DNA of 41,432 nucleotides from a virus. The translations under genes were made by a program, and so were the position numbers. The notes under the pieces were generated by a model. It worked only from the letters and a program-made list of their open reading frames with translations. It searched no databases and had not been told where the DNA came from. Numbering within the stretch: position 1 is the first letter of the stretch; the number at the start of each line of letters is the position of its first letter. Positions 1 through 41,432 of this stretch are shown here, piece after piece. The stretch lies in UHGV virus genome UHGV-1461890. One strand, given 5' to 3'.

Positions 1-47
1 CTGGCGATGGCTCTGGCTCTGGCGATGGCTCTGGCTCTGGCGATGGC
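1..47 (+). repeat. In-frame 18-bp tandem repeat (ggctctggctctggcgat) encoding (GSGSGD)n, entering from the left edge
   Basis: Units at 9-26 and 27-44 are identical. Frame 3 reads GDGSGSGDGSGSGDG without a stop. Confidence 0.9.
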
Positions 48-518
48 ATAAAAGCCATAAATGGCGATACTATCTATCAAATAGACGGCATTGCAACAAT
101 TATAAAACAGGTTAGAAATAACATAGCAAAAGGTTATATTTTCAACGATGATTTATCCTTAACACCTTGCTACATAGTAAAAGGACATAACAAATTTGCT
201 CACGGCGAAACAATCAAAAAGGCTATGGAAGATTTAGAGAATAAAATCTTTGAAGATATGGACACCGATGAAGCGATAGAAATGTTCTTGAAAGAGTTTT
301 CTGACCTTGATAAAAAATATCCAGCTAAAGCATTTTATGTTTGGCACAACCGATTAACAGGCTCCTGTGAAATGGGAAGAAACTTATTCGTAAGGAATGG
401 CGGTTATGACCTTGAAAACGATACCTTCACCGTCAGGGAGTTCATTGAAATAACCAAAAATTCCTTCGGTGCCGACGTCATTAGGCAGTTGGCAGAGAGG
501 ATAGGTGATACCGAATGA
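3..518 (+). CDS. C-terminal part of a Gly/Ser/Asp/Tyr-repeat protein; the 5' end lies off the left edge and the N-terminus is probably the ORF at 41340-41432
   Basis: The frame of listed ORF 225-518 stays open back to nt 3 (GDGSGSGDG..IKAINGDTIYQIDG..HGETIKKAMEDLEN). The stop TGA at 516-518 overlaps the next start (ATGA). Confidence 0.7.
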   Translation, partial: GDGSGSGDGSGSGDGIKAINGDTIYQIDGIATIIKQVRNNIAKGYIFNDDLSLTPCYIVKGHNKFAHGETIKKAMEDLENKIFEDMDTDEAIEMFLKEFSDLDKKYPAKAFYVWHNRLTGSCEMGRNLFVRNGGYDLENDTFTVREFIEITKNSFGADVIRQLAERIGDTE

Positions 519-805
519 ACGAGCAAATTGATATATTCGGTAACGAAATATCAGCAACCGAACTTGCAAAGCAATTTCAAGAAACAGAACAAAAACATCG
601 AAGAAGATATAAACCTATGCAAGAATTATACGGCTTAACGCAAGGTAAAACTTGCAAGACTTGTAAGCATTGTTTGAAAATTAACTACCATTGCAAAACC
701 TATTATAAATGCGACTTATGGTTTATTAGCAATAGTGAAGCAACGGATATAAGGCTTAAAAATAATGCTTGTGGAAAATACGAAAGTGAGAGTGATACCG
801 AATGA
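515..805 (+). CDS. Small Cys-rich early protein (zinc-finger-like), function unknown
   Basis: ATGA start/stop overlaps at both ends. Cysteine clusters GKTCKTCKHC, YHCKTYYKC and NNACGKY. Confidence 0.6.
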   Translation: MNEQIDIFGNEISATELAKQFQETEQKHRRRYKPMQELYGLTQGKTCKTCKHCLKINYHCKTYYKCDLWFISNSEATDIRLKNNACGKYESESDTE

Positions 806-1200
806 CCGATAGAGATAGGCTGATAGAGTTATTAGAAGATACATTACACGAATGGGAATGTGATGTACAAACTGAAACATTATCGCAAATTGCAGAACAC
901 CTTATTGCAAACGGGGTTATAGTACCGCCTTGTAAGGTGGGGGATACGGTGTATATCAAAAATAGACCGCTGATAATCTCGTTTTTACATATTGAAAATG
1001 AAGTGTATTATGTTGTTCAGTTTGATTGTGATGACTGTGGCGATTGTCCTTTTTATGAGGACGAAGTTTCTTTCGAGGGTGAACACGATTGTATAACTAA
1101 TGGATATATACAATTTACTGAAAAAGATATAGGCAAAACCGTATTCCTCACCAAAGAGGAAGCAGAAGAAAAGTTAAAGGAGTTGAAAAATAATGGCTGA
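802..1200 (+). CDS. Hypothetical early protein
   Basis: 132-aa ORF coupled to its neighbours by overlaps. Contains a CDDCGDC cluster. No family recognised. Confidence 0.6.
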   Translation: MTDRDRLIELLEDTLHEWECDVQTETLSQIAEHLIANGVIVPPCKVGDTVYIKNRPLIISFLHIENEVYYVVQFDCDDCGDCPFYEDEVSFEGEHDCITNGYIQFTEKDIGKTVFLTKEEAEEKLKELKNNG

Positions 1201-1486
1201 ATACATAAAAAGAATGTCTGCAATGACAATTTGCGAAAGGTATAGCCAACATTGTTTTGAAACAAACGATAACAGAGGACAAGATATTGCCGACAGAATT
1301 TTTGATGAAATTACGGAAATTCCTACCGCAGATGTGGTTGAGGTTGTAAGGTGTAAGGATTGCAGGCATTGGGGCGATATTGCATACGGATTTATTTGTC
1401 GCAAATTTAGTGGAATTGATACAAAGATATGTATGGGTACAGACCAATTTTGCAGTTATGGTGAGTTAAAGGAGCGTGAGGGGTAA
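1193..1486 (+). CDS. Hypothetical early protein with a RCKDCRHW cysteine motif
   Basis: 97-aa ORF that overlaps the upstream gene by 8 nt and the downstream start by 1 nt. Confidence 0.6.
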   Translation: MAEYIKRMSAMTICERYSQHCFETNDNRGQDIADRIFDEITEIPTADVVEVVRCKDCRHWGDIAYGFICRKFSGIDTKICMGTDQFCSYGELKEREG

Positions 1487-1683
1487 TGAATTGTAAGCAT
1501 TGTGGTAGTGATGTAGGATTTTATACCAAAATAAAAGGTATTCAATATTATAACGAAAATGCGGAACCGCAAGGGTGCGATGTATCAACGGAAAATTATT
1601 CTGTATATTGTCAAGAGTGCAACAAAAGAGTTTGTAATATTACAGAGTTTTTCAAAAAAGGAAGTGAGCAAAATGCCCAATAA
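1486..1683 (+). CDS. Small zinc-ribbon protein (CxxC ... CxxC)
   Basis: NCKHCGS and YCQECNK pairs. The start shares the A of the upstream TAA stop. Confidence 0.55.
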   Translation: MNCKHCGSDVGFYTKIKGIQYYNENAEPQGCDVSTENYSVYCQECNKRVCNITEFFKKGSEQNAQ

Positions 1684-2137
1684 ACTAACCGATAGCGAGA
1701 TTGTAAAGGCTATGGAGATATTTGTTAATAGCGTAGGTAAAGGTTTTGTTTTTGCTAATGTTGATATAAAAAAAGACGAAATAAACGAGTTTAAACATAT
1801 CGACTTGTCTTATGATGAAATTTTTGACCTAATCAACCGCCTACAAGCAAAGAACTCAAATTTGACTTCTGATTTAACTTCTTTACAAAACGATTTAACT
1901 TCTTTGCAAAATGATTTGACTTCTTTAAAGGCAGAGAATGAGAGGTTGAAAAAGTCAAATGAAATGTTTACCGATATCGGCAAAATGTATAGTGAAATCA
2001 AAGCCGAAGCATACAAAGATATATTAAACTTCTTGGAATGCAGGTTTGTTTGTAAAGGAAAATTAACTGCTTTTGGATATGAGTCAGCAATAATAGATAT
2101 TAAAAATCACTTAAAAGAATTGGTGGGTGAGGAGTAA
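1673..2137 (+). CDS. Coiled-coil early protein with a DLTSLQN heptad repeat
   Basis: The listed ORF starts at 1559, but the ATG at 1673 is preceded by GGAAGTGAG (1660-1668) and avoids a long overlap with 1486-1683. Repeat LTSDLTSLQNDLTSLQNDLTSLKAENERLK. Confidence 0.6.
   Translation: MPNKLTDSEIVKAMEIFVNSVGKGFVFANVDIKKDEINEFKHIDLSYDEIFDLINRLQAKNSNLTSDLTSLQNDLTSLQNDLTSLKAENERLKKSNEMFTDIGKMYSEIKAEAYKDILNFLECRFVCKGKLTAFGYESAIIDIKNHLKELVGEE
1859..1930 (+). repeat. 21-bp tandem repeat, about 3.3 copies, inside CDS 1673-2137
   Basis: Successive units gatttaacttctttacaaaac / gatttaacttctttgcaaaat / gatttgacttctttaaag. Confidence 0.85.
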
Positions 2138-2343
2138 TGCAATATTATGTGATAAAGGACAAAAACACAGGCTTATATTTTCGTGGTAAAGGTGTAAATC
2201 GTTGGGGGAAACATCTTAATCAAGCAAGTATATATCGTGTGAAAGGAATGGCAGAGCATACCCTTAAAGAACTATCTTGGCGAGGGGAACAAGGGGTTAT
2301 AGTGCATATAAAAGTCATAGAATTGGTGGGTGAGGATAAATGA
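2137..2343 (+). CDS. Hypothetical 68-aa early protein
   Basis: ORF with TAATG and ATGA overlaps at its ends. Bracketed by an exact 18-nt direct repeat (2116-2133 and 2319-2336). Confidence 0.55.
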   Translation: MQYYVIKDKNTGLYFRGKGVNRWGKHLNQASIYRVKGMAEHTLKELSWRGEQGVIVHIKVIELVGEDK

Positions 2344-2660
2344 AAGCACACTACGCTAAAATTAACAAAACCGAGCCAAACGCAGCACAACGCAAAGTCT
2401 TACGGAATGAGGTGGTAAAAGAGTTTGATACCTTGCTTGAAAATTTTAACCACGATGTAATGGTGCAGATGTTATATTTGTTTCATTTTAAATATGGCTA
2501 CGGTCAAAAGAGATTGAAGCAGTTAAACAAGGATATTGCAGAAGCTCTTGACGGACTTAACGCAAGGTATGAATTATCAGTAAACGATACCGCTTGGTTA
2601 TGTGAGAAGAAACTCAAAGAAGATGGTATTGATGTAGACGAACTTTTTAAGGAGGTTTAA
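2340..2660 (+). CDS. Hypothetical 106-aa early protein
   Basis: ATGA overlap with the upstream gene. No family recognised. Confidence 0.6.
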   Translation: MKAHYAKINKTEPNAAQRKVLRNEVVKEFDTLLENFNHDVMVQMLYLFHFKYGYGQKRLKQLNKDIAEALDGLNARYELSVNDTAWLCEKKLKEDGIDVDELFKEV

Positions 2661-2662
2661 AA

Positions 2663-2899
2663 ATGGCAAAGCACAATACTTCAGCTTATATCGAATGTCC
2701 TTTTCATCATTGGTACGATGGTTGCAAATTGTGCTGTGAAGGAGTAAAAAAAGACTCTGCCATACATTTAGCTTTTTCCTCTCCTGATGAAAGGCGGCAA
2801 TATATGAAAGATGTTTGTTATAAAAACTATAGGCGATGTATTATTGCTCAGGCTTTATATAATAAACATAATAATATAAATATAAATAATAAAGGGTAA
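2663..2899 (+). CDS. Small Cys/His-rich protein
   Basis: 78 aa. AGGAGG lies about 9 nt upstream. Cys/His clusters ECPFHHW, GCKLCCEG, DVCY and RRC. Confidence 0.55.
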   Translation: MAKHNTSAYIECPFHHWYDGCKLCCEGVKKDSAIHLAFSSPDERRQYMKDVCYKNYRRCIIAQALYNKHNNININNKG

Positions 2900-2905
2900 T
2901 ATGCT

Positions 2906-3289
2906 ATGTATTATTATAATAATAAAAATAAATATAATAACAGTAAGGTAACCTTTAACGGTGAGGCCTATGATAGTCGCAAAGAGGCCAAAAGACATCA
3001 GGAACTTTTATTGCTGCAAAGAGCAGGAGAAATTAAAGACCTTCAAAGACAGGTTAAGTTTGAACTTATTCCTACCCAGCGAGAGCCTGATACCATCGGT
3101 AAGCGAGGCGGTGTACATAAGGGTAAAGTGATAGAAAATAATGTTAATTATATTGCTGACTTTGTGTATACCGATTGTCGCTCAGGTGAAAAAGTGGTTG
3201 AGGATAGCAAAGGTATGAAAACTGAAAAATATATAATAAAGCGCAAACTTATGCTTTATATTCATGGCATCAGAATATTAGAAACATAG
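2906..3289 (+). CDS. DUF1064-type protein (predicted PD-(D/E)XK Holliday-junction-resolvase-like nuclease)
   Basis: N-terminal pattern NSKVTFNGEAYDSRKEAKRHQELLLLQRAGEIKDLQRQVKFELIP, then YIADFVY, as remembered for DUF1064 phage proteins. Last gene before the packaging module. Confidence 0.6.
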   Translation: MYYYNNKNKYNNSKVTFNGEAYDSRKEAKRHQELLLLQRAGEIKDLQRQVKFELIPTQREPDTIGKRGGVHKGKVIENNVNYIADFVYTDCRSGEKVVEDSKGMKTEKYIIKRKLMLYIHGIRILET

Positions 3290-3291
3290 AG

Positions 3292-3320
3292 ATAGGAGGC
3301 TGAAAAGCCTTCTATTTTTT
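3292..3320 (+). terminator. Rho-independent terminator after the early operon
   Basis: Stem ataggaggct / agccttctat (one mismatch), loop gaaa, followed by TTTTT at 3316-3320. Confidence 0.6.
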
Positions 3321-3327
3321 ATGCAGG

Positions 3328-3366
3328 TAGGGGGGGTTTAGGATTTCATAACCTGTGTATTAAAAT
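3328..3366 (+). promoter_or_regulatory. Candidate late promoter: G7 run + TTAGGA-N17-TAAAAT upstream of terS
   Basis: TAGGGGGGGTTTAG at 3328-3341, -35-like 3338-3343, -10-like 3361-3366. The same 14-mer and the same geometry recur at 27274-27312. Confidence 0.35.
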
Positions 3367-3397
3367 ATGCGTATAGCAAAGAAGGAAGGAGTTTTCT

Positions 3398-4021
3398 GTG
3401 GATTGGGATTGGAAAAAAGTAAAGTCAGAATATATCACATCAGAAAAGTCAAGCTACAGAAAGCTTGCAGAAAAATATGATATACCACTTGGCACTCTTC
3501 AAAAGAGAGCTAAAAAAGAAAATTGGCCCGACCTCAAAAAACAAAGTGGTGACAGAACGGTTGCAAAAACCATAACAGTCATTGAGAAAAAACAAGTCGA
3601 TAAATTCAAGAGAATTCAAGATATTGCCGACAAGTTGCTCGATAAAATTGAAAAGGCTGTTGATGAGCTTGATATTCATCTTGCAAAGAAAACAATAAAG
3701 ACAAAAGAGATTGAGTATCACAATTATGAAAGACCTGACAAGCCAACGAAGGAAACCATAAACGAAACCGAGGAAATAATTGACTATCACTCTATTATAG
3801 ACCGAAAAGGTGTACAGGAACTTGCTGCCGCAATTAAGAATCTCAAAGAGGTTCAAATGCTTAAATCAGAACTTGATGAAAAAGAGCAAGAGGCACGAAT
3901 TGCTAAGCTCCAAAGGGATGCTGAGATTAACAATAACGATGACAATAAACCTCATGGAGTGGTACTTATGCCTCCTATAATGGACGACTTAACGCCACCG
4001 AAGGAGGAGACAGATGAATAA
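3398..4021 (+). CDS. terS: Terminase small subunit (HTH type)
   Basis: GTG start 7 nt after GGAAGGAG. N-terminal YRKLAEKYDIPLGTLQKRAKKENW HTH, typical of Firmicute phage TerS. Immediately upstream of TerL and overlapping it. Confidence 0.7.
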   Translation: MDWDWKKVKSEYITSEKSSYRKLAEKYDIPLGTLQKRAKKENWPDLKKQSGDRTVAKTITVIEKKQVDKFKRIQDIADKLLDKIEKAVDELDIHLAKKTIKTKEIEYHNYERPDKPTKETINETEEIIDYHSIIDRKGVQELAAAIKNLKEVQMLKSELDEKEQEARIAKLQRDAEINNNDDNKPHGVVLMPPIMDDLTPPKEETDE

Positions 4022-5480
4022 CGTTATTTGGTCACCTCAGCCAAGGCAGTTAGAGTTTATGATGCGCCCTGAAAACGAAGCCTTATATGGTGGAGCTGCC
4101 GGTGGTGGTAAATCTGATGCTTTGGTGATTGAAGCCACAAGGCAAGTACACATACCTCATTACAAGGCATTGATACTTCGTAAGACATATCCTCAGTTGA
4201 CCGAACTGATTGAAAAGTCATTAAGATATTATCCATTGGCATTTCCAAAAGCACGATACAATGCATCTGAACACACATGGTACTTCCCAAGTGGCGCAAA
4301 GATAGTATTTGGCTCAATGCAGCATAGCAAGGATAAATTAAACTATCAAGGAAAAGCGTATGATTTCGTCGCATTTGACGAATTAACGCATTTTACCTAT
4401 GAGGAATATATATATCTTTCTTCTCGTAACAGAGCAAATGGGCCGGGGACAAGGGTGTATATGAGAGCAACCGCTAACCCCGGTGGTATCGGACATGGTT
4501 GGGTTAAGGAAAGATTTATAACTGCTGCCGAGCCTATGACTACCATTTGGGAATCAGTTAAGGTTGAACACGAAGGCAAAGTTGAAGAGAGACACCGTTC
4601 GAGAATATTTGTTCCCTCTTCTGTGTTTGATAACAAGATACTTCTTGAGAATGACCCTGATTATCTAACAAGACTTGCATCTATGCCCGAAGCTGAAAGA
4701 AAAGCCTTACTCTATGGTGATTGGGATAGTTACTCAGGACAGTATTTTGCCGAATGGAGAGATAAACCCGAACATTATGACGATAGACAATGGACTCATG
4801 TTATCAATCCATTTAAGATACCTGACCATTGGAAGATATATCGCTCATTTGACTGGGGTTATAACAAACCATTCTCATGTGGTTGGTGGGCCATAGATAC
4901 AGATGGTGTTGCCTACCGTATCCTTGAGTTATATGGATGTACTCAGACCGCTAACGAAGGTCTTAAATGGACAGCAAAGCAGGTATTTGAAGAGATACAT
5001 CGTATAGAGACCGAACACGAATGGCTTAAAGGCAAACGCATTAACGGAGTAGCCGACCCTGCTATATTCTCTGCCGATGGTGGTGAATCAATAGCAGAAT
5101 CAGCTCAAAAGTGCAGAGTTTACTTTACACCGGGTGACCATCAGCGAATACCGGGATGGATGCAGATGCATTATAGGTTAGCATTTGATGAGAATGGATA
5201 CCCGATGATGTATATATTCAAAAACTGCAAAGCATTTATAAGAACGGTACCTACATTGATATACGATGACCACAAGGTAGAGGACCTCAATACAGAGGGT
5301 GAGGACCATATTGCTGACGAAACAAGGTACTTCTGTATGAGTAGACCAATTAAACCGAGGAATGCAAACAAGCCTGATGATTATACAGGCAAGAATCCTC
5401 TCAACATATTCCTTGATATACCTAAAGAGGATATTAAAACAGTTTCTCGTAGACCAACAATAATAATTAACGGAGGATAG
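4014..5480 (+). CDS. terL: Terminase large subunit
   Basis: Walker A YGGAAGGGKSDA and Walker B YDFVAFDELTH. C-terminal nuclease-type region. Sits upstream of the portal. Confidence 0.9.
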   Translation: MNNVIWSPQPRQLEFMMRPENEALYGGAAGGGKSDALVIEATRQVHIPHYKALILRKTYPQLTELIEKSLRYYPLAFPKARYNASEHTWYFPSGAKIVFGSMQHSKDKLNYQGKAYDFVAFDELTHFTYEEYIYLSSRNRANGPGTRVYMRATANPGGIGHGWVKERFITAAEPMTTIWESVKVEHEGKVEERHRSRIFVPSSVFDNKILLENDPDYLTRLASMPEAERKALLYGDWDSYSGQYFAEWRDKPEHYDDRQWTHVINPFKIPDHWKIYRSFDWGYNKPFSCGWWAIDTDGVAYRILELYGCTQTANEGLKWTAKQVFEEIHRIETEHEWLKGKRINGVADPAIFSADGGESIAESAQKCRVYFTPGDHQRIPGWMQMHYRLAFDENGYPMMYIFKNCKAFIRTVPTLIYDDHKVEDLNTEGEDHIADETRYFCMSRPIKPRNANKPDDYTGKNPLNIFLDIPKEDIKTVSRRPTIIINGG

Positions 5481-5481
5481 T

Positions 5482-7485
5482 ATGGCTTTATTTAATCGTA
5501 AAAATAAAGGCGAAGAGGCACAGAAGCAGCCTACCAATGAAGAGCAAATGCTCCTGAGACAGTCTGCACCTCAGCCTACTGCCGAAGAAGAGGCTATGAG
5601 GCTAAGGCAAGGCAAGGCTCCTGATGGGAGTATAGATGGCCTTAAAGCACTTGCTCAGGTGATTGGTAGGGAACAGGTACAAAAGGCATATCAGACTCTT
5701 CTCAAGTACAAGGAAGGCAAAGCCAACCTAGAAAAGAGAATAGTTGAGAATGAACAATGGTACAAGCTCAGGCATTGGGAGTGTATGAGAAAGCAAGAGA
5801 GTGAGGTACAGCCTGTATCAGCTTGGTTATTTAACAGTATAGCCAACAAACACGCTGATGCTATGGATAACTTCCCATCACCTAATGTGCTTCCTCGTGA
5901 AGAAGGAGACAAGGCTGAAGCTGAAATGCTTACCTCTATCCTTCCTGTAGTTCTCGACCAGAACGAGTTTGAGCAGACCTATAGTGATGTATGGGATTAC
6001 AAGCTCAAGACAGGTACAGGCGTATATGGTGTCTTTTGGGATAGTTCTAAGCTTAATGGTCTTGGTGATATAGCAATCAAGAAGATTGACCTTATAAATC
6101 TATTCTGGGAGTCAGGCATTACTGATATCCAAAGGTCACGAAACATATTCCATGTAGAACTTGCAGACAATGACATTCTTGTTCAGACATATCCCCAACT
6201 TGCAGGTAAACTTGGAACATCAACCTTAGACCTTAGCAAGTATGTATATGACGATACCGTTGATACCACCGACAAATCGGCTGTTATAGATTGGTACTAC
6301 AAAAAGAATCAGAATGGTAAAAATGTTCTTCATTATTGCAAGTTCGTAAACGATGAGGTACTATTCGCTACCGAAAACGAGCCAAACTTCACCGAAAGAG
6401 GCTGGTATGACCATGGCGAGTATCCGTTTGTATTTGACGTGTTGTTCTCGGTTGCAGGTACTCCTGCCGGATTTGGTTATATAGACGTTGGCAAGGATGC
6501 TCAAGCATACATAGACCGAGGTAGTCAGGCAATTATGAAAAATATGTTAGCCAATGCAGCACCTCGTCACTTTGTCCGTCAGGATGGTGGTGTAAATGAG
6601 GACGAATACACCGACCTCAGCAAAGATTTAGTTCATGTAGATGGCAACCTTGGTCAAGACAGCATTATGGCTATTCAGGGTAAGCCTCTCAGCAATATCT
6701 ATTTGCAGATATTGCATGACAAGATAGATGAACTGAAGGAAACCACAGGAAACCGAGATGTATCTAACGGTGGTACAACATCAGGTGCTACTGCCGCTTC
6801 TGCCATAGCAGCTATGCAAGAGGCAGGCTCTAAGTTATCTAGAGATGCTAATAAATCTGCATATCGTTCATTCAGGAAGCTTTGCCTATTGTCTATTGAG
6901 CTTATCAGACAGTTCTATGACCTACCAAGATGCTTCAGAATCATGGGTGAGAATGGCACAGCAAGATATGTTCAGTATAGCAATGCAGGGATAGCTCCTC
7001 AATCTCAGGGCACAGAGTTTGGTACTGATATGGGATTCAGGATTCCCCTGTTTGATATAGAGGTTACTGCTCAAAAGCAATCACCTTACTCAAAGATGTC
7101 GCAAAATGAACTTGCTTTGCAGTTCTTCGGAGCAGGCTTTTTTAATCCTCAGATAGCAGACCAAGCACTCGCCTGTCTTGACATGATGGACTTTGACAGA
7201 AAAGAGTTCATTATGCAAAAGATTGCTCAAAATGGCGGTATGTATCAGCAGATGATGGCTATGCAGCAACAGATGATAATGTTAGCAAAAATGGTAGACC
7301 AAGCAAGAGGAAGCAATATAGCCGAACAGTTAATGGCTCAATTCTCAGGACAGGCACCTGTACAAGCTATTGATGGTAATGCTCCTAATGTATCGGATAA
7401 AGAGGCATTGGGTGGTGATGGTGGAGAAGCCTCCACAACCAAGAAGGCAAGACAGCGAGTGGTTGAGTCTACTGACCCGACATAG
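5482..7485 (+). CDS. Portal protein
   Basis: 667 aa directly after TerL with a GGAGGA RBS. Size and position fit a portal. Q/M-rich C-terminal tail. Confidence 0.8.
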   Translation: MALFNRKNKGEEAQKQPTNEEQMLLRQSAPQPTAEEEAMRLRQGKAPDGSIDGLKALAQVIGREQVQKAYQTLLKYKEGKANLEKRIVENEQWYKLRHWECMRKQESEVQPVSAWLFNSIANKHADAMDNFPSPNVLPREEGDKAEAEMLTSILPVVLDQNEFEQTYSDVWDYKLKTGTGVYGVFWDSSKLNGLGDIAIKKIDLINLFWESGITDIQRSRNIFHVELADNDILVQTYPQLAGKLGTSTLDLSKYVYDDTVDTTDKSAVIDWYYKKNQNGKNVLHYCKFVNDEVLFATENEPNFTERGWYDHGEYPFVFDVLFSVAGTPAGFGYIDVGKDAQAYIDRGSQAIMKNMLANAAPRHFVRQDGGVNEDEYTDLSKDLVHVDGNLGQDSIMAIQGKPLSNIYLQILHDKIDELKETTGNRDVSNGGTTSGATAASAIAAMQEAGSKLSRDANKSAYRSFRKLCLLSIELIRQFYDLPRCFRIMGENGTARYVQYSNAGIAPQSQGTEFGTDMGFRIPLFDIEVTAQKQSPYSKMSQNELALQFFGAGFFNPQIADQALACLDMMDFDRKEFIMQKIAQNGGMYQQMMAMQQQMIMLAKMVDQARGSNIAEQLMAQFSGQAPVQAIDGNAPNVSDKEALGGDGGEASTTKKARQRVVESTDPT

Positions 7486-7497
7486 TGAGGTGACTAT

Positions 7498-7842
7498 ATG
7501 ATAAAAGTACAGTTTGAACATCGAAAGGATATAAACACTATCGTTATGAAGGTAGAAGGCCATGCAGGACAAGCCACAAAAGGCAATGATGTTATATGCT
7601 CTGCTGCATCTATCCTCGTATATACGGTAGCACAGTACCTCAACTTTATTTATAAACGAGGAGGCCTTCAGAAGAAGCCTCGTATCCTGCTAAATGACGG
7701 AGATGCGCTGATAGTAGCCAAGCCTAAGAGTGAATTTGAGGGCGAAGTGCTAAACACGTTTTTCGTTGCTGAGGTGGGATACTCGCTACTCGCACACAAT
7801 TACCCACAGTATGTGAAACTTAAAATGTTTGGTGAGGCTTAA
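7498..7842 (+). CDS. prp: Prp-type (ribosomal-processing cysteine protease family) protease, phage-encoded
   Basis: 114 aa with the VEGHAGQATKGNDVICSAASIL His/Cys dyad pattern of the Prp (DUF464) family. Lies between portal and scaffold. Confidence 0.75.
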   Translation: MIKVQFEHRKDINTIVMKVEGHAGQATKGNDVICSAASILVYTVAQYLNFIYKRGGLQKKPRILLNDGDALIVAKPKSEFEGEVLNTFFVAEVGYSLLAHNYPQYVKLKMFGEA

Positions 7843-7897
7843 AGCCTTAAATATATACCAAAAGTCTCGCTCACTTACGAGCAGAAAGGAAAAATAT

Positions 7898-8863
7898 ATG
7901 ATTCATTTTATCAAACCTATGCACCTAAATCTTCAGCTTTTCGGTGAAGGCACCGGAACAGGTGGAGATGGTGGCACAGGTGCAGAAGGAAGTCAGGGCG
8001 TAACCGAGGTAGCCGCCATACCTCAAATCAAAAGCCGAAAAAGTAATCCTCTTGCTGATACCAAGTATGGTATCCAAGACGATGCAGCACAAGTCGCTGA
8101 TGTGCAAACCAAAGTAACCGATGCAGATGGTGTTACAACTGAAACTGTTGACCGTAATGCTGAATTTGAAAAGCTCATCAAGGGTGAATACAAGGACCTT
8201 TACGATGCCAAAGTTCAGGACACCATTCAAAAAAGGCTTAAAAGCTCAAAGGAAACCGTTGAGAAGTATAACGCTCTCTCCCCTACTCTCGAAATGCTGA
8301 GTAAAAAGTACGGTGTAGATGCTTCTGATATTGATGCCTTAAACAAGGCTATTCAAGAAGACGACTCTTATTATGAGGAAGAGGCCATGGAAAAGGGCAT
8401 CTCCGTACAGCAGTTAAAAGAGATTCGCAGAATGGAAAGAGAAAATGCTGACCTGAAGAGACAAATGCAGGAGCAATCCGTAAAGGAAAATGCTTCAAAA
8501 CTCTACGCTTCGTGGATGAATCAGGCAGAACAGCTTAAAGCGGTTTATCCATCTTTTGACCTTGAAACTGAGATGAGAAATCCAAAATTTGTAGACTTAC
8601 TCCGAGTGCCGAGTATTGATGTAAGAACTGCTTATGAGGTCTTACATAAGGATGAAATAATCCCGGCAGCCATGCAGTTTACTGCTCAGACAGTCGAGCG
8701 TAAACTTGCTAATAAGATAATGGCAAATGGAGCAAGGCCCTCAGAGAATGGTATGAACTCTCAGAGTGCAGCGGTAGTTAAGAGCGATGTGTCACAGCTC
8801 TCCAAAGCCGACCGTCAGGAAATTGCAAGACGTGTCGCACGAGGAGAAAAGATACGATTCTAA
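7898..8863 (+). CDS. Scaffolding protein with an N-terminal Prp-type leader
   Basis: The ATG at 7898 follows AAAGGA; the listed 7829 start overlaps prp and has no RBS. MIHFIKPMHLNLQLFGEG leader, then a Gly-rich and long acidic/coiled-coil body. Sits between protease and capsid. Confidence 0.7.
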   Translation: MIHFIKPMHLNLQLFGEGTGTGGDGGTGAEGSQGVTEVAAIPQIKSRKSNPLADTKYGIQDDAAQVADVQTKVTDADGVTTETVDRNAEFEKLIKGEYKDLYDAKVQDTIQKRLKSSKETVEKYNALSPTLEMLSKKYGVDASDIDALNKAIQEDDSYYEEEAMEKGISVQQLKEIRRMERENADLKRQMQEQSVKENASKLYASWMNQAEQLKAVYPSFDLETEMRNPKFVDLLRVPSIDVRTAYEVLHKDEIIPAAMQFTAQTVERKLANKIMANGARPSENGMNSQSAAVVKSDVSQLSKADRQEIARRVARGEKIRF

Positions 8864-8926
8864 CTACATCTATCTAATCTCCTTGTAAATACACACAAAT
8901 TACAAAATACAAAGGAGATTAAAACC

Positions 8927-9949
8927 ATGAAAAACATTTTTAAAATCAACCTTCAGCTCTTCGCTGAAATGAACACTCAGGTAACCACACAGTCTTCTCT
9001 CACACCTGAGATGAAGACCTACTATGACATGACCCTCATTGACGAGGCAAGTGCAAAGCTTGTACATGACCAGTTCGGTCAGAAGAAGCCTATTCCAAAG
9101 GGCAGCGGTAAAACCATCGAGTTCCGTAAGTTCTCACCTCTTGGTAAGGCTACCACACCTCTTACTGAAGGTGTTACTCCTAACGGTAACAGCCTGACTG
9201 TAACTGCTATCACCGCTACTGTTGCTCAGTATGGTGACTACATCGTACAGTCTGATGTGCTTGAACTCACCTCTCTCGATAACACAATTATCGAGGCTAC
9301 CAAGCTCTTAGGTAATCAGGCAGGTCTCACTCTTGATACCATCACTCGTAACATTCTTCAGGCAGGTACTAACGTATCATATTGTCCTAAGATTGCTGCT
9401 GACGGTACTGAGACAGAGGTTACATCTCGTGCTACACTCGATGCTACTTGTCAGCTTACTGTTGATATGGTACAGAGAGCAGTAACTAAGCTCAGAGCGC
9501 AGAACGCTCCTACCATTGATGGTGACTATGTTGCTATTATCCATCCTTATGTTGCTTATGACCTCATGAGAGACAAGGAATGGATTGAGGCTCACAAGTA
9601 TGCTACTCCCGAAAACATCTATGCAGGTGAAATCGGCAAGATAGCAGGTTGCCGCTTCGTACAGTCCACCGAGGCTAAAATTTATAAGGGTGATGGTTGT
9701 CCTACAGGCCTTGCTGTATTCGGTACTCTCTTCTTAGGCTCAGGTGCTTATGGTGTAACTGAGATTACAGGCGGTGGTTTGCAGACTATCGTTAAGCAGA
9801 AGGGTTCTGCCGGTACTGCTGACCCACTTGACCAGAGAAGCTCTGTAGGTTGGAAGGCTATTAAGACTGCTGAAAGACTTGTAGAAAACTACATGGTTCG
9901 TGTAGAGTCTTGCTCTAAGAGATACTCTGCAACAGCAGTAGCTAACTAA
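8927..9949 (+). CDS. Major capsid protein (HK97-fold type) with an N-terminal Prp-type leader
   Basis: 340 aa with a strong RBS (AAAGGAG). Leader MKNIFKINLQLFAE. High-expression codon look. Follows the scaffold. Confidence 0.85.
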   Translation: MKNIFKINLQLFAEMNTQVTTQSSLTPEMKTYYDMTLIDEASAKLVHDQFGQKKPIPKGSGKTIEFRKFSPLGKATTPLTEGVTPNGNSLTVTAITATVAQYGDYIVQSDVLELTSLDNTIIEATKLLGNQAGLTLDTITRNILQAGTNVSYCPKIAADGTETEVTSRATLDATCQLTVDMVQRAVTKLRAQNAPTIDGDYVAIIHPYVAYDLMRDKEWIEAHKYATPENIYAGEIGKIAGCRFVQSTEAKIYKGDGCPTGLAVFGTLFLGSGAYGVTEITGGGLQTIVKQKGSAGTADPLDQRSSVGWKAIKTAERLVENYMVRVESCSKRYSATAVAN

Positions 9950-9957
9950 TTAAACTT

Positions 9958-9981
9958 GGGGGAGGGATAACTCCCTTCCCC
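9958..9981 (+). terminator. Hairpin after the capsid gene (partial terminator or attenuator)
   Basis: 10-bp stem gggggaggga / tcccttcccc with one G-U pair, loop taac, followed by a T-rich ttctcatttt. Confidence 0.45.
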
Positions 9982-10005
9982 TTCTCATTTTAAGGAGTGA
10001 AATAT

Positions 10006-10254
10006 ATGGCAAATAACACAGCCGCAAATAAACCCGAAGTGGTTAAAGAAAAGATAGTAAAAATCATTGTTCCTAAAACAAGGGAATTGCAAGATGATGT
10101 TTTTGTATCGGTGAATGACCGTACATGGCAGATTCAAAGAGGCGTTGAGGTAGAAGTTCCTGAATGTGTTGTTGAGGTATTAAAACACCAGACAGAAATG
10201 GAAAACATAGCTCTCGCATACGAAGCACAGGCCTCAAGTCCTAAAAATCATTAA
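10006..10254 (+). CDS. Small conserved head-module protein, function unknown
   Basis: The ATG at 10006 lies 8 nt after AAGGAG; the listed GTG at 9997 sits inside the RBS. Pattern DDVFVSVNDRTWQIQRGVEVEVPECVVEVL recalls small proteins often encoded right after capsid genes. Confidence 0.6.
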   Translation: MANNTAANKPEVVKEKIVKIIVPKTRELQDDVFVSVNDRTWQIQRGVEVEVPECVVEVLKHQTEMENIALAYEAQASSPKNH

Positions 10255-10265
10255 GTAAAAAATTT

Positions 10266-10289
10266 GGGGAGTTCTGAAACTCCCCTTTT
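10266..10289 (+). terminator. Rho-independent terminator-like hairpin
   Basis: Perfect 8-bp stem ggggagtt / aactcccc, loop ctga, then TTTT at 10286-10289. Confidence 0.6.
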
Positions 10290-10311
10290 ATCAAATTTGG
10301 AGGTAGACACA

Positions 10312-10680
10312 ATGAAGATTATTGAAGCAATACAACAGGTGGATGCTCTCAAGCCTAATAACTATAGTCAGGAAGACAAGATAAAATGGCTGTCTACCCT
10401 TGACGGAATCATTAAAAAGGAAATCATAGATACTCACGAGGGCGGCAACGAAATCGTATTTAACGGATATGATAGTTCTTCACTTGAGACAGAACTGCTT
10501 GTACCGGCACCTTATGATGATATCTATATCAAATGGCTTGAGGCACAGATTGATTATAACAATAGTGAAATAGGAAAATACAACAACAGTATGACTATGT
10601 ATAACTCGGCTTATAGCACCTTTGAAAGATATTACAACAGAACTCACATGCCGATAGGAAAGAAATTTAAATACTTTTAA
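10312..10680 (+). CDS. Head completion / head-tail adaptor candidate
   Basis: The ATG at 10312 follows GGAGG. The listed TTG start at 10264 lies inside the terminator hairpin. The call rests on position only. Confidence 0.45.
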   Translation: MKIIEAIQQVDALKPNNYSQEDKIKWLSTLDGIIKKEIIDTHEGGNEIVFNGYDSSSLETELLVPAPYDDIYIKWLEAQIDYNNSEIGKYNNSMTMYNSAYSTFERYYNRTHMPIGKKFKYF

Positions 10681-10691
10681 GGAGGAATATT

Positions 10692-12413
10692 ATGAGACTT
10701 TCAGGACTAACCGAACTTGCTACATCTCGTGATGTGGTAGAGGTGTTTGGTGGATACAATCATAACCTCCGCATAGCCAATTCTGAGTTTTACGATATGA
10801 AAAACCTGACCTCTGATGAATACCCGGTGCTATCTACAAGAAATAAAAGAGGCGTGGTTAAACAATTAGACTCATGCAAAGGAATAACAGCAAAAGGAAA
10901 ACTTGCCTATGTTGAAGGAAAAAAGCTTATATATGGCGATTATGTGCATGAAATTCCTGAACTTACCGATGGAGATAAGCAGCTTGTTTCGTTTGGCGCT
11001 TATTTAATCATCTTCCCTGATGGAATACAATACAATACCCAAACTGATGAGTGGGAACACCTTGAGGCTCATTACAAATCATCAGGTGAGGTTAAGTTTG
11101 AAATGTGCAACATAGAAAGCTCAGCCTATGAATATACATCAGGCCCGACAGCACCGGCAGAAGAAAACGGAAAGTATTGGCTTGACACATCGTCTAGTCC
11201 ACATAGCTTAAAGGTGTACTCTTCTACATCACAAATGTGGAGTACAGTACCAACCTGTTATGTAAAAATATCAGCACTTGGTATAGATGAGCATTTTGAA
11301 CTATATGACGGTATTGAAATAAGTGGTTGCACAGCGCCCGGCACATCTGACCTTAACAGCACGATGGTTATATGGGGAAAAGGCGAAGGATATATCACCG
11401 TTATTGGTGTGTTAGACCACATGGTTACTCAAGAGGATGTTATATCGGTGGATAGAAGCATACCTACTATGGACTTTATAACTGAAAGCGAAAACAGATT
11501 ATGGGGATGCCATTACGGAATTATAGATGGCAAACCTGTAAATGAAATATATGCCTGTAAATTAGGAGATGCAAAGAATTGGAACTGTTTTATGGGAATA
11601 TCCTCGGACAGTTATGCAGTATCTCTCGGTAGTGATGGCGTGTTTACAGGTGCAATAACCCACTTAGGACACCCATTATTCTTCAAAGAAAACTGTATAC
11701 ATAAGATATATGGCAATCTGCCTTCCAATTATCAGGTGAGTACAACCAACTGTAGAGGTGTTCAGCGAGGAAGCGAAAAGAGCCTTGCTATAGTAAACGA
11801 GGTCATTTTATACAAATCTGCTGTGGATGTGTGTGCCTATGATGGCAGCCTTCCTACTTCAGTATCAGATAATCTTGGCTCTGTGAGATATTTTGAAGCT
11901 GTAGCAGGAAGCATCGACGGAAAATATTACATCAGTATGAGAGATGCTGCAAATGAGTGGAACTTATTCGTATTCGATACCATTAAAAATATGTGGCACA
12001 AGGAAGATAATACCCATATAAAAGGCTTTTGTACACTCGGCACAGACCTTTATTTAGTAACCGATGATAACGCCCTGATGACTACAACAGGCACAGGAGA
12101 GACCAAAGAATCGAAGATTAAGTGGTTTGCAGAGACAGGTAGCATAGGTTATAGCTATCCAGATAACAAATATCTGTCAAAACTTAATGTCAGAATGACT
12201 CTTAATGTTGATAGCTCGGTGGCATTGTACATACAGTACGATTCGTTTGGAGAGTGGGAGCGTAAGTGGAGTATGAATGGTGTAGGCACAAGGTCCTTTA
12301 CCATACCTATTATCCCTAAGAGATGCGACCATTTTAAGATAAGATTTGAAGGTGAAGGAGATTGCAGAATATTCTCCATTGCTAAAATGCTTGAGATGGG
12401 AAGTGATGTGTAA
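10692..12413 (+). CDS. Virion structural protein, 573 aa (tail, nozzle or adaptor-associated candidate)
   Basis: Late-operon position, a GGAGG RBS and a stop that overlaps the next start. Repeated beta-strand-like segments. No family recognised. Confidence 0.6.
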   Translation: MRLSGLTELATSRDVVEVFGGYNHNLRIANSEFYDMKNLTSDEYPVLSTRNKRGVVKQLDSCKGITAKGKLAYVEGKKLIYGDYVHEIPELTDGDKQLVSFGAYLIIFPDGIQYNTQTDEWEHLEAHYKSSGEVKFEMCNIESSAYEYTSGPTAPAEENGKYWLDTSSSPHSLKVYSSTSQMWSTVPTCYVKISALGIDEHFELYDGIEISGCTAPGTSDLNSTMVIWGKGEGYITVIGVLDHMVTQEDVISVDRSIPTMDFITESENRLWGCHYGIIDGKPVNEIYACKLGDAKNWNCFMGISSDSYAVSLGSDGVFTGAITHLGHPLFFKENCIHKIYGNLPSNYQVSTTNCRGVQRGSEKSLAIVNEVILYKSAVDVCAYDGSLPTSVSDNLGSVRYFEAVAGSIDGKYYISMRDAANEWNLFVFDTIKNMWHKEDNTHIKGFCTLGTDLYLVTDDNALMTTTGTGETKESKIKWFAETGSIGYSYPDNKYLSKLNVRMTLNVDSSVALYIQYDSFGEWERKWSMNGVGTRSFTIPIIPKRCDHFKIRFEGEGDCRIFSIAKMLEMGSDV

Positions 12414-13129
12414 TGGCATTTACATTTACTCCTCCCAATATTACAGGAGCCACGCCTGAGGCTCAGCTTAAATCAATGCAATCATGGTTGTTTCAGTTTG
12501 GAGAACAGCTCCAATATGCAATAAACAACCTTGACACCTCTAATTTTAGTCAGGGTGGCCTTGAGGAAATATCAGGTGCAAAGGCTACATTACAAGCTAA
12601 AGGTGGTAACCTCGAAGAGTTTGATGCCCTTAAATCCCTTATTATAAAAACCTCTGATACAGTTCATTCATATTTTGAAGAGGTAACCGAGACACTTAAT
12701 AGTGATTACCTTGCTATTTCTGATTTTGGTGAGTATAGCGAAAGTAACAAGGCAGAGATAGTTAAAAATGCTTTAGGAGTTACTCAAAACTATTCAAGAA
12801 TAGAAGAGGCTTTTAAGAAATTAGACTCGGTAGAGACATCGTTTAATGCCTATGTAATAAAAACTAACGCCTACATCCGCACAGGTTACCTAGAGCAGCT
12901 TGACACCTATGGCGTTGCAATAGGCGAAGAAAAAACAGAAACGATTGATGGTGTAGAGGCTGTAACATTTAATCAATTTGCTACATTGACATCCGAAGAA
13001 CTCGCCTTTTGGCAGAATGGTGTTAAACTAGGATATTTTAAGGGTGATAGTTTGTTTGTCAACGGTGCTATCCGTATAGGAAGATGGGCCATAGATATAT
13101 CCGGTGGCTTTAGTATTAAATACGTTTAA
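12413..13129 (+). CDS. Virion structural protein, 238 aa
   Basis: Translationally coupled to the upstream gene (TAATG). N-terminal LKSMQSWLFQFGEQLQYAINNLD helix, as seen in tail-associated proteins of Firmicute prophages. Confidence 0.55.
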   Translation: MAFTFTPPNITGATPEAQLKSMQSWLFQFGEQLQYAINNLDTSNFSQGGLEEISGAKATLQAKGGNLEEFDALKSLIIKTSDTVHSYFEEVTETLNSDYLAISDFGEYSESNKAEIVKNALGVTQNYSRIEEAFKKLDSVETSFNAYVIKTNAYIRTGYLEQLDTYGVAIGEEKTETIDGVEAVTFNQFATLTSEELAFWQNGVKLGYFKGDSLFVNGAIRIGRWAIDISGGFSIKYV

Positions 13130-13141
13130 AGGAGGGATTGT

Positions 13142-14698
13142 ATGGGTTCAACATATCAAGCACACATAAGCAAATTTACTCCATCCATTGTGGTAAATGG
13201 CACAAATAAAATAGATGTCACCGTAGCATTTACTAATGTACAAACAGGAGAACTTGGATACGAAAATGATTTATATATTAAATTTGGTGACAGGTATTTA
13301 TATAAATACCTTGACACAACATCCTCATCACCTCAAACTTTTTCTTTTACCATTCCTGTTGATTGGTTAAATGAAATCCCTGATAAATCTGTGGCAACAG
13401 GCACAATAGAGTTAACGTGTCTAGATGTATATGCTTTTGAAGTTGCATATAAAGAAACTAAACCCTTCACAATATATGTTCCCGAAGAGTATAAGCCTAC
13501 AGTATCTAATTTGTCGGTAAGCTTCGGTGATATACGAAGTATGCTTGTTGATTATGCACTTTATGGATTGACAACTCCTCGTGCAAGAGCATTTGTACAA
13601 CCTCATTCTACTTCGCCTATAAAAAAATGGTACATTGCAGGCGGTGGCGTTATTGCTTCAGGGGAAGACCCTGATATATCAGACAATAATGACTATAACT
13701 TTTCGGAACGAGGAGAACTCATTAAAGCATTGAGCCACACAACATTCACCTTGACGGTGGAAGATGCACGAGGCAGAACCGCTTCCATAGAATCGGAGCA
13801 GTTTTATGTTCAATCATATCACCGACCTATAGTTAAGAGCCTATCTGCTTATCGCACAGATAAGGATGGTATTGCCAAAGCAGACGGAGACTACATCAAG
13901 GTTACTGTTGAAGGAGCAAAGTCTTCAATAAAGGATAGCGAGGATAATGAGTGCAATAGTCTGGCGTGTTATGTGGATTGGAAAGAGGCTAATGGCTCAT
14001 ATAGTAATTTTGCTGATATAACCAATAACGAACCTTTTATCTTTGAGGCTAAAAAAGATACGAACTTTGAAATAAAGTGTACGCTCCGGGATAAATATAT
14101 GGAAACTGTAGCTTATGCCAACGTAATAGGTGATAACAAAGATTTTAATATTGCTGATGGTGGCGGTGGTGCTGCTATAGGCATGAAGGCTACTAAGGAT
14201 TACTTTGATGTATTACATAAAACCCGTTTACAAAAGAACCTAAGTGCTAAAGGTACTATTTCATCAGAAAAAGGCTTAGTTAGTACAGGTACAGGCAGTA
14301 AAGGAGACTTCCTTTCGTTTGGTAAGGCAGAAAGAATATTTACAGACTATCACCAAACCGCTGAAGGAAATTGGGTTGTTAATATTTGGGGTGATTTTAA
14401 TGATTGCACATCATTAGGCTTATATGGAGTTTACAATAACAACGATGTGTCATCTTCCAATTATTACAAGGTAGCAAATGCTCCTTGTGAAAAGGCAGGT
14501 ACATTAAGAGTGTATTGCGCCAATGGTGATATGGATGAATCCTCAACCTACCGATACATAATGCAAGAATATGTGGTATATGACGGTAGTGCAGTATACC
14601 GAAGGTGTTTATCTAAAACTCGTGACAATTCAGATGTAGAATGGCCTGCAAATTGGACATTTGGCAGCTGGTATCGTTACTCAGGAACAAAAGTTTAA
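13142..14698 (+). CDS. Virion structural protein, 518 aa (tail or receptor-binding candidate)
   Basis: AGGAGGG RBS and late-operon position. Beta-rich sequence. No family recognised. Confidence 0.55.
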   Translation: MGSTYQAHISKFTPSIVVNGTNKIDVTVAFTNVQTGELGYENDLYIKFGDRYLYKYLDTTSSSPQTFSFTIPVDWLNEIPDKSVATGTIELTCLDVYAFEVAYKETKPFTIYVPEEYKPTVSNLSVSFGDIRSMLVDYALYGLTTPRARAFVQPHSTSPIKKWYIAGGGVIASGEDPDISDNNDYNFSERGELIKALSHTTFTLTVEDARGRTASIESEQFYVQSYHRPIVKSLSAYRTDKDGIAKADGDYIKVTVEGAKSSIKDSEDNECNSLACYVDWKEANGSYSNFADITNNEPFIFEAKKDTNFEIKCTLRDKYMETVAYANVIGDNKDFNIADGGGGAAIGMKATKDYFDVLHKTRLQKNLSAKGTISSEKGLVSTGTGSKGDFLSFGKAERIFTDYHQTAEGNWVVNIWGDFNDCTSLGLYGVYNNNDVSSSNYYKVANAPCEKAGTLRVYCANGDMDESSTYRYIMQEYVVYDGSAVYRRCLSKTRDNSDVEWPANWTFGSWYRYSGTKV

Positions 14699-14719
14699 AA
14701 TCTATAGGAGGAATGGTAA

Positions 14720-15901
14720 ATGGGAGATTTTAAGTATAAAGAATTTAAGTATGATGATTGGAAATATGATGACTATGTTGAGAGTGAGCAGGTCAACAAA
14801 TACAAGTACAATCTAGACAATCACAACTCATCAAAACCGGGCGAATATCAATCAAAGTATCAGGCTGTGGCTGATGAGGTCCTAAACAACTATATGAATA
14901 GAGATAAGTTCTCTTATGATATTAACGGAGATGCACTCTATCAGCAGTACAAGGATAAATTTATGACACAGGGCAAGTTAGCATCTCAGGATGTAATGGC
15001 TCAGGCTGCTGCTATGACAGGTGGCTATGGTAACTCTTATGCCGCAACAGTAGGCAATCAGGCATATCAAGCCTCGTTGCAGAATCTTAATGATGTTGTT
15101 CCTGAACTATACCAAATGGCATATAACCAATATCAGCAAGAAGGTCAGGATATGCTCAATAAATATAGCATCTATGCGGATAGAGAAAATACCGAGTATG
15201 GTAGATATAGAGATTCTGTGGCTGATTGGCAGAGCGAAAGAGAATACCTTACCAACCTTTACAATACTGAGAGGTCTTGGGATTATAGCAAATACTCCGA
15301 TAATCGCAACTTTGATTATGGTGTATATTCCGATGATAGAAACCTCGCCTATACTCAGTATGATAGCGACAGGAACCTTGCTTACACCGACTATAGAAAT
15401 GATATAGCAGACCAACAATGGCAGGCAACATTTGATGAAGGTGTAAGACAGTATAACCAAAATTATGAATATCAGGTAGGTCGAGATAAAGTTGCAGACC
15501 AACAATGGCAGGATACCTTTAACCAAGCTCTTGCTGAATTTGGTTATCAGAAAGAGAGAGACACAATCGCAGACCAACAATGGCAGGATAGCTATGATTT
15601 ACAGGCAGAACAAATTCGTAATAATGAAAAGGCTGCTGCTTATGATGCTATTGTTAAGTCTGAAGAAAATGTTAAAAATGCGAAGAGCAAGATATTGTCT
15701 ATACACGATTTCCTAAACAATGCTACAAAAAATGTAATTACTCGTGGAAATAGAGGAAATACAGGTAATGGTGGCACAACATATACTTACAACAAAAAGA
15801 CCTACAACACATATACCGACTATGTTTTTGATGTTCTTGATGGCTTGAATTTAACAGATGATGAAATGGCAACCGTACTCAAGGATTTAGGCCTTGCATA
15901 A
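14720..15901 (+). CDS. Tyr/Gln/Asn/Asp-rich repeat protein, 393 aa
   Basis: AGGAGG RBS. Internal repeats DRN(F/L)(D/A)Y and three copies of ADQQWQ(A/D)(T/S)(F/Y). Immediately upstream of the giant ORF. Confidence 0.6.
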   Translation: MGDFKYKEFKYDDWKYDDYVESEQVNKYKYNLDNHNSSKPGEYQSKYQAVADEVLNNYMNRDKFSYDINGDALYQQYKDKFMTQGKLASQDVMAQAAAMTGGYGNSYAATVGNQAYQASLQNLNDVVPELYQMAYNQYQQEGQDMLNKYSIYADRENTEYGRYRDSVADWQSEREYLTNLYNTERSWDYSKYSDNRNFDYGVYSDDRNLAYTQYDSDRNLAYTDYRNDIADQQWQATFDEGVRQYNQNYEYQVGRDKVADQQWQDTFNQALAEFGYQKERDTIADQQWQDSYDLQAEQIRNNEKAAAYDAIVKSEENVKNAKSKILSIHDFLNNATKNVITRGNRGNTGNGGTTYTYNKKTYNTYTDYVFDVLDGLNLTDDEMATVLKDLGLA

Positions 15902-15916
15902 TAAGGAGGGCAAATT

Positions 15917-24900: not shown

Positions 24901-27265
24901 GGTTGAGCAGCTTGGTACTGATACAATGGTCTTCCTAAAATACTTAGGAGAACACAAGCAGTCTAACTCTATTGTGGACTTTGTTACATGGGACAATGCA
25001 CTTCCTTATTACACATTTAAACGCTTCGGTGAAGGCGGCGAATCTGTGTTTGAAGAGCTTATGGATGCTCAGGATAAATTGGCTTATCTTGCTGACGGTA
25101 TCTTCAAGTTTAAAGAAAATACTTGGACCGATAAAGAGGCAAGTGAGTGGAGCAAGGATACCCACACAATCAAATTACCGAGTGGTAGAGAGCTAACCTT
25201 AACCTCAGCCGATGCCATGTCAATTTACTGCCTATCACGAAGAGACCAAGGTAAGCAGCATTTGCTCGGCGGTGGTGTGAGAGTATTAGGTATCGAAAAG
25301 AATGGTAAAAAGGCTAATGACAGTAGGTCTCTGTTAAATCAGCAGGATTTAGTGGCAATAGCTAACTCCTTAACCGAAAGGCAAAAAAAGGTTGCCGAGG
25401 CTATTCAGCGATATATGTCAACCACTTGTGCTGAGTGGGGTAACGAAATCTCTATGAAGCGTTTCCTCACAAAAGAATTTAATGAACAATTCTACTTTCC
25501 TATTGAGTCTAACGATGAAAACCTCGACACAAAGGACCCGAAGGCCCAGCAGAGTGACCTTTATAGATTGCTTAATATTTCTGCTACCAAGCCTTTAACA
25601 AAGGGTGCAAACAACGAGGTTATAATCCGTAATGTGTTTGATGTGTTTGCTAATCATTCATCAGATATGGCTAAACTGAATGCTTTTGGTATGGCTCTCC
25701 TTGATTACATGAAGTGGATTAACTATCGTGTAAAGACTGTTAATGATGACGGACAAATCAGCGTTAGCGGTGTTCGTAAATCAATGGAAAAAGCCTACGG
25801 TTCAGAAGCCAATAAGTATGTGCTAAGTCTCATCAAGGATATAAATGGTCGCTATAACGATAATGGTGACAATAAGTTCCTTATGAAGATGATTCGTGGC
25901 GCTAAGACTGTTATGGTAGGTAATAACCTGAGAGTAGCGTTGTTACAGTTCACAGCATATCCAAGAGCCGCTATGGTACTTTCAAACAAGAGTCTTGCAT
26001 TAGGTCTCACTAAAGTGCCTCAGATTGAAAAAGCAAAGAAATATTGTGGCATTGCTTTGTGGAAATCGTTTGGTTTCTATGATACTAACATTTCTAAAAG
26101 CATAGAGGAGCAAATCAAGGGTGCAACGAACATTAGGCAAAAACTTATTGAGTTATCCTTAAAGGGCGCTGAATGGGGAGATGCAATCACATGGGGTTGC
26201 TTATGGAATGCCTGTGAGTATGAGGTTGCTAAAACCAATAAATACAAGGTTGGCTCCGAAGAGTTTAATCAGGCAGTAGGTAAAAAGCTTCGTGAGGTTG
26301 TATATGCGACTCAGGTTGTAGACTCTACTTTAACAAGGTCGCAGATGATGAGAAGCAAGAGTGGATTAAACCAAACCGCTTCAGCCTTCATGTCAGAGCC
26401 TACACTATCCGCTAATATGCTTATGGATGTTGCCTTCCAATTTAATCTTGAAAAGCGTAGGACAGGCTCAGCAAAGGCTGCTTGGAAAAAGACAAGTAAA
26501 TATGTCGGCAAGGCAGTAGGAGTTTACTGTGTAGTTCAGTTATTTGCTGCATTAGCAGAGAGCCTTATGGATGCTTATAGAGACGATGACGATGAGGAGT
26601 TTAAGAAGAAGTTCGGAGAGGCATTTAAAGAAAATGCTATATCCGACCTTAATCCAATCAACAAAATTCCTATTGTTGCAGATATTTCTGAAATGCTATT
26701 GTCTTTGACAGGTATAGGATACTATTCATCAGACAGTTTATACTCAACCGCTATCGATGAATTTAAAAATGTTTTTGAAACATGGCAAAAGGTTATAAAT
26801 GGTGAGGATGGTAAAACTGTTTATGCCGGTATCTATTCAACCACAAAGCTTTTATCCTACATAACAGGTGTATCAGGAAGCGGCTTAATGCGAGAGGTTG
26901 TTACCCTTTGGAACAACACAGCCGGTGCTGCTGACCCTTATTTGAAGATTAGGACATACGAAACCTCATCCACCGATAAAGGCATAGCAGAGTATCAGTT
27001 TGATAAGGGTGATACTGCCTCAGTTAAAACTACTATATCAAAAATGATTAAGGATAAAGTAAAGTCGGGCAAAACTGAAAAAGAAGCCAAATCTGCTGTA
27101 AGGTCCTCATTCACAAGCACTTATAAACCTGAATATATGGTTGCTGTAAAATCAAAAGATTATGACGAGATGAATCGCATAAGAAAACTCCTTTATGCAA
27201 CAGACTTATATGGCACATTATCCGAGCTTGACGAGACCTTGAAAAAGTGGCGCACAACTGAGTAG
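15917..27265 (+). CDS. Giant polyvalent protein, 3782 aa: hydrophobic Gly-zipper region, zincin metallopeptidase (HELTH), PBECR/MuF-C-like segment, unassigned central module, ART-PolyVal-like ADP-ribosyltransferase domain, long C-terminal region
   Basis: One stop-free 11349-nt frame with an AAGGAGGG RBS. Gly/Ala-rich hydrophobic segment at 17227-17810. HELTH at 19238-19252, preceded by NGFYKNGEIYIDLNAG. KPHDLSPEEVIGIIRAMNNPSHLVF around 19985. LSKEQQEFFKDSKVRDEKGNLKIMYHGT..GTGSYFT..DIRYSERD at 22400-23010. Confidence 0.8.
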   Translation: MGAKDVYEQLKREKQQGNSKAKKVYAQMMQSKIIDEFNSLIKHNSDFYNKTKSRFYDEDDNFIDIYRSDSEDWKNTAVSMSSSAREKSTNIRSLLDEYGSYYDADTVSSMLKTLDEHEKFSTDIVKQAVEQHDYFSEYKDENDYNQKVVIPKNQNEEWASANTEALKTEIGNLETSYKAYSELKSKRNLRSSQLISNYIKSGYTRDEAVKLAAKDKDIIEYDKKLSVYGDMSNAEKSLSEKKQFYNNATRVQEGLSLSGITDPSSKHYDPNYLKYSAKGEAMGDEKNGGFFTPDTQRKNQVAYLRNNPDMLELYEETANDANGASWGTSERILLDQIEYKAAKYMTDEEFLIYNAYLGKGDKESADKYLESIEETLTSRQGAAISEQQDTWLKKQLFSVYAGLDQWEQGIISLGNTEGKYDSPTGVQFASGTIREDLGAIGQGAYDLGVTTGNMLPSILVSYLTSGVGGAVGLGAKAAGTLGKVAGAATLGSSAAGNGYQEMLNLGYDKSQAQAYGTLVGLSEAGLEYVLGGISSLGGTVSGGITDKVVTKLVSNMDKAIAKVAIGAGGKLVGSMVSEFGEEYLQEVLDPVFKNITLNTDEDIRLFSSEALYAGILGALSAGLLEGGSSISGEVATYKAGKDVKNTGQLSNLKKFGTSFSADTVAYKIASQVDENTDAYTIGQLLHEVGADSLSEANIADIVKSLERKNISPEHAQTIAEWLNASVQGEVFNPLQRLALKNPDIAQTFKDVIINQNSTVNQRMQSYTDILQNIANEKEIIKANKSKAKAEKKANKTKTTEETKTTPFVPLSNEAITASKIESLAKELESEGVSPELAQVMAQRKVSESSEGKSVADTENAIENKFETNLDGQTLNTKTGDSVNVSEIASIKDGKMTLKLDNGETVDADDISFGTEDEGLIYSTVLDMGVNAAVANSLVKNYSPSDKLSARQYALGIKEAYKYGSYGMPINEISKNGFAADLSEAQRTHAYNLGKSDRTAKVEKAQKEVQKVVSGKNGIEGKVHFKGDELALKEVQRESLKRMGILSEVLGLNFHVFESYVDKNGKRVYKDTDGKIKKAPNGFYKNGEIYIDLNAGKDGQGIMIYTVAHELTHWIREWSPAKFKVLADFLFEQYGKGNRNVNKLIEDQITNAKNNGRTIDYDTAYEEVVADSMETMLSDDNVLEKIMLLKSKDESIIKKIGEFFEKIINSFKNLMQKYPPETTEGKLVSQMNDAFEELQSLFAEALVDASNNYQANKGQKNTTSEGDVKLQARELQRKDPTTLKEDELTTLLEYTKDKVLSDDTYIPVRINTPQILIAFAKEFGYTLENHPLAMQVYKARQALSNEENWDGDYQDKPHDLSPEEVIGIIRAMNNPSHLVFQTENERFAEIVKFEKEGSKEKAYAIVDFSDVNKNPDLMNGYKGGKYNILVTVYPSEDAADLKRYLSNKNHKVLTGEQMKKKGLSQGSYGGNTPSLLNDSPFFEDSIPQTSKKSQEKLSGRENFIGERNLEDFAEAKDTEGKTLFQYRAMESDEDVYREMLKTANIMSDSEINALFDTVDRAMDIIKDNLEILDYAWETDIDDRAFNPVKKNTDKLYQVSVDFSTLCRKRLLQQAIQAHLQEALNRPLTKNEGIAIRDALMTIQEEGKQIEIACALCYVESARMKSPAQIKRFIDGRETVIKNYFAGKSAEVKAQLKEAEAKARERLGVYDTPLTKLPSKAQKDIRGAKKDVISSYVPSAKEQELIEIAKGMSVNDFVTPKGLETLIKKYPDLFDAYASFIVNATHSKGIENDTWWRAGDSKNIGDTLIANMNAENGLRSQSWSDFQVIHLLDYMAATIELSTRKAKMQTYTKVPDFVELMGSTGEMINLSLIPTRNFNGTLDFDGIEGMEFEESLRLRDKYHATAGTIAIGVDNVQIQMLLDSMNIDYVIPYHRSGMAKAVRKAMHIPTWTEYENYQSEKNLSRDAAREQAKKYGVKLLSESDSNYQKHPNFSDWFDITEARQIAKMENSTPSDKAMAKKYGVMYGGYKAMQNAANNYLRLCAERSISPKFSHENANFTTEANYWKLLIDRKMIDNVTGEVIEQQAVKPIFDQGEVLRILNDELERYPSVKADQDYATRKVTENFLSGNIKGGMSAEAIAKAMKKSVDNIAKVNILASMGDSKLSDRDSEGNTLSKEQQEFFKDSKVRDEKGNLKIMYHGTSKGGHTVFDTYGSNYGLFGTGSYFTDNRDIAESYTKKGKGNNQQVYDTYLNITNPIDMDAQADVSKWEKQFPDADFSNCTTNEECYRAMEEWLEDEMLPKWEAAEIAIDGLQEMGYDGVTHIGGGRVNTDSTRHRVYIAFDSNQIKETTNTNPTSDPDIRYSERDAIESENKILDLESQISEIEEQLSEDIFDEIPDDERKKMNNQLWKLRNELQKLEKAEREATVKTSLSEIRDNLDKYRYIDLRSLAEGLGWEEYADLSKTQLANALRESLNEIEQEWKEDETSDFNSAKDGMWIRPISEEESNKVIKVKFQDRDADTTENIEKINKQLAKENLKLIEDVKYLKELVKLQGKETHGKVLKKSTVELVAKRLMTYVSARGNTSELVGHLTNVYNYIIQGEDVSWEGIQEKAEAAADWLMQNEHHKPVRDDVANEILHYLRTTGISFDSGQKQEAAYRYDSFNNFRKKNMGRLKITNDGLPLDMAWQELASMYPGYFDPEVNSNDQPLVLMDIIDGLQNTYELDDYHYYSDEMIKQDLLMKIYEGYWDVSALHTVADAKQKEINLLKAKHRESMDSLRQTHAEADAKLRQEHKDKISQLRSQYREREEKKVQKVAEYYQKSRKEAVDRVKESREKRDAITKLQRLVLDTAKWVSYPAKDAVKCPDIIKVPYAEFLESIDLSSKRLLSGGEPTQNDLRVASAMDSLAKAIEQKLGTQRPDTDTETVLDTGYLDLPVHFVENLKELAESLKKRMATDGHIVNSMTSTEIRDLTKFIRTLNHSIKEMSTLYANMRFAKVEQLGTDTMVFLKYLGEHKQSNSIVDFVTWDNALPYYTFKRFGEGGESVFEELMDAQDKLAYLADGIFKFKENTWTDKEASEWSKDTHTIKLPSGRELTLTSADAMSIYCLSRRDQGKQHLLGGGVRVLGIEKNGKKANDSRSLLNQQDLVAIANSLTERQKKVAEAIQRYMSTTCAEWGNEISMKRFLTKEFNEQFYFPIESNDENLDTKDPKAQQSDLYRLLNISATKPLTKGANNEVIIRNVFDVFANHSSDMAKLNAFGMALLDYMKWINYRVKTVNDDGQISVSGVRKSMEKAYGSEANKYVLSLIKDINGRYNDNGDNKFLMKMIRGAKTVMVGNNLRVALLQFTAYPRAAMVLSNKSLALGLTKVPQIEKAKKYCGIALWKSFGFYDTNISKSIEEQIKGATNIRQKLIELSLKGAEWGDAITWGCLWNACEYEVAKTNKYKVGSEEFNQAVGKKLREVVYATQVVDSTLTRSQMMRSKSGLNQTASAFMSEPTLSANMLMDVAFQFNLEKRRTGSAKAAWKKTSKYVGKAVGVYCVVQLFAALAESLMDAYRDDDDEEFKKKFGEAFKENAISDLNPINKIPIVADISEMLLSLTGIGYYSSDSLYSTAIDEFKNVFETWQKVINGEDGKTVYAGIYSTTKLLSYITGVSGSGLMREVVTLWNNTAGAADPYLKIRTYETSSTDKGIAEYQFDKGDTASVKTTISKMIKDKVKSGKTEKEAKSAVRSSFTSTYKPEYMVAVKSKDYDEMNRIRKLLYATDLYGTLSELDETLKKWRTTE

Positions 27266-27270
27266 ACACA

Positions 27271-27304
27271 ATATAGGGGGGGTTTAGACAAGCCTCCCCT
27301 ATAT
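27271..27304 (+). terminator. Hairpin after the giant ORF
   Basis: 12-bp arms atataggggggg / cctcccctatat (one mismatch) with a 10-nt loop. The T tail is weak. Confidence 0.4.
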
Positions 27305-27312
27305 GTTAATAT
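27274..27312 (+). promoter_or_regulatory. Candidate late promoter: G7 run + TTAGAC-N17-(TGt)TAATAT upstream of the fibre genes
   Basis: TAGGGGGGGTTTAG at 27274-27287, identical to 3328-3341. -35-like at 27284-27289 and an extended -10 at 27304-27312. Confidence 0.35.
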
Positions 27313-27337
27313 TTTAATGAAAATGGAGGGAAATTTT

Positions 27338-29203
27338 ATGAATTATGCAGTATATAATATTGCTCTTGACATACATAAGACAGGCTCTCAGGTAGCCTTG
27401 CCTATGATAAGAGGCGAGAACAAAAGAAAAATAGTTATCTCTCTTACCGAAAATGGTAGGCCATATAAAATAGCAAGTGGCTGCACAGCAAAGTTTGCAG
27501 CCTTTAAGCCTGACGGAAAACCTATTTATAACGATTGTGTTGTAGATATAGAAAACAATCTCATAATTTACACCATTACTTCTCAGACAACAGCAGTTAT
27601 GGGTGAAGTAAAGTGCCAAATTGAACTTATTGGAACTGATGACGGTTTACTCTTCTCCCCTACATTCAGCCTTATAGTTGCAGATAAATTATATAACCAA
27701 GAGCCTATATTAGCCTCATCCGAGGAGTTTAATGCTCTTACTGCCTATGTTGCTGACCTTCAGAAAAAACTTGATAATGGCGAGTTTAAAGGTGATAAGG
27801 GTGACAAGGGAGATAGGGGAGACCGAGGACCTCAAGGTGTTCAGGGTGATACAGGTCCTGCCGGTAAAGATGCAGACTCCTCTTCCCTATCTCCATCTAT
27901 TATATGTACCGAAAAGGGAACTGCAATTACTATTTCGGATAGTTCTGAGTCGGGATTTGAGGCTTTTAGCATATATGGAAGGTCCACTCAGAATGGAACA
28001 CCGACACCTTCGGCACCTGTAAACATTGCCTCGGTTGGTGATGATGGAAAGATTATTGCCGGTGTACAAGACAAAACTAATATATTTGATACTGTGTTCA
28101 CAAGCGGTGGCATTACTCAAGATACAGGAAAAGAATTCGTTGATACTACATTACAACGAACGGATTATATTTCCGTTAAGGAAGGGTCTATCTATAAAAT
28201 ATCAGGGTTAGGTGGCCCGGTCAGAATATTCTGTTACAATGCAAACAAAGTGTTTTTGTCCTCAATTTATGGAACGACAGGCGAATGGTTTGTTGTTCCA
28301 ACATCATGTGCTTTTATTAGATTTCATATAGTAATAGCTAATTACAACAAAGACTTGAAGGTAAATCGAATTAATGCAATAACCTTAGAAAATCGTGTGT
28401 TAAGAGCCATCCCTGTCACCGACTCAAGCCTCGCTACATACACCGATACTAACGGTCAAATGTGGTGCGCTGATGAGATAGACTTTGAGAGAGGAGTTTA
28501 TATTCAAAGATGCTATACTGAAACTATATCAATGACGTATGAAGAAGCAAATAACCGATATATAGGGGAAATAAGTAAAAATGCCAACTCGAAAATATCA
28601 AATAGCATTGGGATAATTGTTCTTACCGATAAATTGCCTTATAACGAGAATGCAGGAAAGATAGACGAAGCAGTGAATGGTGTGCGTGTATCTTACGGAA
28701 ACAAAAAAGCGGTAATTGCTTACTTTAATGACGAGGTCATATCTTCGCTCAATATTCTCTATCCGTTAGAGATATCAATCGAAACACCTTTAACCTCAGA
28801 ACAAATTGCAGCATACAAGGCCCTGAAGACAAATTACCCATCTACAACCATATTAAATGATGAAAATGCATTTATGAAGGTGGGATATAGAGCTGATACT
28901 AAGAAGTTTATAGAGAAAATGTCAGGCTCGACTACTCAGATTTCTTCCGTTACTCTTGCTGCTTCAAAATGGGTAGGCACAGCAAGTCCATATTCTCAGG
29001 TTGTGACAGTTCCGGGTGCTACTAAAAACAGCAAGATAGACCTTAACCCTTCCGTTGCTCAGCTTGGTATCTTCCATAATAAAGATATTTCCTTTGTGGT
29101 TGAAAATGATGACGGAGTAATAACGGTATATTGCATAGGTCAGAAACCTACAAACGATTACACAATACAAGCCACAATTACGGAGGTGTATGTAAATGGC
29201 TAA
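27338..29203 (+). CDS. Tail fibre / baseplate-upper-protein-like protein with a collagen-like Gly-X-Y segment
   Basis: The ATG at 27338 lies 7 nt after GGAGGG (the listed start is 27317). N-terminal domain resembles BppU_N (MNYAVYNIALD..GENKRKIVISLTENG). GDKGDKGDRGDRGPQGVQGDTGPAGK at 27791-27868. Confidence 0.7.
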   Translation: MNYAVYNIALDIHKTGSQVALPMIRGENKRKIVISLTENGRPYKIASGCTAKFAAFKPDGKPIYNDCVVDIENNLIIYTITSQTTAVMGEVKCQIELIGTDDGLLFSPTFSLIVADKLYNQEPILASSEEFNALTAYVADLQKKLDNGEFKGDKGDKGDRGDRGPQGVQGDTGPAGKDADSSSLSPSIICTEKGTAITISDSSESGFEAFSIYGRSTQNGTPTPSAPVNIASVGDDGKIIAGVQDKTNIFDTVFTSGGITQDTGKEFVDTTLQRTDYISVKEGSIYKISGLGGPVRIFCYNANKVFLSSIYGTTGEWFVVPTSCAFIRFHIVIANYNKDLKVNRINAITLENRVLRAIPVTDSSLATYTDTNGQMWCADEIDFERGVYIQRCYTETISMTYEEANNRYIGEISKNANSKISNSIGIIVLTDKLPYNENAGKIDEAVNGVRVSYGNKKAVIAYFNDEVISSLNILYPLEISIETPLTSEQIAAYKALKTNYPSTTILNDENAFMKVGYRADTKKFIEKMSGSTTQISSVTLAASKWVGTASPYSQVVTVPGATKNSKIDLNPSVAQLGIFHNKDISFVVENDDGVITVYCIGQKPTNDYTIQATITEVYVNG

Positions 29204-30290
29204 AATTTATGGTGGTACAATCACAACACCAATCAATCCGGAAATGTTTGGTGGTAATGCCAACACTATAAAGAACAGTGTAAGCGGTAGCATAGTAACC
29301 ATACCTGACATTTCACCTATTGAACATAATCTAGATATTAAGTTGACAGGAGAGGTTGGAGTTGAGGTATTTGATATTTCTCAAATATCGAGCAATGATA
29401 CCATTCAGGTAAATGTGGAAAATGGCACAATAACAACAGGCGACGCTAAAGGCTATACAACTGAAAGCTTTGGAGCATTATATCCTGAAATTAAAGATGG
29501 TGACAAAGTAACAATTAGTTATAAATCAAATGGCAAAATATATGTTGGTGAGGGGTTGTTTGACGAAAGCGAAGAAAACGGCATTATATATTTGCGTTTT
29601 ATTGCAAGTGAAAATTACCATTTAACAAGCTCGATTGCTTTTAGTTCAGAAACAACCTATACCAATATAAGCATTAAAGTCGCCCGACCAATAGTCGATT
29701 TTTCTGATGTCGAGGTTATCAGTAGCGGTAAAAATCTGTTTAATGTTGATGTATTTGTATCTAATGAAAAAGGAATTACAAACAATGGCGACGGAACATT
29801 AACCGTTACACAATATCCTTCGTATACAGACCGCACATTAGCAGATTTATTCCCTGCTTTAAGAGTGGGCGACACTATTATATTTAACGTAGATACTAAT
29901 TATACAGATTATTACCATAAGATGATTTATTTAAGTAGCACTACACATAAAATTAGAATTGGTACACCATACACCATAAAAAAGGGTGACTTGTCTGATA
30001 AAGTGTGTCTATATTGCTATAGAGCAGATGGCGTAAACTACCCAACTACTTTTTCTAATATGCAAATAGAATTGGGAACTGTAAAAACAGAATATGAGCC
30101 TTACCGAGAACCACAAATTGTCAGGGCAAATGCCGACGGTGCGGTTAAAGGACTTAAAAGTATTTATCCCACAACTGTTTTAAAGGCAGATACAGAGGGT
30201 GTAATAATCAACACTACCTACAATGTTGATACCAAAACATATATAGACCGAAAATTTGCCGAGCTTTCACAGGCACTACTTAATTTATAG
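29196..30290 (+). CDS. Tail fibre / receptor-binding protein candidate
   Basis: Overlaps the upstream fibre gene by 8 nt. Beta-rich 364 aa. Sits just before the lysis region. Confidence 0.55.
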   Translation: MAKIYGGTITTPINPEMFGGNANTIKNSVSGSIVTIPDISPIEHNLDIKLTGEVGVEVFDISQISSNDTIQVNVENGTITTGDAKGYTTESFGALYPEIKDGDKVTISYKSNGKIYVGEGLFDESEENGIIYLRFIASENYHLTSSIAFSSETTYTNISIKVARPIVDFSDVEVISSGKNLFNVDVFVSNEKGITNNGDGTLTVTQYPSYTDRTLADLFPALRVGDTIIFNVDTNYTDYYHKMIYLSSTTHKIRIGTPYTIKKGDLSDKVCLYCYRADGVNYPTTFSNMQIELGTVKTEYEPYREPQIVRANADGAVKGLKSIYPTTVLKADTEGVIINTTYNVDTKTYIDRKFAELSQALLNL

Positions 30291-30302
30291 GAGGAATTTT
30301 AA

Positions 30303-30692
30303 ATGTTTAATACAGTAAAAAATGTTTTATCACAGGGCGGTTATGACCTAAAGGACATACTTAATAAAATTGAGGTGCTTTGGGTAAAAGGTAAGCTCAC
30401 AGACGAGGAACACGAAGAACTTATTACTCTTGCAAGAGATGGTGCTAAACCTGAAAATAGCCTTGATGTTTTTGCAAAACTTGATGAATTTGAAAAGCGT
30501 ATAAGAGCGTTAAAGGACAACACCGACAAACCTGATGCAGAAACCTATATAGAGTTTGAAAATGGTAAATGGTATTACAACGGTGACAAGATACTATTTG
30601 AGGGCGAAAACTATGTGTGTATAGCGCCTGAGGGTACCGTGTGCGTATGGTCGCCAAAAGACTACCCTACTTATTGGGAAAAGGCGGTGTAA
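30303..30692 (+). CDS. XkdX-like N-terminus fused to a CBM5/12-like (chitin-binding-type) C-terminus
   Basis: VKGKLTDEEHEELITLA resembles the XkdX signature. GKWYYNGDKILFEGENYVCIAPEGTVCVWSPKDYPTYW fits the W..G..Y..GD...Y.G..Y......W.P......W pattern. Confidence 0.4.
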   Translation: MFNTVKNVLSQGGYDLKDILNKIEVLWVKGKLTDEEHEELITLARDGAKPENSLDVFAKLDEFEKRIRALKDNTDKPDAETYIEFENGKWYYNGDKILFEGENYVCIAPEGTVCVWSPKDYPTYWEKAV

Positions 30693-30695
30693 CCG

Positions 30696-30974
30696 TTGGC
30701 GACAGAATACATCGAGTTTGTGAAGTTAATTGTTTCAGAACTTACAATAATGGCACCTGTGATAATTGCGATATTTTTAATTATACAGGGTATTAAATGT
30801 TTGTTGAGGAGCGAGATGCTTCGAACATATTACCACAATAAAGACCGTGAAAAGATAAGACAGTTTGAGCTTGAAAATTTTATAGCCTTATACAAAGCAT
30901 ACAAAGCACTTAGAGGCAACAGCTTCATTGATAAAATATATAAAGAGGTTATGTCTTGGGAAGTAATAAGTTAA
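30696..30974 (+). CDS. Small single-pass membrane protein of the lysis region (holin-associated candidate)
   Basis: One hydrophobic helix (LTIMAPVIIAIFLIIQGI). The TTG start is weakly supported and the ATG at 30750 is an alternative. Confidence 0.45.
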   Translation: MATEYIEFVKLIVSELTIMAPVIIAIFLIIQGIKCLLRSEMLRTYYHNKDREKIRQFELENFIALYKAYKALRGNSFIDKIYKEVMSWEVIS

Positions 30975-30986
30975 AGGAGAATTGTT

Positions 30987-31181
30987 ATGGAAAAGTTTAA
31001 GAAAATAGCAAAGTATGTATTAAACAGTTTAACTATCGTAAATGCCTTGCTAATAGGCTTAGACCCTATATGGAATATTCCGTATGCGGATAAAACCATA
31101 GCAACTATATCGGTGGTTATGGCGGTAATATCTACATACTTGTTAGGCAACAAAGCCGTAAGCAAAGCAAAGGGGGAATAA
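30987..31181 (+). CDS. Holin (two transmembrane segments)
   Basis: 64 aa with two hydrophobic helices and a charged C-terminus (SKAKGE). GGAG RBS. Immediately upstream of the endolysin. Confidence 0.7.
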   Translation: MEKFKKIAKYVLNSLTIVNALLIGLDPIWNIPYADKTIATISVVMAVISTYLLGNKAVSKAKGE

Positions 31182-31182
31182 T

Positions 31183-31893
31183 ATGTTCAAACTCGCATTG
31201 AATTCAGGACATTATAAAGAAACGGCAGGTAAACGATGCCTTAAAAAACTTGATAAGAACGAGACAAGAGAATGGGTGCTGAATGACCGAATCTGTGATA
31301 AGATTGAACAAAAGTTAAAAGACTATGAAGGATATCAACTTTTGAGAATTGACGATACAACCGGAAGCACCGATGTATCCCTTGCCAATAGAGTGACTAA
31401 AGCAAACTCTTGGGGTGCTGACTTCTATCTTTCTATTCACCATAACGCAGGTATCAATGGTGGCACAGGCGGTGGTGTAATGGCATATACATATACCAAA
31501 GTTGATGAAATTACAAAGGCTTGGCAGAAGGAACTGTATAATGCAATCATCAAGAACACAGGATTAAAGGGTAATCGTTCTACTCCCCTTGCTTCTGCAA
31601 ATCTTTACGAATGCAGAAAGACAAGTATGCCATGTGTACTCCTTGAATGTGGCTTTATGGACTCCGCAACAGATGTTCCGGTCATCCTTACCGATGACTT
31701 TGCGGACAAGGTTGCATCCGCTTGTGTCTCTGTAATTGTCTCTAAGGGCGGTTTAACTAAAAAGAAGGTAGAAGAGCCTACCACATCAAAAGTCCTTTAC
31801 AGAGTGCAAACAGGAGCATTTTTTGATAAGGCTAACGCAGTTGAGCTTGTAAACAAGTTAAAGAAAGACGGTTACGATGCAATAATCGTATAA
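31183..31893 (+). CDS. Endolysin: N-acetylmuramoyl-L-alanine amidase (Amidase_3 type) with a C-terminal SPOR domain
   Basis: ADFYLSIHHNAG and CVLLECGFMDS amidase motifs. C-terminal YRVQTGAFFDKANAVELVNKLKKDGYDAIIV is SPOR-like. Confidence 0.85.
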   Translation: MFKLALNSGHYKETAGKRCLKKLDKNETREWVLNDRICDKIEQKLKDYEGYQLLRIDDTTGSTDVSLANRVTKANSWGADFYLSIHHNAGINGGTGGGVMAYTYTKVDEITKAWQKELYNAIIKNTGLKGNRSTPLASANLYECRKTSMPCVLLECGFMDSATDVPVILTDDFADKVASACVSVIVSKGGLTKKKVEEPTTSKVLYRVQTGAFFDKANAVELVNKLKKDGYDAIIV

Positions 31894-31898
31894 AAAAA

Positions 31899-31928
31899 TA
31901 GAGTCTCCTTTGCGGAGGCTCTATTTTA
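31899..31928 (+). terminator. Rho-independent terminator of the late/lysis operon
   Basis: Stem tagagtctcc / ggaggctcta with one G-U pair, loop tttgc, then TTTT. Confidence 0.75.
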
Positions 31929-31945
31929 CTTATGTATTGATATAG

Positions 31946-31974
31946 TTGACAAATAAAGGAAAATGTGTTAAACT
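31946..31974 (+). promoter_or_regulatory. Sigma-70-like promoter: TTGACA-N17-(TGt)TAAACT
   Basis: TTGACA at 31946-31951, a 17-nt spacer and an extended -10 tgttaaact at 31966-31974. Confidence 0.45.
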
Positions 31975-32006
31975 AACTACACAACAAATGAGATGTTTTA
32001 ACACAT
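31963..32006. repeat. Inverted repeat, 10-bp arms with a 24-nt spacer (attP candidate 1)
   Basis: atgtgttaaa at 31963-31972 and tttaacacat at 31997-32006 are perfect reverse complements. Confidence 0.8.
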
Positions 32007-32056
32007 CTTCCAAGAAAAATCTTATGATTTACGGCAATAAATCATAAGATTTTTTA
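31981..32056 (+). ncRNA. Candidate ~75-nt small RNA between the lysis module and the integrase
   Basis: Promoter at 31946-31974. Hairpin agatgt/acatct at 31991-32008. Strong terminator hairpin at 32018-32051 plus a T run. The only internal ORF is 19 aa and has no RBS. Confidence 0.3.
32018..32056. terminator. Bidirectional intrinsic terminator
   Basis: Perfect 14-bp stem aatcttatgattta / taaatcataagatt with a 6-nt loop. An A run lies upstream and a T run downstream. Confidence 0.7.
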
Positions 32057-32064
32057 TTTAATTA

Positions 32065-32110
32065 TTATCATAAAAAACAATTAGGTGGACCTTATTGAAT
32101 TTTATGATAA
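32065..32110. repeat. Inverted repeat, 11-bp arms with a 24-nt spacer, abutting the integrase stop codon (attP candidate 2)
   Basis: ttatcataaaa at 32065-32075 and ttttatgataa at 32100-32110 are perfect reverse complements. Confidence 0.8.
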
Positions 32111-33607
32111 CTAAATATCGTGAAAATAAATAGCTAAATTGCCTTTAGCCTTTTCAAATACAACCTTTTCAATTATTGTGCGTAACGCTTCATTCTTAGC
32201 CCGAGGTGTTACATCTTCCCTTTTTATGAACTCAAGTATGCCTACAACCTTTTCAGAGAAGGCATCTATGTCAATATCCTTAACTATGACCTTATCCCTA
32301 TCCTGCTTTAATTTCTCAATCTTAGTGGTTATTTCAGCCTTATTATTACCATACTGTTCAATGGTATCAATTTCGGCAAGGTAAGCCTCCTTTGCTCTTT
32401 CAAGCCTTCTTTCCTCTAAGGCTATGAGCTTATCATAGTCTATGGTAGGCTTTTCAGTTTGCTTAGGTGCTTTGGGTGTGATGTTAAATTGTTGGCTTCC
32501 TATGGCCTGTTCTAAACCTTTAATAAAGGCGCTTTCTAATTTAATCATACTGATAGAGTGAGATGTGTGACAAGAGCCTCTTGAATAGTTGCAACATTGT
32601 AAGGAGTGTGTTTTTTTCTTTGCAGCAAGATTCCTTGTTCCGTTATAAGCAAGTGTCGCTCCACAAGCACTACATCTAACAAGCCCTTTAAGGATATAAT
32701 CAATAGGTTGCTGCCTCCGAGCATGTTTAGAATACAACAATTTCATAGTTTGCAATCTTTCCTGAACCTTATCCCACAGTTCCATTGATATAAGTGGTTG
32801 CCAATTACCATCAATAATTTGGATGTTTTCATTGAGATAATCCCTTTTACTTACTACCTTTGAACCATCAGGTGTCCATCTGATTTTACCTATATAAGCA
32901 GGATTCCATAAAATATACTCTATCCACCTATTATCAGGTATATTACCTCTTTTGGTACGAACTCCTCTCTGCCCGAGCGAAATTGTAATTTCTCTCATAC
33001 CTTCACCATCAGCAAACCTTTGAAATATTTCTTTGATAACATCGGCAGCACCGCTTTCTACATCGGGAAGATAGGTTTTATCACCATTTATGTATCCAAA
33101 AGGAGCAAATACAGCAGGCTCTCCTCTGCTTACCTTTTCTTCCATGCCTCTTGATACTTCAGCGCCGAGGTTGATAAGGTAAAATTCATCCATCCATTCT
33201 ATAATTCTCTCCATGAGGCTTCCAAAAGGACCTTCAGGTATAGGCTCTGATACAGATTTAACCGATATGCCTATCTTTTGAAGCAAGTTTTTATATACTA
33301 TACTTTGCTCTTGGTTTCTTGCAAAACGAGATAACTTCCACACATATATAATATCAAAGGGATGATTTTTCTCCTTTGCCATGGCTATCATCAAGTTAAA
33401 GTTATCTCTTTTCTTTACGCTCTTTCCTGAGATACCATCATCATAAAATACATACTCATCAGGGATTAAATAACCTTCCCTTGCTGCAAATTCTCTGATT
33501 TTTTTGAGCTGAGAATCAGGACTGTATTCATCTTGCCTTTCATCCGATACACGAACATAGGCAGCTCCTATTTTTAATAATTCGTTTTCCACTTTATCAC
33601 TCCTCAT
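32111..33607 (-). CDS. int: Large serine recombinase (phage integrase)
   Basis: N-terminal resolvase motif GAAYVRVSDERQ..SPDSQ, a recombinase domain, a Cys-rich zinc ribbon (CSACGATL..CCNYSRGSC) and a C-terminal coiled coil. A GTG at 33592, preceded by GAGGAG, is an alternative start. Confidence 0.9.
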   Translation of the reverse strand: MRSDKVENELLKIGAAYVRVSDERQDEYSPDSQLKKIREFAAREGYLIPDEYVFYDDGISGKSVKKRDNFNLMIAMAKEKNHPFDIIYVWKLSRFARNQEQSIVYKNLLQKIGISVKSVSEPIPEGPFGSLMERIIEWMDEFYLINLGAEVSRGMEEKVSRGEPAVFAPFGYINGDKTYLPDVESGAADVIKEIFQRFADGEGMREITISLGQRGVRTKRGNIPDNRWIEYILWNPAYIGKIRWTPDGSKVVSKRDYLNENIQIIDGNWQPLISMELWDKVQERLQTMKLLYSKHARRQQPIDYILKGLVRCSACGATLAYNGTRNLAAKKKTHSLQCCNYSRGSCHTSHSISMIKLESAFIKGLEQAIGSQQFNITPKAPKQTEKPTIDYDKLIALEERRLERAKEAYLAEIDTIEQYGNNKAEITTKIEKLKQDRDKVIVKDIDIDAFSEKVVGILEFIKREDVTPRAKNEALRTIIEKVVFEKAKGNLAIYFHDI

Positions 33608-33839
33608 CTATTTCATCTTCAAAATCTTCAGCACAATATTCACATACTGTTCTACCATCTTTTAAGTGAAAAAACTCAACATAGTCATAAGACCAATACT
33701 CGTTACATTCCTCGCATAAAAAATAGTTTTCATCTAAGCATTTCTTACACAGGTGATTTTTCTCGTCAGCAATAACCAAATCACAGTTTTCAGTTCCACA
33801 CTCAGTACAAGTGCCGGTATATTCTCTTGAAGTGTTCAT
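33597..33839 (-). CDS. 80-aa zinc-ribbon protein (4x CxxC) with an acidic tail
   Basis: CTEC, CKKC, CEEC and CEYC pairs. C-terminal EDFEDEIDEE. Its 3' end overlaps or abuts the integrase start. Confidence 0.6.
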   Translation of the reverse strand: MNTSREYTGTCTECGTENCDLVIADEKNHLCKKCLDENYFLCEECNEYWSYDYVEFFHLKDGRTVCEYCAEDFEDEIDEE

Positions 33840-33854
33840 AGTTCACCTGCTTTC

Positions 33855-34430
33855 TTAATCGTCTTTTATAAAGTGATTAAAAACTAAGTAAAAAAATAAT
33901 ATTACTATTCCTACTAAAAAGAAAATTTTTGTTAATATTCCTGAGTAAGAATCCATAACGATATTTCCTATTACATCAATCCACAATAACAACAAAAAAT
34001 ATCCAACAACTTTTAATAAATCTTTATTTTGCAATATTTTTTTTAAAACACTTGTTATTTTATCTTTTATACAAAAATTTGTAATCTTACTTTCGCCATA
34101 TAACACTCGGCGGTGAATCTTTTGAAAAAGCTTAGATTGCTCCATTTCTTCTAATTTTACTTCTAACTGTTTAATCTCTTTATCTAAAGCAGAATCTAAA
34201 GCAACTCTACTTTTTACAATATCAATTGTTTTTTGAGAATGTTGTGTATAGCTAATATTGCGAAAAAGACCAGTATATTCTCTTTTTTTATACTCTGCAT
34301 TTAAAAGTTCGTGATATACATCCTGATATTTTTTATAAGCAGCCTTTTCGTTATCATTTTTTAAATAGTCTTCAACATTAGTAAAACGAAAAAATTCTTG
34401 TATATCATCGATGTCAATTCTTTCACTCAT
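33855..34430 (-). CDS. 191-aa protein with a coiled-coil N-terminal part and two C-terminal transmembrane helices (moron; exclusion or abortive-infection candidate)
   Basis: AGGGGA RBS. Hydrophobic segments VVGYFLLLLWIDVIGNIV and IFFLVGIVILFFYLVF. Very low GC by hand count: 15/60 at 33901-33960 and 13/60 at 33961-34020. Confidence 0.6.
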   Translation of the reverse strand: MSERIDIDDIQEFFRFTNVEDYLKNDNEKAAYKKYQDVYHELLNAEYKKREYTGLFRNISYTQHSQKTIDIVKSRVALDSALDKEIKQLEVKLEEMEQSKLFQKIHRRVLYGESKITNFCIKDKITSVLKKILQNKDLLKVVGYFLLLLWIDVIGNIVMDSYSGILTKIFFLVGIVILFFYLVFNHFIKDD

Positions 34431-34440
34431 AATAATTCCC

Positions 34441-34866
34441 CTAATCGTTTTTCTTCATGTAATAGTTATGCAAAGATATAATCTCTTCTTTATGGTCGAG
34501 TTTTAACCGTAATATGTCATTTTCGGATGTTAGCACTCCAACTTTGTCCTTAAGCATGACATTCTCAGCGGTTAAAAGTACAAGTTCGCTGCTGAGCCTT
34601 TCAACTTCAGCAGTAAGTTTGTCAACTTCTTCGTGCAGCATAGTGTAATTTTTACTGCCGATAACCACATTACTCTCGGCAAATAATTCGCCCATAGATA
34701 TGCCAAGAACGTCTGCAATTCGGTGAAGAGTAATAGCTTGTGGAGAGGGCGTTTCACCTGAAAAGATACGAGATACGGTCCTTTCGGGGAATTTTGACTC
34801 TTGAGCGATATATTTATAAGTATAACCAAGTTCTTTTCGTCTTTCTCTTATAATGTCAAGCCACAT
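34441..34866 (-). CDS. XRE-family HTH regulator with a C-terminal leucine-zipper-like coiled coil
   Basis: N-terminal GYTYKYIAQESKFPERTVSRIFSGETPSPQAITLHRIADVLGISMGELF HTH. C-terminal heptads VDKLTAEVERLSSELVLLTAENVMLKDKVGVL. Confidence 0.75.
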   Translation of the reverse strand: MWLDIIRERRKELGYTYKYIAQESKFPERTVSRIFSGETPSPQAITLHRIADVLGISMGELFAESNVVIGSKNYTMLHEEVDKLTAEVERLSSELVLLTAENVMLKDKVGVLTSENDILRLKLDHKEEIISLHNYYMKKND

Positions 34867-34977
34867 ATTGATGTCCTTTCAGTAGTCAAATTTGGGTATG
34901 GATTAGTCAAAAATGGACATTGAAAATCAGCTTAAAATATTTTACAATTTGCCCAACAAAAAACCAATCAGAATAAA

Positions 34978-35007
34978 TTGACAATTTCGACAAATAAATG
35001 TTAAAAT
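34978..35007 (+). promoter_or_regulatory. Orphan sigma-70-like promoter pointing into the 3' end of the repressor gene
   Basis: TTGACA at 34978-34983, an 18-nt spacer and an extended -10 TGtTAAAAT at 34999-35007. Shares the ttgaca(a)tttcgacaaa core with the cro-side promoter at 35736. Confidence 0.5.
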
Positions 35008-35121
35008 AAATTAAGAACATTTGTTCGAAAAGTCCGTTTTTTTGTACATTGATTTTTGTATTATTAAATTATAACCGAAATATTCACCTTATTTATATGT
35101 TTTTCGGAAGGGGTATCATCA

Positions 35122-35298
35122 ATGTCAAACAATCTTATAGAACTTCTAAGTATTATTCTTGAAAGCGGTAACCCGGAACAAGCAGTTCATACCGTAGCCA
35201 ATGTTATTTTTGGTCATTCATCTCAGCACGAATCGCACCGAGAAGAAATCTCTGTGTGTCAGGAGACATTTTGTCAAACGAAAGTGCCACCTCGATAA
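35122..35298 (+). CDS. Candidate 58-aa ORF below the track cutoff, convergent with and overlapping the repressor 3' end
   Basis: ATG at 35122 follows GGAAGGGG (35107-35114). Translates to MSNNLIELLSIILESGNPEQAVHTVANVIFGHSSQHESHREEISVCQETFCQTKVPPR. Its last 95 nt are antisense to CDS 35204-35620. Confidence 0.25.
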   Translation: MSNNLIELLSIILESGNPEQAVHTVANVIFGHSSQHESHREEISVCQETFCQTKVPPR

Positions 35299-35620
35299 GA
35301 AGTTTTTTCGCATCGTCAGAAAGTAGACGGTATAATTCTAACCATTTCCTCTCACCCTCGGTAAGCTCCTGCTTGTCGGGGGATTGTGTTTCTTTCTCCA
35401 TTGGAACATCATATCCCATTAACCATGCCTCGCTGACATCTAAGGCGTTTGCAATAAGAAATATCCTGTCCTGCTTAGGCTCAAACGCACCACTTATATA
35501 TTGACTTATAGCGCTTTTAGGTATTCCTGTAAGAGTACAAAGGTCAGATTGTTTCATATTTCTTATGGATAATGCCCTTGATATTCTTTTAGCACAGGTC
35601 TCTTTTCCGTTACTCATCAT
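35204..35620 (-). CDS. CI-type phage repressor (XRE HTH)
   Basis: HTH LSIRNMKQSDLCTLTGIPKSAISQYISGAFEPKQDRIFLIANALDVSEAWLMGYD. The ATG at 35620 follows AGAGG; the listed start at 35626 is a GTG inside the RBS. Divergent from the cro-like gene. Confidence 0.8.
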   Translation of the reverse strand: MMSNGKETCAKRISRALSIRNMKQSDLCTLTGIPKSAISQYISGAFEPKQDRIFLIANALDVSEAWLMGYDVPMEKETQSPDKQELTEGERKWLELYRLLSDDAKKLLIEVALSFDKMSPDTQRFLLGAIRAEMNDQK

Positions 35621-35647
35621 TTTCACCTCTTCAATATATTACCATAT

Positions 35648-35783
35648 AAGTTCAGAAAAATCAATACAAAGTTTAGAAAATTGGGGTTTTCAACCGAGAC
35701 AAAATAAAAAAGTTCAGAAAAATTGAAAAAAATACTTGACATTTCGACAAAAAACCGTTAAGATAAGTTCAGAAAATCTGAAC
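35648..35783. promoter_or_regulatory. Four operator-like repeats (AAGTTyAGAAAA) in the divergent switch region
   Basis: Copies at 35648-35662, 35669-35683, 35710-35725 and 35765-35783. The last contains the perfect 17-bp palindrome GTTCAGAAAATCTGAAC at 35767-35783. Confidence 0.55.
35736..35764 (+). promoter_or_regulatory. Early lytic promoter: TTGACA-N17-TAAGAT
   Basis: -35 at 35736-35741 and -10 at 35759-35764. The palindromic operator starts 3 nt downstream of the -10. Confidence 0.6.
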
Positions 35784-35799
35784 GAGGGAGGTGAAAATA

Positions 35800-36045
35800 A
35801 TGAAAATGAGCGATACAAACGTTAAATTTGATTACTCCAAACTTCTTGGAAAAATCAAAGAAAAAGGCTATATACAAAGTGATATTGCTAAGAAAGTTGG
35901 CATAGGTAAGACAACTTTTAACGAGGTCCTTTCGGGCAAAACTTTTTTAAGGCAGCCAACAATTATTAAGATTTGTGATGTGTTGGAAATAGCATATAAG
36001 GATATACCCTTATATTTTTTTACCCAAAGGGTTCAGGAAAACTAA
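35800..36045 (+). CDS. Cro-like XRE HTH regulator
   Basis: The ATG at 35800 lies 8 nt after GGGAGG (the listed start is a GTG at 35791). HTH GYIQSDIAKKVGIGKTTFNEVLSGK. First gene of the rightward early operon. Confidence 0.75.
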   Translation: MKMSDTNVKFDYSKLLGKIKEKGYIQSDIAKKVGIGKTTFNEVLSGKTFLRQPTIIKICDVLEIAYKDIPLYFFTQRVQEN

Positions 36046-36105
36046 ACTTTTAAAAACCTAAATGGGTACAAGCTACTCAATCATATTGTATAGAGAGGTG
36101 ATTAT

Positions 36106-36318
36106 ATGCAACGTCAGGAAATCAAAATGGAAGAGGTTAAGGTACATACACCTGACCTTGCAAAAGATAAAAAGAATGAATTAACCGTAACGCTTTTTAT
36201 CGGTGGTCAGCAGGTAGATAGCCTGACTTCCGAACAGAGTGAGCGTATGGCGAAGAGGTTAGGTAAAACAATGAGTCTATTTTACACAGCTCATTCAGAT
36301 GAATATGAAAAAATTTAA
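36106..36318 (+). CDS. Hypothetical 70-aa early protein
   Basis: AGAGAGGTG RBS. No family recognised. Confidence 0.55.
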   Translation: MQRQEIKMEEVKVHTPDLAKDKKNELTVTLFIGGQQVDSLTSEQSERMAKRLGKTMSLFYTAHSDEYEKI

Positions 36319-36330
36319 GGAGAAAAAACT

Positions 36331-36561
36331 ATGATTATTGAATCTTGGATAGCAGCAATCATTATGATTGCCCTTGCACTTATAGGAATTGTAGCTCTTT
36401 TTATGTCAATAGTAGAAGGCCAAAGGCTCGAAGACGCCAACCACCAGATTAAAAGACTTGAACACGAAAATGGCGAACTGAAGCGCTATATAGCAGTGCA
36501 AAGGACAAAGAACATCATAGGTGTGGCAAATGATTTTAATAACGAAGGGAAGAAAAAGTAA
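36331..36561 (+). CDS. Small bitopic membrane protein with a coiled-coil tail
   Basis: N-terminal helix WIAAIIMIALALIGIVALFMSIV, then QIKRLEHENGELKRYI. AGGAG RBS. Its stop overlaps the exonuclease start. Confidence 0.55.
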   Translation: MIIESWIAAIIMIALALIGIVALFMSIVEGQRLEDANHQIKRLEHENGELKRYIAVQRTKNIIGVANDFNNEGKKK

Positions 36562-37496
36562 TGTACAAGAATCTTACCAAAATCTCTACTGTGGGTATGC
36601 CTCACGAAGTGTGGTTGGAGCATAGGCAAAAATCAATCGGTGGCTCGGATGCCTCAGCAATACTCGGTATGAATACATATTGCTCACCTTATACAGTATG
36701 GGCGGACAAGCTCGGTAAACTTCCTCCGAAGGAAGATAACGAGGCTATGAGGCTCGGAAGAGACCTTGAAGACTATGTTGCTAAACGCTTTACCGAAGAG
36801 ACCGGGAAAAAGGTTAGACGAGAAAACAATATCATTATCAATCCCCTGCTCCCCTTTGCTCATGCCAATGTCGATAGGATGGTAGTTGGTGAGGATGCAG
36901 GTCTCGAATGTAAGACCACATCGGTTATGAATCTTAAAAGATTTAAAAACGGAGAGTATCCTGAAAACTACTATGTGCAATGTGTCCACTACCTCATGGT
37001 AACAGGTGCTAAAAGATGGTACTTAGGTGTTCTAATCCTCGGTGTAGGATTTAAGTGGTTTGTAATTGAGCGAGACGAGGATGAGATTAAAGCTCTTGCT
37101 AAGTCTGAGGAAGCCTTTTGGGAACATATTAAGAACAACACTCCTCCCGAAACTGATGGCTCCGAGTCAACCTGTGAAACACTTACCACTATTTACCCTG
37201 AATCAAATGGTAACACAGTAAATCTCTTTGCTTATGAGGATAGCCTAAAACAATATATTGCCATCGGTAAGCAGATTGACGAGCTTAAAAAACTCAGGGA
37301 TGAGATGGCAAACAATGTTAAGGCATTTATGGGTGAAGCAGGTAAAGGTGAATCAAACCACTTTAAAGTATCTTGGAGTTCTTCACTCCGAAGCACTTTT
37401 GACCATAAAAAATTTGCATCAGATAATCCAAATCTTGATTTAACTCAGTATTACAAATCGTCAACCACTCGTACTTTTCGAGTAATAGAAATATAA
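36561..37496 (+). CDS. YqaJ-type viral recombinase exonuclease
   Basis: WLEHRQKSIGGSDASAILGMN..SPYTVWADKLG signature and PD-(D/E)XK-type core (ANVDRM..GLECKT). Adjacent to recT. Confidence 0.85.
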   Translation: MYKNLTKISTVGMPHEVWLEHRQKSIGGSDASAILGMNTYCSPYTVWADKLGKLPPKEDNEAMRLGRDLEDYVAKRFTEETGKKVRRENNIIINPLLPFAHANVDRMVVGEDAGLECKTTSVMNLKRFKNGEYPENYYVQCVHYLMVTGAKRWYLGVLILGVGFKWFVIERDEDEIKALAKSEEAFWEHIKNNTPPETDGSESTCETLTTIYPESNGNTVNLFAYEDSLKQYIAIGKQIDELKKLRDEMANNVKAFMGEAGKGESNHFKVSWSSSLRSTFDHKKFASDNPNLDLTQYYKSSTTRTFRVIEI

Positions 37497-37510
37497 AGGA
37501 GAAATTTAAT

Positions 37511-38353
37511 ATGGCTAATAAAATTCAGAATCAGGTAGCAACCACCACAGGTAATGGTGAAAAGAAAACCATGCAGCAATACATCAAGGCGATGGAAAGT
37601 GAAATTAAAAAGGCTCTTCCTTCGGTTATAACTCCCGAAAGATTCACTCGCATGGTACTTTCAGCAATATCCACAAATCCTAAACTCGCCTCTTGCACAA
37701 AGGCATCATTTCTCGGAGCTATGATGAATGCTGCTCAGCTTGGTCTTGAGCCAAACACTCCTCTTGGACAAGCCTACATATTGCCTTATCAGAATAAGGG
37801 TGTGCTTGAGGCTCAATTTCAGTTGGGGTATAAGGGCCTTATAGACCTTGCATATAGAAGCGGTGAGGTTGAGGTAGTACAAGCTCACATAGTTTATGAA
37901 AACGATAAATTTGAGTGTAGTTATGGTCTTGAACCTAAGCTCACACATACTCCTGCTGATAAGAATAGAGGCGAACCTGTAAAGGTTTATGCAGTATTCA
38001 AAACTAAGTCAGGTGGCTATGGTTTTGAGGTTATGAGTATGGAAGATGTTCGCACTCATGCATCAAAATACAGCAAGTCTTATGGCACAAGCTTTTCACC
38101 TTGGAAAACAAACTTCGAAGAAATGGCTAAGAAAACTGTTCTTAAAAAGGTCCTTAAATATGCGCCTTTAAAAAGTGATTTTGTAAGAGGCATTACTCAG
38201 GATGAAACAATCAAATCTGATATGTCAGATGATATGTACTCCGTACCTAATGAGGTTGTATACGAAGTTGATGATTATACCGTTATTGATACCGATACAG
38301 GAGAGGTGACAAATGATGGAGCAAACAGTTCAGAAGAAACTGTCACAGTATGA
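37511..38353 (+). CDS. recT: RecT-family single-strand annealing protein
   Basis: MNAAQLGLEPNTPLGQAYILPY and FQLGYKGLIDLAYRSG motifs. Paired with the YqaJ exonuclease. Confidence 0.85.
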   Translation: MANKIQNQVATTTGNGEKKTMQQYIKAMESEIKKALPSVITPERFTRMVLSAISTNPKLASCTKASFLGAMMNAAQLGLEPNTPLGQAYILPYQNKGVLEAQFQLGYKGLIDLAYRSGEVEVVQAHIVYENDKFECSYGLEPKLTHTPADKNRGEPVKVYAVFKTKSGGYGFEVMSMEDVRTHASKYSKSYGTSFSPWKTNFEEMAKKTVLKKVLKYAPLKSDFVRGITQDETIKSDMSDDMYSVPNEVVYEVDDYTVIDTDTGEVTNDGANSSEETVTV

Positions 38354-38702
38354 TATTGTCCTTAACCACTTAAAAAGTGGTAAGGAAATAACTCAGTTAG
38401 AGGCTACTCAAAAATATCGCATATTAAGGCTTGGAGCCATCATCTTTAACCTTCGCAAAGATGGTTATATCATTTCAACACGAATTGAGCATAAGCCTAA
38501 TCAATATGGAAACATCTCAAATTATGCAGTATATAAACTCTTGCTTAAAAAATACCTCATCGAATGGGAGACCTGCTATAACGAGGATTTTCCCGAACAA
38601 AGAGGCGAGATGATTGTTGAAGCCATAAACGAAGAAGAGGCTGCTAAACAGTTTGATGTGTTCCATGCAGTAATAATAGGAATAAGTGAGGTTAAAGGAT
38701 AA
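38313..38702 (+). CDS. Winged-helix/HTH-like DNA-binding protein, 129 aa
   Basis: ITQLEATQKYRILRLGAIIFNLRKDGYIISTR resembles a recurrent phage wHTH domain. Overlaps the recT 3' end, so the exact start is uncertain. Confidence 0.5.
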   Translation: MMEQTVQKKLSQYDIVLNHLKSGKEITQLEATQKYRILRLGAIIFNLRKDGYIISTRIEHKPNQYGNISNYAVYKLLLKKYLIEWETCYNEDFPEQRGEMIVEAINEEEAAKQFDVFHAVIIGISEVKG

Positions 38703-39043
38703 TGTTTAATTCAAATACGGAAGGACACCTTGTGGTTTTTGCACAACATGATAATTGCTCAAAAGAGTTTCTATTTGCAGTACCTTGGTATTTAGAGGTT
38801 CACAAAGGAGATGTTCTTTTGGTAGAGACAATGTATGGAGATGCTATTGCAACCGCCACAAGCGAAATGTTTGAAGGAAAAGATATAGATGAGGTTGCGA
38901 CAAAATTTGGTGCATATCTTCCCCTTAAAAAAGTAAAGGAAGTGGCAGGTATCAAAATTAGAGCAAACTTGAGGCAAAAACTCTTCGAAGAACTGAAAAC
39001 AAAATTATTGAGAACAGTTTTGGAGGTAGTGAGTCATGTTTAA
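38702..39043 (+). CDS. Hypothetical 113-aa protein
   Basis: TAATG coupling to the upstream gene. No family recognised. Confidence 0.5.
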   Translation: MFNSNTEGHLVVFAQHDNCSKEFLFAVPWYLEVHKGDVLLVETMYGDAIATATSEMFEGKDIDEVATKFGAYLPLKKVKEVAGIKIRANLRQKLFEELKTKLLRTVLEVVSHV

Positions 39044-39470
39044 TTTAGTAGTTTTGTCAGGCCGCTTAACCGCCGACCCGGAACTTAAAACCACTCCCAA
39101 CGGGGTATCCGTTTGCTCCTTCACCATAGCAGTAGATAAAAGGCACAGACAGGGCGAAGAGAGACAGGCTGATTTTATCAATATAGTGGCTTGGAGAGGT
39201 ACTGCTGAGTTTATAAGCAAACACTTCCACAAAGGCTCTATGATAGGCATTGAGGGCGCTGTTCAGACTCGTAAATACCAAGATAAGAATGGCAACAACC
39301 GTACTGCTTTTGAAATCGTTGTGAATAATGTGCAGTTTATTGAGTCTAAGAGGTCTCAAGATAATAGCGAAGGTAGTTCTTCACCTACACCTGAAAACGA
39401 CCCTCTGCCTCAATTTGCTGAGCATTTAGCAGGGGTTGAAGATATATCCGATGAGGATTGTCCGTTCTGA
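39036..39470 (+). CDS. ssb: Single-stranded DNA-binding protein
   Basis: MFNLVVLSGRLTADPELKTTPNGVSVCSFTIAVD OB-fold N-terminus. Acidic C-terminal tip DISDEDCPF. Confidence 0.9.
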   Translation: MFNLVVLSGRLTADPELKTTPNGVSVCSFTIAVDKRHRQGEERQADFINIVAWRGTAEFISKHFHKGSMIGIEGAVQTRKYQDKNGNNRTAFEIVVNNVQFIESKRSQDNSEGSSSPTPENDPLPQFAEHLAGVEDISDEDCPF

Positions 39471-39485
39471 TGGGAGGTATAGTCA

Positions 39486-41432: not shown

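Follow-up and report, generated by a model that had tools for sequence, protein, structure and literature searches.

A phage-encoded Prp-family protease beside head proteins with Prp-type leaders in a temperate phage of Clostridia

In Staphylococcus aureus, the host cysteine protease Prp processes ribosomal protein L27 and two head proteins of phage 80α, the capsid protein gp47 and the scaffold protein gp46 (PMC5744158, PMC9405229), and the account of this trimming on which the original prediction drew is correct (PMC9405229, PMC5744158). The published leader motif is MLxx(D/N)LQ(F/L)F'A(S/H)KK, with a small residue at P1', and in the S. aureus enzyme Gly29, Asp31, Ser38 and the aromatic residue 42 keep the P3 Gln in place and form the lining of the substrate groove (PMC9405229). 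Cleavage of the 80α capsid and scaffold proteins is dispensable and the scaffold leader is required for assembly, so the essential role of the leader may be assembly, not cleavage (PMC5744158). The words "phage-related" in the name of Prp might be taken to mean that phages encode homologues; we rejected this reading, because according to the authors the name refers to the cleaving of phage proteins. Phage-encoded members of this MEROPS family have been on record since the work on phage Cp-1 (PMC12445089). The prohead protease of Cp-1, orf13 (placed in MEROPS C108, clan CR), was shown by experiment to process the major head protein (Martin et al. 1998, cited by PMC12445089 and PMC9405229). We found no description of a phage-encoded Prp paired with L27-like leaders in the searchable full-text literature, and an earlier description is possible.

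The sequence analysed here (hereafter the window, 41,432 bases) is a temperate phage of roughly 41 kb that belongs to Clostridia (Oscillospiraceae and relatives) as hosts; its portal is of the P22 type. Its head operon has the order terminase, portal, Prp, scaffold, capsid:

4014-5480, plus strand: terminase large subunit, start of the head operon (Pfam Terminase_6N, phrog_979)
5482-7485, plus strand: portal protein, P22-like, 12 nt upstream of the protease gene (Pfam P22_portal, 1e-31; phrog_156)
7498-7842, plus strand: phage-encoded Prp-family cysteine protease gene, 114 aa (Pfam PF04327, phrog_4478, PDB 2idl, AF2, Foldseek)
7561-7563 and 7597-7599, plus strand: codons of the protease catalytic residues His22 and Cys34, respectively
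Residues Gly21-Asp31 of the protease: flexible loop
7898-8863, plus strand: putative scaffolding protein, 321 aa (position, composition, phrog_13908)
7898-7942, plus strand: scaffold leader MIHFIKPMHLNLQLF, 15 aa, with a predicted cut after Phe15 (7940-7942), before Gly-Glu-Gly
8927-9949, plus strand: major capsid protein, 340 aa (phrog_1357 major head protein, 3.6e-92; Pfam Phage_capsid_3/4 above cut-off)
8927-8962, plus strand: capsid leader MKNIFKINLQLF, 12 aa, with a predicted cut after Phe12 (8960-8962), before Ala-Glu-Met
9958-9981, plus strand: intrinsic-terminator-like hairpin directly after the capsid gene (consensus scan only)

The consensus scan found no plus-strand terminator-like site between the Prp gene and the hairpin at 9958-9981, which suggests that the Prp, scaffold and capsid genes are probably co-transcribed. 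No tape measure protein was detected in the window. The place after the portal and before the scaffold and capsid genes is also that of HK97-type (S78/U35) and ClpP-like (S49/S14) prohead serine proteases, which share with Prp a presumed function in head-protein trimming. These serine proteases become packaged and, from inside the procapsid, take off entire delta or scaffold domains, whereas Prp removes a short leader only, and their fold and catalytic type are unrelated to those of Prp. We found no Pfam or PHROG match to a Peptidase_S78/U35/S49/S14 domain in the ORFs scanned (several small early ORFs at 35204-35626 and 38313-41352 lay outside the scan), in line with the earlier claim that the set does not use the usual HK97-type prohead protease.

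The open reading frame at 7498-7842, with its ATG at 7498 and its stop at 7842, encodes a product containing ..VEGHAGQATKGNDVICSAAS.. that is a bona fide member of the Prp family by sequence, catalytic residues and predicted fold. It scores 51.6 bits (E = 1.2e-13) on PF04327 Peptidase_Prp (formerly DUF464), whose gathering cut-off is 27 bits, and the alignment runs end to end, with product residues 1-107 covering profile positions 1-90 of 90. It also matches phrog_4478 "peptidase" and, by phmmer, the S. pneumoniae Prp structure 2idl (E = 6e-6). The His22/Cys34 dyad occupies positions identical to those of S. aureus Prp, in the pattern G-H-A-G ... D-[IV]-[IV]-C-[AS], and the numbers of G29, D31 and S38 agree with those of the residues by which S. 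aureus Prp binds the P3 Gln (PMC9405229). Together with Y42, all these residues are invariant in an alignment of 35 homologues (A1; 61-87% identity). The AF2 model (pLDDT 93.6) has a ββαββαβ fold (E2-9, E14-20, H30-53, E62-66, E69-74, H78-101, E106-109), and its pLDDT dips at residues 21-30 only, the mobile loop between His and Cys. When compared with the PDB by Foldseek, the best 14 matches were all Prp chains (E = 5e-8 to 1e-4) and none of the next was below 0.04; the substrate-bound Prp structures 7JVS and 7KLD are among these 14 matches at E <= 1e-3. The profile score, the dyad and the fold thus bear out the Prp-like gene of the original prediction, which had set alignment to the Prp/DUF464 profile as a test beforehand. 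The product is most likely a His22/Cys34 cysteine endopeptidase of MEROPS family C108, clan CR, an activity predicted from these features. Ribosomal Prp genes lie between rplU (L21) and rpmA (L27); this gene sits between the phage portal and scaffold genes, as it does in relatives, and is therefore a phage paralogue, not the ribosomal (housekeeping) Prp gene.

The leaders on the two head proteins downstream were correctly located from the start, with exact coordinates: NLQLF lies at 7928-7942 in the scaffold frame, followed by GEG, and at 8948-8962 in the capsid gene, followed by AEM. The capsid ATG at 8927 is preceded by an AAGGAG ribosome-binding site. The mechanically called start of the scaffold frame is the TTG at 7829, which we set aside for the biologically plausible ATG at 7898 (MIHFIKPMHLNLQLF|GEG). 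Both leaders fit the L27 and 80α type, i.e., about 8-15 residues with (D/N)-L-Q-(F/L)-F and then a small residue, and the basic P2'-P4' residues of L27 are missing from them, as they are from the 80α proteins. Their synonymous codons differ (AAT/AAC, CTT/CTC), so that they are not a recent DNA copy.

Given the shortness of the motif, one might invoke a chance likeness, or an inactive Prp relic beside unrelated N-termini, and nothing else speaks for this. We regard it as highly improbable. When all 41,432 bases were translated in six frames, the pattern [LIVMF]N[LIVM]Q.F had two matches in real ORFs, both at these N-termini. The amino-acid composition leads one to expect NLQLF about 0.006 times in the whole proteome, and about 3e-4 times if only the 20 N-terminal residues of each of the 37 ORFs are counted. 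All relatives keep the motif amid variable flanking residues, the catalytic residues do not change, and the confident AF2 model matches Prp structures. The strict motif revealed no further Prp sites in the 3,782-aa polyvalent protein or in other virion proteins. A loose version matched the portal protein (LALQFFG at aa 544) and the giant ORF (aa 2443), probably by chance.

Since both head proteins start with a Prp-type leader and the phage carries a Prp, this phage probably trims its own head proteins; judging from the sequences, we give good odds to removal of both leaders by the phage-encoded enzyme. In the mechanism that we propose, Prp would recognise the leader ..(L/I)-N-L-Q-L-F on scaffold and capsid and would cut after the Phe, taking 15 residues off the scaffold (new N-terminus GEGTG..) and 12 off the capsid (new N-terminus AEMNT..). 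It would thereby stand in for a serine prohead protease. We infer the cleavage itself, its sites (F|G and F|A), the action of the phage enzyme rather than (or alongside) host Prp, and the timing relative to procapsid assembly. With 80α as the analogy (PMC5744158), folding or assembly may depend on the scaffold leader until it is removed.

The likeness to 80α comprises the enzyme family with its His/Cys dyad, a leader of 12-15 residues of the form ..(N/D)LQxF|A on both scaffold and major capsid, and the lack of a serine prohead protease in either phage (PMC5744158, PMC9405229). Yet, the 80α protease is an essential host gene between rplU and rpmA, whereas the window phage has its own copy between portal and scaffold. 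The capsid and scaffold of 80α also lack detectable homology to those of the window at the Pfam level, and the window scaffold lacks a DUF4355 match: it had no Pfam match at E <= 0.01, PF14265 (gp46/DUF4355) included. We regard the 7898-8863 product as a putative scaffolding protein from its position, composition, helical prediction and shared N-terminal architecture. A disordered N-terminal third rich in Gly/Asp/Glu precedes an all-helical part, the single-sequence AF2 model is all-helical with low confidence, and the product matches phrog_13908 (2e-90, function unknown). BLASTP showed only weak similarity to the DUF4355/gp46-type scaffold of Lactobacillus prophage Lj965, in a coiled-coil region.

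Cp-1 orf13, whose sequence contains ..TGHGDDTDQSCARVS.., resembles the window enzyme in being a phage-encoded His/Cys protease of the Prp family with roughly 100 residues. It differs by its strong divergence (18.5 bits on PF04327, under the cut-off), by its location far from the capsid gene, and by the absence of a leader motif on the Cp-1 scaffold. Furthermore, the removal of 48 residues, in the form in which that work is cited, puts the cut at ..ARINH|ATV.., without an L27-like motif. The Prp-leader set of the window thus belongs to an already known kind, represented by host Prp in 80α and by the C108 protease in Cp-1, and it reveals no new mechanism.

The original prediction described the set as self-contained, which may be too strong for this phage: its NLQLF|A coincides with the consensus of L27 leaders across Clostridia (PMC9405229, Table 2), and host Prp could therefore cut as well. 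By analogy with 80α, host Prp may also cut the phage leaders, and were it sufficient, the phage Prp gene could be redundant or serve another purpose.

Relatives of the phage bear on this question. The capsid family has at least 558 relatives in IMG/VR, and we surveyed 80 loci of capsid relatives by searching their upstream sequence with a Prp HMM. A match was present 1-1.4 kb upstream of the capsid in 70 of the 80, with His and Cys in 70/70, and nine of the ten loci without a match end too soon upstream. The tenth (L119) might have passed for a natural Prp-less relative; we rejected it as such, for it carries a degenerate short-loop Prp-like ORF (15.8 bits), and its leaders are altered. Scanning viral contigs with a single Prp protein gave no match, and alignment A1 was needed to obtain matches. 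The gene lies between portal and scaffold in every lineage examined, and the scaffold architecture is the same in all relatives examined.

The leaders of these relatives are conserved where a Prp substrate motif would be. Among 35 distinct leaders (17 from scaffold and 18 from capsid relatives), positions P6-P1' carry 2.7-4.0 bits of information, compared with about 1.1-1.6 bits for P7-P16. The capsid relatives have Ala at P1' in 18/18, Gln at P3 in 17/18 and Phe at P1 in 17/18. The scaffold P1' in the window is Gly (2/17 scaffold relatives) and not Ala, which counts against the mechanism proposed above. This pattern of sequence conservation indicates that the L27-type leader is under selection in the relatives. 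The scaffold and capsid of one genome also share lineage variants of the motif (IQIF, IQHF, FIQLF, LQLM, DIQRF, CLQLF, NLRLF|D), and IQRF is likewise among the variants changed jointly in both. Scaffold and capsid of the same genome are identical at 4.76 of the P6-P1' positions, against 3.90 ± 0.10 when shuffled (0/10,000 shuffles reach 4.76). The distance between motifs correlates with that between Prps (r = 0.48, and a partial r of 0.48 when capsid is controlled for; 0/5,000 permutations) but not with that between mature capsids (r = 0.11). Common descent inflates these shuffle and Mantel statistics, as does a possible joint transfer of Prp and scaffold in a single module. In these alignments, motif divergence tracks Prp divergence, not capsid divergence. 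We found no simple rule linking enzyme loop length to the P3 residue.

These patterns fit poorly with removal of the leaders by host Prp, as in 80α, the phage copy being a dose booster or an insurance where host Prp is scarce or differs in specificity, and not required. The identity of NLQLF|A with clostridial L27 leaders (PMC9405229, Table 2) would allow it, the hosts are Clostridia, which encode Prp (PMC9405229), and host Prp accepts 80α leaders with non-L27 P' residues (PMC5744158). We nevertheless think it unlikely: essentially every relative keeps a Prp with intact catalytic residues, motif divergence follows that of the phage enzyme, the NLRLF|D, LQLM|A and IQRF|A lineages are far from any L27 leader in both substrates jointly, and the motif of Lj965 is unlike the L27 leader of its host (PMC9405229).

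Even less probable is a mainly host-directed role of phage Prp, such as the maturation or over-processing of L27 to sustain translation in late infection or in lysogens, with leaders that are assembly or chaperone signals resembling the L27 leader. It is true that the scaffold leader of 80α is needed for assembly and its cleavage is not (PMC5744158), and that L27 processing in S. pneumoniae TIGR4 can be rescued by a protease gained through horizontal transfer (bioRxiv 10.64898/2026.08.10.744006). The latter is an Ntn hydrolase unrelated to Prp (bioRxiv 10.64898/2026.08.10.744006), and for this reason we discarded this "alternate protease" as a precedent. The Prp gene, on the other hand, stands within the head operon between portal and scaffold in every lineage examined, two co-varying substrates lie directly downstream, and nothing in the window suggests a ribosomal role.

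Trimming of its own head proteins by the phage enzyme therefore remains our preferred reading. One may go further and suppose that phage Prp and the two leaders form an orthogonal, co-evolving protease-substrate pair, independent of host L27/Prp specificity, which we put forward tentatively and consider rather doubtful. If true, such orthogonality would allow the drift to P3 Arg with P1' Asp, to P1 Met, to P2 Arg, or to the loss of P3-P5 with a shortened enzyme loop. Prophage-borne Prps might then mature host L27, giving lysogens a back-up for an antibiotic target that is being pursued. Mobile copies of Prp bear in any case on plans for narrow-spectrum Prp-targeting antibiotics, and the co-varying protease/leader pairs are a natural data set on Prp specificity.

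Nor is the arrangement unusual: hundreds of uncultured relatives share it, as do cultured phages of lactic acid bacteria and Dorea. A tblastn search of cultured phages returned one unannotated record only at E <= 1e-3; raising the limit to 5 brought in further phages, which were then confirmed with Pfam. Lactobacillus prophage Lj965, Oenococcus phages phiS13, phi9805 and phiS11, Lactococcus phages PLgT-1 and TP712, and Dorea phage DO134P1 carry phrog_4478 "peptidase". As in the window, Prp (Pfam 57-71 bits) follows the portal and precedes scaffold and capsid, both of which begin with leaders that end in (N/D)LQ(R/L)F|A. These phages are independent lineages: their capsids belong to other families (Phage_cap_E, Phage_capsid), their scaffolds are of the DUF4355/gp46 type, Prp and scaffold are separated by an additional minor head gene, and P2 in their leaders is mostly Arg. 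In Lj965 the leader reads DLQRF|A, against ..ALKLF'A in the L27 of its host L. johnsonii (the latter from PMC9405229, Table 2); this difference argues that the Lj965 Prp is likely the cognate enzyme for its leaders. Prp-dependent head maturation would thus widen from one staphylococcal phage using the host enzyme to many Firmicutes phages with their own Prp. It also provides an annotation rule: when the portal is followed by a gene for about 100 residues with GH.G...D..C and the head genes after it bear (N/D)LQxF|A, the mature N-termini of the capsid and the scaffold can be predicted. At present, the protease genes of the cultured phages are annotated "peptidase" or left unannotated.

Our analysis showed that the phage encodes, by each computable criterion, a member of the Prp family of small cysteine proteases (MEROPS C108). 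Its ORF begins 12 nt past the portal stop codon, behind a GAGGTG ribosome-binding site. The product aligns end to end with Pfam PF04327 (Peptidase_Prp, formerly DUF464/YsxB) at 51.6 bits, for a gathering score of 27, and it also matches PHROG 4478 'peptidase' and the S. pneumoniae Prp structure 2idl (E = 6e-6). Residues G21, H22, A23, G24, G29, D31, C34, S38 and Y42 are invariant in 35 homologues (61-87% identity), and the key residues share the numbering of S. aureus Prp, where His22 and Cys34 make up the catalytic dyad, the P3 glutamine is bound by two mobile-loop residues, Gly29 and Asp31, and the groove is lined by Ser38 and residue 42 (PMC9405229). An AlphaFold2 model given the 35-homologue alignment has a mean pLDDT of 93.6 and the ββαββαβ topology of C108, with low confidence confined to residues 21-30, the mobile loop. 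Foldseek matched this model to 14 PDB chains (E = 5e-8 to 1e-4), every one a Prp structure (SMU.848, S. pneumoniae 2idl, S. aureus 4PEO/7JVS/7KLD, T. maritima 1S12), and to no other protein in the PDB with E < 0.04. Pfam, PHROG, PDB, residue and fold comparisons thus all bear out the original prediction, which had the phage carrying its own Prp-like gene, alignable to the Prp/DUF464 profile. The protein is not the ribosomal orthologue, because its gene lies in the phage head operon and not between rplU and rpmA.

Head operon and its end (arrow, predicted cut)
4014-5480, terminase
5482-7485, P22-type portal, upstream of Prp
7498-7842, + strand, Prp ORF, 114 residues, beginning MIKVQFEHRKDINTIVMKVEGHAGQATKGNDVICSAAS
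7898-8863, + strand, putative scaffold, best start ATG 7898, N-terminus MIHFIKPMHLNLQLF↓GEGTGTGGDGG, NLQLF at 7928-7942
8927-9949, + strand, major capsid protein (phrog_1357, 3.6e-92), start ATG 8927 behind AAGGAG, N-terminus MKNIFKINLQLF↓AEMNTQ, NLQLF at 8948-8962
9958-9981, strong terminator-like hairpin

Both head proteins downstream begin with a short leader ending in NLQLF, followed by GEG in the scaffold and AEM in the capsid, precisely where these had been predicted; the coordinates were exact to the base. On the + strand we found no terminator from Prp through the whole capsid gene. The scaffold role is putative and draws on several individually weak lines of evidence: gene position between Prp and capsid, an N-terminal third that is disordered and Gly/Asp/Glu-rich, ahead of long helices (according to a single-sequence model of low confidence), weak similarity to the Lj965 scaffold (DUF4355/gp46-type), and an architecture common to all relatives; the protein has no Pfam match. 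Its alternative start, TTG 7829, is a mechanical ORF-finder call, and ATG 7898 is preferred. In a six-frame translation of all 41,432 bases, which make up one whole contig, the two head-protein N-termini are the sole matches to [LIVMF]N[LIVM]Q.F in real ORFs. The amino-acid composition of the 37 ORFs predicts about 0.006 NLQLF in the proteome, and about 3e-4 among the N-terminal 20 residues of any protein. The two leaders differ in synonymous codons (Asn AAT/AAC, second Leu CTT/CTC), and the repeat is therefore maintained at the protein level rather than by recent DNA duplication. Within the portal, LALQFFG (residues 544-550, window 7111-7131) loosely resembles the Prp motif, probably by chance; the site overlaps a terminator-like hairpin (7111-7136).

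In the best-supported reading, the leader would lie in the groove of the phage Prp, which would cut after Phe, and we consider it quite probable that the enzyme cuts both leaders. Going by the S. aureus complex (PMC9405229), the P1 Phe would stack on His22 and the P3 Gln would be held by Gly29/Asp31, with P4 and P6 hydrophobic and P1' small. The predicted mature capsid would have 328 residues, starting AEMNTQ, and the predicted mature scaffold 306, starting GEGTG. The analysis shows the family, residues and fold of the enzyme, and the motif with its conservation, co-occurrence and co-variation; from these we infer that the enzyme is active, which bond it cuts and how it shares the work with the host Prp. 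In Staphylococcus phage 80α, capsid and scaffold proteins are cut by the host Prp at a motif like that of ribosomal protein L27; procapsids already hold the cut proteins, and the scaffold leader is required for assembly whereas cleavage is dispensable (PMC5744158). By analogy, procapsids of our phage may also contain cut proteins, with a scaffold leader needed for assembly and a dispensable cleavage.

The arrangement is conserved in relatives. A search of IMG/VR with the Prp alignment gave 29 loci (38-63% Prp identity), and those with enough downstream sequence always have the order Prp, scaffold, capsid, with leaders on both head proteins that end in (N/D)LQL(F/L), then Ala or Gly. When 35 distinct leaders were aligned at the predicted scissile bond, information content was 2.7-4.0 bits at P6-P1' (I/L, N/D, L, Q, L, F↓A) and about 1.1-1.6 at P7-P16, with lengths of 8 to about 18 residues, a pattern that marks a recognition site rather than a structural N-terminus. 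Scanning with the capsid alignment brought up at least 558 relatives; among the best 80, 70 loci have a Prp HMM hit located 1-1.4 kb ahead of the capsid gene, each with His and Cys, and nine of the remaining ten end too soon upstream. The tenth, the high-GC locus L119 (IMGVR_UViG_3300045988_046659), has in the Prp position a 93-residue ORF (2068-2349) that matches Prp below threshold (15.8 bits) and in which the loop from His to Cys is much shortened (DHGQTDVC). Its scaffold and capsid leaders (ORFs 2498-3436 and 3465-4535) lack the N-L-Q part, P3-P5 (..ARLF↓DGEGG and ..ASLF↓ATLNTN), and enzyme loop and substrate may be changing together. At another relative locus, L025, the capsid frame (5379-5978) is only 200 residues long, and a 799-residue ORF comes next (5939-8335); a frameshift, a chimeric assembly or a swapped module could account for this.

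Leader variants are shared by scaffold and capsid within a genome: IQIF, IQHF, FIQLF, LQLM, DIQRF, CLQLF and NLRLF↓D each occur on both, in genomes with Prps of 43-62 bits, all above the Pfam cut-off. In the capsid-found loci L116/L117, L079, L093, L113, L122 and L055-L067, the lineage codes NLRLF↓D (P3 Arg, P1' Asp), LQLM↓A (P1 Met), DIQRF↓A and (F/Y)IQ(I/L/H)F, the last associated with the Prp loop GHTGFAE.G.DPVC, all differ from the L27 consensus. Over 49 distinct genomes, scaffold and capsid leaders agree at 4.76 of seven positions (P6-P1'), against 3.90 ± 0.10 when capsids were dealt to other genomes; the observed agreement is attained in 0 of 10,000 shuffles that ignore shared ancestry, and a few mis-called scaffold ORFs in this table weaken the signal. 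Across 43 curated genomes, the distance between leader motifs is correlated with that between Prps (r = 0.48, shared ancestry ignored) and little with mature-capsid distance (r = 0.11); given capsid distance, the partial correlation with Prp is 0.48 (0 of 5,000 permutations attain it, again ignoring shared ancestry). In these genomes (loci L043-L122) Prp diverges at about double the rate of its presumed substrate, the capsid protein (mean p-distance 0.66 vs 0.34). Being blind to shared ancestry and to modular co-transfer of Prp and scaffold, these tests are supportive, not decisive. That the phage Prp, co-varying with the leaders of its own head proteins, acts mainly on the host seems very improbable.

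Cultured phages have the same pairing. With permissive tblastn settings, Prp-like ORFs turned up immediately behind the portal gene in Lactobacillus prophage Lj965, Lactococcus phages PLgT-1 and TP712, Oenococcus phages phiS13, phi9805, phiS11 and Krappator, and Dorea phage DO134P1; all four that were checked pass Pfam (57-71 bits). The DO134P1 gene (OP172779.1; about 3440-3760 of locus L033, between DO134P1_00011 and _00010; 67.7 bits) is absent from the annotation, and the next gene begins MANLQLF↓AEGDG; it is a missed gene in the deposited genome.

Leaders of head proteins in cultured phages (arrow, predicted cut)
Lj965: scaffold ..LKLDLQRF↓ADEG; capsid ..LQLDLQRF↓ATP
phiS13: scaffold ..LLNLQRF↓AEGG; capsid ..TVNLQRF↓ADI
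PLgT-1: scaffold ..LKLNLQLF↓AGGQ; capsid ..LKFNLQRF↓AGD
Dorea DO134P1: scaffold MANLQLF↓AEGD; capsid ..KLGLQVF↓TAP

Their scaffolds are DUF4355 proteins (80α gp46 family), and their major capsids are Phage_cap_E in Lj965 and Phage_capsid/Phage_capsid_4 in PLgT-1; the pairing of Prp and leaders therefore extends over several capsid and scaffold families. Related Prp genes also lie inside MAG contigs, some spanning 130-260 kb, of Oscillospiraceae, Ructibacterium, Candidatus Limivicinus and unclassified Eubacteriales/Clostridia, and related prophages (L034-L042) in those of Oscillospiraceae and Eubacteriales. We conclude that our phage is temperate and infects Clostridia, which have a long L27 and their own Prp (PMC9405229). 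A host Prp might do the cutting, as in 80α, with the phage copy as an auxiliary, but we regard this as unlikely: the L27 leader of L. johnsonii, host of Lj965, is ..EALKLF'A (PMC9405229, Table 2), and its difference from DLQRF argues that the phage enzyme is the cognate one in Lj965.

There are three precedents: 80α, Streptococcus phage Cp-1 and database 'peptidase' entries. Cp-1 encodes its own C108 prohead protease, orf13, for which processing of the major head protein was demonstrated by experiment (Martin et al. 1998, cited in PMC12445089 and PMC9405229). The orf13 product has the G-H...C signature of Prp, yet scores only 18.5 bits, and the cited removal of 48 residues would put the cut in the Cp-1 head protein at ARINH↓ATV, with no L27-like motif there. 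Phage genes of our Prp type are already labelled 'peptidase' (phrog_4478, RefSeq). The literature searched, with primary papers outside it, gave no explicit account of a phage-encoded Prp with L27-type leaders on scaffold and capsid, and 2025 and 2026 preprints of the Prp-discovering laboratory mention the extension for some staphylococcal phages only; the pairing may have been noted before in the primary literature. The arrangement is a correct and tidy annotation, and its mechanism is not new. It brings a useful comparative data set on Prp-leader pairs, and it bears modestly on the use of Prp as a target for antibiotics.

The rest of the genome fits a phage without the usual HK97-type prohead protease, as had been proposed: none of the ORFs scanned matched an S78, U35, S49 or ClpP-type protease. 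Downstream of the head operon are genes for an internal virion protein, tail proteins and a BppU-type fibre; the genome also encodes an Amidase_3-SPOR endolysin and a lysogeny and recombination module.

Lysogeny and recombination module
32111-33607, - strand, large serine recombinase
34441-34866, - strand, repressor-like HTH protein
36561-38353, + strand, RecE-like exonuclease and RecT-like annealing protein

A single + strand ORF (15917-27265; 3,782 residues) takes up 27% of the genome. Its sole Pfam match is ART-PolyVal, the ADP-ribosyltransferase of polyvalent proteins (residues 2188-2354). This points to a giant 'polyvalent' protein, either of the virion or injected, encoded by a temperate phage of 41 kb.

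Follow-up and report, generated by a model that had tools for sequence, protein, structure and literature searches.

The interval between the repressor and the integrase genes of temperate phages of Firmicutes carries superinfection-exclusion (Sie) genes (PMC7693887, PMC3952083). In lactococcal phages, genes located between integrase and repressor confer Sie, and one of these systems consists of a membrane protein and a protein with a zinc motif (PMC7693887); the gene for the lipoprotein Ltp sits in the lysogeny module (PMC3952083).

The DNA analysed here (the window, a stretch of 41,432 nucleotides) represents a temperate phage of about 41 kb with a host among the gut Clostridia, which encodes a P22-like portal and a BppU-type baseplate protein. 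An earlier note on this DNA had proposed that three genes next to the integrase gene (int) form an exclusion/defence cassette headed by an XRE regulator. Comparison of about 40 related loci revealed that the three genes assort independently. The best explanation, to which we assign an even chance of being correct as a whole, is an int operon with a resident XRE-leucine-zipper regulator and independent cargo, i.e., a moron encoding a protein with two TM segments (2-TM protein) and an accessory gene encoding a zinc protein.

Organization of the integrase operon

The gene order on the minus strand is CI (35204-35626), the XRE-leucine-zipper gene (34441..34866, 141 aa), the 2-TM gene (33855..34430, 191 aa), the zinc-ribbon gene (33597..33839, 80 aa) and the gene for a large serine integrase (32111..33607, 498 aa from the ATG), the XRE gene being the first and int the last gene of the operon. 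The ORF list confirmed the three same-strand ORFs and their spacing as described previously, with gaps of 10 nt between the XRE and 2-TM genes and 15 nt between the 2-TM and zinc genes, and an overlap of 11 nt between the zinc ORF and the ATG-started int ORF. The three ORFs go beyond chance, because an ORF of 191 codons is present in DNA of 24.8% GC, homologues exist in other phages, and all three evolve as coding sequences (dN/dS 0.05-0.33); the earlier note was right in treating them as real genes of the lysogeny strand that are closely associated with int. The co-transcription that it had postulated is also compatible with a terminator scan, which found no terminator-like site on the minus strand between 33597 and 34866. 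The first such site on this strand lies beyond int, between int and the lysin gene, and is a bidirectional terminator-like hairpin (31895..31927) with a 14-bp stem and A and T runs on its flanks, likely the 3' end of the operon.

The leader of the XRE gene contains paired direct repeats (34883..34923), two 20-nt copies 21 nt apart of the form TAGTCAAATTTGG.., with the palindrome CAAATTTG inside, which are candidate autoregulatory operators. Each of the 21 XRE-cc loci examined has equivalent CAATACCCAAnTTTGAC repeats in its leader, and neither the operator-like motif CCAAATTTGAC nor the TTGTCGAAAT.GTCAA element is enriched elsewhere in the window. The repeats are also retained in two loci devoid of the XRE gene (L005 and L063), so that their role could instead lie in binding a different factor or at the RNA level. 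The hexamer TAAAAT at 34939..34944 (minus strand), read from the sequence, is a candidate for the -10 element of the operon promoter and falls in a block, GGAAATTGTAAnATATT, that is conserved in relatives; with its poor -35 (TTGGTT), the candidate promoter is weak by consensus, and a promoter scan with a threshold of 9/12 did not pick it up. Transcription of the operon by read-through from the CI promoter is unlikely, as a convergent LexA-box promoter and a small gene intervene.

The first gene of the operon is the second XRE gene in this region, besides the CI/Cro switch at 35204-36045. Its product has an HTH_3 domain (PF01381; residues 6-61, E = 2.3e-10, 40.8 bits compared with a Pfam gathering cut-off of 23), followed by seven consecutive Leu heptads (residues 77-119) and a conserved C-terminal tail, LKLEHKEEIIS-LHNYY, in which HKEE..HNYY is invariant. 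The HTH_3 match, two hydrophobic segments in the second protein and four conserved CxxC pairs in the third bear out the product classes that had been assigned. The XRE-zipper family has at least 655 relatives, and the gene itself has a dN/dS of 0.09-0.17 and a GC content of 38.5%. A PDB sequence search with profiles returned only weak matches to HTH domains of solved structures (E about 0.002), PADLOC-DB v2 only generic HTH models, and tblastn against cultured phages only HTH matches of 35% identity in C. tetani phages. The protein has HTH_3, a C-terminal helix for dimerisation and what are probably two autoregulatory operators in common with XRE/Cro-CI HTH regulators such as phage CI-type repressors and SinR/SlrR, whereas the seven-heptad zipper and the invariant tail mark a distinct subfamily of about 142 aa.

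In six related loci (L017, L019, L020, L027, L030, L036) the XRE-to-int interval is free of cargo, and the XRE-zipper gene lies directly upstream of int with gaps of 20-119 nt. As it directly precedes int in these simplest relatives, the protein is a widespread resident regulator of the locus and neither cargo nor the cassette's own regulator, and the proposal that it heads a cassette had to be dropped. A restriction of XRE-cc genes to serine integrases was also considered and rejected, as L032 and L033 have tyrosine integrases. The operon would be built in the order promoter and operators, XRE-leucine-zipper regulator, cargo and integrase. We infer that the XRE-zipper protein binds as a dimer to the paired repeats upstream of its own gene and that expression of the whole operon, int and cargo included, would thereby be kept low and steady in the lysogen.

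The zinc-ribbon gene and its junction with int

The integrase is recognized by its Resolvase (5.5e-26), Recombinase (5.2e-17) and Zn_ribbon_recom (9.2e-8) domains and by its match to the phrog_95 integrase (5e-99). A GTG at 33592 is located behind the SD motif GAGGAG, which sits within the last codons of the zinc gene, and a start at this codon would fall 4 nt past the stop of the zinc protein. The integrases of L007 and L017 begin at the equivalent codon, and GTG 33592 is the likelier true start of int, rather than the ATG. The same GATGAGGAGTGA junction is found in L064, where the 2-TM gene abuts int. The zinc gene appears to be translationally coupled to int.

The zinc protein is a tandem zinc ribbon of 80 aa with four CxxC pairs (2 x CxxC...CxxC), and C11/C14/C31/C34 and C42/C45/C66/C69 make up two adjacent four-ligand zinc sites. 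In 12 homologues C11, C14, C42, C45, C66 and C69 are invariant, and C31/C34 nearly so. The AF2 model has a pLDDT of 85. The protein has a pI of 4.1, a net charge of -17 and an acidic tail, and the charge of five members of the family ranges from -17 to -23 over about 80 aa. With a dN/dS of 0.05-0.07, the gene is under tighter constraint than int. Searches of Pfam, PHROG, NCBIfam and PADLOC (PADLOC-DB v2) gave no match, as did tblastn against cultured phages, and a profile sequence search of the PDB gave chance RING or zinc-finger matches only. The best Foldseek matches were generic LIM/FYVE/treble-clef fingers, LIM first, with non-significant scores; LIM/treble-clef tandem fingers likewise have two consecutive C4 sites in about 70 aa.

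The zinc gene lies immediately upstream of a serine integrase gene in the window and in L005, L007, L041, L061 and L063, about 400 nt upstream of one in L042, and immediately upstream of a tyrosine integrase gene in L013, L021, L046 and L053, and at least 10 distinct loci have it as the gene that immediately precedes int. It is missing from many relatives with serine integrases (L015, L017, L064). The broader family comprises 424 representative clusters, with some members fused to Amidoligase_2. Relatives in L011 and L012 are encoded upstream of a Type III MTase/REase (1e-168) and of PD-T4-3 (4e-28), and other distant relatives adjoin a REase_MTES/DUF2726 (REase-like) protein and a PIF1 helicase. 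It should be noted that adjacency to int could simply mark the 3' edge of the cargo slot.

The rival that survives best, though it is rather improbable, is that the locus serves integration control, in which case the level of int would be governed by the XRE-zipper protein, and the zinc protein would serve as a cofactor of the integrase, a directionality factor (RDF) or a translational-coupling leader. The frequent last position of the zinc gene, overlapping or abutting int, the SD motif of int in its last codons, its stronger constraint and the direct succession of XRE-cc gene and int in the minimal loci would all fit such a role. However, the zinc family precedes serine and tyrosine integrases alike, which have no mechanism or RDF type in common, many serine-integrase relatives lack the gene, and no integrase is encoded near those relatives that belong to a Type III R-M operon or adjoin PD-T4-3, the PIF1 helicase and the REase-like protein; in addition, binding to DNA in the manner of Xis is made less likely by a pI of 4.1. 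An RDF works by binding to its integrase. A role as RDF of serine integrases in particular, suggested by L005 and L007, was ruled out by the four loci with tyrosine integrases. In the preferred explanation of resident regulator and independent cargo, the acidic tandem zinc-finger protein would be a separate accessory binding a protein partner, most plausibly a DNA-acting enzyme; the family adjoins both integrase classes as well as restriction/nuclease defence genes.

A narrower role for the zinc protein, which we regard as doubtful, is that of an anti-defence, DNA-mimic-like inhibitor of host restriction/nucleases, which would be made together with int as lysogeny establishes and which, in defence operons, would serve as an inbuilt brake on the nuclease encoded next to it. 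Such a role would be in line with the negative charge throughout the family, an extreme charge shared with the acidic DNA mimics Ocr and ArdA, and with neighbours that include integrases, Type III R-M, the GIY-YIG nuclease PD-T4-3, REase_MTES/DUF2726 and the PIF1 helicase; it is opposed by the lack of structural similarity to Ocr, ArdA and other mimics and by the generic nature of the best, non-significant folds. About equally doubtful is a broader proposal, according to which the protein founds a widespread hyper-acidic tandem zinc-ribbon family, stand-alone or in arrays fused to Amidoligase_2, that would travel with DNA-acting enzymes of mobile elements (both integrase classes, Type III R-M, PD-T4-3, REase-like) as a portable DNA-mimic-like brake or adaptor; in this proposal, the zinc protein and its membrane-protein neighbour may constitute a new prophage exclusion system of two components.

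Assortment of the cargo genes

The XRE-to-int interval is hypervariable. About nine cargo types were found behind XRE-cc genes, eight of which include a predicted TM protein. The cargo consists of one or two unrelated genes, and a membrane protein or lipoprotein gene is often paired with that of a small, very acidic protein. Relatives reached via the zinc family carry in the same slot lipoproteins (L013, L021), a tail-anchored protein of 249 aa (L007) or a 4-TM protein (L022). The interval is best read as a moron slot similar to those of Sie and Ltp, and it is prone to recombination, with the 2-TM and zinc genes as two independently assorting occupants.

The combination of all three genes is found in the window, whereas L064/65 have the XRE and 2-TM genes without the zinc gene, and L005/6, L061/62 and L063 have the 2-TM and zinc genes, the XRE gene missing in L005/6 and L063. 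In L001-4 the 2-TM gene accompanies an HTH-cc-TM gene and a tyrosine integrase gene without a zinc gene, and thus it is found with either integrase type. The zinc gene is accompanied by other membrane proteins in L007, L013 and L021, and the XRE gene occurs without the 2-TM gene in L015, L017, L019, L020 and L025-L037. Judging from this distribution, the 2-TM and zinc genes are independent add-ons in a variable cargo slot and not one defence system.

These patterns weigh against a single three-gene, XRE-regulated defence or TA-like cassette, in which the regulator or the zinc protein would restrain a toxic membrane effector that is freed on infection. The genes are adjacent and co-oriented, and genes for HTH-coiled-coil, membrane and zinc/acidic proteins recur together in diverged loci (L013, L021, L022, L044, L015, L028). 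Yet some loci with the 2-TM gene lack the XRE gene (L005, L063) and others lack the zinc gene (L001, L064), the zinc gene has varied partners, and in six loci the XRE gene is followed by int without any cargo. In an obligate pair the antitoxin or regulator would have to be constant; the 2-TM protein has no constant partner, which excludes obligate toxin-antitoxin pairing, and the cassette as a whole is very unlikely. The defence-model search suggested by the earlier note gave no PADLOC match beyond generic HTH models and a spurious SspC. Of the postulated exclusion/defence cassette, the unity of the three genes was lost, and what stands is the position typical of Sie genes, the hypervariable, membrane-rich slot, the moron-like 2-TM gene and the defence-adjacent relatives of the zinc protein.

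The 2-TM protein has a predicted cytoplasmic, helical/coiled-coil N-domain of about 135 aa with the invariant motif MEQSKLFQ.IH, and its hydrophobic segments (about 137-160 and 160-190) form a predicted two-helix membrane hairpin at the C-terminus. The AF2 model is all-helical (pLDDT 75), with helices at 136-160 and 165-188. Eight homologues besides the protein itself were found in 5.8e9 proteins, and the family was not found in IMG/VR. PHROG, Pfam, NCBIfam, PDB sequence and BFVD fold searches gave no match, and the single match in PADLOC-DB v2 (SspC, 16.8 bits) is spurious. The GC content of the gene, 24.8% compared with 38.5% for the window, gives it a moron-like composition, and its dN/dS is 0.25-0.33. 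The product is a candidate for a superinfection-exclusion or abortive-infection membrane protein and would probably block other phages. As a moron expressed from the prophage, it would use its cytoplasmic coiled-coil domain, anchored in the membrane, to interfere there with superinfecting phages, whether by keeping their DNA out of the cell or through abortive damage to the membrane, and would act alone, as Sie2009 does.

It should be noted that the protein is almost wholly cytoplasmic, while Ltp is surface-exposed, and it is not obvious how a cytoplasmic bulk would help to block DNA injection at the outer face. A modulator of lysis/lysogeny or host physiology (antiholin-like or an FtsH/cIII-like membrane regulator) would suit the predicted hairpin with its large cytoplasmic helical domain and the location in the lysogeny module, but it is improbable, as many close relatives that share the lysis and lysogeny genes do without this gene, which also deviates strongly in GC and is replaced in the slot by unrelated membrane proteins and lipoproteins, a pattern expected of conflict genes and not of core regulators.

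Comparison with known exclusion systems

A hypervariable slot dominated by membrane proteins, reaching from a conserved XRE-zipper gene to the integrase gene, thus characterizes a large group of uncultured temperate phages of gut Clostridia, a host group for which, to our knowledge, almost no prophage-encoded exclusion/defence genes are known. The slot is a defined place to mine for new genes of this kind. In addition, a strongly constrained hyper-acidic zinc-ribbon family without assigned function is brought to attention, which accompanies integrases and known defence nucleases. If neither cargo protein has a phenotype, the locus is another case of lysogeny-module morons.

At the level of sequence, the window has no DNA similarity to cultured phages. 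Pfam, PHROGs, PADLOC and NCBIfam returned nothing for any cargo protein among the three proteins and at least 20 neighbouring or cargo proteins. For neither cargo protein was there a match among solved folds or among known families (defence, Pfam, PHROG), and no sequence or fold similarity was found to Sie2009, Ltp, SieA, RexB, any Abi or any PADLOC model.

The RexA/RexB proteins of lambda constitute a prophage Abi module that is co-transcribed with the immunity region, and RexB has four TM helices and needs RexA. This and other prophage Abi modules resemble the present locus in the location on the lysogeny strand and in the combination of a membrane and a cytoplasmic component, prophage expression here being presumed. 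The present components are not homologous to RexA/RexB, and their pairing is not constant.

The closest parallels are Sie2009 (Tuc2009), Ltp (TP-J34) and SieF7/2AB (= TP901-1 orf2/orf3), to none of which sequence or profile similarity exists. Sie2009 has an N-terminal anchor and Ltp is exposed at the surface, whereas the 2-TM protein would have a C-terminal hairpin and a cytoplasmic bulk, and the zinc protein of SieF7/2 has a metalloprotease-type motif in place of the four CxxC pairs found here. Nevertheless, all are systems of the lysogeny strand that temperate siphoviruses of Firmicutes carry between repressor and integrase, and all include a small membrane-associated or lipid-anchored protein (predicted for the 2-TM protein) whose presence varies among related phages. 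SieF7/2AB in particular combines, as does the window, a membrane protein and a protein with a zinc motif, both encoded beside a serine integrase (PMC7693887, PMC3952083).

The integrase operon and its junctions

In the ORF list, the XRE regulator gene (34441-34866, 141 aa), the 2-TM gene (33855-34430, 191 aa), the zinc gene (33597-33839, 80 aa) and, with an ATG start, the integrase gene int (32111-33607, 498 aa) lie on the minus strand, with spacers of 10 nt (XRE/2-TM) and 15 nt (2-TM/zinc) and an overlap with int, exactly as an earlier note on this DNA had described them. No terminator-like hairpin was found on the minus strand within 33597-34866, and the first one after the operon is a bidirectional hairpin past int, at 31895-31927. 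Matches to Resolvase (5.5e-26), Recombinase (5.2e-17), Zn_ribbon_recom (9.2e-8) and phrog_95 identify the integrase as a large serine recombinase. Its ATG-started reading frame shares 11 nt with the zinc gene, the junction reading GATGAGGAGTGATAAAGTG.

About 40 related loci, numbered with the prefix L, were gathered via the three proteins; their annotation used called ORFs, BLAST against reference proteins, hydropathy and Pfam/PADLOC. The called int ATG (33607) falls within the zinc gene, and an alternative GTG at 33592, preceded by GAGGAG, is the likelier start, because the integrases of L007 and L017 start at the equivalent residue; with either start, the zinc gene and int are translationally coupled. 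In L064 (1590-1650), the 2-TM gene adjoins int via the junction GATGAGGAGTGA, which encodes DEE-stop plus an SD motif and is identical to the end of the zinc gene in the window. Since it is identical where the 2-TM gene and not the zinc gene abuts int, this junction suggests a conserved boundary for recombination and SD, that is, the int-proximal edge of a cargo slot between the regulator gene and int.

The operon belongs to a temperate phage of about 41 kb with genes for the large terminase, a P22-like portal, a BppU-type baseplate protein and a lysin, in which a CI-like repressor gene (35204-35626, minus strand) is faced by a DUF739 Cro-like gene (35791-36045, plus strand). A single plus-strand ORF of 3782 aa (15917-27265) accounts for 27% of the genome. 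The only Pfam domain detected in its product is an ADP-ribosyltransferase domain of the ART-PolyVal type (residues 2188-2354, E=1.8e-21); the product is a 'polyvalent protein', and such proteins have been proposed to enter with the phage DNA and to counter host defences.

The regulator, its leader and the neighbouring small gene

Residues 6-61 of the regulator match HTH_3 with 40.8 bits (cut-off, 23 bits), and residues 77-119, with Leu at every seventh position over seven heptads and Val/Asn/Leu at the a-positions, form a predicted classic dimeric leucine zipper. The family of this XRE-zipper protein comprises at least 655 matches, its tail LKLEHKEEIIS-LHNYY is almost invariant, and it is found with serine as well as tyrosine integrases (tyrosine in L032 and L033). 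The gene is followed directly by int, with gaps of 20-119 nt, in L017, L019, L020, L027, L030 and L036, so that the minimal layout is CI, a small convergent gene, the XRE-zipper gene and int. At the same position, L001 (5298-5816), L041 (1818-2306) and L043 (24-491) encode a protein with an HTH, a coiled coil and a C-terminal TM anchor, a membrane-tethered XRE-like regulator; the regulator of the window is soluble, but the next gene codes for a membrane protein whose coiled coil is cytoplasmic.

Upstream of the XRE start, two 20-nt direct repeats (34883-34902 and 34904-34923), 21 nt apart, each contain CAAATTTG. Repeats resembling CAATACCCAAnTTTGAC, in two or three copies with a spacing of about 21 nt, are present in the leader of the XRE-zipper gene in all 21 loci examined (including L015, L017, L019 and L024-L040), downstream of the putative promoter and ahead of the SD motif. 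They are candidate operators through which the dimeric XRE-zipper protein would regulate its own gene. A caveat to this assignment is that similar leader repeats are kept in L005 and L063, both of which have no XRE gene, and as the third copy is inverted in some loci, the repeats might form an RNA leader structure instead of, or in addition to, protein operators. In L005 (5456-6000) and L063 (420-911), 490-545 nt of non-coding DNA contain two repeat arrays, one with about four copies of TCAAGTTTGC and one with four to five copies of GGTGATAAAATTCGG; an array of TCAAGTTTGC also lies upstream of the HTH-coiled-coil-TM gene of L001. A conserved TAAAAT at 34939-34944 on the minus strand is the likely -10 hexamer of the operon promoter, which has a poor -35 and was missed by the promoter scan. 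The operon is unlikely to be transcribed by read-through that starts at the CI promoter, because a strong plus-strand promoter, that of the small convergent gene, intervenes between CI and XRE.

This small gene (35122-35298, plus strand, 58 aa) has a good SD motif (GGAAGGGG) and is convergent with CI, sharing about 95 nt with the 3' end of the latter; its sigma-70 promoter (34978-35007, plus strand; TTGACA-18-TAAAAT) matches at 11/12 positions. The protein matched no Pfam, PHROG or NCBIfam model, its family is conserved in at least six loci, and its N-terminal half (M.TN..ELL.LI.EN.NPEQA) is conserved outside the CI overlap in L001, L005, L015, L017 and L019. Directly after the -10 hexamer, CGAACAAATGTTCT (35014-35027) fits GAAC-N4-GTTC, the Gram-positive LexA (Cheo) box, which is kept at the same place in six of seven aligned loci, L015 having a one-base variant (AAAC for GAAC), and which occurs as the strict pattern in 9 of the 21 XRE-zipper loci. 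No S24 peptidase domain was found in CI with Pfam. Because of the LexA-type box and of a CI without that domain, the small gene probably encodes an SOS-controlled antirepressor that would be the induction route, with or without antisense transcription into cI, by analogy with the SOS-derepressed small antirepressor of the Gifsy phages (PMC3121763). This promoter (34984-35028) and the PR promoter of the Cro-like gene (35741-35785) share a block of 45 nt with 78% identity, which consists of the -35 TTGACA followed by TTTCGACAAA...GTTAAAAT/GTTAAGAT; the palindromes after it differ (the LexA-type box versus GTTCAGAAAATCTGAAC), and the likeness looks like a promoter duplication with an operator swap.

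The 2-TM and zinc protein families

The earlier note had assigned neither protein to a known family, and this holds: scans against Pfam, PHROGs, PADLOC and NCBIfam gave only sub-threshold noise, profile searches of the PDB yielded nothing meaningful, and close relatives were not found in cultured phages or IMG/VR. The 2-TM protein has a helical N-terminal part of about 135 aa and hydrophobic helices at about 137-160 and 160-190; its bulk is predicted to be cytoplasmic because no signal peptide was found and both hydrophobic helices are C-terminal. Among 5.8 billion proteins it has eight homologues besides itself, and a MEQSKLFQ.IH motif is invariant in nine homologues.

The zinc protein (pI 4.1, net charge -17) contains two C4 sites, C11/14/31/34 and C42/45/66/69, of which C31 and C34 are nearly invariant and the remaining six cysteines invariant; the AF2 model (pLDDT 85) consists of two beta-hairpin-plus-helix units. 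Among the 5.8 billion proteins, 11 close members were found, and an exhaustive profile search extended the module to 424 representative clusters, many of them stand-alone proteins of 70-100 aa and many others proteins of 400-750 aa with three to seven copies of the unit. The multi-copy proteins are recurrently fused to Amidoligase_2 (PF12224; e.g., P0193, P0200, P0206 and P0261 of that search), which hints that the unit might be a recognition or substrate module for mobile-element enzymes of the peptide-ligase type. More distant relatives (45-55% identity) are found in contexts other than in front of int. In L011 they form part of an operon that also encodes an HTH protein before them and a Type III MTase (PADLOC, 1e-168) and Type III REase after them. 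A PD-T4-3 GIY-YIG defence gene (4e-28) lies downstream of the zinc gene in L012 and a REase_MTES/DUF2726 gene in L050, a PIF1 helicase gene lies upstream of it in L048, and L023 has it as an orphan next to an IS200-like remnant. On an IMG/VR contig, L014 (3546-5267) encodes a CxxC...CxxC unit joined to a 400-aa N-domain that is unassigned.

In most loci, the zinc gene is the last one before int, directly upstream of a serine integrase in the window, L005, L007, L041, L061 and L063 (about 400 nt upstream in L042) and of a tyrosine integrase in L013, L021, L046 and L053 (Phage_integrase match 2.5e-18 in L046 and 2.8e-21 in L053). This fixed position is the main support for the view that the genes serve integration control only, which we consider unlikely. 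A role of the zinc protein as RDF was rejected, since its family accompanies integrases of both classes and many relatives with a serine integrase lack it.

The cargo slot and the proposed function of its genes

The slot between the XRE-zipper gene and int varies, and filled slots hold one or two genes, with different genes in different phages: the 2-TM and zinc genes (window), the 2-TM gene alone (L064/65), an acidic protein (113 or 111 aa) with a 4-TM protein (281 or 297 aa; L015, L028), 2-TM proteins of 122 aa or 219 aa, a 114-aa 3-TM protein, a 180-aa 4-TM protein, 1-TM proteins of 658 aa or 366 aa, and one pair without a TM segment. A predicted membrane protein is present in eight of about nine cargo types. 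In loci found via the zinc protein, the same slot holds lipoproteins (lipobox LSAC; L013, L021), a tail-anchored 249-aa protein (L007) or, in L022, an Oscillospiraceae MAG, a 4-TM protein that shares 72% identity with the C-terminus of L015_281. The GC content of the 2-TM gene (24.8%) is the compositional signature of a putatively acquired moron, the values being 38.5% for XRE, 34.6% for zinc, 37.3% for int and 38.5% for the window. With dN/dS ratios of 0.25-0.33 (2-TM), 0.05-0.07 (zinc), 0.09-0.17 (XRE) and 0.07-0.15 (int), all three gene products evolve as proteins by this sequence measure.

The 2-TM gene is accompanied by both XRE and zinc genes in the window, by XRE without zinc in L064/65, by zinc without XRE in L005/6, L061/62 and L063, and by neither in L001-4, which have the different HTH-coiled-coil-TM protein and a tyrosine integrase; its only constant companions are CI and an integrase. 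This independent assortment contradicts the single XRE-headed cassette or toxin-antitoxin-like module of the earlier note, which has become very improbable. For the whole locus, the best-supported reading, to which we give an evenly balanced chance, is an autoregulated int operon with a moron slot in its middle.

Because of the position of its gene, the changing content of the slot, the prevalence there of membrane or surface proteins and the AT-rich composition, the 2-TM protein would most likely be a stand-alone, prophage-expressed membrane protein directed against superinfecting phages, acting by exclusion of DNA entry or by killing of the infected cell. The zinc protein is an accessory in its own right, with the least certain function in the locus; its extreme acidity, tandem fingers of the protein-interaction type, very strong constraint and exclusively DNA-acting neighbours suggest a protein-binding, possibly DNA-mimicking, brake or adaptor, a rather doubtful reading. 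Both proteins represent new families from a host group, the gut Clostridia, that is unexplored, and the family of the zinc-ribbon protein could turn out to be novel in kind. The locus itself is of a well-known kind, resembling that of phages of lactic acid bacteria with accessory membrane genes between repressor and integrase, where sie2009, ltp and TP901-1 orf2/3 occupy a position analogous to that of the 2-TM gene (PMC7693887, PMC3952083); the mostly cytoplasmic predicted topology of the 2-TM protein agrees slightly better with a sensor-effector of the Abi type than with a surface block like that of Ltp.

Follow-up and report, generated by a model that had tools for sequence, protein, structure and literature searches.

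In phages of Firmicutes, the interval between integrase and repressor genes includes experimentally proven membrane-associated Sie proteins, and Sie2009-type genes have been described in Tuc2009, LC3 and the prophages of IL1403/MG1363 (PMC7693887). The same source points to a high AT content as typical of lactococcal Abi genes (PMC7693887). In the Streptococcus thermophilus phage TP-J34, the ltp gene likewise belongs to the lysogeny module, and its transcription takes place in the prophage (PMC3952083). RexAB-like pairs are made up of a cytoplasmic sensor and a 4-TM channel and include lambda RexA/RexB, gp44/gp43 of Gordonia phage CarolAnn, and gp30/gp31 of both mycobacteriophages Sbash and Butters (PMC6426606, PMC7542560). 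PdpSau of Staphylococcus aureus prophages and lactococcal AbiP, on the other hand, are membrane-anchored Abi systems consisting of a single protein (PMC10127798). A classical example of a moron is HK97 gp15 (cited in PMC10883804).

The gene analyzed here, which we refer to as X, lies in a 41,432-nucleotide stretch of the virus genome UHGV-1461890 (the window), probably from a temperate siphovirus of gut Clostridia, and appears to be part of its leftward lysogeny gene string. An earlier note on this DNA had taken the sharp GC trough at X as the mark of a recent insertion, or moron. We conclude instead that the trough is very probably not a scar of horizontal transfer and that X has long belonged to the lysogeny string as an accessory gene. 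Combined with a proposed role in phage exclusion or abortive infection, this makes up the explanation that we favor overall, with somewhat less assurance. The anti-phage function taken by itself is suggested by context and is quite possible. Features of the locus are collected in Table 1.

Table 1. Features of the lysogeny module and adjacent lysis genes, with positions in the window.
Feature	Position	Strand	Description or support
Small TM genes of lysis cassette	30696-31181		
Endolysin	31183-31893	opposite to X	about 2 kb from X
AT-rich non-coding stretch, lysin/integrase interval	31818-32230		minimum 25.3% GC (300-nt scale)
Large serine integrase, 498 aa	32111..33607	(-)	last gene of leftward lysogeny operon; Pfam Resolvase, Recombinase, Zn_ribbon_recom
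Zn80, 80 aa	33597..33839	(-)	four CxxC motifs (zinc ribbon); weak Zn_ribbon matches
X, 191 aa, ORFan family	33855..34430	(-)	cytoplasmic helical domain and C-terminal 2-TM hairpin
TM hairpin of X, codons 140-184	33879..34013	(-)	hydropathy and AlphaFold; 7-residue tail after
Soluble N-terminal domain of X, codons 1-139	34014..34430	(-)	alignment and AlphaFold
HTH141, 141 aa	34441..34866	(-)	Xre-type HTH and leucine-zipper-like C-terminal coiled coil; Pfam HTH_3 2.3e-10
AT-rich non-coding stretch, HTH141/cI interval	34787-35173		minimum 25.7% GC (300-nt scale)
AT-rich intergenic region upstream of HTH141-X-Zn80-int	34867..35203		presumed promoter site
cI-like repressor, 140 aa	35204..35626	(-)	first gene of leftward lysogeny arm; Pfam HTH_3 6.4e-11, Phage_CI_repr; PHROG transcriptional repressors
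cro-like gene	35791-36045		divergent from cI-like repressor

The trough is real and, at the scale of a gene, unique. The G+C counts given in the earlier note were reproduced exactly, both within X (15/60 for 33901-33960 and 13/60 for 33961-34020) and in the regions used for comparison (24/60 for 32401-32460, 22/60 for 34501-34560 and 29/60 for 9001-9060). Over the whole reading frame, GC content is 24.8% (143/576) as compared to 38.5% for the window, which places X 4.1 sd below the average of all 576-nt segments (mean 38.5%, sd 3.3%). Just 0.04% of these segments reach the GC content of X, the lowest one genome-wide (24.5%) starts at position 33862, and all those at or below 29% overlap the X frame. 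When the scale was reduced to 300 nt, two further places at or below 27% GC were found, both of them non-coding and located in the same module as the gene. Similar troughs throughout the genome were therefore not a feature of the full-window profile at either scale.

To dissect the trough, a null model was used in which the same protein was encoded by synonymous codons resampled from the window's own usage. The expected values were 31.9 +/- 1.2% for GC (about 31.8-31.9%) and 33.4 +/- 3.3% for GC3, the latter against an observed GC3 of 17.7%, which is the lowest of the 42 genes (27% to 44% for the others). X thus deviates by z = -5.8 for GC and z = -4.8 for GC3, with the next gene at -2.6. The GC content predicted from amino-acid composition (~31.8-31.9%) is itself lower for X than for any other gene, and about half of the deficit is due to this composition, which is rich in Lys, Ile, Leu, Phe, Tyr, Asn and Asp. 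The remainder is the near-exclusive choice of the phage's own preferred codons, all of which (18/18) end in A or T. Accordingly, a CAI-like index computed against the phage's own usage is 0.836 for X and ranks it first of 42, so that a foreign codon signature was ruled out, X having the codon usage most typical of its phage. The trough is also common to most homologs of X (GC of 26-28% versus a background of 33-37% in L001, L007, L009, L013, L015, L072 and L075), indicating that it is an old, maintained property. The synonymous-site deficit, on the other hand, is outlying in the window gene and not in L001 and L007 (z about -1), and the window allele may conceivably have been exchanged with an AT-richer relative.

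Comparison with relatives places X in the same position over considerable distances. Members of the X family were found on the same strand directly upstream of the integrase gene, or of Zn80, in 10 distinct contexts (the window, L001, L007, L009, L011, L013, L015, L072, L075 and the less clear L074). The homologs sharing this slot are 40-67% identical to X at the amino-acid level, and the reading frame is full-length at this identity in 9 clusters. The slot is kept alongside integrases of either class, serine or tyrosine, and next to five kinds of upstream neighbor, namely HTH141 (window and L013), a 172-aa protein, a 140-aa protein, an ImmA-like M78 peptidase, or none. No close relative was found in which the family is missing from this slot. 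Moreover, dS between X and its relatives is 0.63-0.71, which equals or falls below the values for backbone genes (0.69-0.76 for RecT and 0.91-1.07 for YqaJ) and compares with 0.88-0.96 for Zn80 and 1.27-1.42 for the integrase; these are NG86 estimates and are imprecise under a base-composition bias of such size. Nucleotide identity of X to relatives (76-78%) falls between the values for its neighbors Zn80 (87%) and the integrase (72-74%), and there is consequently no mosaic discontinuity. In distant relatives, with YqaJ at or below 70% identity, the slot is instead taken by small GC-poor genes with no relation to X. The one in L016 is lipoprotein-like and has an LSSC lipobox, those in L039, L044 and L057 encode 3-4 TM segments, and L045 carries a 2-TM gene. 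Judged from gene order across these genomes, the site immediately preceding the integrase gene behaves, even at large evolutionary distances, as a place for accessory cargo, and the same comparison indicates that the window's clade has kept the X family there since before the integrase types diverged.

The leftward genes, all on the minus strand, follow the order cI, HTH141, X, Zn80, integrase. The start of X lies 10 nt from the HTH141 stop, its own stop lies 15 nt from the start of Zn80, and an 11-nt overlap joins Zn80 to the start of the integrase gene. A SD-like AGGGGA is positioned 7 nt ahead of the X ATG. A consensus scan of the minus strand, which a promoter inside HTH141 could escape, found no promoter upstream or terminator downstream of X, and a search for repeats flanking X on both sides, direct or inverted, yielded only short chance matches and no scar. 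The tight junctions, together with the missing promoter/terminator pair and repeat scar, argue that X is not an autonomous moron cassette. A promoter driving X is presumed to lie in the intergenic region upstream of HTH141, where two TAGTCAAA-type direct repeats, 21 nt apart, are found at 34883-34923; no minus-strand sigma-70 match of at least 9/12 was found in this region. Given its orientation and spacing, with the gene co-oriented with those for the repressor and integrase, X is predicted to be expressed in the lysogen.

Both immediate neighbors were considered as obligate partners of X and ruled out. For HTH141, the upstream neighbor varies in most contexts: a homolog 67% identical to HTH141 is present in L013, and none is found in L001, L007, L015, L072 and L075. 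In L016, L039 and L044, the gene that precedes the slot encodes a protein with the same N-terminal MWLD motif, and an HTH protein lacking MWLD is found there in L045. The Zn80 homologs of L007, L009 and L015 show 86-88% identity and an omega of 0.06. Zn80 tracks the serine integrase, being found only beside integrases of this class (also in L072) and absent from L013 as well as from L001 and L075, which have tyrosine integrases.

The X protein itself has the architecture proposed in the earlier note, a coiled-coil cytoplasmic part followed by two C-terminal TM helices, on which hydropathy and AlphaFold agree. At its N-terminus, MSERIDIDDIQEFF..., the protein has an acidic, hydrophilic character and lacks a lipobox. 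Helices are predicted for residues 7-16, 26-60, 66-97 and 100-111, with 26-60 and 66-97 forming an antiparallel hairpin (pLDDT about 90 there, 74.8 for the overall model). In the family alignment, 17 residues are invariant, including an EQSKL..IH motif at residues 97-106, and the linker spanning residues 113-139 is hypervariable. TM1 (141-159) and TM2 (165-183) are joined by a 5-residue loop, DSYSG, with Kyte-Doolittle peaks of 2.12 and 2.67, and the corresponding AlphaFold helices cover 136-160 and 165-188. Loop and TM residues are conserved in this hairpin. The four K/R residues just ahead of TM1, the short loop and the lack of a signal peptide predict an N-in/C-in topology, with only ~5 residues outside the membrane. 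Omega values of X relative to its homologs are 0.27-0.44, with a range of 0.17-0.44 for the 9 clusters (about 0.3 overall); they indicate purifying selection but are 2-6 times higher than those of the backbone genes. Broken down by domain, omega is 0.26 for residues 1-60, 0.14 for 61-112, 1.02 for 113-139 and 0.31 for the TM hairpin; at about 1.0, the linker is, by this sequence measure, evolving neutrally.

Distribution of the family is very narrow, with 8 representatives among 1.84 billion (1.84e9), and the contigs carrying homologs all come from a few metagenome projects. Neither X nor the family members scanned have a match past the curated cut-offs of Pfam, PHROG or NCBIfam. The best PHROG match is no better than E = 0.15, and the best Pfam match (DnaJ-X, E = 0.021) was taken as coiled-coil noise, as was the only PADLOC match, a partial one to SspC (E 3.4e-4, 16.8 bits, 90/1097 profile positions). 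A blastn search (distant mode) of INPHARED phages with the 4.2-kb lysogeny module returned no match, and tblastn of X against 50,697 INPHARED phage records returned a single one at E = 0.7. The family was likewise not found in GTDB representative genomes and IMG/VR by a pattern-plus-tblastn search, nor in 56 YqaJ-related loci by HMM scan. Among PDB sequences, a profile search with X retrieved only keratin and coiled-coil noise, and Foldseek of the X model against PDB and BFVD gave nothing at E < 0.1. The sub-threshold Foldseek matches were generic helical hairpins (LSD1 tower, BAR domains, UvsY and EsxB).

Within the family, the C-terminal part varies in kind. In P0006, P0008, P0009 and P0010, the 2-TM hairpin is swapped for a module with three predicted TM segments; by hydropathy, three segments are counted in these four proteins and in P0013, and two in P0012. 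The multi-TM module is also found with other N-termini. P0014, encoded in the same slot, has an X-type N-domain without any TM segment, followed by a SHOCT-like tail. By sequence comparison, the C-terminal module of the family is thus exchangeable between a 2-TM hairpin, a multi-TM module and a TM-less SHOCT-like tail.

How might such a protein work? In the explanation that we favor, the N-terminal 135-140 residues of X would form a cytoplasmic antiparallel coiled-coil hairpin bearing EQSKL..IH, tethered by the neutral linker to an N-in/C-in two-helix membrane hairpin, and the protein made in the lysogen would give protection against other phages. [quoted passage not shown] The presence of TM-less P0014 in the same slot indicates that membrane insertion is dispensable in the family, and this weakens the pore/effector model. 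Elevated omega, narrow distribution and shuffled modules would be typical of conflict genes. The exclusion function received no homology support from the family, sequence and fold searches. A more elaborate proposal, about which we are rather doubtful, is that the family constitutes an undescribed single-chain prophage defense of gut Clostridia phages, resembling a fused RexA-RexB, in which an EQSKL..IH coiled-coil sensor and a neutral linker would be combined with interchangeable effector/anchor modules in a dedicated slot, with AT-richness under selection (for example, setting the expression of a potentially toxic membrane protein).

Among the alternatives, the one that survives best is a core lysogeny function, although we consider it unlikely. 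Here, a membrane-tethered coiled coil would modulate the lysis-lysogeny switch or integration/excision, for example by sequestering or scaffolding the HTH regulator, the repressor or the integrase at the membrane, or by coupling induction to membrane status. Retention of X in 10/10 clade contexts, always adjoining the integrase gene or Zn80, and its close translational packing with HTH141 and Zn80 agree with such a role, as does the strong constraint on residues 61-112 of the cytoplasmic domain. The leucine-zipper-like coiled coil of HTH141 could pair with another coiled coil, and the tail of the TM-less variant is of an oligomerization type. However, L016, L039 and L044 have a closely related serine integrase and an HTH141-like regulator and do without the X family, carrying unrelated membrane or lipoprotein-like genes in its place. 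With both integrase types and five upstream neighbors on record, no specific partner is conserved, and the omega of X is well above that of the backbone. The retention of X in every close relative, coupled to regulator and integrase genes, fits a core lysogeny function as well as an accessory one. More specific roles in the phage cycle were also considered. A recombination directionality factor is unlikely because X is membrane-anchored, co-oriented with int and found with both integrase classes. A holin or antiholin was ruled out, X being in the wrong module and on the opposite strand from a lysis cassette that has its own small TM genes, with a 140-aa cytoplasmic domain that would be atypical.

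An addiction or toxin-like module, in which the upstream HTH protein would restrain X in a TA-like fashion, or a host-directed lysogenic conversion that alters envelope physiology in the gut, is improbable. Small AT-rich membrane genes are common toxins, the hairpin loop and TM residues of X are conserved, and an Xre-type HTH gene is found directly upstream in the window and L013. These are, however, the only two contexts with HTH141, so the upstream partner is not conserved. Furthermore, a large conserved cytoplasmic domain is unexpected in a simple membrane toxin, and apart from the generic HTH no PADLOC or TA-family match was obtained.

A recent moron, that is, a foreign autonomous cassette inserted between regulator and integrase with its low GC inherited from an AT-rich donor, is more improbable still. 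It would account for the depth of the trough, the lowest GC3 of all genes and the synonymous-site deficit relative to the phage's usage, for the variable slot of distant relatives, and for the absence of X from INPHARED, IMG/VR and GTDB representative genomes. On the other side stand the shared slot in each close relative seen, a dS no higher than that of the backbone, the intermediate nucleotide identity, the most rather than least phage-typical codon usage, the half of the deficit that is due to amino-acid composition, the troughs of the homologs, and the 10- and 15-nt junctions lacking flanking repeats or a promoter/terminator pair. What stands of the moron label is the deviant composition and the long-term slot for accessory cargo; recent arrival and an autonomous cassette do not. 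Finally, a chance ORF in an AT-rich spacer would fit the very low GC and the lack of a database family, but it can be dismissed given the conserved frame, the omega values, the 17 invariant residues, the good SD sequence and the confident AlphaFold helices.

In any case, X serves as a worked example of why a steep drop in GC along a phage genome is by itself no evidence of recent horizontal acquisition, as its trough, composed of amino-acid composition and an exaggerated form of the phage's own codon preference, persists across relatives at dS of about 0.7. The analysis also brings to light a small protein family that had no annotation, and with it a slot for cargo immediately before the integrase gene, in a group of temperate gut Clostridia phages with giant polyvalent proteins. 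For now, X would be classed from its sequence as an ordinary "hypothetical membrane protein in the lysogeny module". Were it an exclusion or Abi factor, it would add a new defense gene for a host group with very few characterized prophage defenses, and its modular build would be convenient for asking how such proteins are triggered.

Set against the described systems, X resembles classical morons in having a deviant composition inside a conserved phage module and a membrane product, but it differs from them in being embedded in an operon, in lacking a flanking promoter or terminator, and in being present in close relatives. The Pfam scan at E <= 1 gave no match of X to SieB of P22/lambda. PdpSau and AbiP are architectural analogues, each a single prophage protein with a membrane anchor and a cytoplasmic domain that causes Abi with loss of membrane integrity. 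However, PdpSau has an N-terminal helix as its anchor, an OB-fold-like, positively charged C-terminal domain and a location beside the lysis genes, and no sequence or fold similarity of X to PdpSau or AbiP was found. RexAB-like systems are expressed in lysogens from beside the immunity repressor and have cytoplasmic and multi-pass parts, which the X family joins in one chain; X nonetheless differs from them as a single polypeptide, and its family includes the TM-less P0014. The membrane component of these systems passes the membrane four times; two TM segments are predicted for X and, by hydropathy, three for several family members. An hmmscan, which is less sensitive than the HHpred used in the corresponding papers, found no DUF4747 match in X and six family members. 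Like X, Ltp is an accessory product of the lysogeny module that has been retained by a few closely grouped phages. Unlike Ltp, X has no signal peptide or lipobox and is predicted to be almost wholly cytoplasmic, and the ~5 exposed residues count against a surface-acting Sie. A parallel to Ltp is nevertheless provided by the lipoprotein-like gene in the slot of L016. Sie2009 is hydrophobic at its amino terminus, whereas X is hydrophobic at its C-terminus and would place ~140 hydrophilic helical residues in the cytoplasm. The two share no sequence similarity (no significant PHROG/Pfam match), and the host of X appears to be of the gut Clostridium type rather than Lactococcus. In layout, however, Sie2009-type genes are like X: they lie in the lysogeny module between repressor and integrase on the same strand as both, and encode a small membrane-associated product restricted to a narrow phage lineage, in a slot whose contents vary from phage to phage.

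Gene X (33855–34430, minus strand; 191 aa) had been read in the earlier note as a recent insertion, a moron, on account of a sharp GC trough. The trough is real: the five hand counts of G+C in that note were all reproduced exactly, and the global GC minimum of the window lies within the gene. Its GC content is 24.8% versus 38.5% for the window (standard deviation of 3.3% for gene-length windows), a value this low occurs in just 0.04% of 576-nt windows, and nowhere else does GC fall to 29% or below at that length. At the 300-nt scale there are just two further dips to 27% or below, both non-coding and both close by, one in the lysin-integrase spacer and the other in the spacer upstream of the operon. 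Comparable troughs all over the genome, which the note had named as its refuting condition, were thus absent from the full GC profile, and the observation stands. The GC3 of X (about 17.4–17.7%) is the lowest among 42 genes, the remaining genes ranging from 27% to 44%.

The source of the deficit was analyzed by holding the X protein fixed and drawing each codon from among its synonyms according to their usage in the other genes of the window. The expected GC obtained in this way was 31.9 ± 1.2%, the lowest expectation among window genes, and therefore about half of the 13.7-point deficit is due to amino acid composition (22 K, 22 L, 20 I, 15 D, 13 F, 11 Y and 9 N among 191 residues). The remaining 7 points are synonymous: GC3 was expected at 33.4 ± 3.3%, and the observed value has a z-score of −4.8, with the runner-up gene at −2.6. 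All 18 of the window's 18 preferred codons end in A or T, and X uses the preferred codon most consistently of all genes (60% most-common codons; CAI-like index of 0.836, rank 1 of 42). Because this preference is for the window's own A/T-ending set, the codon-usage check proposed in the earlier note argues against a foreign origin; the synonymous bias is not foreign. In all but one (L011) of eight loci, homologs of X have 26–28% GC where the remainder of the locus has 33–37%; for L001 and L007, relatives that are AT-richer, amino acid composition explains most of the homolog's low GC (z about −1). Since the synonymous deficit of X is an outlier in the window itself, a past exchange of the X allele with an AT-richer sibling phage is possible, and it would remain within the family's own slot, the position directly upstream of the integrase gene.

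Among 5.8 billion protein clusters searched, only nine, X itself included, belonged to the X family, at 40–67% identity, and a profile run against 1.84 billion representatives matched only eight proteins. Genomic context was obtained for nearly all members; the contigs all trace to a small number of metagenome projects. Every context recovered places the gene downstream of a cI-like repressor gene and directly upstream of an integrase gene that shares its strand (see table). The phages of the longer contigs have a YqaJ/RecT/SSB early region in common; the giant ART-PolyVal protein is also found in the L001/L002/L004 and L007 phages, and a BppU-type protein in L001–L005, L007 and L008.

Comparisons of the window with L001, L007 and L015 gave no sign, in dS or identity, of a younger or older history for X than for the backbone. 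The dS of X (NG86, which is imprecise at extreme base composition) was 0.63–0.71, alongside 0.69–0.76 for RecT, 0.91–1.07 for YqaJ, 0.88–0.96 for the downstream zinc-ribbon gene Zn80 and 1.27–1.42 for the integrase, and its nucleotide identity of 76–78% falls between the values for the two genes downstream of it, 87% for Zn80 and 72–74% for the integrase. X starts 10 nt past the stop of the upstream Xre-type gene HTH141, behind an AGGGGA Shine-Dalgarno sequence, and ends 15 nt before Zn80. A consensus-based scan found no minus-strand promoter or terminator flanking X, and no repeats bracketing it were found. Given the shared slot, the backbone-like dS, the tight junctions and the lack of promoter, terminator and repeats, X is neither an autonomous cassette nor a recent arrival in this phage; the low GC common to its homologs likewise speaks against a recent insertion. 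The most useful result is a negative one: the GC trough does not date X.

Fifty-six more distant relatives were fetched from GTDB genomes and IMG/VR via the well-conserved YqaJ gene, relatives of which occur in Clostridia MAGs (e.g. Oscillospiraceae, Acutalibacteraceae). An HMM scan found the X family in none of the 56. Where these phages have an integrase, the slot is filled by other small genes, mutually unrelated and GC-poorer than their own phage by 6–19 points, most of them membrane or lipoprotein-like; the serine integrases of L016, L039 and L044 are close to that of the window (phmmer E-values of 1e-215 to 1e-226). These occupants point to the slot being a general hot spot for cargo, long used by AT-rich genes for membrane proteins, in which the window's clade has kept a single occupant, the X family, for a long time.

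Features of the window and of related loci (GC, gene versus phage)
Feature	Position	Strand	Description	GC
Giant ORF	15917–27265	+	3782 aa, between tail genes and BppU-like gene	
Endolysin-integrase spacer	31818–32230		AT-rich, non-coding	~25%
Zn80	33597–33839	-	80 aa, four CxxC (zinc ribbon); overlaps serine integrase start	
Zn80 homologs	L007 10569–10814; L009 905–1150; L015 1486–1731; L072 8544–8789		80–81 aa	
HTH141	34441–34866	-	second Xre-type HTH gene, leucine-zipper-like C-terminal coiled coil; just upstream of slot	
HTH genes upstream of slot	L016 7276–7773; L039 6851–7333; L044 8212–8622; L045 2812–3351; L013 606–1031			
Spacer upstream of operon	34787–35173		non-coding	
Promoter-like site	34978–35007	+	TTGACA-18-TAAAAT with TG, 11/12	
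Small ORF	35122–35298	+	58 aa, MSNNLIELLSIILESGNPEQAV..., strong SD (GGAAGGGGT); conserved	
Small-ORF homologs	L001 4892–5047; L013 223–342; L015 250–420		same place; N-terminal ~30 aa conserved	
X context	L001–L006		cI, 172 aa, X, tyrosine integrase	
X context	L007/L008		cI, X, 81-aa Zn protein, serine integrase	
X context	L009/L010 and L015		X, 81 aa, serine integrase	
X context	L011/L012		HTH, 140 aa, X, serine integrase	
X context	L013/L014		HTH141 homolog, X, serine integrase	
X context	L072		cI, 172 aa, X (TM-less variant), 81 aa, serine integrase	
X context	L075		HTH, ImmA-like M78 peptidase, X, tyrosine integrase	
P0014	L072 8001–8528		N-terminal domain kept; soluble SHOCT-like tail replaces TM hairpin; same slot	
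P0013	L074 947–2284		445 aa; different, longer N-terminal region plus P0006/P0010 multi-TM module; downstream of HTH gene	
Slot gene	L016 6902–7264		120 aa, lipoprotein-like, LSSC lipobox	37.5% vs 44.0%
Slot gene	L039 5949–6467		172 aa, 4 TM	33.1% vs 41.3%
Slot gene	L044 7834–8178		114 aa, 3 TM	38.6% vs 44.2%
Slot genes	L045 2145–2776		62 aa with 2 TM; 136 aa without predicted TM	27.5%, 25.3% vs 34.0%
Slot gene	L057 3854–4081		75 aa, 3 TM	22.4% vs 41.5%
Slot gene	L059 7020–7688		222 aa, without predicted TM segment	34.4% vs 51.3%

The window is a 41.4-kb temperate siphovirus-type genome, in the order terminase, portal, capsid, tail, giant ORF, BppU-like protein, lysis cassette, leftward lysogeny arm, and rightward early arm with YqaJ, RecT and SSB. 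Pfam ART-PolyVal and LPD3 domains occur in homologs of the giant ORF, which are 3673–4062 aa long and 80–83% identical where sequence was available for comparison; the ORF is therefore a giant 'polyvalent protein' within the virion-structural region. The endolysin-integrase spacer, where attP would be expected to lie, has a terminator-like hairpin with a 14-bp stem at 31895–31927. Zn80 is conserved at 86–88% aa (ω 0.06–0.07), above the integrase (70–76%), and is found only beside serine integrases, though not beside every one, L013 being without it; Zn80 may assist the integrase as an accessory factor. The N-terminal MWLD motif of HTH141 is common to the proteins just upstream of the slot in L016, L039 and L044, and the L013 homolog is 67% identical; at this position L045 has an HTH protein that is without the motif and has a predicted TM helix at its C-terminal end. 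The 58-aa ORF is convergent with the cI-like repressor gene, overlaps its 3' end by 95 nt, is preceded by the region's best sigma-70-like site and had no match in family scans. Within the lysis-lysogeny switch, this ORF is a candidate for a small regulator or an antisense unit. Candidate operator sites are a pair of direct repeats of the TAGTCAAA type, spaced 21 nt apart at 34883–34923 just upstream of the HTH141 start, and an imperfect inverted repeat around 34985–35025, which overlaps the promoter-like site on the plus strand.

X is a real gene under purifying selection, with ω of 0.17–0.44 versus 0.05–0.15 in backbone genes. An AlphaFold model (shallow nine-sequence alignment; mean pLDDT of 74.8) predicts helices at 7–16 (short), 100–111 and 121–134, an antiparallel hairpin (26–60 and 66–97; pLDDT about 90), and membrane-length helices at 136–160 and 165–188, where hydropathy places TM segments at 141–159 and 165–183. 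The predicted topology is N-in/C-in with almost nothing exposed outside, because there is no signal peptide, four K/R residues stand just before TM1, and the loop has five residues. Constraint is strongest at 61–112 (ω 0.14), which includes an invariant EQSKL..IH motif, followed by 1–60 (0.26) and the TM hairpin (0.31); it is absent in the linker 113–139 (1.02). Within the family, the N-terminal domain pairs with the 2-TM hairpin, a module of three predicted TM segments (P0006 and P0010, with another version in P0008 and P0009), or a TM-less SHOCT-like tail, and the multi-TM module is joined to unrelated N-termini in P0012 and P0013. Family, profile and structure searches gave no family, structure or fold match for X beyond generic coiled-coil hairpins.

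We propose that X would be expressed in the lysogen and act against other phages. It lies in the lysogeny string, tightly packed with regulator and integrase genes; it has a predicted membrane-tethered cytoplasmic architecture, weaker constraint than the backbone, module exchange and a narrow distribution; and elsewhere its slot holds membrane or lipoprotein-like genes. The proposal draws on precedents. Some genes located between repressor and integrase in Firmicute phages encode membrane-associated proteins of proven Sie function, and lactococcal Abi genes are noted for being characteristically AT-rich (PMC7693887); Ltp is a lysogeny-module Sie protein transcribed in the prophage (PMC3952083), and PdpSau is a single-protein Abi with a membrane anchor (PMC10127798). 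The main rival, a core role in lysogeny control, would fit the universal retention of X within the clade and the existence of a TM-less variant, but relatives that share this integrase and type of regulator manage without the X family. Because X is predicted to be nearly all cytoplasmic and its C-terminal module is interchangeable, we lean slightly towards an Abi-like sensor-plus-membrane-module, or action on DNA entry at the inner face, over a surface block.

None of the described families includes X. It lacks the hydrophobic N-terminus of Sie2009, the lipobox of Ltp, the DUF4747 domain of RexAB (and is a single chain), and any Pfam hit to SieB, and it lies in the wrong module for a holin. 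The moron reading holds in part, in the loose sense of a cargo-type slot: of the features of a classical moron X has the deviant composition, but it is not absent from relatives and, by the consensus scan, has neither its own promoter nor its own terminator. The slot is of a known type, and the X family that fills it is an ORFan family without annotation; it resembles the Sie and Abi cargo genes carried in lysogeny modules in where it sits and, on the proposed reading, in how it would work.

Follow-up and report, generated by a model that had tools for sequence, protein, structure and literature searches.

The small ORF of 58 codons that runs convergently into the CI-like repressor gene of the virus genome UHGV-1461890 is a real, widely conserved and unnamed phage gene. 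We consider it the best explanation, with a probability of roughly 60%, that this gene encodes an SOS-inducible small antirepressor that is derepressed by loss of LexA and acts on the phage's own CI, with a second layer formed by antisense transcription. In a lysogen, host LexA sitting on positions 35014-35027 of the window, as we term the whole 41,432-nt stretch of DNA that was analyzed, would cover the start of promoter P2 and thereby keep the small gene silent (Table 1). Upon DNA damage, self-cleavage of LexA would allow P2 to fire, giving an RNA of ~380 nt that extends roughly from 35014 to 35390. [quoted passage not shown] At the same time, CI synthesis would be lowered by convergent transcription and by the 3' ~190 nt of the RNA, which are antisense to the end of the CI message. 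An upstream promoter, P1, with direct repeats beside a divergent XRE-type gene, probably supplies a second, SOS-independent input.

Table 1. Positions of the features of the switch region in the window
Feature	Positions	Strand	Remarks
XRE-type HTH protein, 141 aa, with C-terminal coiled coil	34441..34866	-	Pfam HTH_3, E=2e-10
Two direct repeats, TAGTCAAATTTGGGTATGGA and TAGTCAAAAATGGACATTGA, spacing 21 nt	34883..34923		Between start of the HTH gene and -35 of P1
Upstream promoter P1, TTGAAA-17-TACAAT	34920..34948	+	10/12 hexamer matches
Promoter P2, TTGACA, 18-nt spacer, TG-n-TAAAAT	34978..35007	+	11/12 hexamer matches plus TG; the promoter of the original prediction
ATTTCGACAAA motif in P2 spacer	34984..34994	+	Second copy at 35741-35751, in the cro-side promoter spacer
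LexA-type (SOS, 'Cheo') box AGAACATTTGTTCG	35014..35027		7 nt downstream of P2 -10, over the predicted transcription start
Ribosome-binding site GGAAGGGG	35106..35113	+	8 nt before ATG, read from the sequence
Small gene, 58 aa, MSNNLIELLSIILESGNPEQAVHTVANVIFGHSSQHESHREEISVCQETFCQTKVPPR, putative antirepressor	35122..35298	+	At least 472 homologous clusters
Two-strand coding region, 95 nt	35204..35298		Plus: small-gene codons 28-58; minus: last 31 CI codons and stop
CI-like repressor, 137 aa: N-terminal HTH_3, linker, short helical C-terminal domain	35204..35617	-	Pfam
Intrinsic terminator: 12-bp GC-rich hairpin (35355-35382), then U-rich tract	35355..35399	+	Terminator scan
Cro-side early promoter, TTGACA-17-TAAGAT, with ATTTCGACAAA spacer motif, then palindrome GTTCAGAAAATCTGAAC	35736..35785	+	
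Cro-like gene (DUF739/HTH), first early lytic gene	35800..36045	+	Pfam DUF739, E=2e-11

Between the 141-aa HTH gene on the minus strand and the stop codon of the CI-like gene (35204) there are 337 nt (34867-35203), which reproduces the figure of the original prediction. The genes upstream of the small ORF all lie on the opposite strand and code for the 141-aa XRE coiled-coil protein, a 191-aa membrane protein, an 80-aa Zn-ribbon protein and a serine integrase. The HTH gene, which is divergent from the small gene, heads this integrase-side operon. No convincing minus-strand promoter for it was found in the gap, and in the relatives such promoters are scattered in position and appear in just 16 of 78 loci; the operon may be transcribed by read-through from the CI promoter. 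On the other side, the Cro-like gene is followed by genes for a YqaJ exonuclease, RecT and SSB. Among the phages in GenBank, similar DNA was absent save for one 80-nt match to the repressor, and a tblastn search of the same phages with the small protein returned zero matches.

The near-consensus promoter that had been claimed within this gap is present as stated, with TTGACA at 34978-34983, TAAAAT at 35002-35007 and the TG of an extended -10 at 34999-35000, and it is the top-scoring promoter match in the region, even though its 18-nt spacer is suboptimal. Promoter-like matches across the region are not above chance level (8 found against 7.5 expected), and the case for P2 therefore rests on its conservation: in most of 78 related loci a TTGACA-17-TAnAnT element precedes the homologous small gene by ~80 nt, while minus-strand promoter matches in the same loci are rare and scattered. 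The description of P2 as an 'orphan' promoter is refuted, as it serves a conserved protein-coding gene with at least 472 homologous clusters and variability of the third codon position of the kind typical of coding sequence. We also observed a further promoter, P1, that had been overlooked in the original prediction and is flanked by the direct repeats. A comparable TTGAnn-17-TATAAT element is seen ~55-65 nt upstream of P2 in roughly one-third of the related loci, and in a few relatives P1 is the sole promoter. Transcripts from P1 would have to cross the LexA site, and hence control of the gene may not be by SOS alone. The 141-aa HTH protein, a candidate regulator of P1, may bind at the direct repeats. 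In the relatives, a related motif, AAAnTTGGGTAT, adjoins the P1 -35, with at least one match in 25 of the 45 loci that have the divergent HTH gene as against none of the 19 that lack it.

The CI-like protein is matched in Pfam by HTH_3 and Phage_CI_repr only, and the Peptidase_S24 self-cleavage domain is absent from it by the same criterion; relatives that share its HTH domain and have a longer C-terminus contain Peptidase_S24 at E = 4e-29 to 1e-14. Without this domain CI should be unable to sense RecA directly. Furthermore, neither an S24 domain nor a classical antirepressor domain was found in ten other ORFs scanned, which comprised the early-region ORFs of 120 aa or more and ORFs from the beginning of the window. 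The small gene is found only with a particular CI C-terminal module, …L(S/T)EGEKxLLDLFRRVPEDKQQLVLQMIRAALG, which is present in 86/86 checkable loci and is joined to diverse HTH domains of at least five types. The convergent arrangement of the two genes is kept in all related loci, and in each of the 86 with enough flank the CI stop falls 76-85 nt (mode 82, and 82 in the window) after the ATG of the small gene, within its codons 28-29. The antisense overlap of the last 95 nt of the ORF with CI, as originally described, is accordingly confirmed at 35204-35298. This linkage is weaker evidence for an interaction than it appears, because the overlap alone forces co-inheritance with the CI C-terminus. 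Comparison of 95 small proteins with 86 CI C-terminal domains using hhalign gave a weak similarity (local P = 0.025 over 13 columns; global P = 0.09), in which the first helices of the small protein, MTxNExELIxLIR, and of the CI C-terminal domain, LTEGEKILLDLFR, resemble each other. [quoted passage not shown]

It is also conceivable, albeit unlikely, that the small protein is SOS-induced but has a target other than CI, such as the 141-aa XRE protein, host LexA or RecA, as for the small protein gp7 of phage GIL01, or a host process, for example cell division. The LexA box and the coding evidence apply to such a target as well, and helix 18-34, being hydrophobic, could be read as membrane-associated. 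The usual divergent pairing with an XRE coiled-coil gene is reminiscent of the TF-smORF modules (PMC10432266), and LexA-binding small phage proteins are known (PMC4551915). However, while in 45 of the 64 related loci a homolog of the XRE protein (34-53% identity) is encoded at the identical divergent site, the small gene is retained without it in the remaining 19, in contrast to the CI C-terminal module, which is its partner in every checkable locus. The hydrophobic stretch comprises only ~13 residues, a signal peptide is absent, and a LexA co-repressor that is itself under LexA repression would make little regulatory sense. CI remains the preferred target of the putative antirepressor.

The evidence that the small gene is translated comes from its family, which includes at least 472 protein clusters, typically of 51 aa and unannotated, carried by prophages of Oscillospiraceae and related Clostridia. 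A typical family member served as the lead for the locus search; when used as the lead, the window's own divergent peptide confirmed only 3 loci. The ORF lies where it had been predicted and, as stated, follows a ribosome-binding site, GGAAGGGG, and GAAAGGGG occupies the ribosome-binding position in nearly all relatives, with the ATG being likewise conserved. In codons 2-27, which lie outside CI, the positional entropies are 0.53/0.39/1.18, and the synonymous fraction is 0.45, the other two frames having 0.12 and 0.06. Among 110 family members 27 residues are at least 90% conserved; the conserved core is formed by residues 1-39, and the tail antisense to CI is unconstrained. AlphaFold2 predicts helices at residues 2-13 and 18-34 with a pLDDT of ~80, the monomer as a whole being of moderate confidence (pLDDT 65-67). 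The small protein has no family match in Pfam, PHROG or NCBIfam, and a sub-threshold match to UPF0758_N (E = 0.002) was treated as a chance hit. Likewise, nothing significant was recovered among PDB sequences or by Foldseek against PDB and BFVD, where the fold search is uninformative because the model is a low-confidence three-helix peptide. Thus, across the family libraries, PDB and Foldseek, no likeness in sequence or fold to characterized antirepressors was found.

These observations bear on the possibility that the locus acts mainly through RNA, with a cis-antisense transcript from P2 or convergent transcription hampering CI expression and the peptide being incidental. In support of this reading, convergent geometry and a predicted antisense overlap of ~190 nt with the CI 3' end are seen in every locus, the position of the terminator within CI is conserved, and the C-terminal third of the family protein (codons 40-51) displays constraint in the CI frame and none in its own. 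Nevertheless, we hold it to be quite improbable, as the part of the gene outside CI is under strong frame-specific purifying selection and both its ribosome-binding site and its start codon are conserved, unlike what would be expected of a non-coding transcript of the OOP/sar type. Moreover, an Rfam scan of 34000-36500 matched zero families and the structure of the 107-nt leader is not significant (z = 0.28), on account of which a riboswitch or known sRNA was also dropped from consideration. Of the two roles offered in the original prediction, an antisense or interference arm and a small antirepressor, comparative evidence favors the latter as the presumed function, and the former does not suffice by itself since the peptide is under purifying selection. 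An antisense contribution alongside the protein is nonetheless likely.

The small-gene transcript is predicted to end at an intrinsic terminator, which the original prediction had overlooked. It is made from linker codons of CI (…QELTEGERK…), inside the repressor gene and 57 nt past the stop of the ORF, and has a fold energy of -17.8 kcal/mol (z = -2.8). Of the 89 relatives that were folded, nearly all (~4 exceptions on reading the folds) have an equivalent hairpin followed by a T-run, and compensatory changes occur at 4 of its 9 consensus pairs. As judged from these features, the terminator should end the transcript after ~190 nt of antisense overlap. The prediction of a transcript running head-on into the repressor gene therefore stands with respect to its geometry, which is strictly conserved, but the transcript probably stops at the conserved terminator inside CI.

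A LexA-type box, which we regard as the decisive regulatory feature of the locus, had also been overlooked. AGAACATTTGTTCG is the sole GAAC-N4-GTTC in the 41-kb window, the other promoters of which have no credible box with one mismatch; at least one GAAC-N4-GTTC is, however, encountered by chance in 38 of 100 shuffles of the window. In a survey of 97 non-redundant related loci (435 kb), 40 of the 47 exact GAAC-N4-GTTC cores fall in the last 150 nt before the small gene, a region that accounts for ~3% of the sequence, and the box is enriched ~190-fold at this place. Counted by locus, 37 of 85 have an exact box and a further 20, mostly in the same place, have one with a single mismatch; as the other 28 relatives have no box within one mismatch, and a few have P1 only, LexA control is not universal in the family. 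The logo of these boxes, aGAACAnaTGTTCG, fits the published Firmicutes LexA consensus, CGAACRNRYGTTYC (PMC2248561, PMC4951493), at positions outside the selection, namely the R-N-R-Y pattern and the flanking G. The box of the window has two mismatches to this 14-nt consensus, which is that of Firmicutes and may not be that of the host. From the motif we infer that 35014-35027 is bound by host LexA, and a LexA box over the transcription start would turn the unit into a route by which the SOS response feeds the switch, as opposed to an antisense arm that is constitutively active.

That the palindrome is instead the operator of a phage-encoded regulator, with no involvement of host LexA, appears very unlikely to us. 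Short promoter palindromes are commonly bound by phage HTH proteins, and a single GAAC-N4-GTTC in 41 kb is unremarkable in light of the shuffles. Nonetheless, the motif, including its LexA-specific inner positions, stays in place across loci with unrelated CI HTH domains, and with or without the divergent XRE gene, which argues against a phage-specific binder and led us to reject this candidate. In addition, the likely CI/Cro operators of the phage differ from it, being the four copies of AAGTTCAGAAAA, all of which are confined to the CI-cro intergenic region. Finally, although the small protein is helical and its gene, flanked by the integrase operon and the immunity genes, is transcribed opposite to int, an arrangement also seen for xis in some staphylococcal phages, it is most improbable that it is a damage-induced recombination directionality factor (excisionase) for the adjacent integrase, because the family accompanies tyrosine integrases (Phage_integrase; L097, L099, L100) as well as large serine recombinases (Resolvase/Recombinase; L094, L098), and its invariant partner is the CI C-terminus and not the integrase.

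Among the systems with which we compared the proposed SOS-induced antirepressor, the closest analog is AimX/AimC of the Bacillus arbitrium phages. The AimX-AimC-AimL 'extended arbitrium' is known from phi106, BMBtp14, Wbeta and Waukesha92 (Kabel et al., bioRxiv 10.1101/2025.11.23.689978). In these phages AimC is a short HTH repressor of 80-140 aa that has no autocleavage domain and is divergent from a cro-like gene, while the AimX ORF of 29-80 aa is convergent toward the repressor, sometimes overlaps it and, in phi106, has a LexA site upstream (10.1101/2025.11.23.689978). AimX is helical and binds the C-terminal helical oligomerization domain of the repressor, thereby blocking both oligomerization and DNA binding (10.1101/2025.11.23.689978). 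Likewise, in all loci related to the window a small ORF is convergent with, and overlaps, the gene of a short HTH repressor, from which a cro-like gene diverges; in the window a LexA-type site lies upstream of the small ORF, as in phi106, and the small protein is predicted to be helical. There are several differences. The genes for the TPR receptor (aimR) and the peptide (aimP) are missing, with no TPR protein or signal-peptide ORF among the genes upstream of the small ORF, where the neighbor is the divergent XRE coiled-coil gene; therefore, the locus is not a member of the extended arbitrium, though it is the closest working analog. No sequence similarity to AimX/AimC was detected, and the hosts are Oscillospiraceae and other Clostridia rather than Bacillus. 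Whereas AimX and AimC form highly divergent pairs, here one conserved pair of small protein and C-terminal domain serves many HTH domains, the overlap is invariant (86/86 loci), and the terminator of the small gene is built into the linker codons of the repressor.

In the TF-smORF modules of plasmid-like phages of Vibrio and Aeromonas, an XRE-type factor is divergent from an ORF of 156-183 nt, the product of which inactivates cI non-proteolytically; these modules are SOS-independent and neither adjacent to nor overlapping cI (Silpe et al. 2023, PMC10432266). The 141-aa XRE gene divergent from a 177-nt ORF and the repeats at the P1 -35 recall this arrangement, but the LexA box over the P2 start does not agree with SOS-independence, and the small gene overlaps CI. 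LexA-controlled antirepressors are represented by Tum of coliphage 186 and AntC of N15. They are also found in the Gifsy prophages (PMC3121763) and in SPbeta-like phages, where the small antirepressor Sar/YopT is a DNA mimic that binds an integrase-fold repressor (bioRxiv 10.1101/2025.11.27.690993). What the window would share with these systems is indirect induction by damage, through a non-cleavable repressor and a small antirepressor gene with an SOS box: the repressor has no Peptidase_S24 domain and a LexA box, recognized by motif only, is placed such that it could block initiation. In contrast, their proteins and repressors are unrelated to those seen here, and their genes are neither convergent with nor overlapping the repressor gene.

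Cis-antisense or convergent elements include the OOP RNA of lambda against cII, the sar RNA of P22 against ant and the face-to-face promoters of 186. These resemble the present locus in having a promoter directed at the 3' end of a gene that promotes lysogeny and a short, terminated antisense transcript, but they involve non-coding RNAs or promoter interference, whereas here a conserved protein is encoded and a LexA-type box is present. In Bacillus subtilis, SinR is an XRE-type repressor with a C-terminal helical multimerization domain, which is resembled by its antagonist SinI, a small helical protein of ~57 aa; sinI is upstream of sinR on the same strand, and the pair is neither a phage switch nor LexA-controlled. 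The weak resemblance of the first helices of the small protein and the CI C-terminal domain (hhalign P = 0.025) may be of the same kind, though no significant homology to SinI or SinR was detected in Pfam.

The gut virome is shaped by the induction of prophages in Clostridia of the gut (Oscillospiraceae, Acutalibacteraceae, Christensenellaceae); the genetic switches of these prophages are almost uncharted because their hosts are largely uncultured. The locus defines a large unannotated protein family along with a complete and recognizable control unit, from which it can be predicted whether a given one of these prophages is SOS-inducible and by what route, and it offers a concrete pair of small protein and repressor for testing. 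The proposed mechanism would extend to another bacterial class a principle that has only lately been shown, in Bacillus, namely the use of a LexA-controlled small antirepressor against the oligomerization domain of a non-cleavable repressor. The invariant coding of an antagonist and its presumed target on two strands also provides an unusually clean case of overlapping-gene co-evolution. Were the induction cassette to hold true, opposite strands of one segment would encode an oligomerization domain and its SOS-induced antagonist, along with an antisense RNA, and recombination could graft damage-inducibility onto any HTH domain, leaving immunity specificity free to vary.

The claim that the core of P2 is repeated at the cro-side promoter was also borne out. 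Positions 34984-35028 and 35741-35785 match at 35 of 45 nt (78% identity), the maximum in 300 shuffles being 29, and ATTTCGACAAA has exactly two exact copies in the window, one in the spacer of each of these promoters. Its reverse complement, TGTCGAAAT, is found just upstream of the P2 -35 in relatives, and ATTTCGACAAA may be an operator for some regulator common to P2 and the cro-side promoter.

The 337-nt gap between the XRE gene and CI very probably holds a LexA-box-bearing promoter that serves a real small gene. All facts stated in the original prediction were confirmed: the plus-strand promoter P2, its repetition at the cro-side promoter (two 45-nt stretches, starting at 34984 and 35741, agree at 35/45 positions or 78%, and 300 shuffles gave 29 matches at most), and the 58-aa ORF, the last 95 nt of which are antisense to CI. 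A promoter scan placed P2, with 11/12 matches, as the top-scoring site of the region; since promoter-like matches over the region are no more frequent than chance (8 found versus 7.5 expected), the match by itself proves little. Most related loci have a TTGACA-17-TAnAnT promoter about 80 nt 5' of the ATG, and roughly one third have a second, TTGAnn-17-TATAAT, about 140 nt 5' of it; minus-strand promoter matches in these relatives are rare and scattered. The window as a whole is a temperate phage genome of about 41 kb, with structural and lysis genes on the plus strand.

Features of the switch region and other parts of the window
Feature	Position	Strand	Remarks
Open reading frame, 3782 aa	15917-27265	+	tail-gene region; unusually large for a 41-kb siphovirus-like genome
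Serine integrase	32111-33607	-	lysogeny block
Zn-ribbon protein, 80 aa		-	lysogeny block
Membrane protein, 191 aa		-	lysogeny block
XRE-HTH coiled-coil protein, 141 aa	34441-34866	-	lysogeny block
Gap	34867-35203		337 nt
Two 20-nt direct repeats	34883-34923		21 nt apart; precede P1
Promoter P1	34920-34948	+
Promoter P2	34978-35007	+	TTGACA-18-TAAAAT with upstream TG
Palindrome AGAACATTTGTTCG	35014-35027		7 nt 3' of the P2 -10
Small gene, 58 aa	35122-35298	+	GGAAGGGG 8 nt upstream
CI-like repressor	35204-35617	-	lysogeny block
Terminator hairpin	35355-35382		GC-rich, with T-run; inside CI; from terminator scan
cro-like DUF739 gene, YqaJ exonuclease, RecT, SSB		+	early genes
C-5 cytosine DNA methylase	39486-40199	+	among early genes

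When loci obtained via CI relatives were searched by tblastn with the peptide, an IMG/VR contig proved to encode a homologue of 51 aa, placed convergently as in the window, and a profile search of a large protein collection returned at least 472 clusters of an unnamed family, nearly all of 51 aa and devoid of any Pfam domain. The family consensus is MTDNEKELIxxIRENDNPEQALMTAAVIILGFLKQHESSExQAxAxLxxxx, with 27 positions at least 90% conserved among 110 members. Searches with the small protein in Pfam, PHROGs, NCBIfam, PDB sequences and GenBank phages returned nothing. AlphaFold2 predicts helices at 2-13 and 18-34 (pLDDT ~80), linked by the invariant NPEQ turn and followed by a low-confidence tail; fold searches with this model were uninformative.

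The small gene is linked to the repressor in a fixed arrangement. Wherever the flank sufficed, in 86/86 loci, the minus strand carries an HTH gene whose end lies 76-85 nt past the small-gene ATG; the mode is 82 nt, which is also the window value, and the CI stop codon falls inside small-gene codons 28-29. N-terminally, the repressors of these loci fall into at least five HTH types; C-terminally, they all have the same strongly conserved module, L(S/T)EGEKxLLDLFRRVPEDKQQLVLQMIRAALG. Conversely, among 80 viral loci picked by similarity to the HTH domain of the window, the small gene was found only in the five with this module, the other loci with that HTH domain having Peptidase_S24 or other short helical tails. 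The window CI contains HTH_3 only as a recognizable domain, followed by a diverged, longer version of the module. Compared with the family consensus, about 18 aa are inserted between the two module helices of its C-terminus (35204-35330), in keeping with a small protein that is longer (58 versus 51 aa) and more divergent, and with an ORF stop that lies farther from the terminator. These associations, along with the analogous systems considered below, point to the small-gene product being an antirepressor of the overlapping CI, with a probability of roughly 0.6. The first helix of the small protein weakly resembles that of the CI C-terminal domain (hhalign P = 0.025), hinting at SinI/SinR-like mimicry at a level not significant enough to claim. 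A different target, such as the XRE protein, LexA or a host process, is less probable given that the invariant partner is the CI C-terminus, and retains some weight because the two genes overlap physically, which by itself enforces part of this association.

We analyzed codon variation across 76 distinct 51-codon alleles. In codons 2-27, which lie outside CI, the positional entropies are 0.53/0.39/1.18 and the synonymous fraction is 0.45, as against 0.12 and 0.06 in the other two frames of the same DNA. This clear coding signature, seen at the level of sequence, identifies the ORF as a real gene and contradicts a function of the locus through its RNA only. All three positions are equally constrained in codons 29-39, which indicates dual coding, while in codons 40-51 variation is highest at codon position 2, the CI-frame wobble position. 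Thus, the tail of the small protein is dictated by CI, with residues 1-39 as its predicted functional core. An excisionase was also considered and rejected, as the family occurs with both tyrosine and serine integrases.

The palindrome, which lies between the -10 and the ribosome-binding site and over the predicted P2 start, corresponds to the Firmicutes LexA motif, GAAC-N4-GTTC, CGAACRNRYGTTYC (PMC4951493, PMC2248561); the consensus used for comparison, TACGAACATATGTTCGTA, was assembled from these two sources and, being from Firmicutes, may not be that of the host itself. It is the sole exact core in the 41-kb window, where one-mismatch sites elsewhere occur at chance frequency and none lies at another promoter. 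The comparison covered 97 non-redundant related loci, 15 from GTDB genomes (Oscillospiraceae, Acutalibacteraceae, Christensenellaceae and other Eubacteriales MAGs), 80 from metagenomes, plus others. Their 435 kb contain 47 exact cores, 40 of which are within 150 nt 5' of the small gene. Of 85 loci, 37 contain the exact box and 28 lack a box even with one mismatch allowed; the boxes of the remaining 20 have one mismatch and mostly share the offset of -31 to -47. The seven remaining exact cores include this site in one locus whose leader is longer, one core after the -10 of a cro-side promoter and two 5' of the Zn-ribbon gene in the integrase-side operon. The logo from 48 distinct sites is aGAACAnaTGTTCG, and positions outside the site selection fit the published pattern (R 47/48, R 35/48, Y 44/48, flanking G 36/48). 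The arms of the box are kept, its central four bases and flanks vary, and it persists alongside unrelated repressor HTH domains, whether or not the locus has the divergent XRE gene, making host LexA the most parsimonious candidate binder. A phage-specific operator was rejected on account of this conservation across unrelated repressors. As CI has HTH_3 only, and neither S24 nor a classical antirepressor domain was found in the 10 other ORFs scanned (those at the window start and, in the early region, those of 120 aa or more), the box at P2 is the only visible connection of the phage to the SOS response.

The terminator within CI has a 12-bp stem (-17.8 kcal/mol, z = -2.8). Nearly all of 89 folded relatives have an equivalent hairpin and U-tract 3' of the small-gene stop, with about four exceptions on reading the folds; 4/9 consensus pairs show compensatory changes, and the opposite strand encodes the repressor linker (SPxExxL[S/T]EGE). 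Its position inside CI predicts a transcript of about 380 nt, from ~35014 to ~35390. The head-on transcription into the repressor 3' end originally proposed is thus retained as a predicted antisense overlap of about 190 nt, which should stop at the terminator rather than traverse the whole repressor gene.

A small antirepressor derepressed by SOS is the best-supported reading. P2 would be held shut by LexA until DNA damage removes it; the small helical protein would then bind the CI C-terminal oligomerisation domain and release the early promoter, by analogy with AimX/AimC. Of the two roles originally offered, antisense arm or small antirepressor, the latter is favored, with the convergent terminated transcript as a likely second, RNA-level hit on CI expression. 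In Bacillus phages, AimX is a 29-80-aa ORF convergent with, and sometimes overlapping, the short non-cleavable HTH repressor AimC; it was shown to bind the repressor C-terminal oligomerisation domain and prevent DNA binding, and in phi106 the small ORF is LexA-controlled (bioRxiv 10.1101/2025.11.23.689978). LexA-controlled small antirepressors have likewise been shown in SPbeta-like phages (10.1101/2025.11.27.690993) and in Gifsy prophages (PMC3121763). Hence the logic of a non-cleavable repressor with a LexA-controlled small antirepressor is already known, and the convergent or overlapping arrangement appeared in late-2025 preprints on Bacillus arbitrium phages (bioRxiv 10.1101/2025.11.23.689978). 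What is new is a large unannotated protein family, its setting in gut Clostridia, and an invariant two-strand cassette of promoter(s), LexA box, small gene, embedded terminator and repressor C-terminal domain, common to many DNA-binding domains.

As P1 is the sole promoter in some relatives, predicted LexA control is frequent in the small-gene family but not universal. Repeats of AAAnTTGGGTAT lie directly next to the P1 -35 in relatives and are confined to loci with the divergent XRE coiled-coil gene (25/45 of these versus 0/19 without it). This arrangement resembles the TF-smORF modules of Vibrio phages (PMC10432266) and by analogy suggests an additional, LexA-independent input via P1.

Several other motifs were observed around these promoters. 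The phage has just two copies of ATTTCGACAAA, a possible protein-binding motif: one in the P2 spacer (34984-34994), the other in that of the cro-side promoter (35741-35751). In relatives its reverse complement, TGTCGAAAT, is located just 5' of the P2 -35 and makes up a near-palindrome together with TTGACA. AAGTT(C/T)AGAAAA is present in four direct copies (35648, 35669, 35710, 35765), which are probably CI/Cro operators, confined to the CI-cro intergenic region (35648-35776) and absent from P2; the last forms part of a palindrome, GTTCAGAAAATCTGAAC, 3' of the cro-side -10. In some related loci a LexA-type box lies at the cro-side early promoter, after the -10 in L120 (TGAACAACAGTTCGAC, ~3095) and in the spacer in L004 (AAACGTATGTTCGG, ~2860-2880, minus-strand reading), where LexA may repress the lytic promoter directly. 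Two others, L151 (1771-1800) and L126 (972-1000), have a perfect CGAACAATTGTTCG followed by a hairpin, AAGTCC…GGACTT, between the XRE and Zn-ribbon genes of the integrase-side operon. Nearly the same string, GAACATTTGTTCGAAAAGTCCG, follows P2 in the window (35015-35045), whose leader is about 65 nt longer than in relatives, suggesting that its post-P2 region was acquired by recombination.

On the minus strand, the gap contains no convincing promoter for the 141-aa gene and integrase operon, and no terminator was found after CI; the operon may be transcribed by read-through that starts at the CI promoter and crosses the small gene antisense to it. In L082, a related prophage, the serine integrase directly adjoins cotJA, cotJB and a 37-aa Mn_catalase fragment (711-2970), which suggests integration into the sporulation gene cotJC, like other sporulation-gene-interrupting elements.
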